A stretch of 64,000 bases of DNA, taken from the IMG/VR virus record IMGVR_UViG_3300037247_001096, positions 9,134 to 73,133 of that record. One strand, given 5' to 3'. The position numbers and the translations under genes are program-made. Below, piece by piece: positions 1-64,000 of this stretch; position 1 is the first letter of the stretch, and the number at the start of each line of letters is the position of its first letter. The notes below the pieces were generated by a model that saw nothing but the letters and a program-made list of their open reading frames with translations, had not been told where the DNA came from and ran no database searches. The stretch comes from a virus.

Positions 1-3000
1 CCGTGTCTCCGCGTGAGTCCCAGCGATGCGGTCACGCCCCTCACGGTACTTCCGCCAGAACTTCTCGCGCTCGCGCTCCCGAATCGGCCGTACCCGCCCC
101 TCAGTTACCGCCACCACATTCGGGTGGTTACGAACGAAGTCCTGAGCCGGCGCGTTGTTCTCCAAACCCTCCCACGGCACCCCAAAGGAGTACTGAGAGA
201 CCTGGTTCATGACGGGCTCCAGAGCCTCGAACGCCGTCTCGGGTGAGGTGCGGAGCCCGAAGAACTCGGCGAGGAACCGGGTACCCTTGCGCATGTGATC
301 TCCCTCCTGAAGGAGAGCGTCGAGGGTGATGGGAGCGAACTTGTCAAGGGCATAGTCCGCTAGTTTTCGTGGGTCGTCGACGAACTCCCAGAAGTTGACC
401 GAATACCCCATAAAGTCCTCACCCTCAAGGAAGTCCATAAAAGTACTTGTAAGAGGGGCGGTACGGCTTCGCCACTGACGGACGATGGGGTTGTCCCATA
501 GGGCCTGCTCCCAATTCTCGAAGTCCCAGTTGTCCTTGTTGGCTAGACCCCCAAAGAGGGCAATACCTGAACGGTAGACACCGCCTATCCCGTACCAGTC
601 TTTACCCATCTTCATTGACATGAACTTCTTACCACTGGTCGGATTGAGGGATGTCTTGATGTCCTCGAAAACTTCGTCTTCACTCTTCCCCGTGGCGGCA
701 CCGTGAGCAGCAATCAACCCAGACATTATTGACATCCCGCCCAACATCAGCTTCGCCATCGTTGCCCGGGCCTGGGCCGGGGTGTAGCCCTTCCCCAACA
801 TATAGGACATCGTGCCAAGGAACGATCTTGTGTAGCGGGTGGCGAACCACACATAAGCGGACTCGATCTGATGCTGCCGACTGGAGATGACCCCGCCTAG
901 CTTCGGCTGTCCAATGAGAGTGTCGGTGAAGCGAGCCAGTCGGAACATCTCCTCGTGGAGTGCTGCGCCCGACAGAGGCCGGGCGCCGGCAGCTTTTGCC
1001 ATCAATCCCGGTTTGGTCGCCACCTCTGCGAAGGAGTCGAAGGCCAACGTTCGGCCGTAGGCCAGGGAGGAGTCGAAACCAACCTGTAGTCGGTTAATGA
1101 AGGAGCGAACGGGAAATGTAGCCACATCAATAATAGGTGAGACTACAGGGGCACGCGGAAGGCCCAGGCCGCCAATACGGGCTGCCTCCATGAGCTCCGA
1201 AGTCATACCCAGGTCTCCACCATAGAGAGCGTACTGCTGAGCAGCCTTGCTGTTAGCCATCCAGCGGTAGAACTGCTTTGGTTCTACCAGCGCATTGTAG
1301 AAACCCCGCGCCATCGCCTCAGCCCAGCCCTTTGGCCCGGCCGGACTTGCGGCAAGAGTGAGGAGCTGGATGGCGCCCCACCCCGTGTCCAAGGAACCCG
1401 TCAACATCAGACGAGCGATACCATTTATCTTCTGGGGAACGGCAATCACCGGGTTCCTCGTGCCGGGGCCAATGATGGTCTCAATTGCCTGGAAGTGCTC
1501 CTTGTTCATGACCCCAATAACCTGCGAGCCTAGGTCAGTACCATAGGTCTCCGTGAGGCGCGGCCCGTGCTCACCAGCAGCGCGGAGGATACCCTCCTCA
1601 CGCAGGTAGCGGGCCATGAGGGAATCACGAGTGAGCTTCTGCGCCGACTCGATGGCCCCATCCATCTGGTTCAGGACACCGGGGCGGTACTTGATACCGT
1701 ACTGTTGTATGGCCTCCTGCTGCTCCTCAAAGAGGCGCTTGTGTAGCATGGGCGGCTTGCCCCGGCGAGTACCGGGGGAAACGTTCCAGAGCTTTCGCAC
1801 AGGATCAACAGCGACACGGGGCCACCACACATCCTTCTTGCGGATGGACATACCCGTAGCCTGCTCCGCAAAGCTGATGTGGGGCTCCATTGCAACTCGA
1901 GCTCGCGCAACCCAGTCGACCTGCTCCTGCGTGAGCCTCCCCAGGTAGGTCTTCTCTCCCCGCATGACACTCTCGAATACGTCTCCGACAGCAATCCACT
2001 CCCCCTCCCCCTCGCGGAAGAGGTTCCCTACGGTGCGGCGGCCGGCACCCGCTACCTTGGGCATCCAGATTTGACCGACTTCATTCTCGATGAAAGGCAC
2101 CTTCGCTCCCCGGAACGGCGCCATCGTCATGAAGCGGGCCGCTGTATCTTCAGCCTGCTGGAAGTGCCAACCGAAGGCAGCCTTAAGCGCGGGCTCGTCC
2201 GCGAGTGCCAGGCGGTTGACAATCTCCTGTACACGCCTTCCCATCGGAACCCAGTCCGCTACCTTACCCGCAATAAGGCGCAGGAAGTCCCGGGCCTCGG
2301 GGCGCTCAATGTGCGCACGAATCTTCGTGCGGAACCCTTCAATGGTTGGGCCGGTAGCACCACCGGCCATCTGCGGGTAGGGGAGTTCGCCAGGCTGTAG
2401 CAGGCGTACTCCCTCGGGATTCGCCACCCGAACACCCCCACGAGCACCGGCGAGACTTTCCTCGGCCGGCATGGGGAGGACGGCCCCCTCCTCTGACGTG
2501 AAGACCTGAATAACAGGTTTTCCCCCATGTGCGCGGACATTGACACCAGCATAGACTTCCGCATCCTTGGCAGAAGCCGTCAGGAATGCCCCTTCACCCA
2601 CGGCCGCCTCCTGGTTCGTCGACATCCCCCTGTAGAATATCCGGCGCTCACCCACCGTCGCCCCTAGTTCCCCAAGGTCGACCGGGAGCTGGCCGCCCTG
2701 AATGAGTATCTCCGTAGCGGGCTCACCACGCACCGGCCAGTGGCGGGCCTTGCGGACGGCAGCACGCATGGAGGCTCGGGTGAACCCCGAAATACCTGGG
2801 CCAAGCAACGCTCCAGGAAGAGCCCCAACGATACCAGGCAACCCAACCGCCTCGGCCGTTTCCTCACCAACCCCCATACCTACCGCCACCTCTGCCCCGA
2901 GTCTGGCCTTTGCAGCGAGACCAGCTCCCGGGAAAACGACGAGAGACCCGATGAGTATAGGGTCGCCCGCAATCTCTACTGTATTAACAATGGCCGGTTT

Positions 3001-3888
3001 CAGGAAGGGAACATCCGCCATGTTCTTGTCAATGGCTTCCCCCGCGCTCTCGCCTAGAGTAAGAAGGCTCCACTCGCTCTTGGGAGGCGTCATCATCATC
3101 ATCACAGCGTTATTGAACAGCTCCGCAAAGCCTGCGTCCGAAGCGAGGAATTGGGTGTAGTTGTCTGGGTGGGCCTTATTAATCTCCTCCAGCGACCGCA
3201 GTAATGCCCTCAACGGGTTGAGCGTCCCAGAGCTTGCAATAGCCGTCGGGCTGTTCCGCACCCCCGGGGCAACTTCCCTGTTGAGTTGCTCTATCCCCTC
3301 GGGGTCGAAATCCTTATACTGCTTGATGAACTCCTCTAGGTTCTTGTATGTATTAAAGAGGGTGAAGTAAGCATCAAGAATGTCCTCCTGCCTCCCTGTC
3401 TGCGGCATGAGACTTCCAGCCATCATCCTCTCATCCGCATCCACCACAGGATCAGGAGGCAGACCCGAGAGGCTATCGTTTAGGGAGTCCCACCGCTCAG
3501 TGAACTGGACGAACTCCCGCCCTGCCGCCGCAACAGGGTCGAACTCACGCGGTGCCGGAACCTCTATCGGTTCTCCTTCTGGGGAGACGCGAACACGGCC
3601 CCTCTCACGGCCAGGAGTAATGGGCGCTTTGGGCTCCCACCACTCAAACTGGAACTCGCGCGGGCGCCTCGCTTCGCGCTTTTGCTCGAACCGTTCCTGC
3701 GGCGTGAGCCGGGGTACCGGTTCGGCGCGGGGGGGCGGCTCAGCAGTCGTGGGAGTTGCCACAGGAGTGGGCACCGGCTGCGGGCTGGGCGTGGGAGCAA
3801 TCGGAGGTGGGCGACGGCGCTCTTCACGGCGCTGGCGCCCTCGCTCGCGGGCTTCACCCTCAGGTTCATCGCCTGTACGAAGGGGCAT
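1..3888 (-). CDS. Very large putative internal virion/ejection protein (>1296 aa, truncated at the left edge; absent from the ORF track)
   Basis: Manual translation from ATG 3888 (MPLRTGDEPEGEARERGRQRR...) reads open to base 1 (...RDRIAGTHAETR). It has a Pro-rich N-terminus and a helical Ala/Gly-rich body, and lies downstream of the portal. Confidence 0.8.
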   Translation of the reverse strand, partial: MPLRTGDEPEGEARERGRQRREERRRPPPIAPTPSPQPVPTPVATPTTAEPPPRAEPVPRLTPQERFEQKREARRPREFQFEWWEPKAPITPGRERGRVRVSPEGEPIEVPAPREFDPVAAAGREFVQFTERWDSLNDSLSGLPPDPVVDADERMMAGSLMPQTGRQEDILDAYFTLFNTYKNLEEFIKQYKDFDPEGIEQLNREVAPGVRNSPTAIASSGTLNPLRALLRSLEEINKAHPDNYTQFLASDAGFAELFNNAVMMMMTPPKSEWSLLTLGESAGEAIDKNMADVPFLKPAIVNTVEIAGDPILIGSLVVFPGAGLAAKARLGAEVAVGMGVGEETAEAVGLPGIVGALPGALLGPGISGFTRASMRAAVRKARHWPVRGEPATEILIQGGQLPVDLGELGATVGERRIFYRGMSTNQEAAVGEGAFLTASAKDAEVYAGVNVRAHGGKPVIQVFTSEEGAVLPMPAEESLAGARGGVRVANPEGVRLLQPGELPYPQMAGGATGPTIEGFRTKIRAHIERPEARDFLRLIAGKVADWVPMGRRVQEIVNRLALADEPALKAAFGWHFQQAEDTAARFMTMAPFRGAKVPFIENEVGQIWMPKVAGAGRRTVGNLFREGEGEWIAVGDVFESVMRGEKTYLGRLTQEQVDWVARARVAMEPHISFAEQATGMSIRKKDVWWPRVAVDPVRKLWNVSPGTRRGKPPMLHKRLFEEQQEAIQQYGIKYRPGVLNQMDGAIESAQKLTRDSLMARYLREEGILRAAGEHGPRLTETYGTDLGSQVIGVMNKEHFQAIETIIGPGTRNPVIAVPQKINGIARLMLTGSLDTGWGAIQLLTLAASPAGPKGWAEAMARGFYNALVEPKQFYRWMANSKAAQQYALYGGDLGMTSELMEAARIGGLGLPRAPVVSPIIDVATFPVRSFINRLQVGFDSSLAYGRTLAFDSFAEVATKPGLMAKAAGARPLSGAALHEEMFRLARFTDTLIGQPKLGGVISSRQHQIESAYVWFATRYTRSFLGTMSYMLGKGYTPAQARATMAKLMLGGMSIMSGLIAAHGAATGKSEDEVFEDIKTSLNPTSGKKFMSMKMGKDWYGIGGVYRSGIALFGGLANKDNWDFENWEQALWDNPIVRQWRSRTAPLTSTFMDFLEGEDFMGYSVNFWEFVDDPRKLADYALDKFAPITLDALLQEGDHMRKGTRFLAEFFGLRTSPETAFEALEPVMNQVSQYSFGVPWEGLENNAPAQDFVRNHPNVVAVTEGRVRPIREREREKFWRKYREGRDRIAGTHAETR

Positions 3889-4088
3889 CTTTACTTCCCA
3901 AAGCCTGCGCCGCTAGGAAGGCTACACGGCTTCCAATCATAAACAATAGCAAACGTCCAGTGGCGCCATTGGAACCAGAACAGGTTCCATCCTTCTCGAA
4001 AACTCATACGTAAAGGCATCCGACGACAGAGTGGACTAGTGCATAGACGATGACTTGACGCGAAAATCTTCATTTCTATACCCTCCCC

Positions 4089-4286
4089 TTACGCAAAGCA
4101 GGAGGCGGGGCACGCCTCATGCTTCTCCTCTGGGCGCACACAGTCGTCACAGAAGAAAGTGAAACAAACGTCTTCGTTTCCTTTTTCTGTACCAAAGTAC
4201 ACCCATGTAGCCAGGTTAGTACAGCGCCCTTTCCCATACGCAGGACTCGCGGCACACCTCTGTCCTACCATCTTATGTGCAGACAT
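4089..4286 (-). CDS. Small Cys-rich protein, paralog of 9888..10247
   Basis: Shares the pattern AH..GQ.C...C...ATWV.FG...DV.F.F.CD..V..EEK...CP. Its start overlaps the upstream stop (TAATG). Confidence 0.65.
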   Translation of the reverse strand: MSAHKMVGQRCAASPAYGKGRCTNLATWVYFGTEKGNEDVCFTFFCDDCVRPEEKHEACPASCFA

Positions 4287-4678
4287 TATACACCTCCTCC
4301 AAAAAACTTGCGGCTTCGTCCGATCTTTCTGTGCAGCTTCGCACGCTTCTGCATCTTCATCTGTGTGAGGAAAGGAGTAATCTGCGCCATCAGTTCCTGG
4401 CGCGTCTCGTCGTCCAGACCTAGCGCATTCACCGGCCTCTCCTCGCGCGTGGGGGTGAGGGTGGGCGGCGTGGCCCGGGGCGCGGCGCCCTGGGGTCGCG
4501 GCTGCTGGAGAGCCTGCTCCTGGGGGCTCGTGCGGTTCTGGGCCGGCGCCGTGGGTGGGGGAGGCCCGCCCCGCCGGGGGATACCCGGGCGGTCGAGTAG
4601 GCCCTCCCGTACCTTAGCCAAACCACGTTTTCTATTGAAGGCATTCGCCAAAGTCGAACTACTTCCTGTTTGTGCCAT
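4286..4678 (-). CDS. Pro/Arg-rich hypothetical protein, probably virion-associated
   Basis: 130-aa ORF tightly packed in the late operon. Confidence 0.65.
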   Translation of the reverse strand: MAQTGSSSTLANAFNRKRGLAKVREGLLDRPGIPRRGGPPPPTAPAQNRTSPQEQALQQPRPQGAAPRATPPTLTPTREERPVNALGLDDETRQELMAQITPFLTQMKMQKRAKLHRKIGRSRKFFGGGV

Positions 4679-4680
4679 CG

Positions 4681-5634
4681 CTAAGCCCTTCGAGCGCTCA
4701 CTACAGGGCCGCCGGTCGCTGTCTGAGCTATCCGGCCGCGCTCACCCTTCCGGCCCCGGATTTGAGCTGTCAACTGTCCGATGTCATCACCGAACCGTTC
4801 CTGGAGGAAGTCACTCGGAGAGAACTTGTAGACTGGTGTGACGCGGGGGCGCGAGATGAGTGCCTCTGTCTCCTCGAATCGACGCTCACCAGTCTCCGTC
4901 ACAGTCTCATCTCTTGTTGTAGTAATCTCCTGGTCGGTAATCTCGGTGATGGTCTCCTGCTGGCGCTGGGTATCCTCGTCGATGATACGCTGGATGCTCT
5001 CCTCCGTGACCTGCTCCCCACTCTCCCTCAGCACTTCCTCCGCCCGGGTACGGGTCATACGTGTAATTTCTTGTGTGGTGACCTCGCCTGTGCGAGTACC
5101 GAGAAGCTGCTCCTCACCCCCAACGCCCGCCACCTCGAAGATGTCCTCTCCTGCTGCCGCCCTCTGCGCCAAGTTTCCCATGTACTCATTCACCATGGTC
5201 TGCATGAAGCCTGTAGTCGGGTCGAGCATGAGGTTGAGGTCGCCCTGGCTCATACCTGCTTCTACCATGTCCTGCGCGTAGCCGGCAAGGGCGTTCCCAA
5301 AGTCGTCAAGGAACTCCTCGGGCGTCGGCACGTCGATATAGACCCGGGTAACCTGTTTGATGAACTCATCGAACTCCCGGGTGGTCGTGCCGGTGATGTC
5401 CCGTTCTAACTCGCCCCGAGTCTCCCGCTCACCAGTCGTGCGGATGTCCTCGGCGCGGCCGTCACCCGCAGCTTCCTCAGCCGCCTCTTCCTCCCCCTCT
5501 AACCACTCCCGAATCATGTCTTCAACGTCAAGACCCTCTGGCTCTTGTCCCTGCGCCGGCGCGTCTCGGCAGGGTACTTCCTCGATGCCCCAGCCACGGT
5601 TGCGGTAGCATTTGTTTCCTATTCGGAAGGGCAT
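4681..5634 (-). CDS. Acidic Glu/Thr-rich putative internal virion protein
   Basis: 317-aa ORF with a GGAG RBS, between the portal and the giant ejection-like gene. Confidence 0.7.
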   Translation of the reverse strand: MPFRIGNKCYRNRGWGIEEVPCRDAPAQGQEPEGLDVEDMIREWLEGEEEAAEEAAGDGRAEDIRTTGERETRGELERDITGTTTREFDEFIKQVTRVYIDVPTPEEFLDDFGNALAGYAQDMVEAGMSQGDLNLMLDPTTGFMQTMVNEYMGNLAQRAAAGEDIFEVAGVGGEEQLLGTRTGEVTTQEITRMTRTRAEEVLRESGEQVTEESIQRIIDEDTQRQQETITEITDQEITTTRDETVTETGERRFEETEALISRPRVTPVYKFSPSDFLQERFGDDIGQLTAQIRGRKGERGRIAQTATGGPVVSARRA

Positions 5635-5813
5635 TACCGTAAACTCCTTACAACACGCATCCGCTTCCGGCCGGCCTTTCGCTGATCGGCAAGCTGTGCA
5701 CTAACGGAGCGAGGCGGCGGCGCCTTCGTGGGCGTCTCCAGTTCCTGCTTCGTGAACTTCCTCCCGAACAGTTGCTCGACGAGACGGTCTGCGCGTTCTG
5801 TTGGCGTGGCCAC
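5634..5813 (-). CDS. Small basic protein (59 aa)
   Basis: The GTG start overlaps the portal stop (TAGTG). Reads MATPTERADRLVEQLFGRKF...; its stop overlaps the next ATG. Confidence 0.6.
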   Translation of the reverse strand: MATPTERADRLVEQLFGRKFTKQELETPTKAPPPRSVSAQLADQRKAGRKRMRVVRSLR

Positions 5814-7801
5814 TAGACCCCCACCCGCTGACCTGCGGCACCCGCAGCTTCGGCCCCTTCGGGCAAATTACGCTCCGTCCCGGTTCTTGCTGTACTCAAG
5901 GCTAAGGGGCCGGCCTCAGGCCCGGGAACCTGGAAGCCTTCACGTGAGGGAGTGGAACCTGTAATCTGGCGAATCTTCGCTTCTTCTATGAACTTCTGGG
6001 CGAACTCCTGCTGGCGAATGCGGGCCGCCATCTCCATCTCGCCGTGGCGCTCCAGGGCCATTGCCATTTGCTCCAGGATGATAACAGGGTCTTGTGTAGC
6101 CAAGTCCTCCCAGATACGGTCGGCCTCGGCCATTGGGTCGTCCACCTGGATGATGTCCTCTAGGACGGTCATCAACGACAGCATCGGCCGGCGCGGGTCG
6201 AGCGCCATACGTGCGGCCGTCATGCGGACGGTCAGGTCGTCCGGCAGGGCCGGCTTCAGCACCGGAACCGGCCGATAGTGGCGGCCTGCATCCAGTTCGG
6301 TCATCGGGTCAAACTCAATGTTGAACCACGTCTTCTTCGGTGTGGCGGCCTGGAGCTCGAACTTCCCGATGATGGGCGCCGCTTTCTGAAGCTGTGCCAG
6401 GATGCACGTTCCCATTCGCGTCCCGAATTGCTCGGGGCCGCTCTGGTAGGGCGCCAGTGAGCTCAGGGCCGCATTCGTGATCTGTTGAAGGAGGACGCCA
6501 CTCGCCAAGTTGGGCGTCACCGCCTGGAGCACGTTGGACAGAATACCCTTCTGCCGCTCCTCCTGAAGGAGTTGCACCAACCGGTAGGCGTCCTGGGTGA
6601 TGGGCTGTGGACGGAGCGTATCCACCGATTCTTGTGGCGTCAGCACAACATGCGCCCCAATACCCCGTTCAAACTCCGGCATCTCGCCAGTGGGGGTCTT
6701 GAAGACCAGCGTGTCATAAACATTGAGGGTGAAGTGCTGGAAGATGGTGGCGATAATTTCATTATACTGAGGCACCTGATCCTCAACCGAACTCAGGATA
6801 CCGCGCCCCATTTCCGCCACTCCAGATGCAGCGCCGTGCCAGGCAAGCGAATCCATCGCCAGCAAGTCGGCCCGTTCCTGGAGGCGCTGCTCCAGCGGCG
6901 AGCGCACAGCGGGCTTATGCAGAACGTGCGCCCCATTCACCGGCACGCCTACTACCGGGAGCTCGTCATAGGTGTAGCCATGGAAAAACGGCGGGACGAG
7001 CCAGCGGGCATCCTTACCCATCGTGTCTCCTATCGCCATGCCCATGAAGCCACCGGTCGCTACAGGGGCGCCCACCGTACCGAGCACCGCTACGATTCCT
7101 TTCCGGTTGCCCCGGTCGTTGCTCCAGTACTCCAGCTTCATGGCGGGCGTATTTGGGTCAAAGTTGGACTTGTCCATTAAATCCTGGTAGACCTCGGGGT
7201 AACTTGCCACCAGAGCGCCCAGAGTTGTTTCTTTCTCGATGAGTACGTGGTTCAGTCCCCACTCGTCGACGTGAGGGTAGACATCACGGGCATCATAGAT
7301 TTCGGCGATGAGCGGCGAGCGCCGGTACTTGAGCGCCTCTGTGGTGACGTGGAACTTACCCCAAATCATACCCCGGTGGAGGCCCTGATAGACAACCTGA
7401 GTCCAGAGGGGTGCCCGGAGGCGCATCCCGAAGAGCTCGTCCATATCGTAGACCAGACCCTCCAGAGTGCGCTCGACACGCCCTACCCGGCGCCGCATTT
7501 CCTGGTTCTCGTCCTCGGCACCCCTAAGGGGGATGCGCCACATGGTCGGGTTGCGCGTAAGGATGGCCAGAGCTGCGTCAACTCCAGTACGGGGCTCGTT
7601 CGATACGAAGCGCCGGGCCACGCCCAAAGGCTTCGACTGCTGCAAAACATCCAAAAGTAGGTACATCTGCTCCCAGTAGTCCTGCCTGAGCGAAAGCGGC
7701 CGCCAATACTGCTTGAGCTGATGCTGCCTCGTCAAGAGGTCAGTCTTCAACTTCGCCAGCATATCCTCGCCACGGACTAGGGCTGTTACAGGAAGTGCCA
7801 T
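5813..7801 (-). CDS. Portal (head-tail connector) protein
   Basis: 662 aa, directly after TerL, with a helical N-terminus, a 'DARDVYP' clip-like segment and a low-complexity C-terminus. The call rests mainly on synteny and size. Confidence 0.8.
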   Translation of the reverse strand: MALPVTALVRGEDMLAKLKTDLLTRQHQLKQYWRPLSLRQDYWEQMYLLLDVLQQSKPLGVARRFVSNEPRTGVDAALAILTRNPTMWRIPLRGAEDENQEMRRRVGRVERTLEGLVYDMDELFGMRLRAPLWTQVVYQGLHRGMIWGKFHVTTEALKYRRSPLIAEIYDARDVYPHVDEWGLNHVLIEKETTLGALVASYPEVYQDLMDKSNFDPNTPAMKLEYWSNDRGNRKGIVAVLGTVGAPVATGGFMGMAIGDTMGKDARWLVPPFFHGYTYDELPVVGVPVNGAHVLHKPAVRSPLEQRLQERADLLAMDSLAWHGAASGVAEMGRGILSSVEDQVPQYNEIIATIFQHFTLNVYDTLVFKTPTGEMPEFERGIGAHVVLTPQESVDTLRPQPITQDAYRLVQLLQEERQKGILSNVLQAVTPNLASGVLLQQITNAALSSLAPYQSGPEQFGTRMGTCILAQLQKAAPIIGKFELQAATPKKTWFNIEFDPMTELDAGRHYRPVPVLKPALPDDLTVRMTAARMALDPRRPMLSLMTVLEDIIQVDDPMAEADRIWEDLATQDPVIILEQMAMALERHGEMEMAARIRQQEFAQKFIEEAKIRQITGSTPSREGFQVPGPEAGPLALSTARTGTERNLPEGAEAAGAAGQRVGV

Positions 7802-7804
7802 GTG

Positions 7805-7966
7805 TTACTGAATCCCCAACTCCTGCTTGACTTCTTCCCACGGCGTGACCTTAGAACCCCCGGCTCTCCACTCAGCTAGGGACTTCCGCACCCCCGCCAT
7901 GAACTCTTCATCCGCAAGTACTCTCTTGCGGAGCTCCTCTTTCTGTTGGTGGGTCAGCTCTTTCAC
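7805..7966 (-). CDS. Small antitoxin-like protein (53 aa)
   Basis: AAGGAGGT RBS before GTG 7966. The C-terminus 'VRKSLAEWRAGGSKVTPWEEVKQELGI' resembles the tails of type II antitoxins. Confidence 0.5.
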   Translation of the reverse strand: MKELTHQQKEELRKRVLADEEFMAGVRKSLAEWRAGGSKVTPWEEVKQELGIQ

Positions 7967-7979
7967 CTTCTTACCTCCT

Positions 7980-9761
7980 TTAACGTAACCACGGACGCGG
8001 CCGTGCTCCCGCAAGGCTACGGTCTAGCACCTGGCCAAATCGCCCAACTGTGACCACTTCATTCTCACGAATAGGCCCCCCTGTCGAGACCCGCTGCTTT
8101 GCAGTATACCGCGCCCGTGCCTGATCCGCAATGTAGCAGAGCCCGGCGTAGCACATCACAATGTCATCCTTCTGACCCTTCCCCGCTTCCTTCAGGCCGT
8201 GGCGTTTCTGCGCCACTTTTTGCCAGGTGAACGCACCCATCTGCTGTACTCCCCAAGCGTCAGAGGTGTGGAAGGTGCCGGCGAAGACATGCTCGCGGAG
8301 AGCCGTCAGAATGTGCTGGCGAATCTGAGTAGGGTGCCCCCACGGGTCGAGAATGGGTGTCTTGATACTCATAGACTTCCCGGGCTCCAAGAAGAACCAT
8401 AGATTACGGTAGCCAATTTCCTGTACTTTCGCCACACAGACCGAGCCGAAGGCGTCTCGCTCACCACCCAGCAGGGCGTTGTTATAGAACTTGGCGATGG
8501 CCACCGCCATCGGCGCGAGCTCCTGGGGCGCCACCTTTATCGCCAGCCGCGCGGCGACGAACATCTCCGCCGCATCCAACACGACGATAGTGGAGTAGTC
8601 TGAAGCCTCATCCAGGCCGCCGCCGGCGCAGTCCACCCAGACAGCATACGGCCGGCCCATCTGAGGGCGCTGCCAGACATGCAGATGGGGCATCGGGAAC
8701 ACCACGGAGGAGCCTGGCAGTTGGGTGACGATTTCTTTAGGCGGGCTCACTGTGTTGCGGAACTTGTCCAGATGGTTGATGCCGTCCTGAGATGCGAAGT
8801 AGTTTCCTCCCGCCATAAGAAAACACCCCTCCAACGTCTCGACATACTCCTGGAGGAAGGGCGCATCGGTCTTGTCCTGCTCCGCCTTCCTAACCCGGCG
8901 CCAGATAATCTTCCCCACGTCTAACTCGTACTCCGCCATGAGGCGCTCTTCTTCATCCGTTGGAGTAAATGTACGGAGGAGGTGCTCCCACTCGTCCTCC
9001 GAGTAAGGAACGTCGCAGCCGGGCGTAGTCCCGGCACGGTAGCGAGGCTCCATCCACCAGGAGTAGAAGTGAGTAGTCCAGCGAGACATCGGGTCGTATG
9101 TCTTCGAGTCCGACACCATCTGATAGAACGTACCCTCTGCCCCATTAGGAGTCGACTCGATGTCGAACCAGCCATAAGGCGGGCCGGGCACGGACGGTGT
9201 GATACCCCCGATGAGGACATTTGCCCGCTCTAGGGGCCAGTGAGCAAATTCTGACAAATGACACAGGTGTGCGCTGTAGGCTCTACCAGCAGTCCGCTCC
9301 TCACCAGAGCCCCATATCCACCGGCACTCGTTGTCTTCAAGAACCAGCTCGCTGTCGTTATCCAGACCAACCTTAAACTCCCAGCCCTGCTGCTTTAGGT
9401 CACGGAGGTGGTGCCGCACCCGAGCACGGAACGTGTTGGTCGTCTGGTCGTCCTGGGTCATCGTTAGGCACTTCAGGCCGGCGCCCGTCACCATCCGCCG
9501 CACGTTCTTAGCCAGGATAAACGAAGAGGCCCGTGTCTGGCGGCCCTTGACCGTTAAGTCGCGGCCCGTCTTGTTGTGGGCCATCGCCCGTTGCTGGGGG
9601 AAGAGTTTGAAGGGGACGACCTGTCCCTGCTCATTGTCGATTGTGAGCAGCGACTCTATCCAATCGATCTCGTCTTGGGGGTCTGTACCAAAGAAGAGAC
9701 GAGCCGTCTCCGAGTCAAATTCACCATAGTCGATACGCTCACGCGCTGTGGGAGTGGCCAT
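7980..9761 (-). CDS. terL: Terminase large subunit
   Basis: Q-motif LFPQQ, Walker A variant KGRQTRASS, Walker B LCHLSEFAHW, coupling motif IESTPNG, and RNase H nuclease motifs VWVDCAGG...DYS...KDDIVM. Confidence 0.93.
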   Translation of the reverse strand: MATPTARERIDYGEFDSETARLFFGTDPQDEIDWIESLLTIDNEQGQVVPFKLFPQQRAMAHNKTGRDLTVKGRQTRASSFILAKNVRRMVTGAGLKCLTMTQDDQTTNTFRARVRHHLRDLKQQGWEFKVGLDNDSELVLEDNECRWIWGSGEERTAGRAYSAHLCHLSEFAHWPLERANVLIGGITPSVPGPPYGWFDIESTPNGAEGTFYQMVSDSKTYDPMSRWTTHFYSWWMEPRYRAGTTPGCDVPYSEDEWEHLLRTFTPTDEEERLMAEYELDVGKIIWRRVRKAEQDKTDAPFLQEYVETLEGCFLMAGGNYFASQDGINHLDKFRNTVSPPKEIVTQLPGSSVVFPMPHLHVWQRPQMGRPYAVWVDCAGGGLDEASDYSTIVVLDAAEMFVAARLAIKVAPQELAPMAVAIAKFYNNALLGGERDAFGSVCVAKVQEIGYRNLWFFLEPGKSMSIKTPILDPWGHPTQIRQHILTALREHVFAGTFHTSDAWGVQQMGAFTWQKVAQKRHGLKEAGKGQKDDIVMCYAGLCYIADQARARYTAKQRVSTGGPIRENEVVTVGRFGQVLDRSLAGARPRPWLR

Positions 9762-9769
9762 TCCGTCTC

Positions 9770-9895
9770 CTAATGGAGTAGGGCGATCAAGGCAATTACC
9801 AAGGCCGCAAGCCCGGATACGCTAGCCAATATCGTGGCCCAGGTGTTAAGCATGACCCACCGGGGACTCCAGCCATTATCATGGTCGCTAGGCAT
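9770..9895 (-). CDS. Small single-TM membrane protein (41 aa)
   Basis: Reads MPSDHDNGWSPRWVMLNTWATILASVSGLAALVIALIALLH and has a GGAGG RBS. Confidence 0.55.
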   Translation of the reverse strand: MPSDHDNGWSPRWVMLNTWATILASVSGLAALVIALIALLH

Positions 9896-10247
9896 CGGCC
9901 TCCACCTCATTCGGGTTCTTGAAAGTAAGGAGCACCGTCTCCTCCACTAAGTCAAAGATGGGCCACACACCCGCCACCTTTATATCCAACCCGGCCGCAA
10001 TCAACTGGGCGAACCGTTCGCTCTGTGAAGTGTGGGGGCACTCGGAGCATTTCTCTTCCTTCACCACGTGCTCATCGCAGAGAAAAAAGAAATTCACGTC
10101 CGTAGTAGGTTTGCCCGCCACCTGTTTCACTCCGAAACCAACCCACGTAGCTGGCTCGCGGCAAGGCTGACTTGAATTTGAGGGCCTAGAATGACAGATT
10201 TGTCCCTCCAACTGGTGTGCTTTAATCCAAACGCTAGATGGTTCCAT
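9888..10247 (-). CDS. Cys-rich hypothetical protein, paralog of 4089..4286
   Basis: GGAGGTGCATC-ATG start and shared Cys/Trp pattern. Confidence 0.7.
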   Translation of the reverse strand: MEPSSVWIKAHQLEGQICHSRPSNSSQPCREPATWVGFGVKQVAGKPTTDVNFFFLCDEHVVKEEKCSECPHTSQSERFAQLIAAGLDIKVAGVWPIFDLVEETVLLTFKNPNEVEADA

Positions 10248-10260
10248 GATGCACCTCCTC

Positions 10261-10749
10261 TTAGAATAGTCCCATACGTTCTTGTGCTTGTGCCTGAGCG
10301 CGAGTCATTCCAGGAGCCACGGTCTTCGCCCCTACCCTGCGCTGAGCCTCCGCTGCGGCCCTACTCACACCAGGCTGCCCCCGTAGTTCCTGCTGCTGCT
10401 GTATCCTACTCTGGGCCTCAAACTGCGACCGGGACGTGCCTCGCGGAAGGAACTGTTCGCGGAACGCTGCCTGTTGCTTCCTAATCCGCTGCCGCCCAGT
10501 TAAGGCCGCCTCACGGAACTGCGCCGGGCGCTGCTGCAAAGCCGCTGCGAAAGGATCAGGGAGACCTAAAGCCCCGGCCGTCACAGTTGTTTGGCCCGCC
10601 CCCACAGTAGCCTTCGAGAGGGCGCCAACACCACCCAAGAACTGCTGCCGGGTAATACGCCCAGCCGCCATCTCCTGAGCTAGTCTACGCTCGGCTCCAC
10701 GCTGAGTCAACGAAACTGGAGGTCTTGGCCGACGTGTCCCATGTGGCAT
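10261..10749 (-). CDS. Arg/Gln/Ala-rich basic protein (tandem paralog 1)
   Basis: GGAGG RBS. The N-terminal ~60 aa are very similar to 10764..11159 (LTQRGAERRLAQEMAAGRIT). Confidence 0.75.
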   Translation of the reverse strand: MPHGTRRPRPPVSLTQRGAERRLAQEMAAGRITRQQFLGGVGALSKATVGAGQTTVTAGALGLPDPFAAALQQRPAQFREAALTGRQRIRKQQAAFREQFLPRGTSRSQFEAQSRIQQQQELRGQPGVSRAAAEAQRRVGAKTVAPGMTRAQAQAQERMGLF

Positions 10750-10763
10750 ATCTACGCCTCCTC

Positions 10764-11159
10764 CTAGAACCCCAGCGTCAACCGTCGGCGCAGCTCAGCC
10801 AGCCGTCGGCGCCTATCGCCCATCGGCGTTCCTCGTGGTCGACCGGGGGTAGGCGGTGGCGGTTGCTGAGGGCGTTGCCCAGGCGTACGCCGCCTAGCCC
10901 CACGGAGGGGCTGCATCCGGCGCTGAAGGACGCCGCTCAGATGAGCGGCCTGCCGCGCGGTGGGAGTGCCCCCAAGGCCCAGCTCAGAGGCCATCACCGT
11001 TGTTCGGCCCGCCCCTATAGTGGCTTTTGAAAGAGCGCCAGCACCTGCTTTGAACTGCTGAGCAGTAATGCGTCCCGCTGCCATCTCCTGAGCCAGCCTC
11101 CGCTCGGCTCCACGCTGAGTCAGAGTCGGGGCTCGTGAGCGTCGTGTCTCATTAGGCAT
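10764..11159 (-). CDS. Arg/Pro-rich basic protein (tandem paralog 2)
   Basis: Shares the LTQRGAERRLAQEMAAGRIT.QQF..G.GALSKAT.GAG.TTV motif. Confidence 0.75.
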   Translation of the reverse strand: MPNETRRSRAPTLTQRGAERRLAQEMAAGRITAQQFKAGAGALSKATIGAGRTTVMASELGLGGTPTARQAAHLSGVLQRRMQPLRGARRRTPGQRPQQPPPPTPGRPRGTPMGDRRRRLAELRRRLTLGF

Positions 11160-11164
11160 GGTTA

Positions 11165-11380
11165 CTACTTCCCTCGCTTCCCACAGAGAGCGCCAAACGC
11201 GCCCTTCTGCTTCGGTGTCATGGGCTCGCCCCCAATTTCCCCATGGCGCATGATCTCACATGCCTTATGGGGCGACATGCCTTTGATGACGTGTCGGCGC
11301 TTACGGTTCAATACCTGCCGCTTCTTACTTGATTCGGGCACAGAGGTCGAACTCCTTAGTGTGTCGGTCGTCCCTGCCAA
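11165..11380 (-). CDS. Small basic protein
   Basis: 71-aa ORF abutting both neighbours, with a TPKQKGAFGA tail. Confidence 0.6.
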   Translation of the reverse strand: MAGTTDTLRSSTSVPESSKKRQVLNRKRRHVIKGMSPHKACEIMRHGEIGGEPMTPKQKGAFGALCGKRGK

Positions 11381-11833
11381 CTATCCGCCTCTCGCGGCCT
11401 CTGCCGGCTCAGGGGTCGGAGGAGCGGTCGGGCCAGGCACCTTCCCGATTTCCGGCTCTGGCATCGCCTTTCGAGCCAGCAGTACCCGCAGGTCACCAAT
11501 CTGCCCCTTGAGGGCACCTATCTTCCGATCAAACTCCTCGTCCTGGCGCCGGTTCTCCATCTGCTCTTCATAAGGCGGCGTGTAGGACTTCTTCGGCCGG
11601 CCCCCCAGTGGAGAGGGTGACCGGTACATCTTGGCGTACAACTCACTCTGCTGGTTCCGCAGGTCGTTCAGCTCCCGGATGAGCTTCTGGAGGAACTCCG
11701 GCGTCTGCTGCGCGTGGTCGGCTGGAACGGGCGGGTTCGCCGTCCCCGTCGCTTGCGCGGCGGGAGTCTGCACGTTTAGGTCTTGGGCGGGCGTGGAAAT
11801 CTGGGCACCCTGGTGGTCGTAGGAACATGGCAT
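11381..11833 (-). CDS. Coiled-coil hypothetical protein
   Basis: Probable start MPCSYDHQ after AAGGAG, with two heptad segments. Confidence 0.6.
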   Translation of the reverse strand: MPCSYDHQGAQISTPAQDLNVQTPAAQATGTANPPVPADHAQQTPEFLQKLIRELNDLRNQQSELYAKMYRSPSPLGGRPKKSYTPPYEEQMENRRQDEEFDRKIGALKGQIGDLRVLLARKAMPEPEIGKVPGPTAPPTPEPAEAARGG

Positions 11834-11837
11834 GAGG

Positions 11838-12209
11838 CTACTCCTTATCTGACAGCGCCCTAAGCACCACCAAGAATACCCGGTCGGCAGCCTCACCAGC
11901 GGAGAGCGACAGTCGAAGCTGGGCACCAACAAGTGGTGAGATACTCTGAGGTACTTGAAGCCACTCGTCCACAGCGACATTCTCCCACCACGTAATCGCG
12001 GCACCGGCATTCGTCAGTGGTGTATAAAATGTACCCATCCCCGGGTCGATCTGGGGAGTGATGTCATTCGCTGAATCGTCGAGCGCCGCCGGGGTGATGA
12101 TCCCCAACACCTCATAGCCGGCAATGCTAATCACGTCAGTGAGGTCATCATCCTGCAAAACGGTCACTGTGACGCGTTTGAAAGTGTAACTCGCAAGAGA
12201 CATAGGCAC
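11838..12209 (-). CDS. Beta-rich putative structural protein
   Basis: 123 aa with a GGAGG RBS and its own consensus promoter. Confidence 0.65.
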   Translation of the reverse strand: MPMSLASYTFKRVTVTVLQDDDLTDVISIAGYEVLGIITPAALDDSANDITPQIDPGMGTFYTPLTNAGAAITWWENVAVDEWLQVPQSISPLVGAQLRLSLSAGEAADRVFLVVLRALSDKE

Positions 12210-12223
12210 TATCCTCCATCTGT

Positions 12224-12253
12224 ATTATAGATGGTTGGGAAATGGCGTGTCAA
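12224..12253 (-). promoter_or_regulatory. Consensus sigma70-type promoter TTGACA-18-TATAAT
   Basis: Perfect hexamers on the minus strand, upstream of the RBS of 11838..12209. Confidence 0.8.
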
Positions 12254-12262
12254 GCACCCAAC

Positions 12263-12604
12263 CTACCGACTGGTTTGTTGCGCTTGCTTCTTACCCGGCG
12301 CCCCCACATCTAATACCCGGCTGATGCGGTCAGTGAGGGTGACGATCATATTAGCCACCTGCTGCTCGGAGATGCCCAGGAACTTCGCAGTGCGGCGAAT
12401 ACCGGTCTCAGTCGCTTTATAGGCCCGCTCAGCCAGGGCCTGACGGAGTTGCGCCCTCTCTTGGGCTTCCGGCCGGGCGTGCACTGGTACCTTCTCCTTC
12501 TCGGGCACTTCTTGTGGTACCGGTTCCGGCATGGGTAGTGTCTTCGGCATGATGCGAGGCTTCCCCACCTCTTCTACAAGCGGGCGGCCTATTTTATGAC
12601 CCAC
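12263..12604 (-). CDS. Hypothetical protein
   Basis: 113-aa ORF overlapping the upstream stop, with a GGAGG RBS. Confidence 0.55.
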   Translation of the reverse strand: MGHKIGRPLVEEVGKPRIMPKTLPMPEPVPQEVPEKEKVPVHARPEAQERAQLRQALAERAYKATETGIRRTAKFLGISEQQVANMIVTLTDRISRVLDVGAPGKKQAQQTSR

Positions 12605-13334
12605 CTAGAGCCTCCTTCCAATCCCGGTCGCGCTCCTGCTGACGGTACCCGGCACCAAACCAATTCCTTTTCATCTCGTCAGTAATCTCCTGGGGTTCCC
12701 TCCAGCCATTGATTTCCAGACACACGGGGCACCCTCTAAGGTCTTCTTTGTCCAGGACGGGGACACCCAGACTCAGGGCAATCTCCTCCAAGACCTCCTT
12801 CTGGTCGCGTACCACCGCCATCTGCGCAGGAATGCCGTAGTACCCCGCATACCCCCCCAGGTAAGGGATGGCAGCGACCTGCCGGCCCTGCGCCTGGTCG
12901 TGACGCTCAATCGGGAGGTACACCTTCTGGTCGGCTACAGCAGGCGCCAGGAAGTAATCAACAGAATACTGCGTCGTGCGCCCTCCATTCTTATGGAGCA
13001 TAGTACGCTCCAGGCAGGTGACATGCGCATAAGCATTGTTTACGCTCACCCAAGCATCCTCAAAGGTTCGGTAAAAGTAACTTCCGCACGTACAATCCCA
13101 GTCCGGCGCCGGGCTTTCATGAGGGACGGCCGGCCCCTCCTTTTTATCCCGAGCCTTCAACCGCTCCCGCGCCGTCTCCGTCATCCACAGGGCGCCAGAA
13201 ATACCCCTGCACTCTGCTGCCTTCTGCACCCGGGTGTGTAAGCGCATCCCCGCCTGACCGACAAGGACAGGGTAGCCTGTCTTAGAGCAGCTAGAGAAGC
13301 TAAAGACTCTTATCCCATGAATCCAGGCGGACAT
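12594..13334 (-). CDS. Hypothetical protein with an H..P...CTCG.Y motif
   Basis: 246-aa ORF with a GAGGG RBS. Confidence 0.65.
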   Translation of the reverse strand: MSAWIHGIRVFSFSSCSKTGYPVLVGQAGMRLHTRVQKAAECRGISGALWMTETARERLKARDKKEGPAVPHESPAPDWDCTCGSYFYRTFEDAWVSVNNAYAHVTCLERTMLHKNGGRTTQYSVDYFLAPAVADQKVYLPIERHDQAQGRQVAAIPYLGGYAGYYGIPAQMAVVRDQKEVLEEIALSLGVPVLDKEDLRGCPVCLEINGWREPQEITDEMKRNWFGAGYRQQERDRDWKEALGGS

Positions 13335-13349
13335 TACACCCTCAGTATA

Positions 13350-13790
13350 CTACAAATCCCACGCTTTGTCTCCGGCGTCCATACGCATTCGCCATATCCA
13401 CATCGCGGGGAGCTCCACCAAGGACTCTTCAAGGTCAGCGAACGCTTGGTCGCGGCTGACACCTCGTGCTTTCAAGTACCGTGCAACTGGGCTGAAAAGG
13501 AGGACGTGGAGAATCTCGTGTACCGCTATCTCACCGATGCCTTCCGAGTCGGCCTGGTCGACCCACGACCGCTTGAACATGATGTCGATATTACGGTAGG
13601 GATAGTCCTCATCAATACTCGCCACACCTCCCGGGCGGTGAATAGCTCTCTTATCCTCAGAGAGGTCGTCGACAAAGGCGATGGTGACACGGTATTGCTG
13701 GAGGAGGCCAAACCACATGAGGATTGGCTTGATTACCTCCTGCACCTTCTTATGCCGGTCATCGTCCGTCGGGGGCTTCGCTTTGCCCAC
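13350..13790 (-). CDS. Putative zincin metallopeptidase (HExxH)
   Basis: GGAGGTGCATCC-GTG start. Contains the IAVHEILHV motif and downstream EE. Confidence 0.65.
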   Translation of the reverse strand: MGKAKPPTDDDRHKKVQEVIKPILMWFGLLQQYRVTIAFVDDLSEDKRAIHRPGGVASIDEDYPYRNIDIMFKRSWVDQADSEGIGEIAVHEILHVLLFSPVARYLKARGVSRDQAFADLEESLVELPAMWIWRMRMDAGDKAWDL

Positions 13791-13801
13791 GGATGCACCT
13801 C

Positions 13802-14371
13802 CTAGAAGTCTATACGGCCCTTGAGCCGGCGGCCGAGCCTCCTCATTTTCTCTCGGGCTTGGCGCTGCTGGGCCGGACGGCCCGTCTGCGCGACCTTTTT
13901 CAAGTGGGGGGTCTGGAATCCTGGTTCTGGGCCGGACGGCCCCCCTCCTGGCCCACGTGTCTCCATACGCCAACGTGTCTCCTTACGCAGCGCCCTTTGT
14001 ACTCGGCGTTCGACGGGCTCCTTCTGTACCCGCACAGCCTGTTGCACCTGCAAACGTGTCAGACCCCCCAGCATAGCCCCCGTCGTCCGCAGCGCCGGAT
14101 GGCCGGCACCAAGGTGGTGGGCCACCTCGTGACGGGCAGTGCCTCTTATCTCACTTGGAAGTACCAGGCGCCCCTCCTTAGTAGTAGCGAAAGTGATACT
14201 GGGGTGCGTAGAAAGAGCTATGTACCCCGGCGTCTGCTTCAGGGTAGGCCGTGTAACTGTCCCCGGCCTCTGGCGGGCCGGGAGCTCACTCAGTGCCTTG
14301 CGAGTCGCCTTCTGCGCCATGCGAACAGACTGTCGACGGGCTATTGCACGAAGTCGTTTAGCGTCAGCCAT
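13802..14371 (-). CDS. Highly basic protein with a metzincin-type HExxHxxGxxH motif
   Basis: HEVAHHLGAGH, with an AGGAG RBS. Confidence 0.65.
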   Translation of the reverse strand: MADAKRLRAIARRQSVRMAQKATRKALSELPARQRPGTVTRPTLKQTPGYIALSTHPSITFATTKEGRLVLPSEIRGTARHEVAHHLGAGHPALRTTGAMLGGLTRLQVQQAVRVQKEPVERRVQRALRKETRWRMETRGPGGGPSGPEPGFQTPHLKKVAQTGRPAQQRQAREKMRRLGRRLKGRIDF

Positions 14372-14378
14372 CTTACTC

Positions 14379-14567
14379 CTATTCTACCGCAACCGGCTCC
14401 GGCACGTCAACGGCCGAGCACTGATCGCAGCGGGCCTCTACTGCCTCCAGCTCCTCATCAAGCTGAGTATGGACTAACCCCGTCTGACAGGTCTCGCAGG
14501 ACACCGGAGGGACGACACAGGCGTCGCACTCAGCATTGCCCTCTTCGTGGTAATCGAACCAATTCAT
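14379..14567 (-). CDS. Small acidic zinc-finger protein
   Basis: Three CxxC pairs. Promoter TTGCGC-18-TATAGT lies at 14606..14577. Confidence 0.6.
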   Translation of the reverse strand: MNWFDYHEEGNAECDACVVPPVSCETCQTGLVHTQLDEELEAVEARCDQCSAVDVPEPVAVE

Positions 14568-14588
14568 CGCATCCACACTATAACAACA

Positions 14589-14890
14589 GTGGGAGGACTT
14601 GCGCAAGTCCTCCCACGTTAGCCTAGGGTTGCCCGTCGACCACACCTAGGGGGGCGAGCCGGCTTGTCCCGGGGAAGCTACCGCCCGGGGTTTTAGTCGG
14701 GGGCTCAATCACCGACCGCCGGCGCATCCTTGCCAACAGAAACCCGTAGGCCCCTGTCGACCTACCGTGGCTTACGCGACGGTAGGGGGGCGCATAGCCC
14801 CGGCAATGCAGCTCCGCTACATGCCGGGGAAGAACACATGGAGGCGGTGCTCGCCGGCTAGCTACTCCGGGTCAACGCACCACTCCTCCA
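14589..14890 (-). ncRNA. Candidate ~300-nt structured noncoding RNA
   Basis: Six consecutive hairpins or junctions with G-U pairs on the minus strand and a GUAA tetraloop. There is a promoter immediately upstream and a terminal hairpin followed by UGUUGUU. Confidence 0.6.
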
Positions 14891-14895
14891 CCTTC

Positions 14896-14936
14896 ACTAT
14901 ATCGGGTTGACATCGCCGGCGCAAGTCCCTTACACT
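14896..14936. promoter_or_regulatory. Overlapping divergent promoters
   Basis: Plus strand: TTGACA(14907)-18-TACACT(14931). Minus strand: TTGCGC(14924)-17-TATAGT(14901). Confidence 0.7.
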
Positions 14937-14953
14937 AAGAAAGGAGGTACATC

Positions 14954-15142
14954 GTGAGCATCCAGACCTATCACTGCGACCACTGTAACGCCGACTTCGT
15001 GAAAAGCGTTCCTGTTAATGAAGACGTGCCTAAGAGCGCACTATGCCCCAAGGGACACCCGAGCTCCTGGAAGCCCCCCACTGGCGTCCACTTCACCGTA
15101 GAGGGTGGCACCGGCGCCGCCAAAGGAGGAAGAGACCGATGA
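14954..15142 (+). CDS. FmdB-like zinc-ribbon protein
   Basis: TYHCDHC...CPKGH...F pattern with an AAGGAGGT RBS. Confidence 0.7.
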   Translation: MSIQTYHCDHCNADFVKSVPVNEDVPKSALCPKGHPSSWKPPTGVHFTVEGGTGAAKGGRDR

Positions 15143-16091
15143 ACAAGCTCCTATTCTGCCCTCACTGCATGGTCGAGCTTACACCCGTACTAACGGCACC
15201 CCAGATGGAATGCCCCTCGTGTGGCACTTGCTACCCACCTTACCAGTGTGGTTCGAGCAACATGCCCGGTGCCCGTTGCCAGCTCCCAGGGCGGCACCTG
15301 GGGACACATATCTGGGACAAGCTAGGAGGAAGAGACCGATGAATAACACTCGGTACAGCGAGGAAATCCCCGGTAGTCGTGGCAACTACGATTGGGGGGT
15401 GCGATTTGACCGCCACAACGGATACCTAGGCATCAACCAGTGGAATGACGAGGGCCTAGAGCGCATCCTCCTATCGCCAAAGCAGGTGAAGGCCCTCCTG
15501 GAGTTCATAGGGGCGGAGAAGGCGAGGGCACCCACAGCGTGCTACTGCTGCCGCGATGAGTGCACCTATGATGGATGCCTCTGTGAGCTACACGCGGGGA
15601 GAGCAGTAGAAGATGAGTAGACACCCCTGGAGAGAATGGTACTGGCGCGACCGTGTGCGGGGGTTCGCCCCCACCCCCTTCGCCCGAAAAAGCCCCCGCA
15701 AAACCGACAGGAGCGTCGTCGTCTACTTCGACGCGGAACTTGCCTACCGCCTCTTCGGAGGTGACCTCATGGCCGAAGGCAATTGGGCGCCCGGAGGTAG
15801 AGTAACACCAAGGAGCCTATACCGATGAGAACACATAAAGACTGCGATCACGGGCCGGGAGCGGCCTGGGTGCTAGACCCCACACGCCAGTGGTTCACCC
15901 GCTGCGACGCCTGTAACCGCTTCAGGCTCTGGGGGGACTACTTCGAGGTGTACGATTGGGAACCCGCAACCTGCGGGTGGTGGGAATGCGAGCAGTGCCT
16001 ACTCAAGACCGTTACGGCCTGGGGAGAGAAGCAAGCCGAGCTCGCTCCACGGCAGGTGACCGGCTTCACCACGGGCCCCGAAGGGTTTTAA
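15139..16091 (+). CDS. Four translationally coupled small hypothetical genes (15139..15342, 15339..15620, 15613..15828, 15825..16091), mostly Cys-rich
   Basis: Start/stop overlaps (mostly ATGA), RBSs and CxxC motifs. Confidence 0.65.
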
Positions 16092-16365
16092 TGCCCATCT
16101 GCGCTGGCACCTGTGTCAAGCCACCAAAACCGGTTCCAGAGCTCCTACTGAACCGCCTAAGCCGGTACTCGGTGGTCTGTAGCGCCGATTTTCCTTATTT
16201 TTGTTCCATTCTCTCACCAGGATTGGCGTCAAACCACCACATCACACCAACACCATACCAACGTCACCGTCCAGCAACACACCGTAACCCATCACAACCG
16301 TCCAAGACCGAGCCTGCCAGCGCCCACCAGTCCATCCCTACACGCGCGAGAGGGCGAAACCTATA

Positions 16366-16476
16366 GTAGCCTACAACCCATTAGCATAAACCCTAGGTGA
16401 CACACAACGGGTTTACGGGCCTAGCGCCATGAATAACCCCTGTCACTCACAACCCATTGTAACCTACAGGGGGTTT
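16366..16476. repeat. Iteron-like repeat cluster A (TGTA[A/G]CCTACA / ACAACCCATT / AATAACCCCTGT)
   Basis: The same words recur at 26265..26523. Lies in an ~530-bp noncoding region with a C/A-skewed tract. Confidence 0.65.
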
Positions 16477-16576
16477 TAGGTGCACATCGTCTACCCCCTG
16501 CGCACATCTAACTCTTACCTTCACGTCAAGGTCTGAAATTGACCAGAAAATAGGTCGAGAAAGGGCTTGACAGGGA

Positions 16577-16604
16577 TTCAGAAGTATGCGATGATGCCGA
16601 TACT
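16577..16604 (+). promoter_or_regulatory. Early promoter motif TTCAGA-N16-GATACT, copy 1
   Basis: TTCAGA agtatgcgatgatgcc GATACT, followed by an RBS and ATG 16627. Confidence 0.7.
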
Positions 16605-16626
16605 GAGACTAGGAAGGGTTAATGCC

Positions 16627-19600
16627 ATGCAACAACCCGACACGCAGGCAAGGGAGATACTACGGAGCCTAATCCCCACGCTCCAGAGCGATTATACCCG
16701 CGCATTGCACCGTGGGGCCGAGTCCGATAGCCCCGAGCTACGGCAACTGAACAGGGTCGAGGCGTTCTTAGGGCTACCCTTGACCCCTGAAATGCGCTTG
16801 GTGGTACGGGGGTACGGGCGTAGCCGTAAGGTCAAAATAGAGTGAAAATAGGCCCTCTGACCCCTTCAGAACCGCCTACAGAGGCCGATACTGAAGCTTA
16901 GAGGATAAGACCATGAATCAAGTCCCCATTATGTGCAATGACTTATCATGCCGTGACTGTGAATATAGGCGACGAGCCTACCTGACGAAAGCCGCTATCC
17001 ACCACTACGCGGGGCGGCGCCACCTTGCCGCGCAGATACTCAAGAACTCCAGCACCTACTCGGTATGGCTCATAAACGCGGCGCGGTACGTTCAGCGGGA
17101 AGGACAGGTAGGCGTTTAGCGTTACCTTGCCACCAGACGGCCATAAGGGGCCGGATTGCACCTTACTAGCGAAATAGAATACGGAATGGGCGGAGCGCGG
17201 GTGGTTAGACTGCCCACACCTAGGGCGCTGGGCTTTAGCTCCAGCTTAAACGGAAATTTAAGGGGCCGACCTTAGAGGCAACTCTAGCCACTCGCGCCCC
17301 GTCCATCCCTTAAGAGTAGTGGAGGTGAGCAAACAATGAAAGACCTCAAAGTATGGGTGAGGGTAGGCGACCAGGACGATTATCACCCGTTCGACTCGCC
17401 GGAGCTAGCAGCAGAGTACGTCCACGAGTATCTACACGGGCCCGACCAGGAACTAGACGGGACAGGCCAGTGTCGCCACCAAGTAGAGCGATACCAGGGG
17501 CCAGGACTGCGAGGCGTCGAGCTGCCGGATACGCCCTTCACGGGGTACAACGGCGTGTCCCTGTTCTGGGGCGATGAAGACGCGCAGCTTGAGGGCGAGC
17601 TGTCCGATATGGAGCTGTTCGCGTTCGGGAACAGCTTGACCTAGGACGTGAGGGGGTCAATTCAGGTTGGCCCCTTCAGACTTTAGGCGAACGGTCGATA
17701 CTTAGAGTAGAGAGTAGAGAGTAGAGAGTAGAGAGGAGCACACAACATGGACGGCGACGTAAAGGCACTCAAGGCCCGAAACGATAGGGCTGCTGCCCGG
17801 GAGCTTGCCGAGCTTAGGGCCGATACGGTCAAGGGACTCAAGTACGCCCTATCTCAAGGGGGTGTGGATGGAGTCCTAGCCCTACTGACGGAAGCGGGCG
17901 TGCTGGTTCCACTGTTCGACCGCTTCGCCGGTAACAAGAGGCGAGTGTGATGATACCAACGCCGGTACTAGGCTACATCGCCACGCTATGTGTGGCGTGG
18001 CTGATACGGCGGGGAGTGAGAGGCCATGATGGATAGGCTGGCAATCATCCTACTGGTGCTGCTGGGCTTCGGCCCCGCACTCCTAGCCCTAAGGCAGCAG
18101 GAAAGGAAGGGGTGAAGAGGTGTGTGAACTAGGCGACAAGCAAACGAGCCTCGCGCTCGACTTGGTGGATGCCGCCAACACCGACGCCCCGTACCAGGCA
18201 TTCAGAGACTATGCTCTACTGGTGCTGGCGACCGGCACGCCGCTAGACCGTGCCATCACCTACCTCAAGGACACCGGCAGTCCCCAGCACGCCCGTGGAC
18301 GCCTGCTGCTTAGGGCAGCGGAAAAGGCGCTACGCGAGGCCGGTGACATAGAGTAGGAGGTGAGGCTGATGCACAGATACAGCTAGGCTGCACGAGGAGT
18401 GCAGTAGGGGAGGCGTGGCTCATGCCGAGCCGGTTTCACCCGCCTCCCCCTTACACTCCCTCTACAGCGGCAGGCGAGTCCTGCCGCCTCTGGGCCTCTG
18501 GCTCATGGATGCCGAGAAGTGCGCTGTTCTAGACTTTGCACTGATGCTAGGGGTTCAGAGACGGCCGGATTGGTCGATACTACCAGTGAGAGGAGGTGCG
18601 CGATGGCACAGACTAAGATAGCGAAGCGTGACAGAGGGTATGGCAAGCGACGGCGCACGTCGCTAGTGTCGCGCCATGACCGGCACACGGTCAAGGTGCA
18701 CACCTGCGCCCGTTGCTACCCTGGCTCAGTCAGTCTAGGGGGTGGCGCCAAAGACGAGTCGACGGCAACGACAAACGACGTGTAACGCTGTCTGGAATCT
18801 AAGGAGGCGTAGCGTCATGCTGAAACTCATCGAGAGCAAAGCGACCGGCCTGAGCGTGCAGGCGCCCGACTTTGGGGGGCCAATCGCTACTCCAAGCGGG
18901 CGCTGCCTGCACTGTGGCCATCCCATGCCGAACGGCTCGGATGGCGGCTGCGGTAGCGAGTGCAACTGTGGAGACTGCTCCTGCTGTATCAACGAGGAGA
19001 CTACCGATGGGCGTGGACTTGACTGACGGCCTACTGTGGCTGGCCGGTGCGTTCCTTGTGGCGCACCTACTGACAGACGCCCGCCGGATGGTACAGGTGC
19101 TCCGGCTCCAGCACTCCCGCAAGGCCCATAAACCCCAAAGCGGGATACCGTGCCAGCGGTGCAAGGGCGTGGACGCTGGCATCAAAGAGGCGTGGTGGGA
19201 GGTGGCTACGCTTGTCGCCCTTGTGGGACATCTGATATTCGATTACATTGGGTAAGGAGGTACATCATGAAGACAGGAAGCACCATCGACCGGCTAGACA
19301 GAGCAGCCACAGCACTGACCGCCGCAGCCTCCGCCCTCAATCACGGGCGCAACGCCCTCTTTGTTGAGCGATTAGAGGAGGGGCTGCGTCTTGTCGAAGA
19401 GGTACTGTTCCATAGCGAGAAGCTAACACCAGAGGAGCGACTGCGCCTCTGCCTATCTAGAGAGGAGGTGACTTGATGAAGTGCAAATCGTGTGGGGGAC
19501 AGCTAGTCATGCGCGAGACCTTTGACTACCCCATAGACGAGAACGGGGTGTGGGCCAGCGACAGCATCGGCGATAGTGGTGTGTACTGCCTTGACTGCGG

Positions 19601-21338
19601 CGCCCGCCATGCCTACGACGACATCCACGAGAGCGGCGACCACTACACCATCGCTCTCGAAGCGAACAGCGACCCTGACCCAGTGGCCACCATCGCCATC
19701 GCCTTCAGGGGTGGGGTGATAGACGCTATCGGGGCCGACCGACTGACGGGCCTGCTTGCCATCGACGAAGACCGTAAGGAGATAGGTCGCTTCCTCGCCC
19801 GACCAGACGAGAATGAATGGTGGCAGAGGGTGAAGGCATTGGAGGCTCGCATCCAAAAGGGCGAGAGCCGAGCATTCTTTGGCGACGGTAAGGAGGTAGA
19901 AGATGACCAAGCCAGGGATTGAACCGTTCGCTAAGCGGTGGGGAGTCCAAGGTTCCTTTCCAAAACGCTCCAGGCGGTTCGCTGCGGGGGGCTATGGACC
20001 CTTGAACAACCGTCCGCCCAACGTGGTGCACAACCACGAGAGCGGCGCCCGAATTGTATATGTGGGGTTCAGCGAAACCGCACCCGCCCACCATCTGTTT
20101 CGATGCGTGGCCCACAGTGACCCACCTCGACGCCAGGTGCAGCTCAAGCCATTCGACCAGCGGCGCTTCACCTCGGAATCCAAGGCGGGGCGGGGTGGGT
20201 GCTCCATGCGTGACTGCCCGGGAAACGCTGTAGAGATGGACGAGGAGGAGACGCAGGCATACTGCGAACACTGCGCCACACGGGTACGGGGCATTGTCCC
20301 CTGCTCATGGGCATCCATCGAACCGTGCTACACTAGGCTGGGATTGGACAAGCCACCACATGGCCGGCCCTGCCCGACGTGCGCCGCTTTCGGACGGGAG
20401 GAAGCGGTAGCGTGGTGAACAAGCGTTGGCGAGGTCGAAGGCCGTTCCGACAGAATAGGCGGCTCTGGTCGGAACCATTAGAGCAACAAGGAAGGGGTGG
20501 CGAACCTTCCCTCGCCAACTTTCGCGGCGTCCTGGACTTCCTGCGGCGCTATGAGGAGTCGGGCCATGGCATGGCCGCGGGCTCATTCACGGAGCGCGTG
20601 CGCCAAGAGTTGATGGCCTGGCTCAAGGAGAAGGGGTTGGGCTGGCACAGTCCTATCAACTTCGAGTACCGGCTCCACCGGCACAAGAGGGTCGCCGTGA
20701 CGTTGACCAATCCTCGCATCTATCACCGACGGCTGCGGGGGGATGGCTCGAAGGGCTTTGTGCTCGAAGGGAAGATTCTGTCCATCGATGGCCTTCGACC
20801 AGCAGGGATTGCTAAGCACGGGGAGTTTGCCCTTACCCGAATCGTTGGTCACCATCCAGTGAGACTATTGGCAGAATCAGTGGCCGAGGAAGCTGTAAAG
20901 AATCAACCGCAATTGCGTTAGGAAGGAGGCATGAACATGAAGGTGACCAATGACCAGATCGACAAGCTGACCGGGATATGCTTGGACATCTCGATCCGGC
21001 GCTACCGATCCACCGCCAATATGATATCCGAGTTCGAGAGGCAGATCGGCATGCCGCTGATCGACGTGCGCACCCGCATGTCCTTCGACGAGTTCGACGA
21101 GGCGTACCAGCGCTTTTGCCGCGTGTGGATGCCGTGGTGTGACTTGCCAGAGGATGTATGAATCGTACGATATGGAGAAGGAAGGCGCATCATGACTGAG
21201 CAAGAGGACGAGCTGCGCCGGTGCGACGGCTGCCACTCCGACCGGCTCTGCCGGAAGTACAAGAGCCTGTATCTCTGCCTAAACGGGCCTCAGAAGTGCT
21301 GGCGCCATCGAAAGGTGCTGGGCTCAAAAACGAAGTAA
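16627..21338 (+). CDS. Cluster of about 14 small early hypothetical genes (e.g. 16627..16845, 16913..17119, 17336..17644, 17747..17950, 18120..18356, 18603..18785, 18817..19026, 19007..19255, 19267..19476, 19473..19922, 19903..20418, 20412..20921, 20931..21161, 21192..21338)
   Basis: Co-oriented short ORFs, mostly with GGAG(G) RBSs. No family was recognised and many contain CxxC. Confidence 0.65.
16865..16892 (+). promoter_or_regulatory. Early promoter motif, copy 2
   Basis: TTCAGA accgcctacagaggcc GATACT before gene 16913. Confidence 0.7.
17186..17306 (+). ncRNA. Candidate structured RNA or RNase III-type processing stem
   Basis: 24-nt arms pair at 23 of 24 positions, including three G-U pairs on the plus strand, and enclose a multibranch interior. 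Confidence 0.55.
17675..17702 (+). promoter_or_regulatory. Early promoter motif, copy 3
   Basis: TTCAGA ctttaggcgaacggtc GATACT before gene 17747. Confidence 0.7.
17704..17731 (+). repeat. Tandem heptamer (AGAGTAG)4 in a 5' leader
   Basis: Read directly from the sequence. Confidence 0.9.
18554..18581 (+). promoter_or_regulatory. Early promoter motif, copy 4
   Basis: TTCAGA gacggccggattggtc GATACT before GGAGGT and ATG 18603. Confidence 0.7.
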
Positions 21339-21371
21339 CACAACCGCAGTAAAACACGTTATACTAGACGT

Positions 21372-21454
21372 GGGGCCGACGGGAAAGGTTCGCCGGATGG
21401 TGTGCAGGCTCTGTCAGGCGAGCAACGCCGGTTCGACTCCGGCCGGCTCCACCA
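21372..21454 (+). ncRNA. Ala-identity tRNA-like RNA resembling a tmRNA tRNA-like domain without an mRNA domain
   Basis: Acceptor GGGGCCG/CGGCTCC with G3-U70, A73 and encoded CCA; T-arm GCCGG-TTCGACT-CCGGC; no D stem; a single long helix; TATACT 6 nt upstream. Confidence 0.8.
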
Positions 21455-21457
21455 CAC

Positions 21458-21534
21458 GGGGGCTGGAAGGGCAGGCTACAGCAGCCGGACGAGACCCTAA
21501 CCCGGGCTAAAATCCTGGGCCAGTCCCCCAACCA
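21458..21534 (+). ncRNA. Second, more degenerate tRNA-like module
   Basis: GGGGGCTGG/CCAGTCCCC closing stem, T-like arm CCCGGG-CTAAAAT-CCTGGG, and 3' CCA/ACCA. Confidence 0.4.
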
Positions 21535-21651
21535 ATACAGGAGGTGTTTAATGCTCCGACGAATATTGCACGCCATCTTCGGGCACCCCAACGACTGGCT
21601 CTGCGACTGGGATCTACACTGCAGGTGCACCCCAGACCGCGATTGTATAGG

Positions 21652-21828
21652 ATGCCCATGAGCCCACTAGCGCACGCGCTGTATCAGTACCTTCGGGGCC
21701 GGCCTGACGGCAGCAATACCGTGATGGAGGAGCTAACCGCAACACTACGGGCCAGCAAAACCGCCGTCCGAGCAGCGTTCCGAGAGTTGGAAGCCGAGGG
21801 GCTGCTCGTCGCTGAACAGGAGGTGTAA
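21652..21828 (+). CDS. Small winged helix-turn-helix protein
   Basis: MEELTATLRASKTAVRAAFRELEAEGLL. Confidence 0.7.
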   Translation: MPMSPLAHALYQYLRGRPDGSNTVMEELTATLRASKTAVRAAFRELEAEGLLVAEQEV

Positions 21829-21856
21829 TTATGTCCGGGCTTGAGAGTCTATACTT

Positions 21857-22411
21857 CTACCGCGCAGGCGTAGCCGCCGGTACACTAGCCGACTGGCTTA
21901 TCTGGGGGTAGGGGCGACGATGATACTCGTACAGGATGTTACAGTTGGCACAACGAAGGTCGAGGTCGTCGGTCTGGCGCCGTCCAGTCAGAAGCTCTTG
22001 GTAAATATGACGGCGCACGCGGTGCACTTCTTGGCGCCCCCCTCCATTGATATGATTCACTTGAAGGACACGCCAGTCAGTAATCCCACAAGCCACGCAG
22101 CGCCCGCCCAACAGAGCAGCTACCCGTTGGTGGCGTTCGTCGGACAAGCGTCGGTTCTTTACAAGGCGGGCTTCTCGGTTTCGTTGGTAGAACGCCTTCG
22201 CACTACAACGCTGGGAACAGTAGCGGTGAGTTTTCTGATATGGTGCAAACTCCTTGCCACACACCGCGCACTGCCGGGCCGGCTGCTTGGGGTACAGGAC
22301 AGCGTACTTGCGTCGTGCGTAGGTGCGACCGGCACACCGCTTCGAGCAGAACAATTGCCCCTTCTTCCCTCGAAACCGCTTCGAACATCCACCGCAAGTC
22401 AGCTTTTTCAT
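21857..22411 (-). CDS. HNH-like endonuclease with N-terminal zinc ribbons (inverted orientation)
   Basis: Two CxxC...F...CSxxC repeats and CVACG...LQVNHINGGG...LRCANCN. Its own promoter TTGCGC-18-TATACT lies at 22451..22422. Confidence 0.8.
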   Translation of the reverse strand: MKKLTCGGCSKRFRGKKGQLFCSKRCAGRTYARRKYAVLYPKQPARQCAVCGKEFAPYQKTHRYCSQRCSAKAFYQRNREARLVKNRRLSDERHQRVAALLGGRCVACGITDWRVLQVNHINGGGRQEVHRVRRHIYQELLTGRRQTDDLDLRCANCNILYEYHRRPYPQISQSASVPAATPAR

Positions 22412-23843
22412 GCCTAATAATAGTATACGATATACCAACACCTTTGCGCAAATGGAAGGGCCGGCAGTGTACCAGGCGAGAGAGGTGCTCTCTTATCAAC
22501 GGCGCGGGTATAAATTTACACAGGCTCACCGCAGAGGCGGCTGGGATGGCACAGTGAGATTAATGACGCAGAAGGGCCGATTCGCAGCCGGATTGGTGCC
22601 TTGGCTGGTCGCACGTCTAGCCAAGGAAGGCATCACCATTGAGGTGGACGACCAGCGCCCCGAGACCCTACCCAAGGACACTAGACTTGCCGAGCTTCAC
22701 AACAGCGTGGAGTTTAGGCCACACCAGCAGACCGCCATCAACCAGGCTCTCGCCTTAGAGCGGGGTGTCATTCACCACCCCACAGCGGCCGGTAAGACTG
22801 AAGTGATGGTAGAGGTTGCCCGGCGGATAGGGCGCCCGGGCCTGGTGCTGGGGCACCGCAAGGACTTGATGTACCAATCCGCTGAGCGGATGATACAGAC
22901 GCTGGGGCTGGGCGAAAGCCTCAAGGACTTCCCTCATCAAAACGTAGTAGGTATGATAGGCGACGGCCTGTGGGAACCCCGCATCCTGACGGTCTGTACC
23001 TTCCAGACGTTGTACATGCGCCTCAAGGAAGAAGCAGGCATCGAACGTTGGTTGCGGGAGGAGATAGGCCAGGTGCACGTAGACGAATGCCACCACCTGC
23101 CTAGCCGGAGCTATGAAAAAGTGATGGCCCAGCTCTGGTCTGCCCGCTGGCGCCTAGGCTACAGTGCCACCCCTGATAAAGAGCTCGACCCGGAAACGTT
23201 TTTCAAAGTAGCGAGCTGGCTCGGGCCGACGGTGCACCGGGTCGGGGCTGACGAGCTGGCGGAGAAGGGCCACCTAGTCCCCGTGGATGTCTTCATGATT
23301 CGCCAACCACCCAACCCCGCGAGCTGGAAGAAGTGGCAGGAGGTGGTGGAGTACGGCATCGTCAGCAACACCATTCGCAACAACCATATCGTGACGCTGG
23401 CCCGGCACCTAGACGAAACAAGGAGCGGGCCAGTCGTCATACTTGTAGAACGCCTTGCACACGGGGAAGCATTGGCCCATGCCCTCGGCGCTCCGTTCAT
23501 TGCAGGCAATGCCCCCACCCCCACAAGACAGCGGACGTGGGAGGACATGCGGCAAGGTAAGCTGAACCTACTTGTAGCGTCAAAGGTCGCGGACGAGGGT
23601 TTGAATATCCCACCGTTGGCATATCTGATTATGGCGGGCGGGGGTAAGGCGCCCCACCTCACTGTCCAAAAGGTGGGGCGTGGGATGAGGGTTGCCAAGG
23701 GGAAGGACAGACTTTTCGTGTTCGATTTCCTTGACCGGGGAAAATACCTGGAGAAGCACGCAGCCCGCCGGCTCCAGACGTACAGCGAGCAGCCTGCGTA
23801 CTCGTGCAGTATCGTAAATTTTGAGGAGGTATGCCCATCATGA
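22410..23843 (+). CDS. Superfamily 2 DExH helicase (UvsW/SSL2-like)
   Basis: FRPHQ, PTAAGKT, VDECHH, SAT, DEGLNIP, QKVGRGMR and an N-terminal WDG motif. The start is approximate. Confidence 0.92.
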   Translation: MPNNSIRYTNTFAQMEGPAVYQAREVLSYQRRGYKFTQAHRRGGWDGTVRLMTQKGRFAAGLVPWLVARLAKEGITIEVDDQRPETLPKDTRLAELHNSVEFRPHQQTAINQALALERGVIHHPTAAGKTEVMVEVARRIGRPGLVLGHRKDLMYQSAERMIQTLGLGESLKDFPHQNVVGMIGDGLWEPRILTVCTFQTLYMRLKEEAGIERWLREEIGQVHVDECHHLPSRSYEKVMAQLWSARWRLGYSATPDKELDPETFFKVASWLGPTVHRVGADELAEKGHLVPVDVFMIRQPPNPASWKKWQEVVEYGIVSNTIRNNHIVTLARHLDETRSGPVVILVERLAHGEALAHALGAPFIAGNAPTPTRQRTWEDMRQGKLNLLVASKVADEGLNIPPLAYLIMAGGGKAPHLTVQKVGRGMRVAKGKDRLFVFDFLDRGKYLEKHAARRLQTYSEQPAYSCSIVNFEEVCPS

Positions 23844-25143
23844 GCAGAGAGACTCTCCAAGCCGTCGTGCAGGAGGTGCTCGGTATTGATATTCCAGAGT
23901 TTGGGGTCATGATGCTAGGCGTTCAACTCGCCTTGTGCGACCCCGACTTCTGGCAGAGCCAGGTCAGTCAAGAAGATGATGAGCAGGGAGGTTGGATGCA
24001 AGGCACAGCCGACCAACTTGCCGCCACCGTGAGGGAGGCATATGTCTTCGTGGAGGACACACTGGAGAACAAGTCATGAGACTACGAGAAGGAGAGCCCA
24101 ACCTGTCGGAGGTCGAACGGCGCCGCAGTCAGGGAGTGGCGACCCTGCACTACGCCGACGGTGATTACAGATGCAGATGGTTTACTCCAACATGGTTCAC
24201 CGACGACGAAGACAAGTGGTGGGATGTAGACGCTGACCAGGTGGTGGCGGAGTACGTCCCGGCGTTCCTGCGGGCACTCACAGAACAGCGTCAGGAGCCA
24301 GGAGAGCCACGTCACAGCCTCTATGAGGTCTATTGGGAGTCTGAGCTAGTATGGAGCCAGCAGGTTGATGACTACGAGCCTGTCGCGCTACCATCAGAAG
24401 GAGGTGTAACGTGAGCGATTTACGATTGACTTGCACGAGGTGCCGGAACACGTTTGAGGGGGGAGATGACCTACACCCCGGCAGTCCCTGCCCCGACTGC
24501 CTTCGGCACACCGTAATGTTACCACACAACCTAGACCGAGAGGGTATGGGGTTGGTCGGTACACTCATCCTCGGTGTGCCCGTCTTTGAAACGAGTGAAT
24601 GGGCGGACAGCACCCTTTGTGATGTAAACGACCGGCACTACCCCCACACATGGGAGGTAGACGAACAACGTTTTGTCTGCCCGGGTAGGCGGCTGGACAG
24701 CAGGGAGCGTACCTTCCACGTGCTACTGACGCAGGGGGAGAAGGGGCTGATTAAGGTGGCGGGAATCTCCCGTCAACCAGAGCCCATCAAAGAGACCTTC
24801 GAGACGTGGCACAACGAGGGGCGTACACTCTGGCTCCTCACCCTTACCGACCCCCAGGAGGGACTGCCTGGTGTGAAGCTAGAGCTCGTCACCCCAAAAT
24901 GCGAGTTCAGTACCCTCTTCGTCCCTTCCGACACGCCTGAAGAGGCCCACGATGATTAACATATGTGAAGCCCATAGCATAGAGCCCGACCCAAAGGGGG
25001 TACGAGAGTGCTACGGGGGGCTCTGGGTCTGCGCCGAGTGTAAGCGCACCATCTGTACCGGATTCGGTTGTGCCGACGAGTACCCCGACCTCTGCGACGA
25101 CTGCTGGTGGGAAAAGGAGAGGCCCCATGGAGAGAAAGAGTGA
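23831..25143 (+). CDS. Four coupled hypothetical genes (23831..24079, 24076..24414, 24411..24959, 24952..25143)
   Basis: Overlapping start and stop codons with RBSs. Confidence 0.65.
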
Positions 25144-25556
25144 CTACGAAGTCCCGGCTGTTAGCTAAGGCACACCCAAACTCCAGTGGCTGCGTAGAGT
25201 GGCAGGGAGCGCGAGACACGCGGGGCTATGGGAATATCTACGTAGAGGGTCGGACAGAGAAAACACATCGCCTGAGCTACCAGCTTCACAGCGGCCCGAT
25301 TGCTCCAGGACTGTCCGTATTACATCACTGCGATAACCCTCCATGCATCCTCCCCGCCCACTTGTTTCTCGGCACCCAGGCCGACAACATCCAAGACGCC
25401 CAGAAGAAAGGACGGCTCTGGAGTGGCCCTACTAAGGGCACTCATTGCCGGCGAGGGCACCCACTCACAGAGGGTAATACGTACAGTACGCCCTCAGGTA
25501 AACGTCGTTGCCGTACTTGCTACCTAGCCTGGCAGAGAGAAAGGAGGGCTTCTTGA
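25140..25556 (+). CDS. HNH homing endonuclease
   Basis: CVEWQG...GYG...HRLSY...VLHHCDNPPC..P.HL.LGT..DN, with a C-terminal THC..GH...C..C finger. Confidence 0.9.
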   Translation: MTTKSRLLAKAHPNSSGCVEWQGARDTRGYGNIYVEGRTEKTHRLSYQLHSGPIAPGLSVLHHCDNPPCILPAHLFLGTQADNIQDAQKKGRLWSGPTKGTHCRRGHPLTEGNTYSTPSGKRRCRTCYLAWQRERRAS

Positions 25557-25939
25557 TAGAGCACCTAATAACGACCCTACTAGGGACATTTGCACTTGGG
25601 CTTGCTACGTGGCATGTAACCAGAGCGATCAGCCACGGCTCACTGTTCAAGCCCTTCCGGGAGTGGCTGGAGTACATCGGCGCCACCTGGGAGACCGGGG
25701 ACACGTCACCCCGAGCGACGTTCCTTCTCTACCTCTGGAGGGGGTTTGACTGTCGCCTATGCTTCGAGACACAGGTCGCCATCATCCTGACGTGGGGGGC
25801 ACTGGTGACGGGCCTGGTGGTCAGCCCGGGCGTGTTGCCCTACGCTGCCTGGGGGTTTGCCTTCGCCATTGGGCCTTTCTTGACCGCCGCTTGGAGTGAA
25901 ATCATCCGTCGAGTAGAGTGTGTGGAGGCACCTGCTTAA
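25553..25939 (+). CDS. DUF1360-like membrane protein
   Basis: TM segments with TRAI...LF.PFREW and C..C. Confidence 0.55.
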   Translation: MIEHLITTLLGTFALGLATWHVTRAISHGSLFKPFREWLEYIGATWETGDTSPRATFLLYLWRGFDCRLCFETQVAIILTWGALVTGLVVSPGVLPYAAWGFAFAIGPFLTAAWSEIIRRVECVEAPA

Positions 25940-26264
25940 TGAAGTCACGACACATTAGCACAATAACACAGAGCCTAACCCTTGAACTAGGATTCACCGT
26001 TGACATCGGGCCGGCCGGCCTGACGCAGGCCATCATCGAAGCACTGGAGAAGGGGGGTGTGCTGGAGGAGGCGGGCATCGTCTACATCCGGGCTGACGCC
26101 CCCGGGCAAAGGCTGGCGGCCGTCGACCTCTGGGCGCCCGAGCCTGAGGCGCCGGTGATACCTCCTGACCCCCCAGTGATGCCCGTTCTGGATGATGAGC
26201 CGCTCTGTTGTGCCGAGGGGGATGGCCCCTATAAGGGCTGCTGTCGACCGGAGCCCCAGGTATG

Positions 26265-26523
26265 AAAACCCCTGTGGGGCACCGTATAATTTTGGGGGGT
26301 AAAGCGGGTTACTAAATGGGTTGTAACCTACAACCCATTGTAACCTACAACGGGTTTCGTACTGGGATAAGGTCAATAACCCCTGTAGCCTACAACGGGT
26401 TGTAGGCTACTCGTTACAGTGATGGGATGGATAGAAGTAGAGGGTAAACCAGGTAATTTAGGCTATTCTGGGCACTCTACCGCAACACTTCAGCCCGTAA
26501 TACGTTGTAGCCTACAGGGGTTT
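26265..26523. repeat. Iteron-like repeat cluster B, candidate replication origin
   Basis: TGTA[A/G]CCTACA at 26322, 26339, 26384 and 26506, with an inverted copy at 26401. Palindrome at 26315..26339. Bounded by inverted AAACCCCTGT/ACAGGGGTTT. Confidence 0.7.
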
Positions 26524-27161
26524 AATTCAAGAGGAGGTGTAAGATGGAAACCTTAGGCAAGTTTGGGGAAGCAAAGACCCTAGGTGAGGGGCTAACCGTC
26601 TTCCCCTTTACGGACGGGAACTACTCCTACATCCGTATCCTGGGTGTCGTAGAGGGAAAACCCCTGAGCCTCACTATAGCCAACTACGCACCGCCTGGCA
26701 AGACGGGTGCCTTAGATGTAATAGTGGAGACTATCGCCGATGCCAAGGGCCTACTGGAGGAGATGGGGGGCTGCTTGGTGCGTTCCTCGCCCGGGAATAC
26801 GTACACGGATTGAAGTGGAGGTAGAGGATGAACGTTATCAACCCTTGCAGCTACAAGGGGGAGCACAAGGCTCATGACTGGAGAGGGGGCAGGTATGAGT
26901 TTCATTGTCGTGGTCTATCTACTCACGTCCTGGCTCTGGGCATGGGGGCTACTCTGGTTCCTTATCCAGCCACGGGGGAGGTAGTGGACTACCCCGTCCA
27001 CCGTGGGAAGCCGGAGCACCAGCGAGGGAGGAGTTGTCATGAACCCTTTTGCCTCTTAGTCTGGGCCGTCATTGACTTTAATATCGTGCTCAGTCTGCAA
27101 CTGACCAACGTGGCGAGGGAGCTGCTCTCGTGGCCCCTCGCACTCCAAGGAGGCACGCTTG

Positions 27162-27578
27162 ATGACCCGTCGAAGGAACCGCAGGCCAAGTCCCCCGAAC
27201 AGGAGGATGGTGCTGAAGTTCCTTCGCCTACGGGATAGGAATTGCCGATACTGCGGAGGGCCGGCGGAGGAGCAGGAGCATGTGGTACCACGGTGTAACG
27301 GCGGCGATGGTGCGGCGTTTACTAATCTGGTGATGTCCTGCAAGCGCTGCAACGCCGCAAAGGGCAGGGAGGCCGGGTTCACCATGAGGAGGAGCAGATT
27401 GTACTGGCACGGGCGCCTTGTCGCCCCGAAATCCATCTTCGGCGCCGAGCTCATGCGGGAGGTGGAGGCCCAGCGCCGGGCCAGGCAGCTTGCGCAAGGA
27501 CTGGGTTACCTGGTAGACTTCAAGAAGAGGAACGAGGAGAGAGTTCAGGAGGTGCATCATGACCAACCCTATCAGTAG
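27162..27578 (+). CDS. HNH endonuclease (McrA-like)
   Basis: RD..CRYCG...EHVVPRCNGG...NLVMSCKRCNAAKG. Confidence 0.9.
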   Translation: MTRRRNRRPSPPNRRMVLKFLRLRDRNCRYCGGPAEEQEHVVPRCNGGDGAAFTNLVMSCKRCNAAKGREAGFTMRRSRLYWHGRLVAPKSIFGAELMREVEAQRRARQLAQGLGYLVDFKKRNEERVQEVHHDQPYQ

Positions 27579-28032
27579 GTTCTTTGGCGGGCGACCACAG
27601 ACAACAGTCCAGGGGGTAGGCGCTGCTAGTCCGGCCCCACCCGTCCCGTCCCGAGTCGACACCTGTACCAAGTGCTATGGGTACTTCCGGGTGGATTCCC
27701 TGAAGCCTTTCTACCGAGGTACAGTTCTCTTCACTGGGGAGGGTGCCGACATTTACAGGCCCCACTTCGAGACGGCCTATTACTGCCAGAGATGCGAGCC
27801 GGTCGCCCCTATCGTGTTTGTCCTACAGGACTCCAAGGGGGAGGAACTGGAGACGCGGTGCCTCACGGTGGAGCACGGGTGGTTCCAGGACGTGGATAAA
27901 GAGAGCGGCGAAGACCGCTACACCGTATCCCTCGAAGATTACAACCACACCTTCTGCATGAATTGTGGTCAGCGCATCGAGGAGACGGAGTGTCAGGAGC
28001 ACCGCCCTTCGGCCAAGAAGGAAAAGAAGTAA
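27559..28032 (+). CDS. Cys-rich hypothetical protein
   Basis: GGAGGTGCATC-ATG start and three CxxC pairs. Confidence 0.7.
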   Translation: MTNPISRFFGGRPQTTVQGVGAASPAPPVPSRVDTCTKCYGYFRVDSLKPFYRGTVLFTGEGADIYRPHFETAYYCQRCEPVAPIVFVLQDSKGEELETRCLTVEHGWFQDVDKESGEDRYTVSLEDYNHTFCMNCGQRIEETECQEHRPSAKKEKK

Positions 28033-28167
28033 CCATAAGAGGAGGCATATCATGACTGACGAGATTCCCTCGACCGGCCCCTGCATCGTCTGCAAAGAGG
28101 AGCCCAGCGACGAGAACCTCTGCTACGGGTGCAAAGCGCTTGTCTGCGACGACTGTTATCTGAGTGA

Positions 28168-28509
28168 CATCTTCAGGTTCACCCACCGTCCAGAAGAGCA
28201 CATTGCCCTCACTGCCAGGAATTAAGTCGTGAGCGAAATCGAAAGTACCGGCGACGTATCCGAGCACAGGTCATTGGGCACTACGGAGCCAGGTGTGTCT
28301 GCTGTGGGGAGGAACGGAACGAGTTTCTCACCGTTGACCATATTGAGGGGGGTGGACTCGCTGACCGGAAGCGGGCCTCTAGTTGGTATTGGTATGTCAA
28401 TATTATAAGGGAGGGCTTCCCTGATAATCTACGGTTGCTGTGTTGGAACTGCAACTGTGCACTTGGAAAATATGGTTACTGTCCCCACCAGAGGGAGGTA
28501 CAATCATAA
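28168..28509 (+). pseudogene. HNH-like endonuclease frame with no usable start codon
   Basis: Manual translation gives HCPHC...YGARCVCCGEERNEFLTVDHIEGGG...LRLLCWNCNCALGKYGYCPH, a paralog of 39431..39967. There is an upstream TGA at 28165. Confidence 0.7.
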
Positions 28510-28859
28510 AAGCTCTGACAATCTCCGACGGTGGGTATCGCTTTCAGCTCCTCCTGCGTGGGGACGTAGACCTGCCGGCCGTCACCATCCGAGAGGAGCC
28601 GGCCCACATGCAGTTTATTTCCTGGTGGAGGGGCCAGTGCAAACAGCGGAGCATTGCCTACGTCTACCGAGTTGCGGAGCCTCAAGGAATCCGCATCGTG
28701 CAGAACCTACTAAAGAAGCACACATTCGAGGAGCTCCAGCAATTGTCCAACCACTTCTTCCTTGATTATGGTGAGCGGCTGCGCTCTGACGCCCGCCATT
28801 TCTCTATTTTCGCTAGCCTGGTGGAGACACTGAAGGGAGAGCTCCGTGACCGAGCCTAG
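28503..28859 (+). CDS. Hypothetical protein, probably with a non-canonical ATC/ATA start
   Basis: GGAGGT-aca-ATC-ATA-AAA; the ORF track starts at GTG 28440, inside the HNH frame. Confidence 0.55.
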   Translation: MIKALTISDGGYRFQLLLRGDVDLPAVTIREEPAHMQFISWWRGQCKQRSIAYVYRVAEPQGIRIVQNLLKKHTFEELQQLSNHFFLDYGERLRSDARHFSIFASLVETLKGELRDRA

Positions 28860-30129
28860 AGAGCTTACAGACAGCACCAAGAAGGCTAAGGCGCTGCTAG
28901 CCGCGGCGAGCAAGCCCTGTAGCTTCGCGCAGGGGTATGGCCCGTGCCTGCATCAGGAGAGGGCTAAGGAAGACCTCGCCGCCCTCGCCCCCGACATCCT
29001 CGCCTGGGCCATCTCAGTGGTGGAGGTGCTGGAGGATGCCGATTGCGCCTACGATCACGCAACCTACTACCATCCTGGTAGGGACTGCCTTGAGTTTAGG
29101 TTTTGTGATGTCATGTGTTCGCGCTGCAAGGCCCTCGCCGCCTGGGCCGAGCTAGAAAGGAAGATGCCATGCGTGGGGAGAACAGCCCGACGACAGCGAA
29201 GGAGAGGTGCTGGTGGCTAGCTTGGGCGGAGGAGGGAGTCGATGGCGTTGAGGGCTGCCACGATGAGATGTTCCTTCGCCTCATCGCCGACGTAGACCGC
29301 CAGACCTTGCTGGTGGAGGGGCTGGTCGGGGCGCTGGAGGCAATGGTGCTGGCTGATTGCAAGACTGCATATCCAGAAGACCATGCGATCTATCCTGCCC
29401 GTCGCAGGGCCGATGCCCTCCTCCACAGCGTCCGCAAGGCCCAGAGGAAGGAGAAGGCATGAAAGAGCAACACGACGACCGTACTCACGGCCACGGAGGG
29501 CCGATCAGCGGCGTCTCTGAGCCGCACAGTCACCCGGAGCCCCCGCATCACCATCCAGCCAAGCCCGACTCCGGCGACATCCTGCGCGACCTGATAGCAG
29601 CGGCCGGCAACCCGTGCAGCCAAATATGTGCTGATGAAGAACGTGAGGGCTTTCCACCATGCGTCAAGATGAGCAGGGCCAAGACCCGCCTCGCCGCCCT
29701 CGCTAAGCACCTAGGCCCGCTGCGGGAGGGGTTGAAACCCGTGACGACGAGCGCACATCAGCAGACACCGCAGGGTCGCTGGGTGGTCTCTCTCACGGCT
29801 GAGGAGTGGGAACATCTCTGCGCCGCCAAGGACGCCCTGGACGTGGCGCTGCTAGAGGGACTAAAAGCATGAGTAATTTCTTTCGTAGATTCTGGCCCTG
29901 GCCAAAGGTTTTGGCCACAAAAGATCAGCGTATTGATGCCCTTACCTTTGCCGTCATACGCGGGGAGATGACGATTCAAGAACTACAGGTAAAGGTAATA
30001 GAGCAGAAGAACATCATCGGGAATCTTGAATTGGAAGGCAGAAGACAGAAACGGGCCCTTACGGAACGCTTAACCCCCTACTTAGGTTGGGACGAGTTAC
30101 ATGCGGAATTGAACCGCGAGTAACACTCT

Positions 30130-31422
30130 ATGACGGGGGTATTTTGGTGCGTGTCCCTAGTGCTGACCGACGAGGCATTCCTCGTTAAGTGGCACCACGC
30201 CCTGGTACCAGAATCTCTGTCGAGAGGGCCGCTACGTTTCCTCATGGCGGCCGCCCTCGAACACTGGGATTTGTATGGGAGGCGGATGGACTGGCCGTCG
30301 TTCCTGTACTGGGTAGATAACGGGGTGGAAGACCCAGACCTCCACGAAGAGTACCGCCAGATGTACTTAGACATCACCACTGCCTACGCCGTTACCGACA
30401 GCAGCCGCCCCACCGCCTGGGCTGCGGCTGAGGAGTGGGTGCAGAGCTACCACGTGGGTATGGCGCTTGACCGTGCCCGGGCTGCCCTCGTCGCCGGCGA
30501 CCGGGGTGGCGCCTTTTCCGAGCTCCTAGGGCTGCGGGAGGTGACGGGAGAGGAGAAGGCCGCCCCACCCATCAGCCTGGCGGACGCTCGTCTCGGTGAG
30601 CTGCTGAGGGCACGCCCCCAGGAGGAGGATGCCTGTCCTACGGGCATCGCCAAGGTGGACGAGCTCTGGGAGGGAGGTGTCTACCCGGGCGACCTGGCGG
30701 TGGTCGCAGCCGACACGAACGTGGGGAAGTCTCAGGTGCTATGCTACCTCGCCTCCTCTGCCTACTTCCACAACAAAAGAGTCCTCTACTATACATTTGA
30801 GCTCACCCAGACGCAGGTGGCGGAGCGAGTACTGACCGCTCTCTTCGAGTGCCCGAAGCAGGAACTGAATCCCGCCACCATAGTTGACGACCTGATGCGG
30901 TTCCGGGAGCGAAAGCAGATTGACAAGGGTTCCCTCGTCATTGACGATGGCGCCGCTATCCGCACTGTCGCCGACCTGGGGCGCCGGCTGGCGGAGGAGG
31001 ACATTGACCTGGTGCTTCTCGACTCGGCGGACGACCTCCAGCCAAGCAGGAACTACACCAAAGCGTATGAGGGTTTTGAAGAACTCTATCGTGACCTGCG
31101 GATTAATATCTGCCAGGGCCTGGAGCTACCAGTCTGGACATCGGTTCAGCTCAATCGTGACGCCGTAGAGAAGGCGAAGGTCAGCCTGAAGCATATGGGT
31201 GGTTCCTATGCCAAGGCCCAACGCCCACATCTCGTCCTCGGCATGAGCCAGACGCCCGACGAGCGGGACTTCGATCTGGGGCCACTCGTGAAGTTGCACA
31301 TACTCAAGGACACCATCCACGGTTCTAAGGGTAAGTGGTTCCGGCACCTGACGATGTTCGGCCGGGGGAGTAGAGGGTGGCCGGGATTCAGTTACTATCC
31401 CGACTGGGAGGATTTATCATGA
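30130..31422 (+). CDS. DnaB-like replicative helicase
   Basis: PTGI..VD...GG..PGDL, Walker A ADTNVGKS, YYTFE, LLDSAD, VWTSVQLNR. Confidence 0.92.
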   Translation: MTGVFWCVSLVLTDEAFLVKWHHALVPESLSRGPLRFLMAAALEHWDLYGRRMDWPSFLYWVDNGVEDPDLHEEYRQMYLDITTAYAVTDSSRPTAWAAAEEWVQSYHVGMALDRARAALVAGDRGGAFSELLGLREVTGEEKAAPPISLADARLGELLRARPQEEDACPTGIAKVDELWEGGVYPGDLAVVAADTNVGKSQVLCYLASSAYFHNKRVLYYTFELTQTQVAERVLTALFECPKQELNPATIVDDLMRFRERKQIDKGSLVIDDGAAIRTVADLGRRLAEEDIDLVLLDSADDLQPSRNYTKAYEGFEELYRDLRINICQGLELPVWTSVQLNRDAVEKAKVSLKHMGGSYAKAQRPHLVLGMSQTPDERDFDLGPLVKLHILKDTIHGSKGKWFRHLTMFGRGSRGWPGFSYYPDWEDLS

Positions 31423-31624
31423 CAAAATGGACAGTTGCCGAGGTACACCCAGGTCAGCTATACGAGTCAACCGACCCACGTGATGGCGGGCGCCGCGTTG
31501 AGGTTACGGAGATATTTGCTGGAGAGGTGGCAGTACGAAACATTCGCACAGGGCGAACAAGCTACATCCGCAAACAGAACCTTTGCTCAACGCTAGGCAA
31601 TCGGGGGTGGCGCCGGGTAGGTCG

Positions 31625-32581
31625 ATGAATACAAAGAAGCTGATCGCCGTTCTGGAAGACCACGGGTTCCACGTCTACCTTGCTGAGGGGGGCACTGAGT
31701 TGGTCATCGCCTGTCCCTTGTGTTTCGATGAGAAGCAGAAGCTCTACATCAGTGCCGCCACAGCCGCCTGGATTTGTTTTCGCTGCAATTCTCGTGGTGG
31801 GCTCCACTCCCTACTCCTGGAGGTGTGCGAGCTGTCACCTAATGAAGCGTATCCGATGGAGATGGCGCTCCTGGAGGGGAAGAAGCAGCGCCCTGCGCTC
31901 ATCGTCTCCAGGCCGGCGCCGGCCTCTACCATCGAGCTGCCCCCTGGCTTCATGCCCGACCAGGGAGACGGCCTTGCGGCCTGCTATCTCCAACACCGAT
32001 GTCTGGATGGCGACTGGGCACCAGAGTTGGGGATTGGTTACTGCCTCGTTGGATACTACCATCATCGTGTAATCGTGCCGGTCGTGACGCAGGGGGCGCT
32101 CCGTACCTTCGTCGCCCGCACCTGGTTGGAGGACGAGCCAAAGAAAGTATTGATGCCACCCGGCAGCCAGGCCGAGCGTGCGTTGTTTGGGTACGATAAC
32201 CTAGTCGGTGGGGAGACCGTCATCCTATGCGAAGGAGTATTTGACACCCTACGGATGTGGGCGGCAGGCTACCGTGAGGCCGTGGCCACCCTAGGCGCTC
32301 ATGTCACCGAGCTCCAGCGCAATCTAGTGAAACGTCTTGCCCCTAGGAGCGTTGTTCTTCTTAGAGACGCTGATGAGGCCGGCCGGGAGTCGGCCATCAA
32401 GGACGCCAAGGCGCTGAGTGAGGCGATGCTGAACGTGTCGATAGCAAACCTCCCCAACGGTACCGACCCGGGGTCTGCATCGCCGGTACAAATCAGGCGG
32501 GCACTTGACGAAGCCCGGCCGGTTGAGTTACAGTTAGGAATCGAGGCTTTGAAGGAGGCGCATCATGGCAGGAAAGACTAA
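31625..32581 (+). CDS. DNA primase (zinc finger + TOPRIM)
   Basis: CPLC...CFRC, CEGVFD, D.DEAG, DP. Confidence 0.92.
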   Translation: MNTKKLIAVLEDHGFHVYLAEGGTELVIACPLCFDEKQKLYISAATAAWICFRCNSRGGLHSLLLEVCELSPNEAYPMEMALLEGKKQRPALIVSRPAPASTIELPPGFMPDQGDGLAACYLQHRCLDGDWAPELGIGYCLVGYYHHRVIVPVVTQGALRTFVARTWLEDEPKKVLMPPGSQAERALFGYDNLVGGETVILCEGVFDTLRMWAAGYREAVATLGAHVTELQRNLVKRLAPRSVVLLRDADEAGRESAIKDAKALSEAMLNVSIANLPNGTDPGSASPVQIRRALDEARPVELQLGIEALKEAHHGRKD

Positions 32582-32703
32582 AGGAGTTATCGTCATCGAG
32601 GGAGGGTCAATAGAGGAAGTAGAAGCAGTGATCTCAGCAGCGGAGAAGGCCGTTGGGAAGCTGCCAAAGGTTTCTCTAACCATCTACAACTAGGAGGTGC
32701 ATC

Positions 32704-33702
32704 ATGGCAAAGACTAAGAGCGACTTGAGTGGGTGGGCATCGGACATCGACAGCGAGGCGACCCGTGCTCTCATCGCACAGATCGCAGAGGAGGGGGAGA
32801 AGAAGCCCTGGGATAAGTTAGAGTCCGACCCTAAGAAGTTCATTGCGAACTACCGACGCATCTGTCCGAAGCGACCAGAGTGGCCAAACCCCTATCAAAT
32901 CTTTCCCGTCCATTATCTCGGGCCAAACAGTAGGCTGGTGATCTGCCTCAAAGAGGCAGGCATAGGCGAGTGCCCCGCCTGTGTACTCCGCTGGCAGCTC
33001 CACGAAGCCAAGGCTGAGGCAGAAGCGCGTGGCCTCCGAGCGTCAATCCGCACATTCCTCAACGTCGTGCGCCTCGACAAAGAGGGGAACATCGCCGAGG
33101 ACAAGGTGTTCCTACTGGGGCTGAACCAGCTCCAGTTCCTGGGCAAGAGGGGCGTCGAGTACGACTCAGACGAGGAGTCCGAGCTGCCGTTGTTCAACTT
33201 CTTTGAGAAGTATGGCGACCTCTCCCACGTGGAGACCGGCCGCGACCTGCTCATCAAGGCCAAAGACGACAAGCAGGGGGACTACAACGTACAGAAGCTC
33301 AAGTTCTCGGTCGCTGACCCGAGCCCCTTCCCCGGCACCAGCGAGTTGCTGGAGGAGAACCTGGTCGACCTACCAACAGTGGTGACCGCAATGGAACCGA
33401 CTGAGATGGTAGCCACTATCGAGGGGCGGGCCACCGGCGCCATGCAGCTCGCTGCACCAGGTACGGCGCCGGCAGCACAGCTCCCGGCACCGACCGAGGC
33501 GCCGGCCAAGGCGAGCCGCTTTGGTGGGGCGGAGGATGAAGAGGAAGCTACGGAACCCGAGGCGTCGAGAGAGGAGCCTGCTGCCGAACAGCCGGCCGAG
33601 GCGGGTGAAAAGGAGGATGCTCGCGCAGCGGCGCAGCCTCCCAAGACCGACCCGGCCGCCGCTATCGAGCGGCTTCGCAAGAACCAGGGCAACGGGAGCT
33701 AA
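32704..33702 (+). CDS. Single-stranded DNA-binding protein (T4 gp32-like)
   Basis: HY...C....CPAC zinc site, 'ETGRDLLI.' motif and an acidic C-terminal tail. Confidence 0.75.
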   Translation: MAKTKSDLSGWASDIDSEATRALIAQIAEEGEKKPWDKLESDPKKFIANYRRICPKRPEWPNPYQIFPVHYLGPNSRLVICLKEAGIGECPACVLRWQLHEAKAEAEARGLRASIRTFLNVVRLDKEGNIAEDKVFLLGLNQLQFLGKRGVEYDSDEESELPLFNFFEKYGDLSHVETGRDLLIKAKDDKQGDYNVQKLKFSVADPSPFPGTSELLEENLVDLPTVVTAMEPTEMVATIEGRATGAMQLAAPGTAPAAQLPAPTEAPAKASRFGGAEDEEEATEPEASREEPAAEQPAEAGEKEDARAAAQPPKTDPAAAIERLRKNQGNGS

Positions 33703-33857
33703 ACGATGAGTTATCTGAAGATACGCTCTGGTACCTGCTCTAAGTGTGGTTTCGACGGTCTCCCCCCGAAGTACGTTAGGGGGATTCGCCCATCGTTGGA
33801 GTTTCGATGTCCCTGCGGGTTTACCTGGCAGGAACCCACTAACGACAGCGTAAACAG

Positions 33858-34898
33858 ATGAGTGACCCCCAGGCTGTAGTCAAGCGTCTACAGAAGGACG
33901 CCGACCTAACTGTTCAAGTTGGGCGGGACGGCCCCATCATGGCCGAGCCCACGGGATACGTGTCGACGAGGTGCCCCATGCTGGACTACCTCATAGGCAA
34001 GCCCGGCGTCCCCCTTGGGGGTATCACTCTACTAGTAGGCGCTTACGGGTCTGGGAAGAGCACCATCGTCTTGAGCATCCTGGCGGAGATGCAGGCCCAA
34101 GGGGGGCGGGCCGTCATCTTTGACACCGAGGGGCGCCTTAATTTTCCTCGTGCGGAGAAGTTGGGCGTCAATGTGGATGAACTTATTGTCGCCCAGCCCG
34201 ACACTTTGGAGGAAGCCTTCGACGGGGTGAAGCAGATGATTCACGTCGCGCGGGAGGAGTTTGATGAGGACGAGCAAATCGTCATCGCCCTCGACTCCAT
34301 CGCCGGCGCTCCTATGGAGAAGGAAGTGAAGGGTGAGAAGATGGGGCTTGGCGCCCAGGCTGTCCTCATCAAGAGGGAGCTCCGGGTCATGAGTAACCTT
34401 GTGAACCGCCAGCGTATCGGCTTGGTCATTACATCGCAACCCCGGCAGAAGATTAACCTCGGCGCGTGGGGTGCTCCGGCCCCTAGTTGGTTGGGGGAAG
34501 ACCCCCTGGGCCACGCCGCAATGACCACCATCCGCCTGCAAGAGCAGAAGAAGTTTGGCCCCGACCCCGAGAGTCCTATCGGGCACCACATCCTAGCGAC
34601 GTTGGTGGATACCCGCATTGCTGGCTGCACCGTCCCCGAGTGTCAGACCTGCACCCGGAAGGACTTCAAGCGGACGTTCGACTTCTTCGACGCCACCGGC
34701 CCCGACTTCTTTGGGTCAGCCCTCGATGTGCTGATGGAGCAGAAGGTCATTTCTTACAGCGGTGGTTGGTACTCATATAAGGAGACGAAGTTTCGTCGAG
34801 ACGACTTCGAGGCTCAAGTGGAGAAAGACCCCTCCATCCTTGACGCCCTCGGGCAGATACTCCAAGGGGGACATCACGAAGAAGGGAAGAACACATGA
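33858..34898 (+). CDS. recA: RecA/UvsX-like recombinase
   Basis: GAYGSGKS, FDTE, QPDTLEEAF, LDSIA, GGWYSY. Confidence 0.9.
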   Translation: MSDPQAVVKRLQKDADLTVQVGRDGPIMAEPTGYVSTRCPMLDYLIGKPGVPLGGITLLVGAYGSGKSTIVLSILAEMQAQGGRAVIFDTEGRLNFPRAEKLGVNVDELIVAQPDTLEEAFDGVKQMIHVAREEFDEDEQIVIALDSIAGAPMEKEVKGEKMGLGAQAVLIKRELRVMSNLVNRQRIGLVITSQPRQKINLGAWGAPAPSWLGEDPLGHAAMTTIRLQEQKKFGPDPESPIGHHILATLVDTRIAGCTVPECQTCTRKDFKRTFDFFDATGPDFFGSALDVLMEQKVISYSGGWYSYKETKFRRDDFEAQVEKDPSILDALGQILQGGHHEEGKNT

Positions 34899-35379
34899 GC
34901 AATATCCAAGTCCACCAAGCCGACATAGAGACGGTGTGCCTTCGGTTCGCCCACGATTATTTTGGCCTCGCCTTCGACGAACTTGAAGACGAATACGAAG
35001 ATAGAGGTCTTACCATTGGGGGTGCACAAACCATTGAACTAACCGTGACCCCCGACATCGCACGCCAGTTGAGGGACGCTCTCAACCGGGAGCTAGAGGA
35101 TGATACGAACGCCTAGCTGTCAGTTCTACTCGTCGGCCGCGTCAAGCTGCCACCGCCGGCCCACCACCCACTACTATGGGAGTGTGGAGCGTGGCCCTAT
35201 GTGGTTGTGCGTGAACAAGCACCTCAAGGCGCAGGACAATCGTGACCGGGAGATGCGAGAGCAGGAAATGGATGCGATTCTTCGGGAGAAGATGATGGCT
35301 GACGGTATTCTCCTTCAGCAAATTACAGAGGTGGCCCTGAACATGCTGGAGCCCCACCCATGGAACGGCGAGGTATATC

Positions 35380-36366
35380 TTGATGCCTAGAGCCTACACC
35401 CCTCTGACCTCGATACGGATAGAAAACTTCCAAAGCATAAAGGCCGCCACCATCGAGCTCGGCCGGCTCACCGTTTTGGTTGGCGCCGGGGACGCGGGGA
35501 AGAGCGCCATCCTCCGTGCGTTGCGGGCAGCGTGCCTCAACGACGCTTCAGATGACGACATTCGTCATGGGCAGAAGAAGGTCGAGGTAACCCTCACTTT
35601 TGAGGATGGCGTTACTATTGAGTGGTGGAAGCAGAAAGGGCAGGGTGGGTGCTACCGCATGACGGACAGCGACCCCGAGCGAGTCTTCACCAAGACTGGG
35701 GGGGCCGTACCCGAGGAGATTGCTGAGTACCTAGGTATTGGTACCATCGAGGTCGACGCCACTACCGAGCTCACCCCACAACTAAGCGACCAACATGATT
35801 TGCCCTTCCTACTCTGGGAAACGGGTAGCAAACGTGCCCGCATCTTGGGGAAGGCCACTCGCCTAGATGTCCCCATCTCGGCTCAGATGCTGTGCAAGAA
35901 GGAACTTGACCAGACCCGACGGGGTGCAGAGGACGCCACCACCGCCCTCGTGGACGTAGAGGAGCGGCTCGGCGCTCTCCCTGACTACGAGAATTTGGAG
36001 GGTCGGCTGGATGAGACCGAGGCGAACCTCAAGACTATCGACGACAACCTCAGGCTCGTCCGCCGGGCTCGGGGGCTGGCTGACCAAATCGCGGAGGTGC
36101 GCTCCCGAGCTACGGCGGTCGACGTGGCGCCTCTGCGTGCCCGGCTGGACGACGCGGCCGAGGCGTTGGAAGTGGCAGAGCGGGCGCAGTTCCTAGGCCG
36201 GCGCATCCCCGAGCTAAAGAACACGCTCACAGGTTTGACCGAGCGTGCGGCCGACCACCAAGAGGCGCTTGAGAGCTTCCTCAAGCAGTACCAGGAGGCT
36301 TGTCTCTCCTCGGGCGTGTGCCTAGTCTGCGGCGGCCTGCTCACCCATGAGGAGTGTGGTGCATGA
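35380..36366 (+). CDS. Rad50/SbcC-like ATPase, N-terminal half
   Basis: IENFQS, G..DAGKSAILRAL, Q-loop, coiled coil and a terminal CLVCG zinc hook. Confidence 0.88.
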   Translation: MMPRAYTPLTSIRIENFQSIKAATIELGRLTVLVGAGDAGKSAILRALRAACLNDASDDDIRHGQKKVEVTLTFEDGVTIEWWKQKGQGGCYRMTDSDPERVFTKTGGAVPEEIAEYLGIGTIEVDATTELTPQLSDQHDLPFLLWETGSKRARILGKATRLDVPISAQMLCKKELDQTRRGAEDATTALVDVEERLGALPDYENLEGRLDETEANLKTIDDNLRLVRRARGLADQIAEVRSRATAVDVAPLRARLDDAAEALEVAERAQFLGRRIPELKNTLTGLTERAADHQEALESFLKQYQEACLSSGVCLVCGGLLTHEECGA

Positions 36367-37346
36367 ACATTCTATTCGCAGGCTGCCTTCACGCTGCCGA
36401 CCGAGCCCCCGCTGGTCGGGTGGATGACTACATGTTCACCATCATGGACAAGCTGGAGAACATCGCCCGTCTCTGCGAGGAGTACAAGTGCGCCGCCGCT
36501 TGTTTCGCCGGTGACATTTTTCACATCAAACAGTCGAATCGCGTAAGTGATGCCCTCCGCCAGCAGCTCATCACAGCCTTCAAACGCTTTCCGTGTGAGG
36601 TACTGGTTACTGTTGGGAATCACGACCTCGGCCCTGATGGAGTAGAGAGCCTGCCCCGCCAACCCCTAGGGACGCTGGACAAAGCCGGGGCTGTGAAAGT
36701 CCTCCTCAAGATGACTGATACGCGCCTTGGCTTCTGGCTCGTACCCCGTCCCTACAGCGCTGCTGCCGAGGGGGTGTACGACGGTCAGACTGACCCATCA
36801 TACTACTCCCTAACTGAGGAAGAACAGGTTCTCATCGCCAAGAATCCGGCCCCTGTCATCGGCCTGGCCCATGGCTCCCTGCTGGCCCCCGGCGACAGCC
36901 GCCAATACCCCTACGTGAACGTCGACAAGATACCCGGCCTCGATAAGTACGACTTACTTATCTCTGGCCACCTGCATGAGTGCTTGGGTGTGGTGCCGGT
37001 GGGCAAGACCCTGTTCGCCAACCCCGGGTCTATCGGGCGGACGCGGCGAGACATCGCCTCCTATGCCCGCACGGTGGAGGTGCTGGTGGTTGACGTTCAG
37101 AAGGACGGTGTGACTGTTAAGGAGGTGCCGCTCCCTGGCGTGGCGCCGGCACTAGAGGTATTCGGCCGGCGGGAGCCTGATGATGCACCCGACCTACCCG
37201 AGGACGACATCACGAAGTTTGTGGAAGTCCTGGGCGAGGGTCTTAGAGCCGACGAACTCTCCATTCCCGACTTGCTTGCGGAGCTGGGGGACATCGAACC
37301 AGCGGTGAGGGCTGAGGTACAGCGCCTTCTCGAAGAAGTTCAATGA
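36363..37346 (+). CDS. Mre11/SbcD-like nuclease
   Basis: GCLH (variant of DxH), GDIFH, GNHD, AHG, GHLH, NPGS. Confidence 0.9.
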   Translation: MNILFAGCLHAADRAPAGRVDDYMFTIMDKLENIARLCEEYKCAAACFAGDIFHIKQSNRVSDALRQQLITAFKRFPCEVLVTVGNHDLGPDGVESLPRQPLGTLDKAGAVKVLLKMTDTRLGFWLVPRPYSAAAEGVYDGQTDPSYYSLTEEEQVLIAKNPAPVIGLAHGSLLAPGDSRQYPYVNVDKIPGLDKYDLLISGHLHECLGVVPVGKTLFANPGSIGRTRRDIASYARTVEVLVVDVQKDGVTVKEVPLPGVAPALEVFGRREPDDAPDLPEDDITKFVEVLGEGLRADELSIPDLLAELGDIEPAVRAEVQRLLEEVQ

Positions 37347-37801
37347 TGCAGCAAAGAGACAGTCGGGGACGTTACGTGCAGAGACCGGTTCAGGACAGAT
37401 TCTGGGCTAAAGTCGACGCACACTCCGAAGGGGGCTGCTGGCTTTGGGTGGGTGCAAAGACACCTAATGGGTATGGTCAGATTTGGGTGAATGGCTCCTT
37501 GGTGCTGGCCCACCGTTGGTCTTACGAGACCCTAAGAGGCCCTATCCCTCCAGACAAGGAGCTCGACCATCTCTGTCGGACATCTGCTTGTGTCAATCCC
37601 TTCCACCTAGAGGCCGTTACCCACCAAGAAAATATGAGACGGGGGGATGCGGGTGACAACATGCTCAAGAAAACACACTGTCCACAGAGGCATCCCTACA
37701 GTCTCGCCAACACCTACCGGTGGCGTAATACTCGCCGCTGTAAAGTGTGTAAACGAAATCAGCTCCGGCAGTGGCGAAGGCAGCAAGAGGAGGCAGCATG
37801 A
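37343..37801 (+). CDS. HNH homing endonuclease
   Basis: RFWAKVD..CWLW.G...GYG...AHR...LDHLCR..CVNP.HLE.VT..EN, with a THC finger. Confidence 0.92.
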   Translation: MMQQRDSRGRYVQRPVQDRFWAKVDAHSEGGCWLWVGAKTPNGYGQIWVNGSLVLAHRWSYETLRGPIPPDKELDHLCRTSACVNPFHLEAVTHQENMRRGDAGDNMLKKTHCPQRHPYSLANTYRWRNTRRCKVCKRNQLRQWRRQQEEAA

Positions 37802-38083
37802 GTAGTATGACCTGTGAGTCCTGTCTATACGTAATGGTAGAGTGTGGTTGGTGTCAAGGGGACTTCTGTGCCGCGTGTCTGACTCCTTGTCCCCAGTGCG
37901 AATTGGATGTCTGCGTCGTCTGTGCGGGGCAAGACCACGACCACGTGAAGGCAGAGGAGGTGTCGTAATGAAGGCGAAGAAAGACCGGTACGCAGAGTTG
38001 GAGCAGATGAGTAAAGACCAGCTCATAGGTATCATTTGGTTGTTGGAGCAGACCCTTGTGAAGATGGCGAGGGTGGCCGAGTC

Positions 38084-38338
38084 ATGACCATCATACCAAC
38101 CATCGACCAGTTGCGGAAAGACATGGACTCCGCGCGTAACGACCTAGCCCGGATTGACGGGCAGCAGCAGGGCGCCCGGGAGGAGCTGACCAAGCTGGAA
38201 GTGGAGGCCGGCGAACTAGGCATTGCCCCGGATAAGCTCAATGAGGAGGCCACCCGTATCACAGAGGATGTATACACGGCGCTCCAGGCGGTACAGGCGG
38301 AGACCCAGGCGCTGACAAAGGAGACCACCGGTGACTGA
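38084..38338 (+). CDS. Small coiled-coil protein
   Basis: Heptad pattern, coupled to the Rad50 C-terminal half. Confidence 0.65.
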   Translation: MTIIPTIDQLRKDMDSARNDLARIDGQQQGAREELTKLEVEAGELGIAPDKLNEEATRITEDVYTALQAVQAETQALTKETTGD

Positions 38339-38987
38339 CGTTGACCTGACCCCGCTCCGAGCTGACCTGACGGCCGTCCGCCAGCGGGTGCATGAATGGC
38401 GGGGCCAGGCCGATATGTTACACGACCAGGAAGTCCGGGAGTTAGTGCGTCAGAAATCCATGCGCGAACGGGAAGAGCTCCTCGCAAAGGTACTAGTCGT
38501 TCTCCAGAAGCTGGAGGCCACCTGGAGGGGACGGTACGAGGCAGCCCTAGCCGCCCTAGGCAGCCAGGGGTTGAATGCCGTCTTCACTGATGCGGAGTAT
38601 GAACTGCTCCTGGAGTCTACCATCAAGCGGGGTGTGTCCAGTCTCGACATCGTGCTGGTGAAGGACGGACAGCGTGTGCGGCTCAAGGGAGGAAGTGGCG
38701 GCTCGGTCGTCCAGGTCTTGGCCTACCTCCTGAGGCACCTCATGACGGTCTCCCAACGCCCCGAGCTGCGGAGGTTTGAGGCGCTCGACGAACCATTTGC
38801 AATGGTGCGGGCCGCTCAAAGGCCCGCTCTCGGCGCGATGGTGAAGGACATAACTCAGCGATTGGATTTCCAACTCCTCTTCTCGTCAGACGAAGATGAG
38901 CTAGTGGACGCCGCTGACGTGGTAATCCTTGTCCACCCGGGCGGGAAGGTGGAGAAACTGAAGAGTGGACAGGAGGACAGAGCATGA
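38331..38987 (+). CDS. Rad50/SbcC-like ATPase, C-terminal half
   Basis: Coiled coil, SGG signature and Walker B/D-loop LDEPF. Confidence 0.85.
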   Translation: MTDVDLTPLRADLTAVRQRVHEWRGQADMLHDQEVRELVRQKSMREREELLAKVLVVLQKLEATWRGRYEAALAALGSQGLNAVFTDAEYELLLESTIKRGVSSLDIVLVKDGQRVRLKGGSGGSVVQVLAYLLRHLMTVSQRPELRRFEALDEPFAMVRAAQRPALGAMVKDITQRLDFQLLFSSDEDELVDAADVVILVHPGGKVEKLKSGQEDRA

Positions 38988-39144
38988 GCCTTAAGATTTA
39001 CTACTACGGACGACGGCAACCCGTCTTTGTCAAGTATATAGATGAGGTTGAACTTGTCGTGAACTGGCTTATCCTTAAGCGGGAGGGCCGTGAATGCGGG
39101 CGATATACGCTTGACGGGCTACAGGGCTGGGAACTGGATGAAGT

Positions 39145-39489
39145 ATGAGTCGCCGCAGCACAGTTGCTCAGAGTAAAGAAGCAGAACGTGAAGTTGCTCG
39201 CATCCTCCGAGGGAGGCGCCTGACTGCCGGGGAGTGGAAAGAGGCAGGAGATGCCGATGTGGTAGGCCCGGGGTGGAAAGCTCAGGTAAAGCATCGGTCT
39301 GGCGTGCCTGTCTACATCACTGAGGGAATGCAACAGATTCAAGAGGCGGTACAGGGCACCGAGGACTTGCCTCTACTAATTATCCGTACGAAGCCCGGTC
39401 GTGGCCGTGGGGCACAGACCTTTGTGGTTCTTACGGCAGAGGATTTCTTTCGTTGGCGTGAGGACAGTAGCCATGAGCACCCAGACTAA
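39145..39489 (+). CDS. Holliday junction resolvase (Hjc-like PD-(D/E)XK)
   Basis: EREVARIL...DV...QVKHR...PLLI. Confidence 0.75.
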   Translation: MSRRSTVAQSKEAEREVARILRGRRLTAGEWKEAGDADVVGPGWKAQVKHRSGVPVYITEGMQQIQEAVQGTEDLPLLIIRTKPGRGRGAQTFVVLTAEDFFRWREDSSHEHPD

Positions 39490-39967
39490 AGTTACAGTTA
39501 TGACAAAGAACCCGAAAACCGGCCGGCCATCCTTGTTTTCTCGGGTAGCTATACAGCGCCGAGCCCGTCCTGCTGGGGTGCTCGCGTCGTTGTTGCGCCC
39601 CGCTGCCGTCAATATGGTCAAGAGCCAGAAACTCCTGCCTGGCTTCTTTGCAGCAGGCGCATACCTGACCATATCGATTCAACATTTCTTGCCGAACAAT
39701 GTCTTTGCTCTTTTGCGACCTGTCATTATGGGCCTTCAGACACGGGGAGCACGGGAGTTTCCCCTCGACCGGAGTTGCCACACCGCAGTAAACACACAAC
39801 CCTGCCGCTTTTCGCTGATGCCAGTGCTCCATATGCTTGTCCGAACGGGCCTGCTGGCATTTTGTCCCGTACCATTTTCTCCCGGGCACTACAGGCTCTG
39901 CGCCGCATGACACACACAAACCTTCCGCTTGAAGACGTTTACGTCGCCGGTCTCGTGAGTTCTCCAT
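39431..39967 (-). CDS. HNH-like endonuclease (inverted orientation)
   Basis: Repeated GLCV.CG fingers and CACC...LALDHIDG.G...VLCHNCN. Its own promoter TTGACA-18-TATTAT lies at 40003..39974. Confidence 0.85.
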   Translation of the reverse strand: MENSRDRRRKRLQAEGLCVSCGAEPVVPGRKWYGTKCQQARSDKHMEHWHQRKAAGLCVYCGVATPVEGKLPCSPCLKAHNDRSQKSKDIVRQEMLNRYGQVCACCKEARQEFLALDHIDGSGAQQRREHPSRTGSALYSYPRKQGWPAGFRVLCHNCNFSLGAHGYCPHANERNPLP

Positions 39968-40021
39968 ACATCCATAATACCAGACAAATCACTGTCCTGT
40001 CAAGTAGTAAAAGGGTGAGAG

Positions 40022-42682
40022 ATGACGGCGCCTAGAGACTGTAACCGCTGCCCTCAGTTAGCTCGGGTAAGGTCGTGTGTGGTTAACGGTTCCGGCCCGA
40101 CTGAGGCCAGAATCGCAATGGTCGGCGAAGGCCCGGGTAATTACGAAGACCAGAAGAGGAGGCCCTTCGTAGGGAAGGCCGGCCGGGTACTGCGCACCAT
40201 CGAGTGGGCTGCTGGTATCAACCAACACCTAGTCTACTACACCAACGCCACACGCTGTTGGGGTAAGCGAAACCCGAAGCCGGCGGAGGTGGACGCCTGC
40301 CACCATTTCCTCATTGAAGAGCTGCGGGAACTCAACCCCTCGGTCATTGTGGCGCTTGGCGGCGCCGCTCTCCGTTCCCTCTACCGCCCCGGCGTAACCG
40401 TTGGCTCGGTGATGGGCTTCACCCTATACAACGACGAGCTCCCTGGCATCCCCGTCATCCCAACCTACCACCCCTCATACATCATGCGCGGGCATTGGGA
40501 TGAGGTGGCGTTGGTACTGGCTCACTTCCGCAAGGCAAAGCGCATCGCCGAGGAAGGGGGTATCGAAGAGAAGCTGGGATCGTACATGGGTATCACCACA
40601 CTAGAGGAGCTGCGGGCGCTCCGAGATTACCTACTTTCTGATGCCGTTTCTATACTGGCCCTAGATACTGAGACTTGCGGTTTATCGTGGATGGACTCCG
40701 AACTCCTCTGCATCAGCTTCTCGGGTGAGGAGGGAGTCGGGTATAGCGTCCCCATCCTCCACCGGGGCGAGCGCACCGTCATGAAGACGAAGGGGCGGGG
40801 CAAGAACCGTAGGGAAGTGCCCGAACAGGAGTGGTGGCCTGTCCCCTACTGGGACTTGGAGAAGGAGATGCCCGAGGTGATCAGTATCCTCGACGAAATC
40901 CTCCGCTCCGACAAACCCAAGGCGGGTCAGAACATCGGGTTTGATTTGAGAATGTTGGAGCGCCGGCCTGATGAGGCGGTGGTGACGGCCCAGACTGCAC
41001 TCGGCTTCTACGTTAACAACGTACAGCACGACACCAAAATGCTGAGCTCACTACTGTCTGAGGTGAGCCCGGCCAACTTGACGGTGCTCACAGCCTACCA
41101 TACGGATATGCCCTATTACGAGGCTGAGATTTCCGGGATGAAATCCAAGATGTGGCACGTCCCTGACAAGGAATTATGGGAATACGGAGGAGCCGATGTC
41201 GATGTCGTGCAGCGGCTGGTGCCCCGGCTCTACCCCCAGGTGCAGGCTGAAAAGTCGGACTGGGTGTACGAAAACATCAGCATCCCCCTCATCCGCTGCG
41301 CCACGAAGCTAGAGGAGCGGGGCGTCTACATCGACCAGGAGTATTTCGATAAGCTCTGCTTGTACTACAAGGACGACCTGGCGAGGAAGAAGGCGGAGCT
41401 AAATGAGACGGTTGGGCGTGAGGTGAAGCATCCTAGCCACTACCAGCACGTACAGAAACTCGTCTTCAAAGACCTGGGCCTGCCCCTCACCGCCCAGCCC
41501 ACCGATGGCGCCCGCAAGGAGTGTGACAAGTGTCGGAAGACGCAAAGTCCCTGCTCACCGGCCCATGCCTCAACATCGGCCGACGCCTTGGCGGAGTTGA
41601 ACGAGCGGGCACCCCACCCGGTGCTACCTCTCCTCGTTGACATTCGCCACGTCGAGAAGTTCGGTAGTACCTACTTAGATGGGGGTGAGGGGGGTGGGTT
41701 CCGTGTTCATATTCGGGCAGACAGCCGCATTCACGGTCGCTGGACTGCCGGAGGCGCTCGGGCAACAGGGCGCTTTACTTGCGAGGAACCCGCCCTTATG
41801 ACTCTACCCAAGGAAATTAGGATTCATTCGGACGAGTATGACATCCACTCTGACGATGCCATTCGCGCCATGTGCGCTGCTCCTCCAGGATACGGGGTAC
41901 TCAACGCTGACTGGGGCCAGGCCGAGGTTTGGGTCATGGCCTACGAGACGGGAGATGAGACCCTCCTCAAGTTGCTGATAGATGGAACGGACATCCACGC
42001 CTACGTTGCCCGGGAGCTCTGCAAGTTGGGGGTCTCTACTAGGTTCCCCCATGAATCCGTGGATGACACGCTCTCCCTAGAGGAGTGGAGGAGCAAGTAC
42101 AAGGAAGTGCGTGACAGGGGCAAGACCTTTGTGTTCGGGATGAACTATGGCCTAACCGACGAAGGAGCTGGCCAGCGCCTAGGCTGCTCGGCAGAGGAGG
42201 CGTCGCCACTCCTGTCACACTACATCCAGAGTATCTTTCCTTCGATGGGATCATACTTCATTCGGATTCGTGAAGAGATGTTCCAGCGAGGGTCGGTCGC
42301 TGACCGCTTTGGGCGCCGGCGGCACTTCGCCGAGGTGCCCATCCTAGCGGCGCTGCGCTACCGGGGAGACCTGGAGGGGGCCATCCGCCAGGGGTACAAC
42401 ATGCCCATCCAGGGCGGGGCACACGACCTTCACTCCCTGGCGCACATCGCCACTGAGAGGGAGCTGTCGTCGTTCGTCCAGCCCGTAATTGAGATGCACG
42501 ACTCCCTTGCCATGTACGCCCCTCTAGACCGACTCGAAGAGGGTGGGGCTGCTATCAAGGAGCTGTGGGGCCACGTGGCCCGAGATACCATCCTACCCTC
42601 CGGTGAGCGGCTTGCTTGGGAGATTCCCGTCGAGATACAATGGGGTAGGAGCTTTGGAGAGCTGGAGGCGCACATTGAGTAA
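40022..42682 (+). CDS. polA: Family A DNA polymerase with an N-terminal family-4 uracil-DNA glycosylase domain (SPO1-like)
   Basis: UDG motifs GEGPG..ED..PFVG.AG and HPSY; exonuclease motifs DTET, NIGFD, YGGAD; polymerase motifs A DWGQAE, B R...KTFVFGMNYG and C MHDS. Confidence 0.95.
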   Translation: MTAPRDCNRCPQLARVRSCVVNGSGPTEARIAMVGEGPGNYEDQKRRPFVGKAGRVLRTIEWAAGINQHLVYYTNATRCWGKRNPKPAEVDACHHFLIEELRELNPSVIVALGGAALRSLYRPGVTVGSVMGFTLYNDELPGIPVIPTYHPSYIMRGHWDEVALVLAHFRKAKRIAEEGGIEEKLGSYMGITTLEELRALRDYLLSDAVSILALDTETCGLSWMDSELLCISFSGEEGVGYSVPILHRGERTVMKTKGRGKNRREVPEQEWWPVPYWDLEKEMPEVISILDEILRSDKPKAGQNIGFDLRMLERRPDEAVVTAQTALGFYVNNVQHDTKMLSSLLSEVSPANLTVLTAYHTDMPYYEAEISGMKSKMWHVPDKELWEYGGADVDVVQRLVPRLYPQVQAEKSDWVYENISIPLIRCATKLEERGVYIDQEYFDKLCLYYKDDLARKKAELNETVGREVKHPSHYQHVQKLVFKDLGLPLTAQPTDGARKECDKCRKTQSPCSPAHASTSADALAELNERAPHPVLPLLVDIRHVEKFGSTYLDGGEGGGFRVHIRADSRIHGRWTAGGARATGRFTCEEPALMTLPKEIRIHSDEYDIHSDDAIRAMCAAPPGYGVLNADWGQAEVWVMAYETGDETLLKLLIDGTDIHAYVARELCKLGVSTRFPHESVDDTLSLEEWRSKYKEVRDRGKTFVFGMNYGLTDEGAGQRLGCSAEEASPLLSHYIQSIFPSMGSYFIRIREEMFQRGSVADRFGRRRHFAEVPILAALRYRGDLEGAIRQGYNMPIQGGAHDLHSLAHIATERELSSFVQPVIEMHDSLAMYAPLDRLEEGGAAIKELWGHVARDTILPSGERLAWEIPVEIQWGRSFGELEAHIE

Positions 42683-42819
42683 CCACCGACCCCCACGCCA
42701 CCTCGAATGCGGGCGGCTGCATTGGCCGGGAGCGTGCCCCCAGGAAATCGGTTTGAAGATACGCATTTGGGATAAACTCTCAACACTGGCAGAGTGGGTG
42801 CACCCTGAAAGGAATGGTC

Positions 42820-43461
42820 ATGAGTGACGACAATGCCCTTGTCCCATCAGACGGCCGCACGGCCGCCCGTGTCCGAGGGGAGGATGGGCTACTCCCTGCT
42901 CAGCGAGAGTACCTTGCGGTATACTCAGATACGGGTTCGCCTGCGGAAGCCTTACGCCGGCTCCGCCTCACGCAAGCCCGAGTCACCCGCTGGCTCCGAG
43001 AAGACCCCGCCTTCCTCAGAGTCCACGAAGACCTCTTCAAGGGATCTTACAATGCGACTAAGGCGCGGTTCGGGGCGCTTCAGGAGCGGCTGCCTGACCT
43101 GGCACTAGACCTCATGCAGGCCCATAAAGTGGTAGTGGTAAAGCATATCTGCACCGAGTGCGGTAACAAGCAGGACGTGGCGGTGGACACTACGAACGAT
43201 ACAGTACGTGCACGGATGTGGTCTGACCTGATGAAGGCAGCGGGTCACCTCAAGGACGTGCGCCGGATAGAGGGCGACATGCTCACTACCCACTTCACTG
43301 CCGGGCAGCGCATCGCCCTGGAGAGACTGAGGCGTGGTGGTGACATCAGTGTTCAGCAATATAAAGAGCTGGAATCTATGGGCGCTCTCGAAGACTTGAA
43401 GAGGTACGACGGCTCGGGGGTGGTGGAAGACGAAGTTGCCGATGCCGCAAATGGCCTGTAA
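42820..43461 (+). CDS. HTH protein, possible terminase small subunit
   Basis: Q..YL..Y..TG...A...V.RW...DPAF pattern typical of TerS-like HTHs, plus a CxxC. Confidence 0.55.
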   Translation: MSDDNALVPSDGRTAARVRGEDGLLPAQREYLAVYSDTGSPAEALRRLRLTQARVTRWLREDPAFLRVHEDLFKGSYNATKARFGALQERLPDLALDLMQAHKVVVVKHICTECGNKQDVAVDTTNDTVRARMWSDLMKAAGHLKDVRRIEGDMLTTHFTAGQRIALERLRRGGDISVQQYKELESMGALEDLKRYDGSGVVEDEVADAANGL

Positions 43462-43507
43462 TGTACAATAGATAATTCCGTTGTAGGTAGTGAAAGGAAG
43501 GTGCATC

Positions 43508-43735
43508 ATGGCATTCCTACCGGTAGTCTCATCCACATTGACCGCAGTGAAGTACGACCGGGAACGAGGCCGGTTGGTCATCCAGTTCCCCGGTGAGAGC
43601 TTCTACGAGTACGATGGAGTCCCGGGGGAGGTGGTGCTCGACTTCCTCTTCTCCGACTCTATTGGTGGCGCGTTCAGCACTCTCATGAAAAAGGGAGGAT
43701 TCCAGTACCGTCGCATCGCAGCTAAGGACGCCTAG
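43508..43735 (+). CDS. KTSC domain protein
   Basis: V.SS.L..V.YD....L.I.F....YEY.GVP......S.G..F. Confidence 0.88.
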   Translation: MAFLPVVSSTLTAVKYDRERGRLVIQFPGESFYEYDGVPGEVVLDFLFSDSIGGAFSTLMKKGGFQYRRIAAKDA

Positions 43736-43746
43736 GGAGGGCCTTG

Positions 43747-44040
43747 ATGGTATGGGAAAACGAAAACGGAAGCGACGTACAAAAGTGGCCCACGTGGAGC
43801 ACCCGCCGAAACTGGGCGCGAAACAACTATCTGAAGTACGGCATCCAGTGGAAGCTCCAGAAGTTCCTGGTGATGCTGGCGAACCTGACGGTGCTGAACG
43901 ACCTGATAGAGGAGGAGGGCGGGGAGGTGCTGCTGACGCCCAAACAGAGGAGGGAGTGGAAGGGGTGGTACGAATCATTTCGACCGACCCATCCAGTGGG
44001 CCGTCCGAAGAGCGACTCGGGGAGTGGCCATACAGAATAG
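43747..44040 (+). CDS. Hypothetical protein
   Basis: GGAGG RBS and protein-like composition. It is preferred over the overlapping N-terminal extension of the next ORF. Confidence 0.6.
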   Translation: MVWENENGSDVQKWPTWSTRRNWARNNYLKYGIQWKLQKFLVMLANLTVLNDLIEEEGGEVLLTPKQRREWKGWYESFRPTHPVGRPKSDSGSGHTE

Positions 44041-45290
44041 TCAAGACCCCTGAAGACCTACTTGCCTTGGGAGAGTGGCTCCAGGTACTGGGGGGCGAGG
44101 TCGAAAAGACCCCGGTGGGTATCGCCGCCACCAGCAGTGAGCTGGCTCTGGCGACGAAGGCTCAGGGGTGGCTACTCCGCGCCGACGTTGACCCAGAGAC
44201 CCATGCTAGACTCGCGGGTAGTGCGGGCCATGCTGTCCTTCGCAAACTACTCACAGCGGAGCGTACAGCGCCGGCCCTGGTGACCCGGGATACGGGTTAC
44301 CTCATCACTGCCTTAGAAAACTGGTTGGGAGATTACGACCGCAATGCTCTCTTGCCCAACATCGTCCACGATATGAAGGTATTGGAGTACGTGACTGGTC
44401 GAGGTATTGCCGTGGGTATGACGGCCCTCAAGGATGCTTTGGACTGTGCCGTCGTAGGGCCTGGGATGGCGCTAGAGGCCCCACGCTTCTACCAGCAGGT
44501 GGGTATGCCCCTAGCGCGTCACAATGCGCAGACACATGTCATCTACGTAGACCCCGAGGTACCCGCGCAAGCGGCTGGGGCTAAGCCGTGGAGCCGCTGG
44601 ACGCTCACCTACGATTACCTGCTGTTCCGGGTGCTGGCCCACTACACACGCGACCCCACGATGACCCGATGGTTCGAGGAGGGTAGAAGCCCCCTACAGG
44701 AGTTCAGTAGCTACCTGGAACTCAACTCGAAAGAGGCCACAGCATTCCTCTTGTGGATGGTCTGCGGTGAGGAGGAGGAGCTTGTCAGCCGGTACTACCC
44801 CGACTGGGCCACCCTCATGCCAGAGGCACCTCAGCTTATCAAGGCGTCCCGAGTTGACAAGACCCTTCCCAACCTACGCCTGGGGCTCATCAGGCTGACC
44901 GATCAGTACGCCATCTCCCGCAAGACCGAGACTTTGTACGGGCGCCGCTCACCGTGGGGCCTGAAGCCTCAGGAGCTCCTGCACTTCGTCATCATGGGGT
45001 CGGTGAATGACCTTTTAGATGTCGTAGTGGCGTCCATCATCAGGCTGGGAAGTGACGCGCATTGGCTAGTCCCAGAGGCCAGCACGAAATACAACCACTG
45101 GTTAAGAGCACAGGTTGTTGGCTATAGTAAAGAGGAGCCTATGGATTGGCAGCGAAAATTGGAAGAACTCGGGCAGCTCAACAACCCTCTGGGAGCGGTC
45201 TCCCTTGAACCGAGAGTGAGTGTCGAAGTTGCACGGCGTGGCGTCGATACCCTCCGCGCCCGCATCAAGGAGCTGGGAGGTGAGGAATGA
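43965..45290 (+). CDS. Degenerate family A polymerase-like protein
   Basis: FRVLAHYTRDPTM..WF..G.SP, TETLYGRR and VIMGSVNDLL resemble PolA segments, but the catalytic Asp of motifs A and C is not found. Confidence 0.65.
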   Translation: MVRIISTDPSSGPSEERLGEWPYRIVKTPEDLLALGEWLQVLGGEVEKTPVGIAATSSELALATKAQGWLLRADVDPETHARLAGSAGHAVLRKLLTAERTAPALVTRDTGYLITALENWLGDYDRNALLPNIVHDMKVLEYVTGRGIAVGMTALKDALDCAVVGPGMALEAPRFYQQVGMPLARHNAQTHVIYVDPEVPAQAAGAKPWSRWTLTYDYLLFRVLAHYTRDPTMTRWFEEGRSPLQEFSSYLELNSKEATAFLLWMVCGEEEELVSRYYPDWATLMPEAPQLIKASRVDKTLPNLRLGLIRLTDQYAISRKTETLYGRRSPWGLKPQELLHFVIMGSVNDLLDVVVASIIRLGSDAHWLVPEASTKYNHWLRAQVVGYSKEEPMDWQRKLEELGQLNNPLGAVSLEPRVSVEVARRGVDTLRARIKELGGEE

Positions 45291-45710
45291 GCGCTGACGA
45301 AGTTCGCGTAGGGCAAATCTGGCAAGACAAGGACAAGCGGATGCGTACTCGATGCGTCGTCGTGATACGTATCGAGGGACAATACGCCTACTGTAGTGAC
45401 ATAGAGGGGAGGGCTGTGACGTTACTTCTACGTCGCATGGGTACTGGGAGCGGTTCTACTGGATGGCGCCTAGCAGAGCGGGGCACTCTATGAGTACGGA
45501 CACCCCTATCCCAGTCGTTACCGTCCACCACAGCGGCCCTGGTGTGGCGGAGTGCATCAGCACCCTTACCCCCGAACAACCGAAGTGTAGTTGTGGGCAC
45601 GTGTGGGTAAATTTCAGGGAGGATGGCACTGTGCTATTTGATGGGGACGCAGAGTATTTCCCTCTCACCATAGACTCCACCTGGACTATAGTGGAAGAGG
45701 AGGTGTAGCC

Positions 45711-46217
45711 ATCAGTTGCCACCCCAGCCACGAAGACCGGACAAAGCAGGCCGAGGAGCGCGCCAGGCTCCACCAGGAGGCCCAGGAGCGTACCATTGAG
45801 CAGCAGAAGCGTGACCTCACCCCTGACCCCCGCAAGATTCATCGCCAACATAGATGGAGGTTGGGCGATGATCCCGCTGGACAGGATGAGGACGATGACC
45901 CTAACGTGGTGTACCTCAAGATGGAGGGCCGTGAGGCGCCCCCCACAGAGCCCGACCAGCGCAACCTGTTGAGTGGCGGCCCTCCCTCTGGTCTCCCCTG
46001 CGAGCGGTGCGGGGAGGAGACCCGGGTGGTGGGCAGTATGAGCGTATGGGAGCAATATCAGCAGAATGATGTGGAGGTGGTGAACCTACCCGACATGAGC
46101 GAGGCGCGGAAGAAGGAGCTTCAAGAGCAGCGCATCGTGGTGCTGAAGTGCCCATCGTGCCGGAAGACTTATCAGTGGGACGAGGAGCTACTTCCCAAGA
46201 AGGTGCAGCGGTCATGA
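45711..46217 (+). CDS. Zinc-ribbon hypothetical protein, probably with an ATC start
   Basis: GGAGGT-gtagcc-ATC opens a frame with no ATG/GTG/TTG until 45861. Contains CERC and CPSC. Confidence 0.6.
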   Translation: MSCHPSHEDRTKQAEERARLHQEAQERTIEQQKRDLTPDPRKIHRQHRWRLGDDPAGQDEDDDPNVVYLKMEGREAPPTEPDQRNLLSGGPPSGLPCERCGEETRVVGSMSVWEQYQQNDVEVVNLPDMSEARKKELQEQRIVVLKCPSCRKTYQWDEELLPKKVQRS

Positions 46218-46864
46218 GTGACGAGCTGAAATCCCGCTTCCAGGAGCTCTACCCCATGCACCCATGTGAGTCCTGTGGGTTGGAGCACGTACGAATCCCC
46301 ACCATCACTACGGAAGGTGAAGTAAACGGCGAGAAGGTGGAGATTCCCTGGGTGCCTTTCGAGGTGGTGGGGATGATAGAGGGTTCGGCCCGGCCGGGCG
46401 CCGGGGCGGACTGGGACACCCCCGCCCACATCCAACTACTATTTTGGGGGCCGCCCGGCGCTCAGCAGGCATCTGCTAAGAGCATTTTGTATATGAACTA
46501 GCATGATGGTTCGAGTACGAGTTAGAGCATCCCCCTACCTAGCTGTCAAACGCGGCTCTGTAGGTGAGGTGGTGGAAGTGAAGTTCCGCAGCACCGTTTA
46601 CGAAATCTGGAAGGTGCGTTTCAAGGGCGCCGGCGTCTGGTCGCTGCGCCCAGATGAGGTTGAAAAACTCGATGGCCAACCAGTTTGACCTTATAAAGAA
46701 AGGCCGCCGGGTGGCGGTGACGCTTGCCACCGGCCTTGCGCCGAAGTACCAGATTGTATACACAGCGACCATCACCGAATGTGACGAGGTGTGGTTTGTA
46801 CTCGCCGCCCGCTACCATTTCCGTCGCGATGGCCCCAACATGAGCATCACGAAGGCGGTGAAGA

Positions 46865-47302
46865 ATGCCCCCTAAGTGCACCAATCGCCAGCCCACGTTC
46901 CGTATAAACATGCACGTCCCCGCTACCTCTTGGCACCCCCACGCAGACAAGACGTTTGAGGTGAAGAAGCCGACTGAGTGGGAGGCGTGGGCTCACGCAA
47001 TGCGGGCCATAGTGCTGGAGCTCTCTCACGGCAATGCCCGCCTGATGCTGGGATACTGGAGCGACGCATTAAATGTGCTCCCTCCCGAGGTCAGGAAGGC
47101 CCTCATCCAGGCCATTGCTGCTGGATACGGGCTCCAAATCGCCCCTGCGGAGGACGACCCCAAGACCATAGAGATTTCGCTGGTACAGCGGTATGAACCT
47201 TTGGTCGGTGAGAAGAAGACTGAATCGGGGATTGTCCTTCCCAAGACGCCAGGCTCGAAACTTGTCCTCCCGGGACAGAAAGAGTATACTGAAAGGAAAT
47301 AG
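46865..47302 (+). CDS. Hypothetical protein
   Basis: 145-aa ORF in the operon, with a KTESGIVLP tail. Confidence 0.6.
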   Translation: MPPKCTNRQPTFRINMHVPATSWHPHADKTFEVKKPTEWEAWAHAMRAIVLELSHGNARLMLGYWSDALNVLPPEVRKALIQAIAAGYGLQIAPAEDDPKTIEISLVQRYEPLVGEKKTESGIVLPKTPGSKLVLPGQKEYTERK

Positions 47303-47303
47303 T

Positions 47304-48452
47304 ATGGCGAAACAAAAGTGCGCCCACACCACATGCTCCAACGTCGCTGGAGAGAGGTCGAAATACTGTGGGGATACTTGCCGCAAGAGAGCTGCCCAAC
47401 GAAGTTATGAGCGCCGACAAGCACCAAAGAACAAAACCACGACCGCTGCCGTCGACCAGGGCATGACGCCCGAAGAGTTCGAGACGCGGGCCACACGGCT
47501 CCTAGAGGAGCGCATTCCGCTTCCCCCTGTACCGGCCAAGATTCAGGCGACCCAAGTGGTGGACATGGGGTTCGATACTCCCCAACATGCAGTGGCGTGC
47601 TTCTCCGACTATCACTTTGGGGGGAAGGTAGACGCCCAAGTGACGGGGGGTATTGGGGGGTACGACGTGGCAACGGCCCGCTACCGGCTGGCCGACTGGC
47701 GAGACGGGGTGCTGCGGTTTACCCAGATGATGCAGACCACACTACCGGTACCTGTACTCCACATCCTTGCCCTCGGTGACGACATGGAGGGCAACGGTCA
47801 TATGTATGGGTCACAGGGTATGGAGATGGAGCTGTCCCCCTACTTTCAGTTCCTTGGCTTCGTGGCCGACATGACGGATGCGCTGGTCTCCCTACAAGAA
47901 CGCTTCGAGCGGATCAATGTGGTAAAGGTGTTTGGGAATCACGGCCGCCTCGCTGGGCGCAAGAGGGACGCCTACGACCCGGACAACTATGAGCTCATGG
48001 CGTGGCAGACTATTGCCGCCCGGTGCGAATTAGCGGCGCCTGGGAAGTTTACGTTTGAAATCTCTCCTGCCTTCTTCCAACTCGTAGACATCCTGGGGTA
48101 CTCCTTCTACATGCGTCACGGCGATGGTGTAAACCTACACAGTACCTACGTTGGAGTCCTAGATAACAAACTAGCGATGAATAGCATTCTAGGGGAAGTC
48201 ATCAACTACATGGTGCTAGGTCACCACCACACAGCTTCGGAGAGGGAAGAGGAGATTGAGGGGGACATCATCTCCAATGGGTGCTTCGTGGGGCCGTCCC
48301 TACTGGCGCTGAAGATGCGCCGGCCACGGGCAAACCGCCCCAGCCAGGAGATGTTCTTCGTGCATCCTCGGAAAGGTTTAACTCACCGCCACCGCATCCA
48401 TCTCGCTTCATTAGACGAGGTGCGCTCAATCAACAAGGTTGAGCTAACGTGA
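47304..48452 (+). CDS. Calcineurin-like metallophosphoesterase
   Basis: SDYHFG, LGDDMEG, GNHGR, HGD, GHHH. Confidence 0.88.
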   Translation: MAKQKCAHTTCSNVAGERSKYCGDTCRKRAAQRSYERRQAPKNKTTTAAVDQGMTPEEFETRATRLLEERIPLPPVPAKIQATQVVDMGFDTPQHAVACFSDYHFGGKVDAQVTGGIGGYDVATARYRLADWRDGVLRFTQMMQTTLPVPVLHILALGDDMEGNGHMYGSQGMEMELSPYFQFLGFVADMTDALVSLQERFERINVVKVFGNHGRLAGRKRDAYDPDNYELMAWQTIAARCELAAPGKFTFEISPAFFQLVDILGYSFYMRHGDGVNLHSTYVGVLDNKLAMNSILGEVINYMVLGHHHTASEREEEIEGDIISNGCFVGPSLLALKMRRPRANRPSQEMFFVHPRKGLTHRHRIHLASLDEVRSINKVELT

Positions 48453-48499
48453 AACGAACCTAGGTTCCTTGCGTTGTAGCTGAATAGGAGGTGCCGACT

Positions 48500-48898
48500 A
48501 TGCCCAGAAAAGGCTTTGTGTATATCGCTGGCCCCTACCGTGGGCCGCTGGGTACCCACGACCACTCTGAATACTTCGTGGTCGATGCCCACATCAACAG
48601 AGCACGGGAGTGGGCAGCGAAGTTTGCCCGGGTGGGGATACCGTTCTTCTGCCCTCATCTGAACAGTGCCCACTTCGAGATCATCACCCCCGATGTGCCT
48701 GCTGGGTTCTGGTTGGATATGAACTTAGAGGTTCTGGCCAAAGCAAGTGCTCTCTTCCTCATGCCCGGGTGGGGTAACAGCGACGGAGCCATCAAGGAAC
48801 AATTGTTTGCTGTCGACCGTCACATTACCATCTTCTACCTCCACCAATTTGATTACCTCATGCGCTGGTGGAGAGAGGAGGCAGAAGATGCCGACTGA
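48500..48898 (+). CDS. Nucleoside deoxyribosyltransferase-like protein (DUF4406/DUF1937 type)
   Basis: VYIAGPY...CPH...PGW.NS.GA.KE. Confidence 0.75.
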   Translation: MPRKGFVYIAGPYRGPLGTHDHSEYFVVDAHINRAREWAAKFARVGIPFFCPHLNSAHFEIITPDVPAGFWLDMNLEVLAKASALFLMPGWGNSDGAIKEQLFAVDRHITIFYLHQFDYLMRWWREEAEDAD

Positions 48899-49090
48899 CT
48901 TGTACGTCCGTCTCTCCTATGATGAGTACAAGGAGCTGGAAGAAGCACTGAAGAACTTCGCCTCCTTAGAGAAGACCCACACCTCCGGTGAGAAGGACGA
49001 GATGTTCTATCACAATTCATTCAGAATCCCTCTTGGGAGCCTCACGCTAGAGGTGCACGGGCCACTGGTGCGTCCATAGCGAGCTGCTAC

Positions 49091-49513
49091 ATGAAAGTAT
49101 ATCTCATAGGGTCACTACGCAACCCCCAGGTTCCTCTGCTCGGGAAGCGCATTCGGGCACTGGGCTTCGACGTGTTCGATGATTGGTTCGGAGCCGGGGA
49201 AATTGCAGATGATTCGTGGCAGGCTTATGAGGAAGCCCGTGGGCGGCACTATGGAGAGGCGCTCTATGGTCGGGCAGCCGAGAACATCTTTCAATTCGAC
49301 CTGCGCCACCTCAACTCCTCAGACCTTGGTGTGCTGATGTTACCAGCGGGGAAGTCAGGACACCTTGAGTTGGGGTACCTCATTGGACAGGGTAAGCCGG
49401 GACTCGTCCTTTTTCCTGAGGTTCCTTCCAGATGGGACGTGATGTACCAGCTCGCAGACGGTGTGTTCTTCCACCCAGACGCTCTGCTAGTGAGGCTAAA
49501 GGCACTATTGTGA
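49091..49513 (+). CDS. Nucleoside 2-deoxyribosyltransferase-like protein
   Basis: VYLIGS...FD...D...SD...PAGKSGHLELGY. Confidence 0.8.
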   Translation: MKVYLIGSLRNPQVPLLGKRIRALGFDVFDDWFGAGEIADDSWQAYEEARGRHYGEALYGRAAENIFQFDLRHLNSSDLGVLMLPAGKSGHLELGYLIGQGKPGLVLFPEVPSRWDVMYQLADGVFFHPDALLVRLKALL

Positions 49514-49610
49514 CAGACATCCTGAAGGAGGCGTTAACAAACGCCGCAGTCGGTACGCTGGGGGCTACCATTGCCCTGACGCTTTTCGGTATCCTTAGGA
49601 GGTACATCTA

Positions 49611-50609
49611 ATGAGAGCAGTGGATAGCTCCTACGACCAGCTCACTCTGGAAGAAGCCCAGTGTCTGAAGGACAGCGACTGGCCGCTTTTCATACAGTGT
49701 CTGCTGGCACTCCCCATGACCGGGCCGGAACAACCACAGTGGCGAATTCCCAGCCTACGCAACGCTCAGGCGGCCCACCTACCCATCGCCGGCTATATCG
49801 CCATAGGCTCCAGTAGGCCCGGGGAGGAGTATGTCAACCTGGCCCGTCAGGGGATACCCGACGACCTGTGGGACGCCCTGAAGTTCGTCGCCATCGACGT
49901 GGAGGTTCCCGCCATTGACGCGCGTGAGGTGGTCAACGCCATAGGCGAGGTCGAGAGCTTCGGGCAGAACCCCATAATCTACACCAGCCACAACATCTGG
50001 ACGAACTACGTCACACCTTCCAACTCTTTCGCCCTGTCCTCTCTAGGCATCCCTTTGTGGAACGCCTACTGGGACGGCGACACGGACGTGGATTTCGCCC
50101 GTCTGCCCTTCGGTGGCTGGACGCCAGAACAGGTGGCTCTCGAACAGTGGTCGGGAGGCACCAACATCTGTGGCCAGTTCGTTGACCGCAACACTATCGT
50201 ACATCCCGAGCTCATTGGACTAGGAGAAGGTGACCATATGCCAACAGAAGAATACGAAGAGCTGACGCAGCGCATCACTAACCTCTTGGCAGCAGGTGCG
50301 GCCGGCGCCAAGAGCTTGGACAAGCGCCTCGATGCGATTGAGGACGGCAGCCTCAAGGTTCCCATCTGGCCGGTGGGGGACGTTTCCCTGACGATGATAC
50401 GTCACAAGGGCTACCATTCTCCCACCTTCATAGCCCACCTCCATGAGGCCGTACAGGAGGCAAAGCGAGCCCTACGAGAGCATATCACCATGCACAACCA
50501 GAGTGGCGGGGCGATTGATCGTCACGCGGGTGCCTTCATAGACCGGATGGCGGACGTACTGGACGCAATGGAGCGGGAAGTATGGATCGCGGCTGGCTGG
50601 GCCACTTAG
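49611..50609 (+). CDS. Endolysin, GH25-like muramidase
   Basis: AVDSS, AIDVE (DxE), IIYT, LWNAYW, FGGW..EQW...VDRN, adjacent to a holin-like gene. Confidence 0.8.
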   Translation: MRAVDSSYDQLTLEEAQCLKDSDWPLFIQCLLALPMTGPEQPQWRIPSLRNAQAAHLPIAGYIAIGSSRPGEEYVNLARQGIPDDLWDALKFVAIDVEVPAIDAREVVNAIGEVESFGQNPIIYTSHNIWTNYVTPSNSFALSSLGIPLWNAYWDGDTDVDFARLPFGGWTPEQVALEQWSGGTNICGQFVDRNTIVHPELIGLGEGDHMPTEEYEELTQRITNLLAAGAAGAKSLDKRLDAIEDGSLKVPIWPVGDVSLTMIRHKGYHSPTFIAHLHEAVQEAKRALREHITMHNQSGGAIDRHAGAFIDRMADVLDAMEREVWIAAGWAT

Positions 50610-50626
50610 CGGGGAGGTGAAGAAAC

Positions 50627-50869
50627 ATGGAGCGATTATCTAGCCGAAAACTGGCCGGTGTTATTGCCGCCATCATGGGTGTTGTCGGGCTCCTCCTGGG
50701 CCTGGCGGTCATCCACCCCCTGGCCCTTACCGAGGCGACTGAGGTGGTGCTGACTGCCATCATTGCCGTCGCGGGCCTTGGTGGTTTTCAGGTCTATAGA
50801 CAGTCTATCATCGACCGGTTCCCTGCCTACCAAGTGGGGCCAAACGAGACCGTCAAGAGGGTGAACTGA
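50627..50869 (+). CDS. Putative holin
   Basis: SRKL N-terminus, two TM helices and a Q..ID tail. Follows the endolysin. Confidence 0.7.
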   Translation: MERLSSRKLAGVIAAIMGVVGLLLGLAVIHPLALTEATEVVLTAIIAVAGLGGFQVYRQSIIDRFPAYQVGPNETVKRVN

Positions 50870-51330
50870 TGGCCGAGTCGACGCCCTGTTGCAGAGACGG
50901 CCCCCGCTATGGCATGTGCGAGGACAAGGCTAATGTAGGGCTCACTCACTTCGTCGGCGACGACTGTCCTGGGGGGCACGCCAAAAACGGCGGCCGGGCA
51001 GGAAGTGCCCGCTTTCACGCTATCCTCCGTGAATTGGGCGCCTTACATGATAAAAAACAGCGGGACTATGGCACCGACGAAGACCCGTTCGCCAATGTTA
51101 GAGCCAGCTCAGAGTGGGGAGTGCCTGCCTGGATAGGTACCCTCATTCGGGCCACCGACAAACTGAAGCGCCTACAGAAATACGTCCGAGTAGGCAAGCT
51201 GGCTAACGAGGCAGTAGAGGACAGCTTCCGAGACCTGGCAGTCTACACTATCATCGCTCTCGTCCTCTATGAGGAAGCGAGAGATGAGTTTGAAGAGGAG
51301 GAGAATAATAATGGCACAGAAACCGAATAG
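50869..51330 (+). CDS. All-alpha NTP-PPase-like protein (Nmad1/DUF1599-like)
   Basis: KK..DYG...PFAN...IR..DKL.RL...EAVEDSF.DLAVY. Confidence 0.8.
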   Translation: MAESTPCCRDGPRYGMCEDKANVGLTHFVGDDCPGGHAKNGGRAGSARFHAILRELGALHDKKQRDYGTDEDPFANVRASSEWGVPAWIGTLIRATDKLKRLQKYVRVGKLANEAVEDSFRDLAVYTIIALVLYEEARDEFEEEENNNGTETE

Positions 51331-51643
51331 CGACAAGTCCGGCCGCGCCGCCCGCCGACGTGAGGAGAAGCAGGTGGAGCGGGCCCAGCGAACGGTAGCA
51401 CGGTCTCAGGCCCGCCCTCAGCCTCTCCCGAGGCAGGAAGGTGCCCCCGGGATGCAGATTTCTGTCAACGATCTGCTTCTCAAGATTGGCGCCCTGACGG
51501 TGGAGCGGGATGCCCTCCAGGGTCAACTTGCGCAGCGGGATGCCGTCATCGCACGTATAACGGCCCCCCCAGAAACGCCGGAGGACGCGCCTTCAGAGGA
51601 GGCGGACGAAGGCCCACCTCAGGGTGAGCCGGTAGAGGACTAG
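51311..51643 (+). CDS. Coiled-coil hypothetical protein, last gene of the rightward arm
   Basis: GGAG RBS. It shares the CTAG stop overlap with the convergent gene. Confidence 0.65.
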   Translation: MAQKPNSDKSGRAARRREEKQVERAQRTVARSQARPQPLPRQEGAPGMQISVNDLLLKIGALTVERDALQGQLAQRDAVIARITAPPETPEDAPSEEADEGPPQGEPVED

Positions 51644-52088
51644 AGCCAGAGCTGGCGGACGGCTTCAGCGACGGCGGCGAGGATGGCCAGCACTGCGCCA
51701 ATCGAAACGGTCTGCCGCGCTACAGAAGCCCGTGAGTGGTGGTTTGTCTGATGGGTGGCCAGGGATGTCACTATGGAGGCTAAGAGCTCCTGAGCGGCGT
51801 TGTGTTCGTTCTCGTGCCGTTCTGTCCACCGCTTGAGCTCCGCTACATCTTCGCTGAGTACGTCGAGAGGTTCCCGGTCAGGCACTAGACTACTTCCTCT
51901 ATGAGCCGGTCGACTCTTTTCCATATACTGGCCGCCTCAAAAATAGCCATGGCCCCGAGGAAGACCGATGGAATCAGCTTCCAAAAACGACGCTGTTCAG
52001 TAGACCACAAAGCCCATTCCGCTGAGGTCGCCGCAAACACGGCGCCGGCGAGGGCGGAAAACAAACCTCGGACGATCTCCTCACGCAC
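51640..52088 (-). CDS. Two small membrane proteins (51640..51885 coiled coil + C-terminal TM; 51885..52088 two TM)
   Basis: Hydrophobic segments and TAGTG coupling. Confidence 0.55.
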
Positions 52089-52105
52089 TGACTTGCCCTC
52101 TCTGA

Positions 52106-52825
52106 CTAGTTGACTGCTGTCCACGCACCCGCCCCACCCCCTCCGTTGTTGTTGACATAGAGCTTGTTGGCCGTTGAATCCCAATAGAAAGTGCCCTCTA
52201 CGGCAGCATGGGTGGGGGCACCTGCAAAGGAATCTACCCGCAGAGGGAGTTCTGAGGGGTAGTCACCAAGTTCTTCAGGGGCGAAGGGGATGGTGTAGTC
52301 GATGTCGAGCTTCGCCGGATTGGAGCCGAACTCCAACGCCGCGCCTTCCCAGTTTTTAGCGCTTGCCTGGTTCTTCCCCTCTACGAGCACACACATGCCC
52401 TGCCCCGATGCCCACCCAGGCCTGTCGAGAACCTCCTGGCAGGCCACCTTCAAGTCGCCCGGGGAGCGGTACCCTACACCCAGGCTGTCCCCTACCCAGC
52501 TAACACTCGCAGAGGTCGGTGTCCGGTTGGTTACATCCGCCTCGTCGTCGAAGTTTGCGGCGTCGTCCACGTCGTTGAAGTAGACATCGCTCGCCATGTC
52601 GTCGGAACCTGTGGTCTTGCCATAGAGTGATAGTGTGCAGGTGTTTATAGTCGACCCCGCTGGGATCGTGACGTTGGAGAACCTCAGGCCGCTGTTGTGG
52701 CGGTTTGTGTCTGTTAAATGGGCACGAACAAGGAGTCGGTCGTTCGTGTCGGTGAACGATGTGTTGCCGTCGGTTTCGTAGGCATCCTCATTACCTGCGA
52801 CGATGAGGAGATTGAGAGTGGTCAT
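52106..52825 (-). CDS. Tail-associated beta-sandwich protein
   Basis: RF..VTIP.G.TI..L.....P.L.IDY pattern common in tail/fibre domains. Confidence 0.7.
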   Translation of the reverse strand: MTTLNLLIVAGNEDAYETDGNTSFTDTNDRLLVRAHLTDTNRHNSGLRFSNVTIPAGSTINTCTLSLYGKTTGSDDMASDVYFNDVDDAANFDDEADVTNRTPTSASVSWVGDSLGVGYRSPGDLKVACQEVLDRPGWASGQGMCVLVEGKNQASAKNWEGAALEFGSNPAKLDIDYTIPFAPEELGDYPSELPLRVDSFAGAPTHAAVEGTFYWDSTANKLYVNNNGGGGAGAWTAVN

Positions 52826-52876
52826 GGCCTAACGGCCTCCGTCTCGGTGCTGACCTCGATGATGCGGTAGTACATC

Positions 52877-54019
52877 CTAATTCACCAGTCCTATCGTTCT
52901 CAAGTCGGCAATCAGAGTCCCAAGGACATCCGCAAGCTCGTGTATGCTCGTCGCGTCGGCGTCGAAGCTGCGGTCGGTCGTCACGTTCGACTCCGTGTAG
53001 GTCTGCACTGCCCCTACCTCTAGCGTACCGCTCACCGTCACCGCTGGGGCCGTGATCTCAAGCTTGGTATCGGCGTCAATGTCGAGCTGCCCGTCCACTG
53101 ACGAATAGACCTTGAGGGTAGTGTCCCGGAAGTTGAGTTCGTTGGCCCCCGTAACAAGCAGGGCGCCCGTGAGGTCTCTCGTCCCGTCGGCTAGGAGGTA
53201 CTGCGTGTGGTCATCGTCCGCTAGCCCTATAAGGGCTGCGTGAGGTACGAGACTGGCGCTTCTTGCGACCTCCACCCAAATTAGGCCTGTGTATCGCAAG
53301 AAGATAACGTCCAATAGGGTATTCATCGTGACATCGACACCATCTGAAAGGAATATGCTGTTCAATATCGGCGGAGAGGTGTTTTTTATGACTACATCGC
53401 GGTCGTCGGCTGCGAGGCTCAAGATGAGCCATGCCCCACTGACACCGCCTTCTATATGTTCCAAGTCGTCAGATGGATCGCCGCCCTCGGTATCGACAAG
53501 ATGAACGGCTTTGTCGATAGTGATAGTGCCACTGGATATGGTCTTCGTAGTCGCCGTGCCCCAAGCCACGATGTTCTCAAATAGAGCACGAGCCTGAGTT
53601 ATTGTGAGGACTTCTATTCCCCCCGCGTCGAAGCGGATGATGTCCTCGTCGGCCGACTCCTCTACTTGAATCTTGGTGTCGCCATCCGCATCGCCTATTG
53701 AGATATGATCGAGATCACCAAGACCGCTATGGGTACTATGCGCATGAGCCTCGGCGTGCAGTTCACTATCCCTTGCAATAGCCGCAGGGATGTCCGCATC
53801 CACCAGCGCACGGAAGGTAGGATCATCGTCACCGCCACTAGCAGGGCCGACAAAGACAAGATTTGCACCCTGTGTGTCGAGGGTAATCTGCTGCCCCGTC
53901 AGCCCGAGCAGCGTGTCGGCATCGGCAGCTAGAGTGACGGCGTTATGCTGGAGGGAGTCAACCTGTACCCACGCGAGACCTGTCCAGACCCAGGAGTCTC
54001 CATCCTCATTCAAGGCCAT
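52877..54019 (-). CDS. Tail fibre protein (frame open upstream to about 54166)
   Basis: Fibre motifs PTFRALV..DIP, DADGDTKIQVEES.DED.IRFD and DDDHTQYLL.DG.R. Confidence 0.8.
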   Translation of the reverse strand: MALNEDGDSWVWTGLAWVQVDSLQHNAVTLAADADTLLGLTGQQITLDTQGANLVFVGPASGGDDDPTFRALVDADIPAAIARDSELHAEAHAHSTHSGLGDLDHISIGDADGDTKIQVEESADEDIIRFDAGGIEVLTITQARALFENIVAWGTATTKTISSGTITIDKAVHLVDTEGGDPSDDLEHIEGGVSGAWLILSLAADDRDVVIKNTSPPILNSIFLSDGVDVTMNTLLDVIFLRYTGLIWVEVARSASLVPHAALIGLADDDHTQYLLADGTRDLTGALLVTGANELNFRDTTLKVYSSVDGQLDIDADTKLEITAPAVTVSGTLEVGAVQTYTESNVTTDRSFDADATSIHELADVLGTLIADLRTIGLVN

Positions 54020-54161
54020 ATCCCCCGGCTCAACCTGGTTGGCAGTGATAACGTCTGGGTCGCTACCCAGGAAGTTCCAGACGAAGACCTCCCGGGCAAT
54101 CGTATAGGGGACGGATTCTCGCGTCTCTCGCGGCCGCTGTTGGGAAAAGTGGTGGGGAATT

Positions 54162-54488
54162 TTAACTCATTCCCCCCCCCCCCCCCTCGGTATTACCGGG
54201 CAAGCGCTTTCGGCGCAGGCGGTTGTTCAAATCCTTCATCCGCCGGCGCCTCAGCTTCGTAGTCTCTGGCTCCTCCTCTTCTGGCGGGAAGACGAGAACT
54301 TCCTCAGGCACCACAAACTTACGGGGGAAGCCGGCAGCTAAGCCGTCGCGGAGCTCCTCGCCAGACTCCATGTCGACATCCCTGCCCACCTGGTCTAAGG
54401 CGGCTCTCACCTGGGGAGGCATCGACTTCTTCAGGCGCTTCCGCGCCTCTCCCCCACTCTCAATGACAATGATCGTGATGTCTGCCAT
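54162..54488 (-). CDS. Hypothetical protein ending in a G15 tract
   Basis: Its own promoter TTGCAC-18-TAGAAT lies at 54534..54505. Confidence 0.6.
   Translation of the reverse strand: MADITIIVIESGGEARKRLKKSMPPQVRAALDQVGRDVDMESGEELRDGLAAGFPRKFVVPEEVLVFPPEEEEPETTKLRRRRMKDLNNRLRRKRLPGNTEGGGGGMS
54172..54186 (-). repeat. G15 homopolymer
   Basis: 15 consecutive C on the plus strand. Confidence 0.9.
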
Positions 54489-54546
54489 GCTATCTCACAT
54501 CTTCATTCTACTAGGTTCTAGCTACGCGGTGCAAGTCGTCATAAGG

Positions 54547-56019
54547 CTAGAACAGCTCCCCCCAACTGAGAGCAACGTCTGCTTCATGGCCACTACCACT
54601 GATTGCTTCCGCGGTAACCGTAAGGATGTCCCCCGGGTGCAGGCGTTCTGTGAACTCATTGAGGAAAATCAAGTCCGAATCGGCCTTGCCCAAAAGAATG
54701 GTTAGGATGTCCTCCCCGCCAGTCAAACCACTTGCCCCCGTATCAATGGAGACTGTAGAGACTGCGGCGTCAAAGGCCGTGAAGTTAGGCGTCCCTGTCA
54801 ACGTAGGATTAAGCCTAAGGCGGATGATGACGGGCTTAGTGGCGTCAGTTGCAACAGACAGATATTCGGGCCGTATTTGTACCCGATTGAGCTTCGACTG
54901 ATGGATGATGTCGTTTTTGATAGAAATAATAGGGATTTCAGTATCCGTTACCGCCCCATTACTTCCGCTAGCCGCCCTCTGCAGCGGGGTTTCCACAACT
55001 CTCCCCTCTACAAATCCAGCCATGGAGCTAGTCTTGACCGTGAGGTTCGACCCGTTCGAGGTGTTCTTCGACATGATGTGTAGGGGCAGCGTGGGGTTCT
55101 GTAAGGACGGGACTGTATTCGCGTTGGCGTAGCGAATCTGGTGTACGTCGACGAACTTGCCGGTAGTGGGATTCTCGATGGCAAACGTGATAAGACCAAA
55201 GCCGAGCCATTGGTACCGAATCTGGTAGACGTTCCCCTTGGTCGGGTCAAGGGTCGGAAGTGTGCCGGTACCATCTGCCGGGTCTAGGTTCCACGACCCC
55301 TGTGCTACCCATTCATTTGATACAGACGCACCTGCTAGAGTCTCAGCGAGACTGGCCGTAACTCCAGTCGAGTCAGTGTCGGCAAAGGACATGGTTCCTG
55401 ATTTGTTCCCAGCGCTCCACGACTTCAGTATGACCGTAGCGTTGTTGACGTAGGCTGTCCAGCCCAAGCCGACATCTGTCCAGTCTGCATCTGCTATCTT
55501 CACTGCCACCTCTCGCGCCGTATCAGTTTGAGTAACCGCAACTACTCTCGTTTGCCCGTCTAGGGTAATCGTAATGTTCCCGCTAGCGTCGGGCGCCCCG
55601 TTTGTAACGGAGACGGTCTGAATCTCCGGCCCACCAAGCCGGCGCCGGAGGATGGAGAACGCTGTACCGTTGAAGCCAAGGAACAACCCATCTCCTACAT
55701 CACCAATTCCAGCAAGCTGAACTGAGTTTGAGGCTCCGCTAGTAAAGAGCGCTGTGAAACGCACTAGAGCTCCCTGCCCGGGATCATACTTGAGAGGCTT
55801 GTGGGATAGCATGTGCGCCGCAGAGTTGGAGCTGCCGCCACTCTGGATGACAGCCATATTATCGGCTTGCGTCACCGAACCGGATGCGTTCTCCCGGCTT
55901 TCAATCAGGTCGGCGTTTATGTTATAGGGGAATTGGAGTTGAACAACTGGTGTTGGCTCGGCTACGAGCAACTCACCAAATGCCGCCTTGTGATCCTCTA
56001 CTTCTGGTTTATATGTCAT
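54547..56019 (-). CDS. Virion structural protein (beta-rich)
   Basis: 490 aa with AFGEL, Y.PGQG, WN.D..DG and YQWLG.G motifs seen in phage structural proteins. Confidence 0.75.
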   Translation of the reverse strand: MTYKPEVEDHKAAFGELLVAEPTPVVQLQFPYNINADLIESRENASGSVTQADNMAVIQSGGSSNSAAHMLSHKPLKYDPGQGALVRFTALFTSGASNSVQLAGIGDVGDGLFLGFNGTAFSILRRRLGGPEIQTVSVTNGAPDASGNITITLDGQTRVVAVTQTDTAREVAVKIADADWTDVGLGWTAYVNNATVILKSWSAGNKSGTMSFADTDSTGVTASLAETLAGASVSNEWVAQGSWNLDPADGTGTLPTLDPTKGNVYQIRYQWLGFGLITFAIENPTTGKFVDVHQIRYANANTVPSLQNPTLPLHIMSKNTSNGSNLTVKTSSMAGFVEGRVVETPLQRAASGSNGAVTDTEIPIISIKNDIIHQSKLNRVQIRPEYLSVATDATKPVIIRLRLNPTLTGTPNFTAFDAAVSTVSIDTGASGLTGGEDILTILLGKADSDLIFLNEFTERLHPGDILTVTAEAISGSGHEADVALSWGELF

Positions 56020-56031
56020 CTCAGTCCCTTC

Positions 56032-59000
56032 CTACAAGACCCACCACTCTGTACCGTCACTGATGACCGTAATGGCCTCATATTGAGTGGTGAGAACTGC
56101 CGTTGCTGCGCCATCAATGGTCTCAGCCCCGTCCCCGTCGATAGTCACTGTATTTGCGGTAGCGTCAATCTTCTTTACCCAGTATACCTTACCTGTGTTG
56201 CCAACCGCAGTGGGTAGTGTAAGAGTGAACGAAGCAGCGGCGGCATCAGCAATAACTACTTCATCAGAAGTCGTAATAGTGTAGTCTCCCGACTTGGCAA
56301 TCAGAGGTTTGTGGGCGAGGAGATCGCCAGCAACCTCAAGCTCCCCAAAAACTTTCGCCTTCCCTGCTTCGTCCACGGTGAATAGGTCGGTGGCTCCAGC
56401 AACAGTCGTCGCATTGTGCATGACCCGGAACAGGTCGGTAGTCGAGTTGTTGTCCGAGTCGATGATGAAAGCAATGTCGTTCCAATGGAACCCACGAAGA
56501 GTGTTCTCAGCCGAGGCGATAGCCACTGCCTCGTCAGATTGGAGGAAGACACTCCCTGTAAACCGCATAGATGCTGTCTGCCACGTACCGGCGGCGGCTC
56601 GGTCAAGTGTCGTATCCAGGGCATCTCCGCCGCCTGGCCCCATACTAATCCGCCCACCACCCGCAATAGTCGTAAAGGTAATGCGAGCATTGGCTTCGCC
56701 CGTGACAAACAGATTGAAAGCGCTCGTGCCTTGTGCCCCAACCATAAGAATGCGGCCGCTATCCGTCACGTGGATGCCCCGGACATTGCCTGAGTCCTCC
56801 AGGTGGAAGATTTCCTCTCCCCCTAAGTGGAAGCGCGGCTCGTCACTACCCGAATCGTAGGTGATGTAGAACTGGCCGGCTGTGTCCTCGTTGTCTCCCC
56901 CAAAGTAGAGCCTGCCGGCACTGACGATGTCCACGTCGGTGTGAAATTGTAGACGGTTATCCCAATCGGGGCCGGCATTGATCTGGAGAAACTTATCGCT
57001 GCTAATGGTTACGTCGTAGATGTCTAGCGGCTGGGTATGGGCGACGTTGACTGTCCCCTCCACACCCCGGTCAACGGTAATGGTTGTACCGGTTGGCGTA
57101 CCTGTAACCTTCAGCCACTCATCTTCGATGGAGATGATGTCATCGGCGGCAAAGACGCTAGAGTCGGAAACGGTGAGCGTTGTGGCTACGTCGGTACAAT
57201 TGACCGTCAGATTTGCAGTACTGTCGGCAAGGCTCGACCCTCGCGTGTAGAAGTGGAGATGTTCGCGGCGAGGGCTGTGAATAGTATCGCGCCGCCCGTG
57301 TGCCTGAAGGCTGAGAAGGAGCTTATCCGTTCCCGTCCACTCAGCCTGGTTGGAGGGGCCAAAGAAGTAGATGATCGCCCGCCCCCAGTCGATGTCGGGA
57401 GGAATCTCTATGCGGCCGTTCTCGAAATGGACGAGTTCGAGGTTGACCCCAGCACTACCCGTGAGCTCGTTGATTGTGTCGGTTAGGAGGGCGGTCGAGT
57501 TCAGACGTAGGTACTCAGTCGAACCGATGACCCATGTGAAGTAGTTACTGGCCCTGTTGTACTCCACGTAATCGTTCGCGTCGACTGTAATACGGGGGTT
57601 GGAGGATACGATGGTGAAAGCATAGTTGGAGTCGTTGTTAATGAACAACCTTATGGCGGTCAGGTCGCCGTCGGTGGTGTTACCCGGGGCGGAACACGAT
57701 CCCACACGAAGGTAGCCCACAACTCCTGCGTCTCCTGAGACGCAGAGGTCGCCAGCAATATCAAGGTCGCCGGGAATCTCCCATGCCGGCCCCACATAGC
57801 AGTCCGACCAGGCACCATCACAGGAGATAAGCCCTAGGTGGACGGGTGGGGTGTTGGCAACGTCAGCGATCTCAATCATGGGCACAGGGGTGCCTACCGA
57901 TGTGGTCGCTCGCCCGTGAAAGCCGTCGATGACAATGGGGTCTGTCCTGGGTGCTGCGAAGGCATAGAAGTAAATGAGCCGGTTATCCACGCGGTTAGTT
58001 GTCACAAAGACGTTCTGGAAGATGGCGTACTCACCAATGTACCTATCGCCTACGTTCGGCCCCTGGGTGAAAAGAGTACCACCCGCTGCCGTAAAAGTAA
58101 TGGCTAGGTCACGGAAGTACGCCTCTATCGCGTTGCCCCAGACGAAAAACTCCGTGGAGGTGACCGTATGGTGACCGCCCGTGACACGAATACTGGCAGT
58201 CCAGGCGCCTTCGTAATCGCCGAGCTGGTCAATTCGCCCATCCCAGGACAAGTAGCAGTCGTCAATGGCAATAGTACCCCCGGATCCACTAGAGCTTGTC
58301 GACCGGATAATATTGGTGAGCGAGCCGGTACAGTGTTTGAGGTTCTTATCCCCATTTGCAAGGCCAGCCGCAAGTGTAGTGCTATCAATGGCACGGGTGT
58401 CGAAGTCGCAGGACTCAAAGGTCATTGCAAGCAATGGGATGCCCGCACCGCCTGCAACCTGGAGAAAGATGTCATAGGTGGCAAGGATGCTGGCGGTGAA
58501 GCGGATATTGTGAAATCGCAGGGAGCAATCTGTGTCCTTGTCGTAGGTGAACATCGCCCCAACTGAACTGGAGGTAGGCAGGGCGGAGCGTTGGTCGGGT
58601 GCGCCCCAAATCGTAATGACTTTTGAAGACACCTGAGCCCCCAGCGCGTGGGCTGCCGCGGGAACGGGCTCTGTGTGGGTGGTGCATATCCAAATCGTCT
58701 TACGGCCACCTGCGGTCAGGGCGGCAGCCATCGCACCACTGGCACCGAATAGAGTCAGATGGGTACCCATTCCATTGGAGTCCACCACGTAGTCAACGTT
58801 GACACCTTCACCTCCCGAGTGGACAACCTGTACTTCCACCACACCAGTGTAGACACGGCCGCCCACGGTGGCGGAGGTGCGACGGACACGCGGTCGGAAG
58901 AAGTGCGGCCCAGTCAGCCCAGTGAACTGGACGGTACCGTTGCGCCCGGTCGTCGCAGTGGCGGATACATCAGGCCAGCTATTGAGGGAGACGGCCTCCA

Positions 59001-59061
59001 CCACCACGCCCGCTATGGGCCTTTTTTCTTCGTTTACCGTTGCCACCCTATATGCTGCCAT
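56032..59061 (-). CDS. Tail spike/fibre protein (1009 aa)
   Basis: Beta-helix-like middle and a C-terminal FTLTLP.A....G....KK.D...N.VTI...ETIDG domain. Confidence 0.82.
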   Translation of the reverse strand: MAAYRVATVNEEKRPIAGVVVEAVSLNSWPDVSATATTGRNGTVQFTGLTGPHFFRPRVRRTSATVGGRVYTGVVEVQVVHSGGEGVNVDYVVDSNGMGTHLTLFGASGAMAAALTAGGRKTIWICTTHTEPVPAAAHALGAQVSSKVITIWGAPDQRSALPTSSSVGAMFTYDKDTDCSLRFHNIRFTASILATYDIFLQVAGGAGIPLLAMTFESCDFDTRAIDSTTLAAGLANGDKNLKHCTGSLTNIIRSTSSSGSGGTIAIDDCYLSWDGRIDQLGDYEGAWTASIRVTGGHHTVTSTEFFVWGNAIEAYFRDLAITFTAAGGTLFTQGPNVGDRYIGEYAIFQNVFVTTNRVDNRLIYFYAFAAPRTDPIVIDGFHGRATTSVGTPVPMIEIADVANTPPVHLGLISCDGAWSDCYVGPAWEIPGDLDIAGDLCVSGDAGVVGYLRVGSCSAPGNTTDGDLTAIRLFINNDSNYAFTIVSSNPRITVDANDYVEYNRASNYFTWVIGSTEYLRLNSTALLTDTINELTGSAGVNLELVHFENGRIEIPPDIDWGRAIIYFFGPSNQAEWTGTDKLLLSLQAHGRRDTIHSPRREHLHFYTRGSSLADSTANLTVNCTDVATTLTVSDSSVFAADDIISIEDEWLKVTGTPTGTTITVDRGVEGTVNVAHTQPLDIYDVTISSDKFLQINAGPDWDNRLQFHTDVDIVSAGRLYFGGDNEDTAGQFYITYDSGSDEPRFHLGGEEIFHLEDSGNVRGIHVTDSGRILMVGAQGTSAFNLFVTGEANARITFTTIAGGGRISMGPGGGDALDTTLDRAAAGTWQTASMRFTGSVFLQSDEAVAIASAENTLRGFHWNDIAFIIDSDNNSTTDLFRVMHNATTVAGATDLFTVDEAGKAKVFGELEVAGDLLAHKPLIAKSGDYTITTSDEVVIADAAAASFTLTLPTAVGNTGKVYWVKKIDATANTVTIDGDGAETIDGAATAVLTTQYEAITVISDGTEWWVL

Positions 59062-59124
59062 GTTTCCTGTTTACTCCGTCAGATTTCGACCTGAGCGCCG
59101 GGAAGCGCTATCTCCGCAGGTATC

Positions 59125-59670
59125 CTAGCTGTGCGGGCTCCCAAAGGGCGCCCGGGAAATGACACTTGCGCTCTGGTTCCACGCCAACCCCAAAACGAAG
59201 TCCCTCCGAGTCATGAGGTCGTCTTCCCAGAGGTCAATAACCTTCATCCCCTGAGACATGAGTTGCACCTTCATAATGGCGTCTCTCGCGCGGTCTTCCG
59301 GCTGCTCCAGGTGCCAGCGCTCCCCCATCACCCGCCAGCCTTCCAAGCGGGTAGGAAGATAGTAGTCGAGAATATAGCCTCCGAAGCGAGTGCGGCCGCC
59401 AAAAACGGGGTGTTGGAAATAGAAGTCCACGTTGGGCACTTGCTTCTTCTCGATGACCAGAAACTCAAAAACCAGGAACTCGGGCAGGGAACCGTTGTAC
59501 TGTGCCTTCCACTCTTCGTACCGGGCCAGCAGCGCCTCGTCCTGTTCCGGGGGGATTGGGATTTCGGGGCCGGCGGGAGGACGCGGCTCCTCTCTCTGAC
59601 CAGGCACACGGGGTCGACGGGGGGCCACAAGGGTGGGGCGGACTGATAGTTCCGACGGTCTTCTAGCCAT
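59125..59670 (-). CDS. Vsr/DUF559-like endonuclease-fold protein
   Basis: S.PE..V...F.FQ...Y.LD...G..WH...RD...L...G.KV..LWE.DL. Confidence 0.7.
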   Translation of the reverse strand: MARRPSELSVRPTLVAPRRPRVPGQREEPRPPAGPEIPIPPEQDEALLARYEEWKAQYNGSLPEFLVFEFLVIEKKQVPNVDFYFQHPVFGGRTRFGGYILDYYLPTRLEGWRVMGERWHLEQPEDRARDAIMKVQLMSQGMKVIDLWEDDLMTRRDFVLGLAWNQSASVISRAPFGSPHS

Positions 59671-59679
59671 ACCCGCACC

Positions 59680-61942
59680 CTAATCCGCCACTGGCTCGAT
59701 AACTTGCAGCTCCACAAATCCCTTCCCACCCATGGCGACTCGGAACTCTGAAATGGTTGCGGGCATGTCGGTGATTCTCACGTTGATTCCACCACTCTCC
59801 ATCGACGGAATCACCAGCTTGATGAGCCGGGGGGTGTTGACTAGCGACTTCAGGAACTGCCAGATTCGCTCCGTCGTCATCGTTTCATTCCCTAGGAGAA
59901 GGTGGCGCTCCGTTGTCCGGCTCACGTCGAGGCGGATTGTCCAGGCGGTACGAATCCTCGGCTTCTTGTCGAAGAGGAGGACGAGCGCCTGGAGCTCTGG
60001 GGTTACGCCATCCTCACGGTACACATCCTTACCCGAGTCATGAGTAGCGGCCGTGGTGCTGTTATAGGCCCGCGTCACGTTCAACGTGTTCCCCGACACA
60101 GTGATGGAGGTAACCAGCATCTGCTCGGTGTCGACGCGGATAACGTCCCCCACCCTGAAGACGACGCTATCGTCTACATCAATGCCCGTCTCTGAATCGT
60201 CCAGGGCTTCTGTGAGGTTTTGCTGGGAGTCCGAGAACTTGACGCCGATACCCCGGTCGAGTGTGATGCGGAATTGAACCGACTTGAAAGCGACCCCCCT
60301 GTGGTCGGTTGCGAACCTGATTTCCTGCTTATTCGCCGTGTAGGTACCCAGGGTTTTGTAGCTAGCATCCTCATCATTGTTCAGGCGGTACTCGACCTTC
60401 ACGGTTTCAGTACTGGTGATGTGATAGCCATTGATGGACATCCGTAGGAGGGCGCCTTCCAGCTCGGAGAACCCTCCATCGAACCAACCCGTCTCAAAGG
60501 GGAGGGGGCCGTCCTCGAAGCGCTGCCCCGCGCCACGGAAGGGGATGTCGCCAGTGGTGGGCAGGTGGAAGGTGTGGAGTGTGAAGTCCGTGCCACTCTG
60601 GTCGTCGAGAGCGGCAATATCAATCGCCCGCGTCGTCGCATTCAAAGAGAGACTTGTAGGAAACAGGTCGAGCGTCCCCGCGTAAGGCTGCGACGAAGCT
60701 ACCTCGGGGCCGAACCAGCTCCACCCTACCCCATTGTAAACCGCCAGTCGCCAGCTCCTAGGCGATGTGAGGCTCCGACAGATGGCGAACAGGTCGCCCG
60801 TGCCCGGGATGAAGTGAGAGATTTGGTAGTCATTAGAGGCCCCGGCGTGACCCGTGTCCTCAATCCAACTCGTGGGCGGCCCGTCCTTACCAAACATCCC
60901 AATGCGCCGCACCGTCTGGGCATTGCCGGGGTTGTACTCCCACACATTCCAACCATCAGAGACGATGACAGAACCGTTCCACACCGTCCCCAGAAGGAGG
61001 CGATTCCGGTCACCTACATCCTTGATTTCGATGGCGTTATAGACGTACCAATCGAGTACCCAGAGCCTGTTCAGACTGAGGAAGTAGATAGCGCTGGCGC
61101 CCCAGGGAGCCATTGCCGTACCCAAGAAGGCGACGGCCTGATCACCCGTGCGCCAGTGGGGGTCGAGTGCCCCGGCCGAGTCGACGAGCCATGCTTTACC
61201 ATCGACCGAGCCAATAATCTGGTCGCCTTCACCATGGGCAATAATCAACCCATCCCAGACGATAGCCTCTGAGAGCTGCATTGAGGCGTTGGCCGAGGGG
61301 GTAGCCGGGATGTCGGAGGATTTCGTCCAAGACGTACCATTCTCCGAGCGAGCATACTCCGCCGACCCACTACCAGAAGTGCCCGTGGCGAGTAGGAAGC
61401 GGGTTCCATCCGACTCACGACTCTCCACAATACGGCCGAACCGGATACCGGCCTGCTGGTAGCGGCGCGTCAGGGTCGCCCGTTCTGAGTCCAGCGTAAA
61501 AATAGCGTCCAGCACGCCGAGGTACAGGTTACCGGCCGAGTCTGGCCCAAGGTCGGTGTGGTAGGCCGCCTCGTGGTGGAAGAAGAGTGTCCCAGTACCC
61601 GGGTCAGCATTGGGGTCAATGGTATCCCGGCGTGGGGGCAGAGTGATGTGGCGCGGGCGCCGTAGGTCGACACCGCCGGCGTTGTCACCAATGTGTGCCC
61701 CCTGCCTCCCTCACATTAGAGTGGCGGAAGCCGAATCCCCCGCTGAAGTCGGAGAATACAATCCAGTAGGCGTGTTCTCTTTCATCGTAAGTTGCGGGGC
61801 CTATTTTAAGGCCAGTCGCAAATTCTGAGACCATGCCTCCTCGGATAGGGCCGTTGACGACGAAGGCCACTCCGTTCAGGAGAATTTCGTTATCTTGGTA
61901 TTCTGCATTGTCAACTACAGCGTCGGAGCTATGCGGCGACAC
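59680..61942 (-). CDS. Tail tubular protein B/nozzle-like protein split by a +1 frameshift at 61687
   Basis: The 85-aa ORF ends TGG-TGA-C. The +1 frame continues DNAGGVDLRRPRHITLPP... without a stop into 59680..61515. The joined length is about 753 aa and beta-propeller-like. Confidence 0.7.
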
Positions 61943-61955
61943 ACTTCATCACCTC

Positions 61956-62837
61956 CTATCTTCCCGGGACTCGGGTGCTGTTAGGCTTCACACGGAACTC
62001 AGCCGGGTGGAGGCGCAGGAACTGCTCACTGGTCGCCATCGACTCGCGGTAAACGTTGTCCAAATGTGGGGCGCCTCCCTGCGCGTAAAGGAAGCGGGCG
62101 GCGTAGGCCGTGGCCCGCTCTACGATGAAACTCTCCATTTGGGAGTCGAGCGTGTCGGTGTCGGTGTAGACACTGGTAGGACGGCGCTGGCCAATGACCT
62201 GAAGGGGCGTGCTGGCTGTGAAGCTGAAGTAGCCAGAGTGGAAAATCAACTGCGGACGCGACCCCATAGCGGCTGTCGTCGTGTTGGCTCCGCCCGTCTG
62301 GAGCTTCAGGCGCCAGTAGGCCCGGGGTACAATGTAGTCATAAACGATGTCTGAGAGGGGTCTCAGGATGGACGCCCCGTCGCTGTGAGTTGCGGCTGTG
62401 GTGCTGAAGTACCCCCTCGTCACCGTGAGGGTGTTGGAGGAGATGGCCGTCACCAGCATGATTTCGTCGTCCACCTGGATGAGGTCATTGACCGCGAAGA
62501 TGGTGCCATCGTCGACCGTGACGGAGGTGGTGGTGGTGTCCGCGATGGCGGCACCCAACTCAGTCCCCGTGTCCACCGTATCGGCGTTCCCTACACTCTT
62601 ATCCCCAAGGCGAATCTCCTTGATGTAGGCAAAGCGGGCGGGTACGTCGTACTCGTACTCGTTGTCGAGCAGCTCGATGTTCTCAGCGTGCTCCTGTGGC
62701 AGCAGCCAGCCAGAGTTCTGTAAGTCGCGGGCTGCCCGGTTCACGAAGTTCAACAGTAGGTCGCGGTTGACTCGCTCCATCGCCCCATCCCCGATATTGT
62801 ATGCTACTTCCGTTCTGTGGAGGTCTACACTGGGCAT
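61956..62837 (-). CDS. Head-tail adaptor/tail tubular protein A-like, with an inserted beta domain
   Basis: VNRAARDL...EY..P..FAYI.EI pattern. Paralog of 63276..63878. Confidence 0.7.
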   Translation of the reverse strand: MPSVDLHRTEVAYNIGDGAMERVNRDLLLNFVNRAARDLQNSGWLLPQEHAENIELLDNEYEYDVPARFAYIKEIRLGDKSVGNADTVDTGTELGAAIADTTTTSVTVDDGTIFAVNDLIQVDDEIMLVTAISSNTLTVTRGYFSTTAATHSDGASILRPLSDIVYDYIVPRAYWRLKLQTGGANTTTAAMGSRPQLIFHSGYFSFTASTPLQVIGQRRPTSVYTDTDTLDSQMESFIVERATAYAARFLYAQGGAPHLDNVYRESMATSEQFLRLHPAEFRVKPNSTRVPGR

Positions 62838-63271
62838 CTCTTTGCCTCCTGTAAGGCCAGGTAGTATCCCTTCCTTAGGGCAAGTAATTCGATAGGCATT
62901 CCCTGTTGCCGCACATGCCCATTAGGGATGAACCCCCAATCTTTCAGAGCGGCTAGACCAAGCAGAATTTCACTCTGTTTGGTATAGGAGAAGGGTAAAA
63001 TGGCACGCAGGAAAGGTTCAATTCCCTCGGAAGTTAATGTCCAGTTCCATGCAGGTCTCCGATTCCCCCGTACCACTTTGGTGTAAAGCTGCCCTCCCCA
63101 CAATCGCTGGAGCCTTTGAAGCGTATCTAGATGCGTCATTCCTACAGTAACATGCAGGGCGTAGTTTTCCCGCCCTTTGCTCCGGTTGTTCGACCGAAGG
63201 GCACAGACACAACCCTCACCATCAAAGAGCCCCGCAGCCCAGGCTTTGTCTAACTCCGTGGGGTACATCAT
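62825..63271 (-). CDS. LAGLIDADG homing endonuclease (free-standing)
   Basis: WAAGLFDGEG...V.MT...L..L....GG...W.W...FL..ILP....K. Confidence 0.9.
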   Translation of the reverse strand: MMYPTELDKAWAAGLFDGEGCVCALRSNNRSKGRENYALHVTVGMTHLDTLQRLQRLWGGQLYTKVVRGNRRPAWNWTLTSEGIEPFLRAILPFSYTKQSEILLGLAALKDWGFIPNGHVRQQGMPIELLALRKGYYLALQEAKRCPV

Positions 63272-63275
63272 ATCT

Positions 63276-63878
63276 CTACCTCAGTGGCACCGCTCGCGCG
63301 TACAGGGCCGGGCGGAAGTGTGGTTGCGCCGCCAGGAGTTGGAGCAGGGTGTCGCTCTCCCCCCCTGTGGCGGCGGCAATGGCTTCAAGGTTCTGCGCAG
63401 TCGCTCCTTCGGCCTGCTGCGCTAGTTGGCGGGCGGCGGCGGATGCAGCACGTTCTCGGATGAAAGCCTCCATACCGGTGTCGATACTCCCCGACCCAAT
63501 CGCGTAGCTATCATTGGGGCGCCGGCTGCCCTGTACCCGGACAGTACCTGTCGTCACCAGGAGCTGATCGTCCCAATGGATGTTGGGTGCCGAGGAGACC
63601 ACCCGTAGGCTCCAGTGTGACCAGGGTATCCACGTATAGAAACTAGTGCCTCCCCAGATGTCATGGATGTAGGCGAAGTCTGCCGGCACTACGGAGTCTG
63701 AGCCGGCCGTCGCCGAGAGGGTCTCACTATCGGTGAGTCCGATGACGATGCCGGCGTTGATGAGATCACGAGCAGCGACGTTGATGAGAACGAGACACTG
63801 CTCCTTGGTTATCCGTTCCAGCTCCACGTCCCCTACTCGCTCGGACATTTCGCCTATCAGATCACTTACGCTAGCCAC
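63276..63878 (-). CDS. Head-tail adaptor-like protein (paralog)
   Basis: INVAARDL...VP.DFAYI.DI...ME.FI.ERA, with a GGAG RBS. Confidence 0.7.
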   Translation of the reverse strand: MASVSDLIGEMSERVGDVELERITKEQCLVLINVAARDLINAGIVIGLTDSETLSATAGSDSVVPADFAYIHDIWGGTSFYTWIPWSHWSLRVVSSAPNIHWDDQLLVTTGTVRVQGSRRPNDSYAIGSGSIDTGMEAFIRERAASAAARQLAQQAEGATAQNLEAIAAATGGESDTLLQLLAAQPHFRPALYARAVPLR

Positions 63879-64000
63879 TGCTATCTCCCGGGCACCACTC
63901 TGGACTTGGGATGGAGTCGATACTCCACCCCCCGCTCCTGGAGGAGGTTCTCACTCTTGAGCCAGCTTTCCTGAACCAGTTCACTGTACCGTGCACCCTC

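Follow-up and report, generated by a model that had tools for sequence, protein, structure and literature searches.

On the minus strand of the window analysed here (64,000 nucleotides of the viral record IMGVR_UViG_3300037247_001096, positions 9,134 to 73,133), a promoter, a strongly folding non-coding stretch and a terminator head the late arm of a phage genome. Two central hairpins of the predicted RNA, modules A and B, also occur together as a stand-alone RNA gene of about 65 nt in six genomes of the class Dehalococcoidia. It is very likely that these sequences form a real structured RNA family. On sequence evidence, the locus is tentatively read as a new, modular, trans-acting phage RNA whose core may mimic a host RNA partner of an NYN nuclease. 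Action in trans, rather than as a leader, is judged moderately likely; that the RNA is directed at the NYN partner, to which gene adjacency is the only link, is a more doubtful proposition.

Organisation of the locus

The region (14924..14577, minus strand) starts with a sigma-70-like promoter, P1, and continues through approximately 305 nt of strongly folding non-coding sequence to a terminator hairpin with a U-tract, after which a second promoter, P2, precedes the late/structural operon (Table 1). P1 is the TTGCGC-17-TATAGT promoter described in the initial annotation, and a consensus match by regex scan places it at 14924..14896. P2 was absent from that account. It is built from the loop of the final hairpin plus the U-tract, and has both GGACTTGCGC and TATAGTG in common with P1 (GGACTTGCGC-N17/18-TATAGTG). 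No ORF of at least 50 aa belonging to the RNA region itself was found, and searches of the adjoining late genes against Pfam and PHROGs gave almost nothing.

Table 1. Features of the RNA locus and its immediate context, in window coordinates
Feature	Position	Strand	Basis or remark
Opposing promoter-like TTGACA-18-TACACT of the plus-strand (replication gene) arm	14907..14936	+	Overlaps P1
P1, sigma-70-like promoter TTGCGC-17-TATAGT	14896..14924	-	Regex scan of genome; predicted +1 near 14889
Predicted non-coding transcript, ~305 nt	14582..14889	-	Inferred from P1 and terminator
H1 hairpin GGAG-UGGUGC...GCACCG-CUCC	14840..14886	-	MFE fold; specific to this phage
H2 hairpin CCCCGGCAUGUAGC-GGA-GCUGCAUUGCCGGGG, GGA triloop	14798..14829	-	Predicted fold; specific to this phage
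Module A hairpin CCUACCGU-C-GC-GUAA-GC-C-ACGGUAGG	14761..14786	-	Conserved in four phage and at least five cellular sequences
Module B hairpin CGACAGGGGCC-UACG-GGUUUCUGUUG, 11 pairs	14734..14759	-	Sequence reading and covariation
Module C mini-hairpin GCA-AGGA-UGC	14724..14733	-	
Three-way junction domain closed by GCCGGC/GCCGGC	14658..14723	-	MFE fold
Module E hairpin CCUAGG-U-GU-G-GUC-GACG-GGC-A-AC-CCUAGG	14622..14650	-	In window, G001, G002 and G004
Linker CUAACG, invariant	14616..14621	-	Identical in 4/4 sequences
Intrinsic-terminator-like hairpin (12-bp GC-rich stem, 14616..14589), then UGUUGUU (14588..14582)	14582..14616	-	Terminator scan
P2, second promoter copy TTGCGC-18-TATAGT (GGACTTGCGC-N18-TATAGTG)	14577..14606	-	Regex scan; -35 within terminator loop
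First late-arm gene, 62-aa Cys-rich protein	14379..14567	-	Conserved in relatives; context, not part of the RNA
First plus-arm gene, 62-aa zinc-ribbon protein	14954..15142	+	Context

Predicted fold and strand

The minimum free energy of the RNA region is -164.9 kcal/mol, compared with -137.5 +/- 6.4 for 100 dinucleotide shuffles (z -4.30, 0/100 as good), and the comparison with shuffled controls that the initial annotation had suggested thus favours structure. The same annotation assigned the RNA to the minus strand, and a genome-wide fold comparison agrees. Among 455 segments of 320 nt, taken at a coarse step across the 73-kb genome and adjusted for GC content, the RNA stretch ranks first on the minus strand (z -3.46), while on the plus strand it falls outside the ten best; this difference supports the minus-strand call. 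The plus strand of the region also folds better than shuffles (z -3.85).

Several previously named elements are present in the predicted fold. These include hairpin 1 (GGAG/UGGUGC...GCACCG/CUCC, 14886..14840), the CCCCGGCA-UGUAGC/GCUGCA-UGCCGGGG hairpin (14829..14798), the CCUACCGU...ACGGUAGG hairpin with its GUAA loop (14786..14761), the three-way junction closed by GCCGGC/GCCGGC (14723..14658), the CCUAGG hairpin (14650..14622), and the final hairpin with UGUUGUU, which has a 12-bp stem at 14616..14589. The outer GCCCC...GGGGC closure proposed for the GUAA hairpin did not hold, as GGGGCC instead pairs with GGUUUC in an 11-bp hairpin (14759..14734, module B) that covaries in relatives.

Compensatory changes are found in the A+B core (14786..14734), for which four phage and five cellular sequences were aligned. 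These were hand-picked, leaving out the insertion-bearing weak matches L089 and L085. Over 21 pairs, 187 of 188 cells pair, and nine of the pairs change on both sides. No shuffle among 500 reached the observed percentage paired or the covariation score, counts that are not to be equated with probabilities, and slid controls were only 38-53% paired. Module A keeps 10/10 pairs, with four changed on both sides, and five of the 11 pairs of module B have changes on both sides. Within alignments of 4 to 9 sequences, which are small, the compensatory changes support the structure. An automatic alignment of matches to covariance model R1, antisense and weak ones included, was not used for these counts. 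R1 scores the A+B copy of the window at 81.3 bits.

No known RNA family accounts for the sequence. Rfam 15 gave 0 matches at the gathering threshold across the whole window, and between 14300 and 15200 there were only chance-level miRNA/sRNA scores far below threshold. Neither the 13 homologous loci nor sensitive scans of the G001 and L042 RNAs produced a relevant match, and the cellular loci L069 and L079 gave only chance matches elsewhere. The Rfam check proposed in the initial annotation thus finds no family matching the window or any homologue.

Homologous RNAs in related phages

RNAs at the same site are found in several relatives. In each of G001, G002, G004 and L042, non-coding modules lie between a sigma-70-like promoter and a terminator hairpin, and there is a proximal promoter as well; L059 has a promoter and modules. 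A proximal P2-type promoter is seen by eye in G001, G002, G004, L042, L003 and L014. The last two carry structured but unalignable RNAs at this position. Intergenic alignments between the window, L003 and L014 showed no significant similarity, with 87, 121 and 119 of 200 shuffles scoring as well. A UGAU..GAGCCCC three-way junction, considered as shared between the window and L003, was dropped, as one of the two RNAs has the motif in a loop and the other has it in a stem.

Conservation differs from module to module. No homologue of H1 was found in related phages. Module C is represented by GCAAGGAUGCGCCGG in both the window and G001, with a near copy in G002. An equivalent of the junction-closing helix, GCCGGU/GCCGGC, is kept in G001 and G002, and the interior differs. 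In module E, the outer helix has A-U in two sequences and G-C in two, and the inner helix is extended by an insertion in G001. At the 3' end, UGUU(G/C)UU after the hairpin is kept in G001, G002 and G004, with differing apical sequence. G001 and G002 are further distinguished by a clean 60-nt module insertion/deletion. These comparisons show the phage RNAs as mosaics, each a string of hairpin modules that phages exchange, acquire and lose. A+B is present in only four of the eight phage loci with an RNA and so cannot account for the family as a whole.

Other relatives have no RNA at this junction. G003, a complete genome, and L010/L011 have a P1-type promoter roughly 45 nt ahead of the first late gene and no RNA between the two, and R1 found no A+B anywhere in G003. 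As these relatives, one of them complete, place the promoter immediately ahead of the operon, the RNA amounts to a dispensable cassette. This cassette is equipped with a promoter (by consensus match) and an intrinsic terminator of its own, and some phages have it between the same flanking genes while others do not.

Outside this group, blastn of 14300-15200 and tblastn of the portal-like protein gave no match in a collection of isolated phages, in which the polymerase of this phage has relatives only near 23% identity. Strict pattern scans of viral contigs returned only already known records. Contigs of related strains break inside the RNA region. The absence of an Rfam match, the homologues at this position and the compensatory changes uphold the initial annotation's view that a unit heading the late arm, with promoter and terminator of its own, encodes an undescribed phage ncRNA, here a predicted transcript.

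A cellular counterpart beside an NYN gene

The cellular form of A+B is rare. A pattern scan of 185,579 species genomes returned 16 matches, of which two have both full helices; both come from MAGs titled 'uncultured Dehalococcoidia bacterium', and the other 14 are without complementary halves. Searches with R1, spanning the sequences compared here and about 1,950 genomes, found further cellular copies in G126, G353, G369 and G173. In 6/6 genomes, the RNA has its own TTGACA-17-TAnnAT promoter and a 3' end formed by hairpin B plus U's; module B is also the terminator in phage L042. In all six loci, the RNA is divergent from an NYN-domain RNase gene about 60 nt away, which matches Pfam PF01936 (E 2e-8) and PADLOC HEC-09 (E 6e-19). 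The gene downstream of the RNA is convergent and differs between genomes, resembling mutM, recO or recG from translations. A+B is single-copy, both in each cellular genome and in each phage RNA that has it.

Among the cellular loci compared, presence of the RNA goes with one NYN subfamily, and it is absent at 23/23 loci with more distant NYN homologues (at most 38% identity). Strong R1 matches occur in 2/151 class genomes, 1/18 family genomes and 1/151 phylum genomes, the centre genome being counted each time. Because the RNA-NYN pair is this rare, a decoy would be of use in some hosts only. On the phage side, a search of six records, including three complete ones, found no NYN gene.

BLAST searches of 401 class genomes per query, with the RNAs of G001, G004 and the window, gave only A+B as a real match. 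For the G001 RNA, nine of 11 matches were examined and taken as chance, most lying in apparent coding genes, and the other two fell on A+B. The window RNA gave two marginal matches in class genomes. The sensitivity of these searches is low, as the window query missed even G007, and the other modules are therefore 'not found with this query' rather than absent from class genomes.

Two antitoxin types were considered for the cellular RNA, and it fits neither well. For a type I (antisense) antitoxin, a crude test of pairing between the RNA and positions -50..+60 of the NYN mRNA gave duplex energies no better than shuffles (100, 72, 10, 58 and 38 of 200 as good at the five loci). For a type III antitoxin (ToxI, CptI, TenpI), the RNA would be expected directly upstream of the toxin gene and co-transcribed with it, and in 6/6 loci it is divergent; tandem direct repeats of a short unit, also expected of that type, were not visible in the sequences read. 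Such an antitoxin would further bind and inhibit its endoribonuclease, and what ties the cellular RNA to NYN is gene adjacency and shared presence with one subfamily. As for the NYN gene, HEC-09, its nearest named relative, gave no protection against any phage tested (bioRxiv 10.1101/2024.01.29.577857), so 'defence' is only a candidate label. The RNA homology, which is the one line of evidence on the host, suggests that this phage group probably infects Dehalococcoidia (Chloroflexota).

Alternative explanations

The transcript could instead be a cis-acting leader of the late operon, in which P1 transcription would stop at the hairpin except where RNA polymerase is made terminator-resistant, either by a phage factor or by the RNA itself. 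Its position is what such a leader would have: it lies on the strand of the operon and immediately upstream, preceded by a late-type promoter and followed by the first late gene. The terminator at its end and the conservation of this arrangement in relatives also fit. However, P2 follows the terminator in the window, G001, G002 and L042, and with a promoter between terminator and first late gene, the late genes do not depend on read-through. In G003 and L010, the same operon follows the same promoter without an RNA, phages differ in how their modules are shuffled, and A+B exists as a stand-alone cellular gene with a convergent gene downstream, all of which makes a leader role unlikely. A sponge of the CsrA/Rsm type, in which GGA-loop hairpins titrate the host translational regulator CsrA, is less probable again. 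The CsrA binding consensus is CANGGANG, which GCAAGGAUGC (14733..14724) fits. This sequence is conserved between the window and G001, while G002 has it twice in exact form and once as a variant; H2 adds a GGA triloop. GGA lies in 13 of 54 predicted hairpin loops across eight phage RNAs, against 4.95 +/- 2.14 in shuffled sequences (0/60 shuffles reach 13), and CsrA genes (PF02599 above cut-off) are present in four of five genomes from the presumed host lineage. This enrichment, however, is driven by L014 (6/8 loops), G002 and the window, where only two of nine loops have GGA, while G001, G004 and L042 have none. The best conserved, covarying core A+B has no GGA loop, and no Csr/Rsm family of Rfam matches. 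No CsrA gene was found in this phage.

A third view holds the region to be a DNA-level element, such as an origin, a cluster of operators or a hot spot of recombination, or else hairpins and terminators that have piled up between divergent genes without function; it is considered highly improbable. The divergent promoters, a 28-bp perfect palindrome (14616..14589) that overlaps P2 and has its half-site GGACTTGCGC again at P1, the plus-strand folding (z -3.85) and the contig breaks would all be in keeping with it. Duplex DNA sites, however, do not need helices kept through two-sided changes, and the strand asymmetry of the genome-wide fold comparison, the G-U pairs and G-U intermediates in covarying helices, and the homologues with promoters and terminators in phages and cells also stand against it. 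Least credible of all is a packaging or oligomerising RNA. The phi29 pRNA is a packaging RNA that works via kissing dimers or rings, and the initial annotation proposed that two GUCGAC palindromes in unpaired regions could make a kissing or dimer contact. The RNA does head the structural/packaging arm and GUCGAC is present twice, but neither copy behaves as required. In the first (14761..14756), five of six bases sit in two covarying helices, and relatives read GUGGAC, GUGAAC or CUAAC; in the second (14640..14635), GUC pairs with GGC, and relatives read GUCGAG or GUCGAU. Being neither unpaired nor conserved as palindromes, these sites give no footing to a kissing, dimer or oligomerising role. 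The complete relative G003, with a portal 75% identical, has no RNA at the site and no A+B anywhere, so the RNA cannot be an essential packaging part, contrary to the suggested packaging function. In addition, the DNA polymerase of this phage belongs to family A and the phage is not of the phi29 kind, and pRNA is counted among the Rfam families, none of which matches.

Proposed role and significance

The preferred reading remains that of a trans-acting RNA with a mimicking core. P1, the RNA and the terminator would form a dispensable, moron-like cassette, after which P2 would drive the late/structural operon. The A+B core would be a copy of the cellular small RNA of about 65 nt encoded back-to-back with an NYN-domain RNase gene, itself resembling the candidate defence gene HEC-09. 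Because its two central hairpins copy a bacterial RNA adjoining a nuclease gene, the phage may use the RNA as a decoy. Acting in trans by protein binding, A+B would take the place of the cellular RNA on its partner, for which the NYN nuclease is the most plausible candidate, and would hold that partner inactive during infection, following the logic of a phage-made RNA antitoxin mimic. The remaining modules may lend the RNA stability or serve as binding sites for further host factors.

A bolder version, which is speculative and unlikely as it stands, is that the NYN RNase and its divergent RNA of about 65 nt form a new protein-RNA toxin-antitoxin or defence module, with an RNA that is non-repetitive and separately transcribed, and that the phage RNA is a composite 'multi-decoy'. 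If true, such an RNA would string mimics of several host regulatory RNAs or protein-binding sites into one transcript, for example the NYN partner RNA (A+B) and CsrA-type GGA hairpins (module C, H2 and the L014 variant). A copy of the late promoter would express its modules, and these would be reshuffled among phages in the way of anti-defence genes that encode proteins.

In summary, the locus adds a well-supported new structured RNA family, mapped from promoter through modules to terminator, to what is known of phages whose hosts form an uncultivated and little-known group (probably Dehalococcoidia). The homology between the phage core and the cellular RNA provides a directly testable idea about the role and control of HEC-09-like NYN genes, and bears on whether phage RNA mimicry extends beyond the single ToxI case. 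It also supplies a host clue for a phage group without cultured relatives. The mosaic RNAs suggest a trade in RNA modules between phages, comparable to that in accessory protein genes.

Comparison with known systems

Large structured phage-associated RNAs include GOLLD and ROOL. Like these and the phi29 pRNA, the window RNA is phage-encoded, structured and without coding potential, but it has no Rfam match, a different size and architecture, and no conserved self-complementary loops. CsrB and RsmY/Z are sponge RNAs of the Csr/Rsm systems; the window RNA shares with them a multi-hairpin form, some GGA loops and one site fitting CANGGANG, whereas its sites are few, none lies in the core modules, and there is no sequence or model match.

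Terminated leader and antitermination arrangements before late genes are known from the lambda PR'-6S RNA-tR' late leader and the HK022 put RNA. The likeness is a short terminated transcript between a late promoter and the late operon. Here, however, a second promoter lies past the terminator, the RNA is dispensable in relatives, and its core is a free-standing cellular RNA gene. In a lambda-type late leader, the late genes are reachable only by read-through, and the window RNA fits this class poorly because P2 precedes the first late gene. Morons are independent promoter-gene-terminator cassettes, present or absent between conserved phage genes. The window RNA resembles them in having its own promoter and terminator and in being cleanly absent from some relatives at the same junction. 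It differs in that the cargo is a structured RNA, not a protein gene, and is framed by a duplicated late promoter.

The closest parallel to the proposed decoy is phage PhiTE, in which RNA-based molecular mimicry is reported to let the phage escape the ToxIN suicide system (PMC3475682). As with its 'pseudo-ToxI', a phage ncRNA here is similar to a host RNA whose gene is paired with that of a ribonuclease, and the phage does not carry the nuclease. ToxI consists of tandem short repeats co-transcribed upstream of the toxin ToxN, whereas the cellular RNA here, known from sequence alone, is a single two-hairpin unit divergent from and beside an NYN (PIN-like) protein. A further difference is that the window RNA is a composite of about 300 nt with several extra modules.

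Promoters, terminator and fold of the RNA

The source virus record (73,133 bp, classed complete, with an exact terminal repeat of 127 bp; the window covers bases 9134-73133) is distant from all isolated phages. Its RNA cassette is located in a divergent intergenic region of ~380 bp, with no ORF of at least 50 aa of its own. The promoter proposed in the initial annotation was recovered on the minus strand (P1), and a terminator scan picks up the final hairpin with UGUUGUU that had been read as the terminator. A second promoter copy (P2) had gone unmentioned. P1 reads GGACTTGCGC-N17-TATAGTG, with the same GGACTTGCGC and TATAGTG as P2.

Features of the RNA cassette and its surroundings, with the occurrence of modules in related phage records (G) and loci (L)
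Feature	Position	Strand	Description	Found in
P1 promoter-like site	14924..14896	-	TTGCGC-17-TATAGT	
P2 second promoter copy	14606..14577	-	GGACTTGCGC-N18-TATAGTG, made by the final hairpin and its U-tract	
Promoter-like site	overlaps P1	+	TTGACA-18-TACACT	
Module A	14786..14761	-	hairpin	window, G001, L042, L059
Module B	14759..14734	-	hairpin	window, G001, L042, L059
Module C	14733..14724	-	mini-hairpin	window, G001, G002
Three-way junction				common to G001, L003
Module D				G001, G002
Module E, linker and terminator	14650..14622 (E)	-	CCUAGG hairpin (E), invariant linker CUAACG, terminator	window, G001, G002, G004
Hairpin with loop ACAGCCACGAAC				G004, L042
First minus-arm gene	ATG 14567	-	62-aa Cys-rich protein	
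Gene after the Cys-rich gene	13802-14371	-	189-aa protein with HEVAHH motif	
Further along the minus arm	5813-9761	-	593-aa protein, then 662-aa portal-like protein	
First plus-arm gene	14954-15142	+	zinc-ribbon protein; replication genes after	
Plus-arm replication genes		+	UvsW-like helicase, DnaB, Toprim primase, RecA-like protein, family A polymerase fused to UDG	

In line with the initial proposal of a structured RNA, the minus-strand fold of 14895..14577 beats dinucleotide shuffles (-164.9 kcal/mol vs -137.5 +/- 6.4 for 100 shuffles, z -4.30); the plus strand of the same region gives z -3.85. When 455 windows of 320 nt were folded genome-wide and their energies corrected for GC by regression, this stretch ranked first in stability on the minus strand (z -3.46) and outside the top ten on the plus strand. 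Most of the hairpins first listed are present in the predicted fold, the exceptions being the GCCCC closure and the unpaired GUCGAC. GGGGCC, thought to pair with an upstream GCCCC, instead pairs locally in an 11-bp hairpin, and both GUCGAC hexamers are largely paired. Rfam gave zero matches across the window at gathering thresholds and chance-level matches only in a sensitive scan, leaving the claim of novelty standing.

The next most stable plus-strand folding region of the genome holds a cluster of the 11-mer TGTAGGYTACA, with four copies within 200 bp (26322-26516). A further copy lies at 16458-16468, bringing the total to five, where 0.05 would be expected by chance. Together they make long inverted repeats in an intergenic stretch of 46-59% GC and look like iterons or operator sites; the cluster is possibly an origin of replication. 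In the family A DNA polymerase (40022-42682), the N-terminal uracil-DNA-glycosylase-superfamily domain sits within the same 886-aa ORF. The label 'portal-like' is our own, as Pfam and PHROGs gave the 662-aa protein no name.

Mosaic organisation among related phages

Searching with the HExxH protein yielded a single viral contig (L003) plus 11 short contigs from metagenomes, among which only L003 and L014 carry a structured non-coding stretch before a small Cys-rich gene; neither stretch is alignable with the window. The portal-like protein retrieved nine viral loci, and use of a profile raised this to 30. Using blastn of the region against whole records, partial matches (86-88% identity) were identified in G001 and G004, and further matches in G002, L042 and L059. 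G001, G002, G004 and L042 have a common layout: a sigma-70-like promoter is followed by non-coding hairpins over 170-380 nt, then a terminator hairpin with U-tract, and, between this terminator and the first late gene, a proximal promoter (TTGCGC or TTGACC-18-TATAGT, or an extended -10). The promoter and hairpin modules are also visible in L059, where the reading covers the 5' part.

Each RNA is a mosaic of modules that recur in different combinations, and a clean indel of one 60-nt module separates G001 from G002. In the complete genome G003 and in L010/L011, a P1-type promoter stands ~45 nt upstream of the first late gene without any RNA, which makes the RNA a dispensable cassette with a duplicated-promoter frame. 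R1, a model of the A+B core, found A+B nowhere in the G003 genome. In DNA run X1, some contigs from related strains link 14783 with 15890 (depth 52) and others diverge at 14719; some co-occurring relatives therefore break inside the cassette, which fits its mosaic nature.

Gene order has also been rearranged within this phage group. In L004, L005 and L008, the HExxH-motif gene lies between homologues of the 593-aa and portal-like genes rather than at the arm head as in the window, and in L003 plus-arm gene homologues are co-directional with late genes. G001 has an equivalent 127-bp terminal repeat (L031:1-127 and the end of L032), which cuts through the 3' module of its RNA; the repeats in both records look like circular-assembly overlap rather than true genome ends.

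Covariation supports the predicted structure. Between the window and G001, modules A, B and C retain 24/24 pairs, two of them altered on both sides and three on a single side; slid controls reach 35-52% pairing. One pair of module E is split evenly between A-U and G-C, with two sequences each, its inner helix in G001 is lengthened by an insertion that itself pairs, and module D shows GGC/GCC changed to AGC/GCU. The best of the structure tests aligns A+B from nine sequences, four phage and five cellular, which are few and related; 187/188 cells pair and 9/21 pairs are changed on both sides. The observed pairing or covariation score was reached by 0/500 shuffles (counts, not probabilities), and slid controls gave 38-53% pairing with 0-2 covarying pairs. 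Six of the nine sequences were located by a pattern fixing part of the A 3' half and the B 5' half. The complementary halves lay outside that pattern, and its 14 chance matches in bacterial genomes, which do not have them, form a natural control.

A cellular homologue beside a nuclease gene

In viral contigs, this pattern, ACGGNNGGNNNACAGGNNCCTNCGGG, returned nothing beyond three known phage records. In a scan of 185,579 species, each represented by a single genome, it matched 16 places, two of which are real (L069 and L079), both in MAGs titled 'uncultured Dehalococcoidia bacterium'. Here, ~8 nt after a promoter (TTGACA-17-TACTAT or TAATAT), come hairpin A, hairpin B and a U-rich tail, with a gene on the opposite strand downstream. 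By its sequence, this would be a ~65-nt stand-alone RNA gene, and Rfam has no family for it. R1 revealed further copies in three cellular genomes (G126, G353, G369) and a diverged copy in G173, with a single A+B copy per genome.

In 6/6 cellular genomes, an NYN-domain gene is divergent from the RNA, ~60 nt apart (PF01936, E 2e-8; PADLOC HEC-09, E 6e-19; no NCBIfam match). Among the six closest NYN homologues from 401 class genomes, four have the RNA beside them and two sit at contig ends, one of these with half of module B at the start of another contig; more distant homologues have the RNA at 0/23 loci. The NYN tally includes one unpublished genome, G266, on which none of the conclusions depends. 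Since the downstream neighbours differ (mutM-, recO- and recG-like, by our own reading of translations), the RNA and NYN gene behave as a small two-part unit. This unit is rare, with strong R1 matches in 2/151 class, 1/18 family and 1/151 phylum genomes (samples, with MAGs incomplete). The phage module is an orphan: the NYN gene was not found in the window's genome or five related phage records. Judged by RNA homology only, the phages probably infect Dehalococcoidia.

A weaker A+B-like RNA (27.5 bits) occurs in a low-GC genome of the same class (L085:1501-1579, G074), with helix CCAU/AUGG vs CCGU/ACGG in the others and a longer second hairpin; the NYN gene was not detected within 3 kb around it. 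Just past the NYN gene of G007 lies a small ORF (L082:2238-2666) of FmdB-type zinc-ribbon appearance, judged by eye from translation, and the first plus-arm gene of the window weakly matches this family too (PF09723, E 1.5e-4, below cut-off). This likeness beside both RNAs is probably coincidence.

Possible roles of the RNA

Host RNA polymerase would start at P1 near 14889 and stop at 14589-14582, so that a stable RNA of ~305 nt would be produced together with the late genes, themselves served by a promoter copy of their own. Its location makes a cis-acting leader of the late operon the main rival explanation, against which stand the presence of P2, the relatives without the RNA and the free-standing cellular gene. 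A DNA-level element is improbable, as the fold is strand-asymmetric and the covariation tolerates G-U. The packaging or oligomerising role suggested initially fails, as the sites are unconserved and the RNA dispensable.

On our reading, the RNA carries protein-binding modules that can be exchanged, owing to the A+B/NYN association and possible CsrA titration, with A+B best supported. Titration of CsrA is a possible second activity: GCAAGGAUGC fits the CsrA site, and CsrA genes occur in 4/5 candidate host genomes. Pooled GGA-containing loops are enriched (13/54 vs 4.95 +/- 2.14) but very uneven, with 6/8 in L014 and none in G001, G004 and L042. The L014 RNA (L014:1995-2300) is ~300 nt long and occupies the equivalent site, a divergent junction with an RNA promoter of its own and a proximal promoter. 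GGA is present in 6/8 of its predicted hairpin loops (e.g. GGAC-GGAU-GUCC, GGGGCC-GGAU-GGCCCC) vs 0.83 in shuffles, which makes it a candidate sponge of the CsrA type.

The phage A+B module may bind whatever binds the cellular RNA, for which the NYN RNase is the only candidate in sight. No pairing between the cellular RNA and NYN mRNA was found, which argues for protein binding and against antisense control. RNA antitoxins keep their nucleases in check; by analogy, if the cellular RNA restrains the nuclease, the phage copy would hold it inactive once host transcription breaks down. This decoy reading is weakened by the rarity of the RNA-NYN pair and by phages with the RNA but without A+B, which is missing from half of those bearing the RNA. 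It is also weakened by HEC-09 itself, for which no protection was seen with any of the phages assayed (bioRxiv 10.1101/2024.01.29.577857).

Among literature titles and abstract openings, no link of an NYN protein to a partner RNA was found, nor 'NYN' together with type III toxin-antitoxin terms. Should the NYN-RNA pair turn out to act in defence or as a toxin-antitoxin module, its type would be new. Phage RNA mimics of host RNAs are an already known kind, and to our knowledge ToxIN escape is the one known case of such logic. There, a phage is reported to evade ToxIN by RNA-based molecular mimicry (PMC3475682).

Follow-up and report, generated by a model that had tools for sequence, protein, structure and literature searches.

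A candidate repurposed, catalytically dead family-A polymerase encoded beside an active-looking one in an uncultured phage clade

Two genes related to family-A DNA polymerase (PolA) lie in one block of the 64,000-nucleotide stretch of viral DNA analysed here (the window). The upstream one (40022..42682, + strand) encodes an active-looking protein of 886 aa, UDG-exo-PolA, in which a family-4 UDG, a 3′-5′ exonuclease and a family-A polymerase are joined (PF03167, PF01612 and PF00476). The downstream one, the pseudo-polymerase gene psPol (43965..45290, + strand), encodes a protein of 441 aa from a GTG start at 43965, and an initial annotation made from the sequence had described its product as a catalytically dead second family-A polymerase beside the active one. 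Several questions are raised by this arrangement. Is psPol a relative of PolA at all? Which parts of the catalytic apparatus has it lost? Is the gene decaying or maintained? What could a dead polymerase do beside a live one? A PolA fold, a residue-level alignment, dN/dS and synteny all support the description, and on sequence and modelling grounds psPol is best explained as a repurposed, catalytically dead family-A polymerase.

The psPol gene and its neighbours

All the strings of residues quoted in the initial annotation occur in one + strand ORF, whose last position is 45290. The longest version of this ORF (43752..45290) has 512 codons, of which 71 are extra codons ahead of 43965. The first 71 residues of its product have a pLDDT below 50 in AlphaFold2, and the frame-0 extension upstream of 43965 is interrupted by stops in two of nine genomes (L006 and L008). 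In the distant relatives L011-L013 the protein begins directly at the fold, and in the alignment of psPol homologues an ATG stands at the 43965 column. These extra codons run across a conserved gene of 97 aa that is read in a different frame, and the start at 43752 is thus judged to be an artefact. For these reasons the start at 43965 is preferred, as proposed earlier together with an intact ORF of about 440 aa, and 441 aa is the best supported length. Residue numbers given below are those of the 512-aa ORF from 43752; the numbering of the 441-aa protein is obtained by subtracting 71. A basic N-terminal tail with a disordered linker, considered for clamp or DNA binding, was rejected, since it is the out-of-frame translation of the overlapping gene.

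The overlapping 97-aa gene (43747..44040, + strand) is in the +1 frame, overlaps the start of psPol by 76 nt and is open in all nine genomes. In this region dN/dS is about 0.1-0.6 in the frame of the 97-aa gene, as against about 0.5-1.7 in frame 0. Its product is predicted to be a three-helix protein, 61 of the 97 residues reaching an AlphaFold2 pLDDT of 90 or more; it has no family match, and a fold search gave no match at E 0.001 or better. A −1 frameshift joining this gene to psPol was dropped, as no slippery heptamer was seen by eye in 43965-44040. The gene model at psPol is thereby corrected and a hidden overlapping gene is revealed.

Further upstream lie the gene for an 81-aa KTSC-domain protein (43490..43735, + strand; PF13619, E 6.2e-12), which precedes psPol in 9/9 loci as well as in L011-L013, and, between it and the PolA gene, that for a 215-aa protein (42814..43461, + strand), which is conserved in 9/9 loci and has no match in Pfam or PHROGs. 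In UDG-exo-PolA itself D630, E635, R697, K701, Y709, R789, N793, Q797, H826 and D827 are invariant, and the exonuclease residues D215, E217, D308, Y388 and D392 are conserved. The surrounding genes encode a DnaB-like helicase (30130..31422), a primase (31583..32581), a UvsX-like recombinase and SbcCD-like proteins; psPol shares strand and block with these replication genes, and the structural genes occupy the opposite strand at 52-64 kb. An assignment to N4-like phages with a giant virion RNA polymerase was dropped, the other 9.1 kb of the genome containing no ORF longer than about 405 aa.

Fold and residues of the psPol protein

A PolA-fold match of an AlphaFold model had been set beforehand as a check on the dead-polymerase proposal, and such a match was found. 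In the AlphaFold2 model 351 residues, all within 85-497, have a pLDDT of at least 90. A Foldseek search of the PDB gave a best E of 1.0e-10, and all 50 matches listed are family-A polymerases, including Klenow, Taq, Bst and Msm Pol1; the BFVD matches are viral PolAs throughout. With VIA, residues 90-497 of the model are superimposed on such structures over 343-359 residues with Z of 19-21 (6vdd_A: Z 21.0, 359 aligned, rmsd 6.5; Bst 3hpo_A: Z 19.7, 355 aligned, model 90..497 on chain 297..874). At the level of the model, a Klenow-like fold with palm, fingers and an N-terminal exonuclease-type domain is thus confirmed.

Profile methods point in the same direction. A 101-sequence psPol profile was aligned by hhalign with PolA at a probability of 96.6% (E 5e-10), with motifs A, B and 6 aligned, and the psPol family HMM recovers the real PolA ORFs of five loci among 7,067 ORFs (E 1.1e-4 to 1.8e-4). 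PF00476 appears below threshold in six of 42 distant psPol members (12.5-17.9 bits against a Pfam gathering score of 34.3 bits; profile positions 151-198). The psPol protein itself has no match in Pfam, PHROGs or NCBIfam and does not reach the PF00476 threshold; phmmer and hmmsearch against PDB sequences returned chance rows only, BLASTP found no significant similarity to the neighbouring PolA, and tblastn of psPol and two distant members (P0108 and P0088) against 50,697 phage records gave no match. An Atlas search gave only leads below 0.9, to clusters automatically named 'family A palm domain-containing protein'.

The N-terminal part of the fold, residues 85-245 (44004..44486, + strand), appears to be a vestigial 3′-5′ exonuclease-like domain, which VIA aligns from residue 90, equivalent to Bst 297. 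By hhalign it gives a weak collinear match to E. coli 328-540 (15%, E 0.0017), in which the exonuclease carboxylates D355, E357, D424 and D501 face K119, P121, L184 and D228. The strand corresponding to ExoI reads PVGIAA, with no conserved acid, and D207 is D or E in 96 of 103 psPol sequences. Exonuclease-like remnants, 'VHDMKVLEY' among them, had been noticed in the initial annotation; in the same weak alignment this string pairs with the non-catalytic E. coli 'RHDMDSLAE' and not with the ExoII motif. An ExoII reading of 'NIVHD' is likewise unsupported by the hhalign alignment.

Degenerate motif A (WTLTYDYLLFRVLAHYTRDP; 44598..44657, + strand) was located by hhalign (E 5e-10), HMM alignment to real PolAs and column counts. 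With the 101-sequence profile, and in E. coli numbering for PolA, T286 corresponds to D705, Y287 to Y706, D288 to S707, L291 to E710 and D301 to D719. The replacement of the catalytic Asp by Thr, proposed earlier by eye, is upheld by this profile and by the HMM alignments. The D705 column holds D or E in 5/103 family sequences and the E710 column in 0/103. A narrower profile of 40 sequences places D288 on D705 by way of a 2-residue gap (53%, E 1.4e-4), and residue 288 is D or E in 65/103 sequences. D288 was set aside as a kept catalytic Asp, as the deeper profile and the HMM alignments pair T286 with D705. psPol may nevertheless have a residual metal or ligand site, in view of the narrower profile and of an acid at residue 288 or 289 in 90/103 sequences.

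Motif B had been reported absent, and here the earlier reading has to be revised: a degenerate O-helix remnant (EATAFLLWMVCGE; 44733..44771, + strand) is found by hhalign and column counts, in which 'EATAFLLWMVCG' stands against 'SAKAINFGLIYG' with G767 as the sole conserved residue. T330 corresponds to K758, L334 to F762, C338 to Y766 and G339 to G767, and R754 falls in a gap. The K758 column has K or R in nine of the 103 sequences, and the Y766 column has C in 57 and L in 20, Tyr being absent among the residues listed. Two structural motifs are retained (44925..45023, + strand; hhalign and column counts), TETLYGRR and GSVNDLLDV. As the initial annotation had suggested, 'TETLYGRR' and 'FVIMGSVNDLL' pair with E. 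coli 'VETLDGRR' and 'NAPMQGTAADI', so that R398 is equivalent to R821, G416 to G850 and D420 to D854; R398 is R in 100/103 and D420 is D or E in 101/103. At the DNA-contact positions R841, N845 and Q849, psPol has Q407, H411 and M415.

The place of motif C is taken by a hairpin (AHWLVPEASTKYNHWLR; 45057..45107, + strand; model strands 436-439 and 452-459), which has no conserved carboxylate. The sequence at the predicted place is AHWLVPE, and the best D/E count in columns 433-452 is 38/103, at E442, in agreement with the reported absence of the HDE motif. Deletion of the thumb is borne out by spacing: P253 and T286 are 33 residues apart, against 173 between P532 and D705 in E. coli. A low-confidence loop at residues 260-282 (44529..44597, + strand; pLDDT 68-71) replaces about 140 PolA residues and stands for E. 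coli ~540-695, so that the thumb and motifs 1/2 are missing. Intact catalytic aspartates had been named beforehand as the refutation of a dead polymerase; the residue-level alignment shows no intact catalytic set. psPol is best described as a family-A paralogue of 441 aa. Palm core, fingers and exonuclease-like domain remain; the thumb, the primer-terminus motifs, both catalytic aspartates and the dNTP-binding residues have been lost, and with these losses it is predicted to be incapable of polymerisation by the canonical two-metal mechanism.

Selection and distribution

The check by dN/dS and conservation in relatives, also proposed earlier, indicates purifying selection at a conserved position. 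Median dN/dS is 0.152 for the psPol core and 0.131 for PolA (16 of 36 pairs, those with finite dS). For psPol the 16 values span 0.125-0.26, and the four closest pairs give 0.125-0.174 for the core, 0.125 and 0.148 being among the closest. These sequence comparisons put the core under purifying selection of much the same strength as acts on the active polymerase. The ORF is intact in all nine viral loci compared, and the order PolA, 215-aa protein, KTSC, psPol is kept in all nine, one of them at 27% identity; the same order from PolA to psPol recurs in a more distant clade (L011). Among loci with a PolA at 44% identity or more, 10 of 12 have psPol, and the other two end 2.2 kb and 0.8 kb past PolA; psPol thus lies downstream of an intact UDG-exo-PolA in 10/10 informative related loci. 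It was found in none of 55 loci with a PolA at most 33% identical (flank up to 9 kb) and is therefore not a general requirement of the UDG-PolA type.

The family amounts to 80 cluster representatives in 1.84 billion proteins and is named by no curated library. For its most distant clades neither single proteins nor 4-sequence alignments had a match in viral contigs, and one metagenome scan yielded three loci. The cores are acidic, with a pI below 7 in 99 of 100 and a median of 5.3. Canonical inteins, matching in type those found in PolA relatives, interrupt two members, in one case exactly between Y287 and the following residue; inteins are known mainly from replication proteins. From the low core dN/dS, the conserved place downstream of PolA and the 80 cluster representatives it follows that psPol is not a decaying pseudogene. 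The 215-aa protein, the KTSC protein, the 97-aa three-helix protein and psPol form a fixed cassette, in which psPol is maintained by selection, downstream of UDG-exo-PolA and inside the replication module of an uncultured phage clade with genomes of about 50-75 kb.

Possible roles of a dead polymerase

What is such a protein kept for? The favoured reading, with slightly less than an even chance of being right, is that psPol acts without catalysis in the replisome: it would bind other proteins there, as a subunit or scaffold, and work with the active polymerase, the helicase-primase or both. The reading draws on other dead polymerase paralogues, which serve active ones in this way; ImuB, for example, is an adaptor. 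Points against it are that UDG-PolA phages outside the clade do without psPol in the 55 loci compared, that the duplex-binding elements of PolA are missing and that the family is acidic, which gives no clue to its binding partner. The most conserved residues (Y287, L290, W335, T394, Y396, R398, G416 and D420) belong to motifs lining the old active-site cleft, and this conservation could be a sign of ligand binding and not of scaffolding. When psPol 85-497 was co-folded with PolA 412-886 the scores were 0.00, 0.32 and 0.00, which say nothing for or against a complex. A more specific proposal, possible though doubtful, makes psPol obligatory for a family-A replicase of two proteins, as its non-catalytic subunit: docked on UDG-exo-PolA, possibly with the KTSC and 97-aa proteins, it would give processivity or helicase-primase coupling.

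Some of the same features would also suit a polymerase look-alike that titrates or blocks a host factor, such as a defence sensor or a replication or repair protein. Phage accessory genes of narrow distribution often counter defence, and psPol is clade-specific (0/55 more distant UDG-PolA loci), has no DNA-binding thumb and belongs to an acidic family. Such an anti-defence or host-takeover role is unlikely, however, since psPol is fixed in place in 10/10 informative loci rather than variable, its dN/dS is as low as the polymerase's and gives no hint of an arms race, and the gene is part of the replication module and not of an early or accessory region. The conservation of the cleft raises the question of whether the remodelled palm-fingers cleft, or the exonuclease-like domain, binds a small ligand, be it a nucleotide, a metal or something else, and catalyses or regulates some reaction that is not template-directed DNA synthesis. 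The cleft-lining motifs are the best conserved (Y287 in 99/103, R398 in 100/103, D420 as D/E in 101/103), acids recur at 288/289 (90/103) and at D207 (D/E in 96/103), and one intein sits directly after Y287. Yet R398, D420 and D301 are the counterparts of R821, D854 and D719, which are invariant but non-catalytic in real PolAs and may just hold the fold; there is no catalytic-type conservation near motif C or at the positions of K758, R754 and Y766; and D288, aligned with S707 at the start of a helix, may be a capping residue. An enzyme or ligand sensor is for these reasons quite unlikely.

Exaptation outside replication, whether to regulate middle or late genes by binding DNA or to serve a structural or morphogenetic function as has been proposed for F12, the inactivated polymerase of poxviruses, is very unlikely. 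It has a precedent in inactivated polymerases recruited elsewhere (PMC4304020), and two cassette proteins, of 215 aa (42814..43461) and 97 aa, have no family match; but psPol lies in the replication block and on its strand, the structural genes lie on the opposite strand at 52-64 kb, and the fold has lost the parts with which a PolA canonically binds DNA. Hardly any credence is left for a decaying, functionless duplicate or a chance resemblance. The lack of a curated family match and the non-significant BLASTP to the neighbouring PolA would fit it; the ORF intact in 9/9 viral loci, dN/dS of 0.125-0.26 in 16 pairs, pLDDT of at least 90 at 351 residues, Z of 19-21 and an hhalign E of 5e-10 all speak against it.

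How does psPol compare with known systems? Its fold is that of the family-A large fragments (E. coli Klenow, Bst Pol I, Taq and M. smegmatis Pol1; Z 19-21), with motifs A, B, 5 and 6 collinear and R821, G850, D854 and D719 kept; unlike them it lacks about 140 residues, and D705, E710, R754, K758, Y766, R841, N845, Q849 and the motif C acids are replaced. The UDG-exo-PolA of the window, 1.3 kb upstream on the same strand, belongs to the same fold family and is co-inherited with psPol within the clade, but has a UDG and every catalytic residue, whereas psPol has neither. UDG-PolA fusions occur in N4-like phages (cluster 17), SPO1, SP-10 and SP-15, and none of the 19 PolA clusters departs from strict conservation of the catalytic residues, nor is a dead subfamily described in the passages on these clusters (Czernecki et al., 2023, PMC10201439). 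The same paper mentions a split PolA in some T7-like phages, which resembles psPol and its neighbour in having two adjacent PolA-related genes. Each half of a split PolA supplies the active domain that the other lacks, whereas the upstream gene here has intact exonuclease and polymerase motifs and both domains of psPol appear to be dead; the pair thus does not fit a split PolA.

Closer in kind are disrupted polymerases of other families. According to passages of PMC12926913, ImuB of the ImuA-ImuB-DnaE2 system and other inactivated PolY proteins have a disrupted polymerase fold beside an active polymerase, as psPol does, although ImuB belongs to the Y family and to bacterial SOS mutagenesis, not to a phage replication module. 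Archaeal inactivated PolB and the inactive polymerase-exonuclease module of Pol epsilon are conserved dead modules beside active polymerases (PMC2527604 and PMC2669801); these are cellular, of family B and often fused to the active one, whereas psPol is a separate phage gene of family A. Full-text searches of the literature, supplements aside, gave no inactivated family-A polymerase paralogue. Should the two-protein replicase prove real, no earlier family-A holoenzyme would have had a pseudo-polymerase at its core; Pol epsilon, with its inactive modules, and ImuB would be its parallels. In families B and Y it is established that a dead paralogue can serve an active polymerase, and psPol offers a testable case of a replicative family-A enzyme gaining a partner through duplication and inactivation.

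Fold and family of psPol

The pseudo-polymerase gene psPol of this uncultured phage encodes a protein with zero matches in Pfam, PHROG and NCBIfam. No meaningful match was found among PDB sequences with either the single sequence or a 40-sequence profile, and BLASTP against the neighbouring polymerase (PolA) was not significant (best E 0.37). How, then, can the protein be assigned to a family? Residues are numbered here along a 512-aa open reading frame (ORF) from 43752, and subtraction of 71 gives the numbering of the 441-aa protein. With 40 homologues as input, AlphaFold2 gave a model of mean pLDDT 83.4 and pTM 0.80, with pLDDT of at least 90 at 351 residues and below 50 at residues 7-17 and 23-82. 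The initial annotation, in which the gene was taken for a catalytically dead second family-A polymerase, had named a PolA-fold match as a test of this idea, and such a match was obtained: Foldseek against the PDB gave 181 matches at E ≤0.001 among 500 counted, the best being Klenow (E 1.0e-10), and all 50 matches listed are family-A polymerases, including Klenow, Taq, Bst, M. smegmatis Pol1, Pol theta, Pol nu and the apicoplast polymerase. VIA-align superimposed the model on 6vdd_A (Z 21.0, 359 aligned, rmsd 6.5) and on Bst 3hpo_A (Z 19.7, 355 aligned, rmsd 6.0). In the latter, model residues 90..497 correspond to Bst 297..874, and thus both the exonuclease-type and the polymerase domains are covered. 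In a library of predicted viral structures, the matches are ordinary viral PolAs of 500-1300 aa, with no close thumb-less twin. The predicted fold is that of family A.

The homology to PolA is also apparent at the sequence level, provided that the family is deep enough. A word-indexed search yielded 46 homologues, and an exhaustive profile search of 1.84 billion proteins yielded 80 cluster representatives, 78 of them at E ≤1e-10. Profile comparison of a 101-sequence psPol family alignment and a PolA alignment with E. coli Pol I as its first sequence matched residues 284-432 to E. coli 703-866 over 144 columns (probability 96.6%, E 5e-10; in global mode, 97.9%, E 2.8e-12). A family HMM searched among 7,067 six-frame ORFs matched true PolA ORFs in five unrelated viral loci (E 1.1e-4 to 1.8e-4), pairing motif A just as the profile comparison does and without a gap. 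Sub-threshold PF00476 matches occur in 6 of 42 distant psPol members and fall in the profile region of motif A.

Residues and segments lost and kept

Positions of psPol were mapped in E. coli numbering, with the invariants of real PolAs as reference. T286 falls at D705, Y287 at Y706, D288 at S707, L291 at E710 and D301 at D719; further on, R398 falls at R821, Q407 at R841, H411 at N845, M415 at Q849, G416 at G850 and D420 at D854. The replacement of the motif A aspartate by threonine had been read by eye, and both the 101-sequence profile and the independent HMM alignments agree with it. Motif B, previously described as not found, is lost in part: R754 lies in a gap and T330, L334 and C338 stand at K758, F762 and Y766, but G339 is kept at G767. 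As for motif C, likewise reported missing, its place in the model is taken by strands 436-439 and 452-459 with a 12-residue connecting loop (AHWLVPEASTKYNHWLR), and no column from 433 to 452 is acidic in more than 38 of 103 family sequences. Across the same 103 sequences, D/E is found in 5 at the D705 column and in none at the E710 column, K/R in 9 at the K758 column, and C (57) or L (20) at the Y766 column, while arginine is found at R398 in 100, and D/E at D420 in 101 and at D301 in all 103. These counts indicate that psPol keeps non-catalytic invariants of PolA; judged from the alignments, the catalytic, dNTP-binding and DNA-contact residues are lost, and those retained are non-catalytic residues also kept by real PolAs.

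A contrary result came from the 40-sequence profile, which pairs D288 with D705 by way of a two-residue gap (53%, E 1.4e-4), and 90 of the 103 family sequences have an acid at position 288 or 289. We prefer the pairing of T286 with D705, giving more weight to the 101-sequence profile and to the separate HMM alignments than to the narrower profile. D288 would then stand at S707, where a helix begins, and could plausibly cap it; even if D288 were to bind a metal, psPol would still lack the second aspartate and the residues that bind dNTP.

The thumb had also been thought to be deleted, and the spacing of flanking residues bears this out. The segment 'FYQQVGMPL' of psPol aligns with 'VFENIEMPL' of E. 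coli, which places P253 at P532, an invariant residue of PolAs. From P253 to the D705 column there are 33 residues in psPol versus 173 in E. coli, and hence about 140 residues are missing, namely the thumb and motifs 1/2, including K635, T639, Y640, R668 and the NLQNIP segment. In the model, a loop of pLDDT 68-71 substitutes for them. As for the suggested exonuclease-like remnants, the N-terminal domain is collinear with the PolA exonuclease domain in a weak alignment (15%, E 0.0017) that pairs 'WPYRIVKTPEDLLALGEWL' with 'DNYVTILDEETLKAWIAKL'. One of the strings cited, VHDMKVLEY, pairs with the non-catalytic 'RHDMDSLAE', and the ExoI strand, PVGIAA, is without acids.

The gene, its overlap and its neighbourhood

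All strings quoted in the initial annotation are present in the + strand ORF ending at 45290, whose longest form starts at ATG 43752 (512 aa); the form from GTG 43965 has 441 aa. The latter start, as originally chosen, is preferred, and the protein probably does not include the 71 leading codons. The longer ORF hides a 97-aa gene (43747..44040, + strand) in the +1 frame relative to psPol, with which it shares a 76-nt overlap. No stop interrupts this frame in the window or in any of the eight close loci, and its product is conserved in sequence (…WPTASTRLNWARNNY…KLQKFLVMLMNLTALNDLIEEEGGEALLTPKQ…VGRPK…), ending in a C-terminal 'VGRPK' tail. The frame-0 extension upstream of the psPol start is interrupted by stops in two related loci (L006 and L008). 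Over this region, dN/dS is about 0.5-1.7 in frame 0 versus about 0.1-0.6 in the +1 frame, and synonymous sites have diverged unusually little in either frame. AlphaFold2 models the 97-aa product confidently as three helices (pLDDT at least 90 for 61 of 97 residues), with no match to a known family or fold, and the frame-0 extension at pLDDT below 50. Related small ORFs lie upstream of psPol in distant loci, where psPol begins directly at the fold. Both frames are open from a nearly identical start in seven of nine genomes. In frame 0 of 43752..43964, pS is 0.24-0.41 versus 0.6-0.8 in the psPol core for comparable pairs. Dual coding or nucleotide-level constraint could still act on this stretch, and the long form of psPol, open in those seven genomes, could still be made, yet nothing requires it.

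Upstream lies PolA (40022..42682, + strand, 886 aa; PF03167, E 5e-26; PF01612; PF00476, E 3e-43), a fusion of a family-4 UDG, a 3'-5' exonuclease and a family-A polymerase. Its polymerase residues D630, E635, R697, K701, Y709, R789, N793, Q797, H826 and D827 are invariant among relatives, and its exonuclease residues D215, E217, D308, Y388 and D392 are conserved. Its motif C reads 'EMHDSL', with Ser in place of Glu after the catalytic Asp (S828 is near-invariant in the clade), and its N-terminal UDG domain contains the strings 'GEGPG' and 'HPS', which we take to be family-4 UDG motifs. Among 50,697 records of cultured phages, none shares more than 24% identity with this PolA and none has a detectable psPol homologue. 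The phage genome is a single contig of 73,133 nt, of which the window covers 9134..73133. Its final 100 nt are repeated at positions 28-127, the ends overlapping by about 127 nt, which suggests that it is complete and circularly assembled.

PolA, a 215-aa protein (42814..43461), a KTSC protein (43490..43735) and psPol follow one another on one strand in 9/9 viral loci with a relative (27-69% identity). Gene context in the most distant clades was taken from three loci; in one such clade (L011), an intein-bearing UDG-exo-PolA, a KTSC protein and psPol occur in that order. A survey starting from PolA found 67 viral loci encoding a relative. Where PolA is at least 44% identical, psPol lies within 2.5 kb downstream in 10 of 12 loci, the other two of which stop 2.2 kb and 0.8 kb past PolA; where it is at most 33% identical, psPol occurs in 0/55 loci with flanks of up to 9 kb on each side. 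Thus, psPol is a fixed feature of one clade and not of UDG-PolA phages generally. Nei-Gojobori dN/dS, calculated on the psPol core outside the gene overlap, has a median of 0.152 versus 0.131 for PolA (over the 16 pairs, of 36, for which dS is finite in psPol and PolA alike), although only the closest pairs carry weight because most are near saturation; the two closest give 0.125 (dS 0.39) and 0.148 (dS 0.52). The conservation and selection analysis proposed at the outset thus shows polymerase-like constraint and a conserved order.

Among mobile elements, canonical inteins (Cys…His-Asn then Thr or Cys) are present in two psPol family members (P0084 and P0087), one lying exactly between Y287 and the following residue, within the vestigial motif A, and the other immediately past the ExoIII-like segment. 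Five PolA relatives (P0136, P0142, P0143, P0151 and P0155) carry inteins with similar ends, at ExoI (D215|T216), at TGRFT|C and near residue 369; a further relative, P0138, contains 180 inserted residues near 369 that lack those ends. In L006 (8222..9946; protein P0005), an HNH endonuclease domain (PF13392) lies upstream of and in frame with psPol in an ORF of 559-574 aa, which may be a genuine fusion or else a homing endonuclease gene that lacks a stop of its own. The replication module is dotted with four HNH endonuclease genes, three on the + strand (25068..25556, 27159..27578 and 37343..37801) and one on the - strand just upstream of PolA (39431..39967) that is found in only some related loci (L003, L007). 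Downstream of a phrog_284 exonuclease (47193..48452) are two nucleoside 2-deoxyribosyltransferase-like genes (48491..48898 and 49091..49513, + strand; phrog_355 and phrog_12607), conserved in most related loci, which may serve nucleotide or DNA-base metabolism.

A putative non-catalytic role

What could such a protein do? Canonical polymerisation by psPol is excluded by the loss of these residues and of the thumb. Its position and strand, its co-inheritance with PolA, its polymerase-like constraint and its neighbouring genes (a UvsW-like helicase, a DnaB-like helicase, a primase, a UvsX-like recombinase, SbcCD-like proteins and an exonuclease) argue for a non-catalytic role in replication, and it is hardly credible that psPol is junk. 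We tentatively propose that psPol may be a protein-binding subunit or scaffold of the active PolA and/or the helicase-primase, a reading on which we would put slightly less than even odds. Against it stand the related UDG-PolA phages without psPol, the acidity of the family (median pI 5.3; 99/100 cores below 7) and the concentration of conservation in cleft-lining motifs. This last feature also fits a ligand-binding role, though a residual enzyme or sensor seems quite improbable. A decoy directed at the host is unlikely, and an unrelated exapted role very unlikely.

Inactivated B-family polymerases and poxvirus F12 are reported cases of inactivated polymerases. Czernecki et al. (2023; PMC10201439) sorted PolAs into 19 clusters and state that the catalytic residues are strictly conserved in every one; the available part of that article records UDG-PolA fusions in N4-like phages, SPO1, SP-10 and SP-15 as well as split exo/pol genes, and describes no dead PolA paralogue. 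Similarly, the available part of a 2026 survey of bacterial polymerases (PMC12926913) covers PolA groups whose exonuclease domains are inactive, along with inactivated proteins of the Y family, and reports no inactivated PolA polymerase domain. A literature search yielded no description of an inactivated family-A paralogue; supplementary tables, which lay outside the search, could be relevant. Atlas clusters auto-named 'family A palm domain-containing protein' score 0.88, under the 0.9 mark, which suggests that automatic annotation already gives this name to some psPol relatives. psPol is of the same kind as the known polymerase-derived pseudoenzymes, differing in that it belongs to family A and to a phage, and it extends such pseudoenzymes to family A, in phages.
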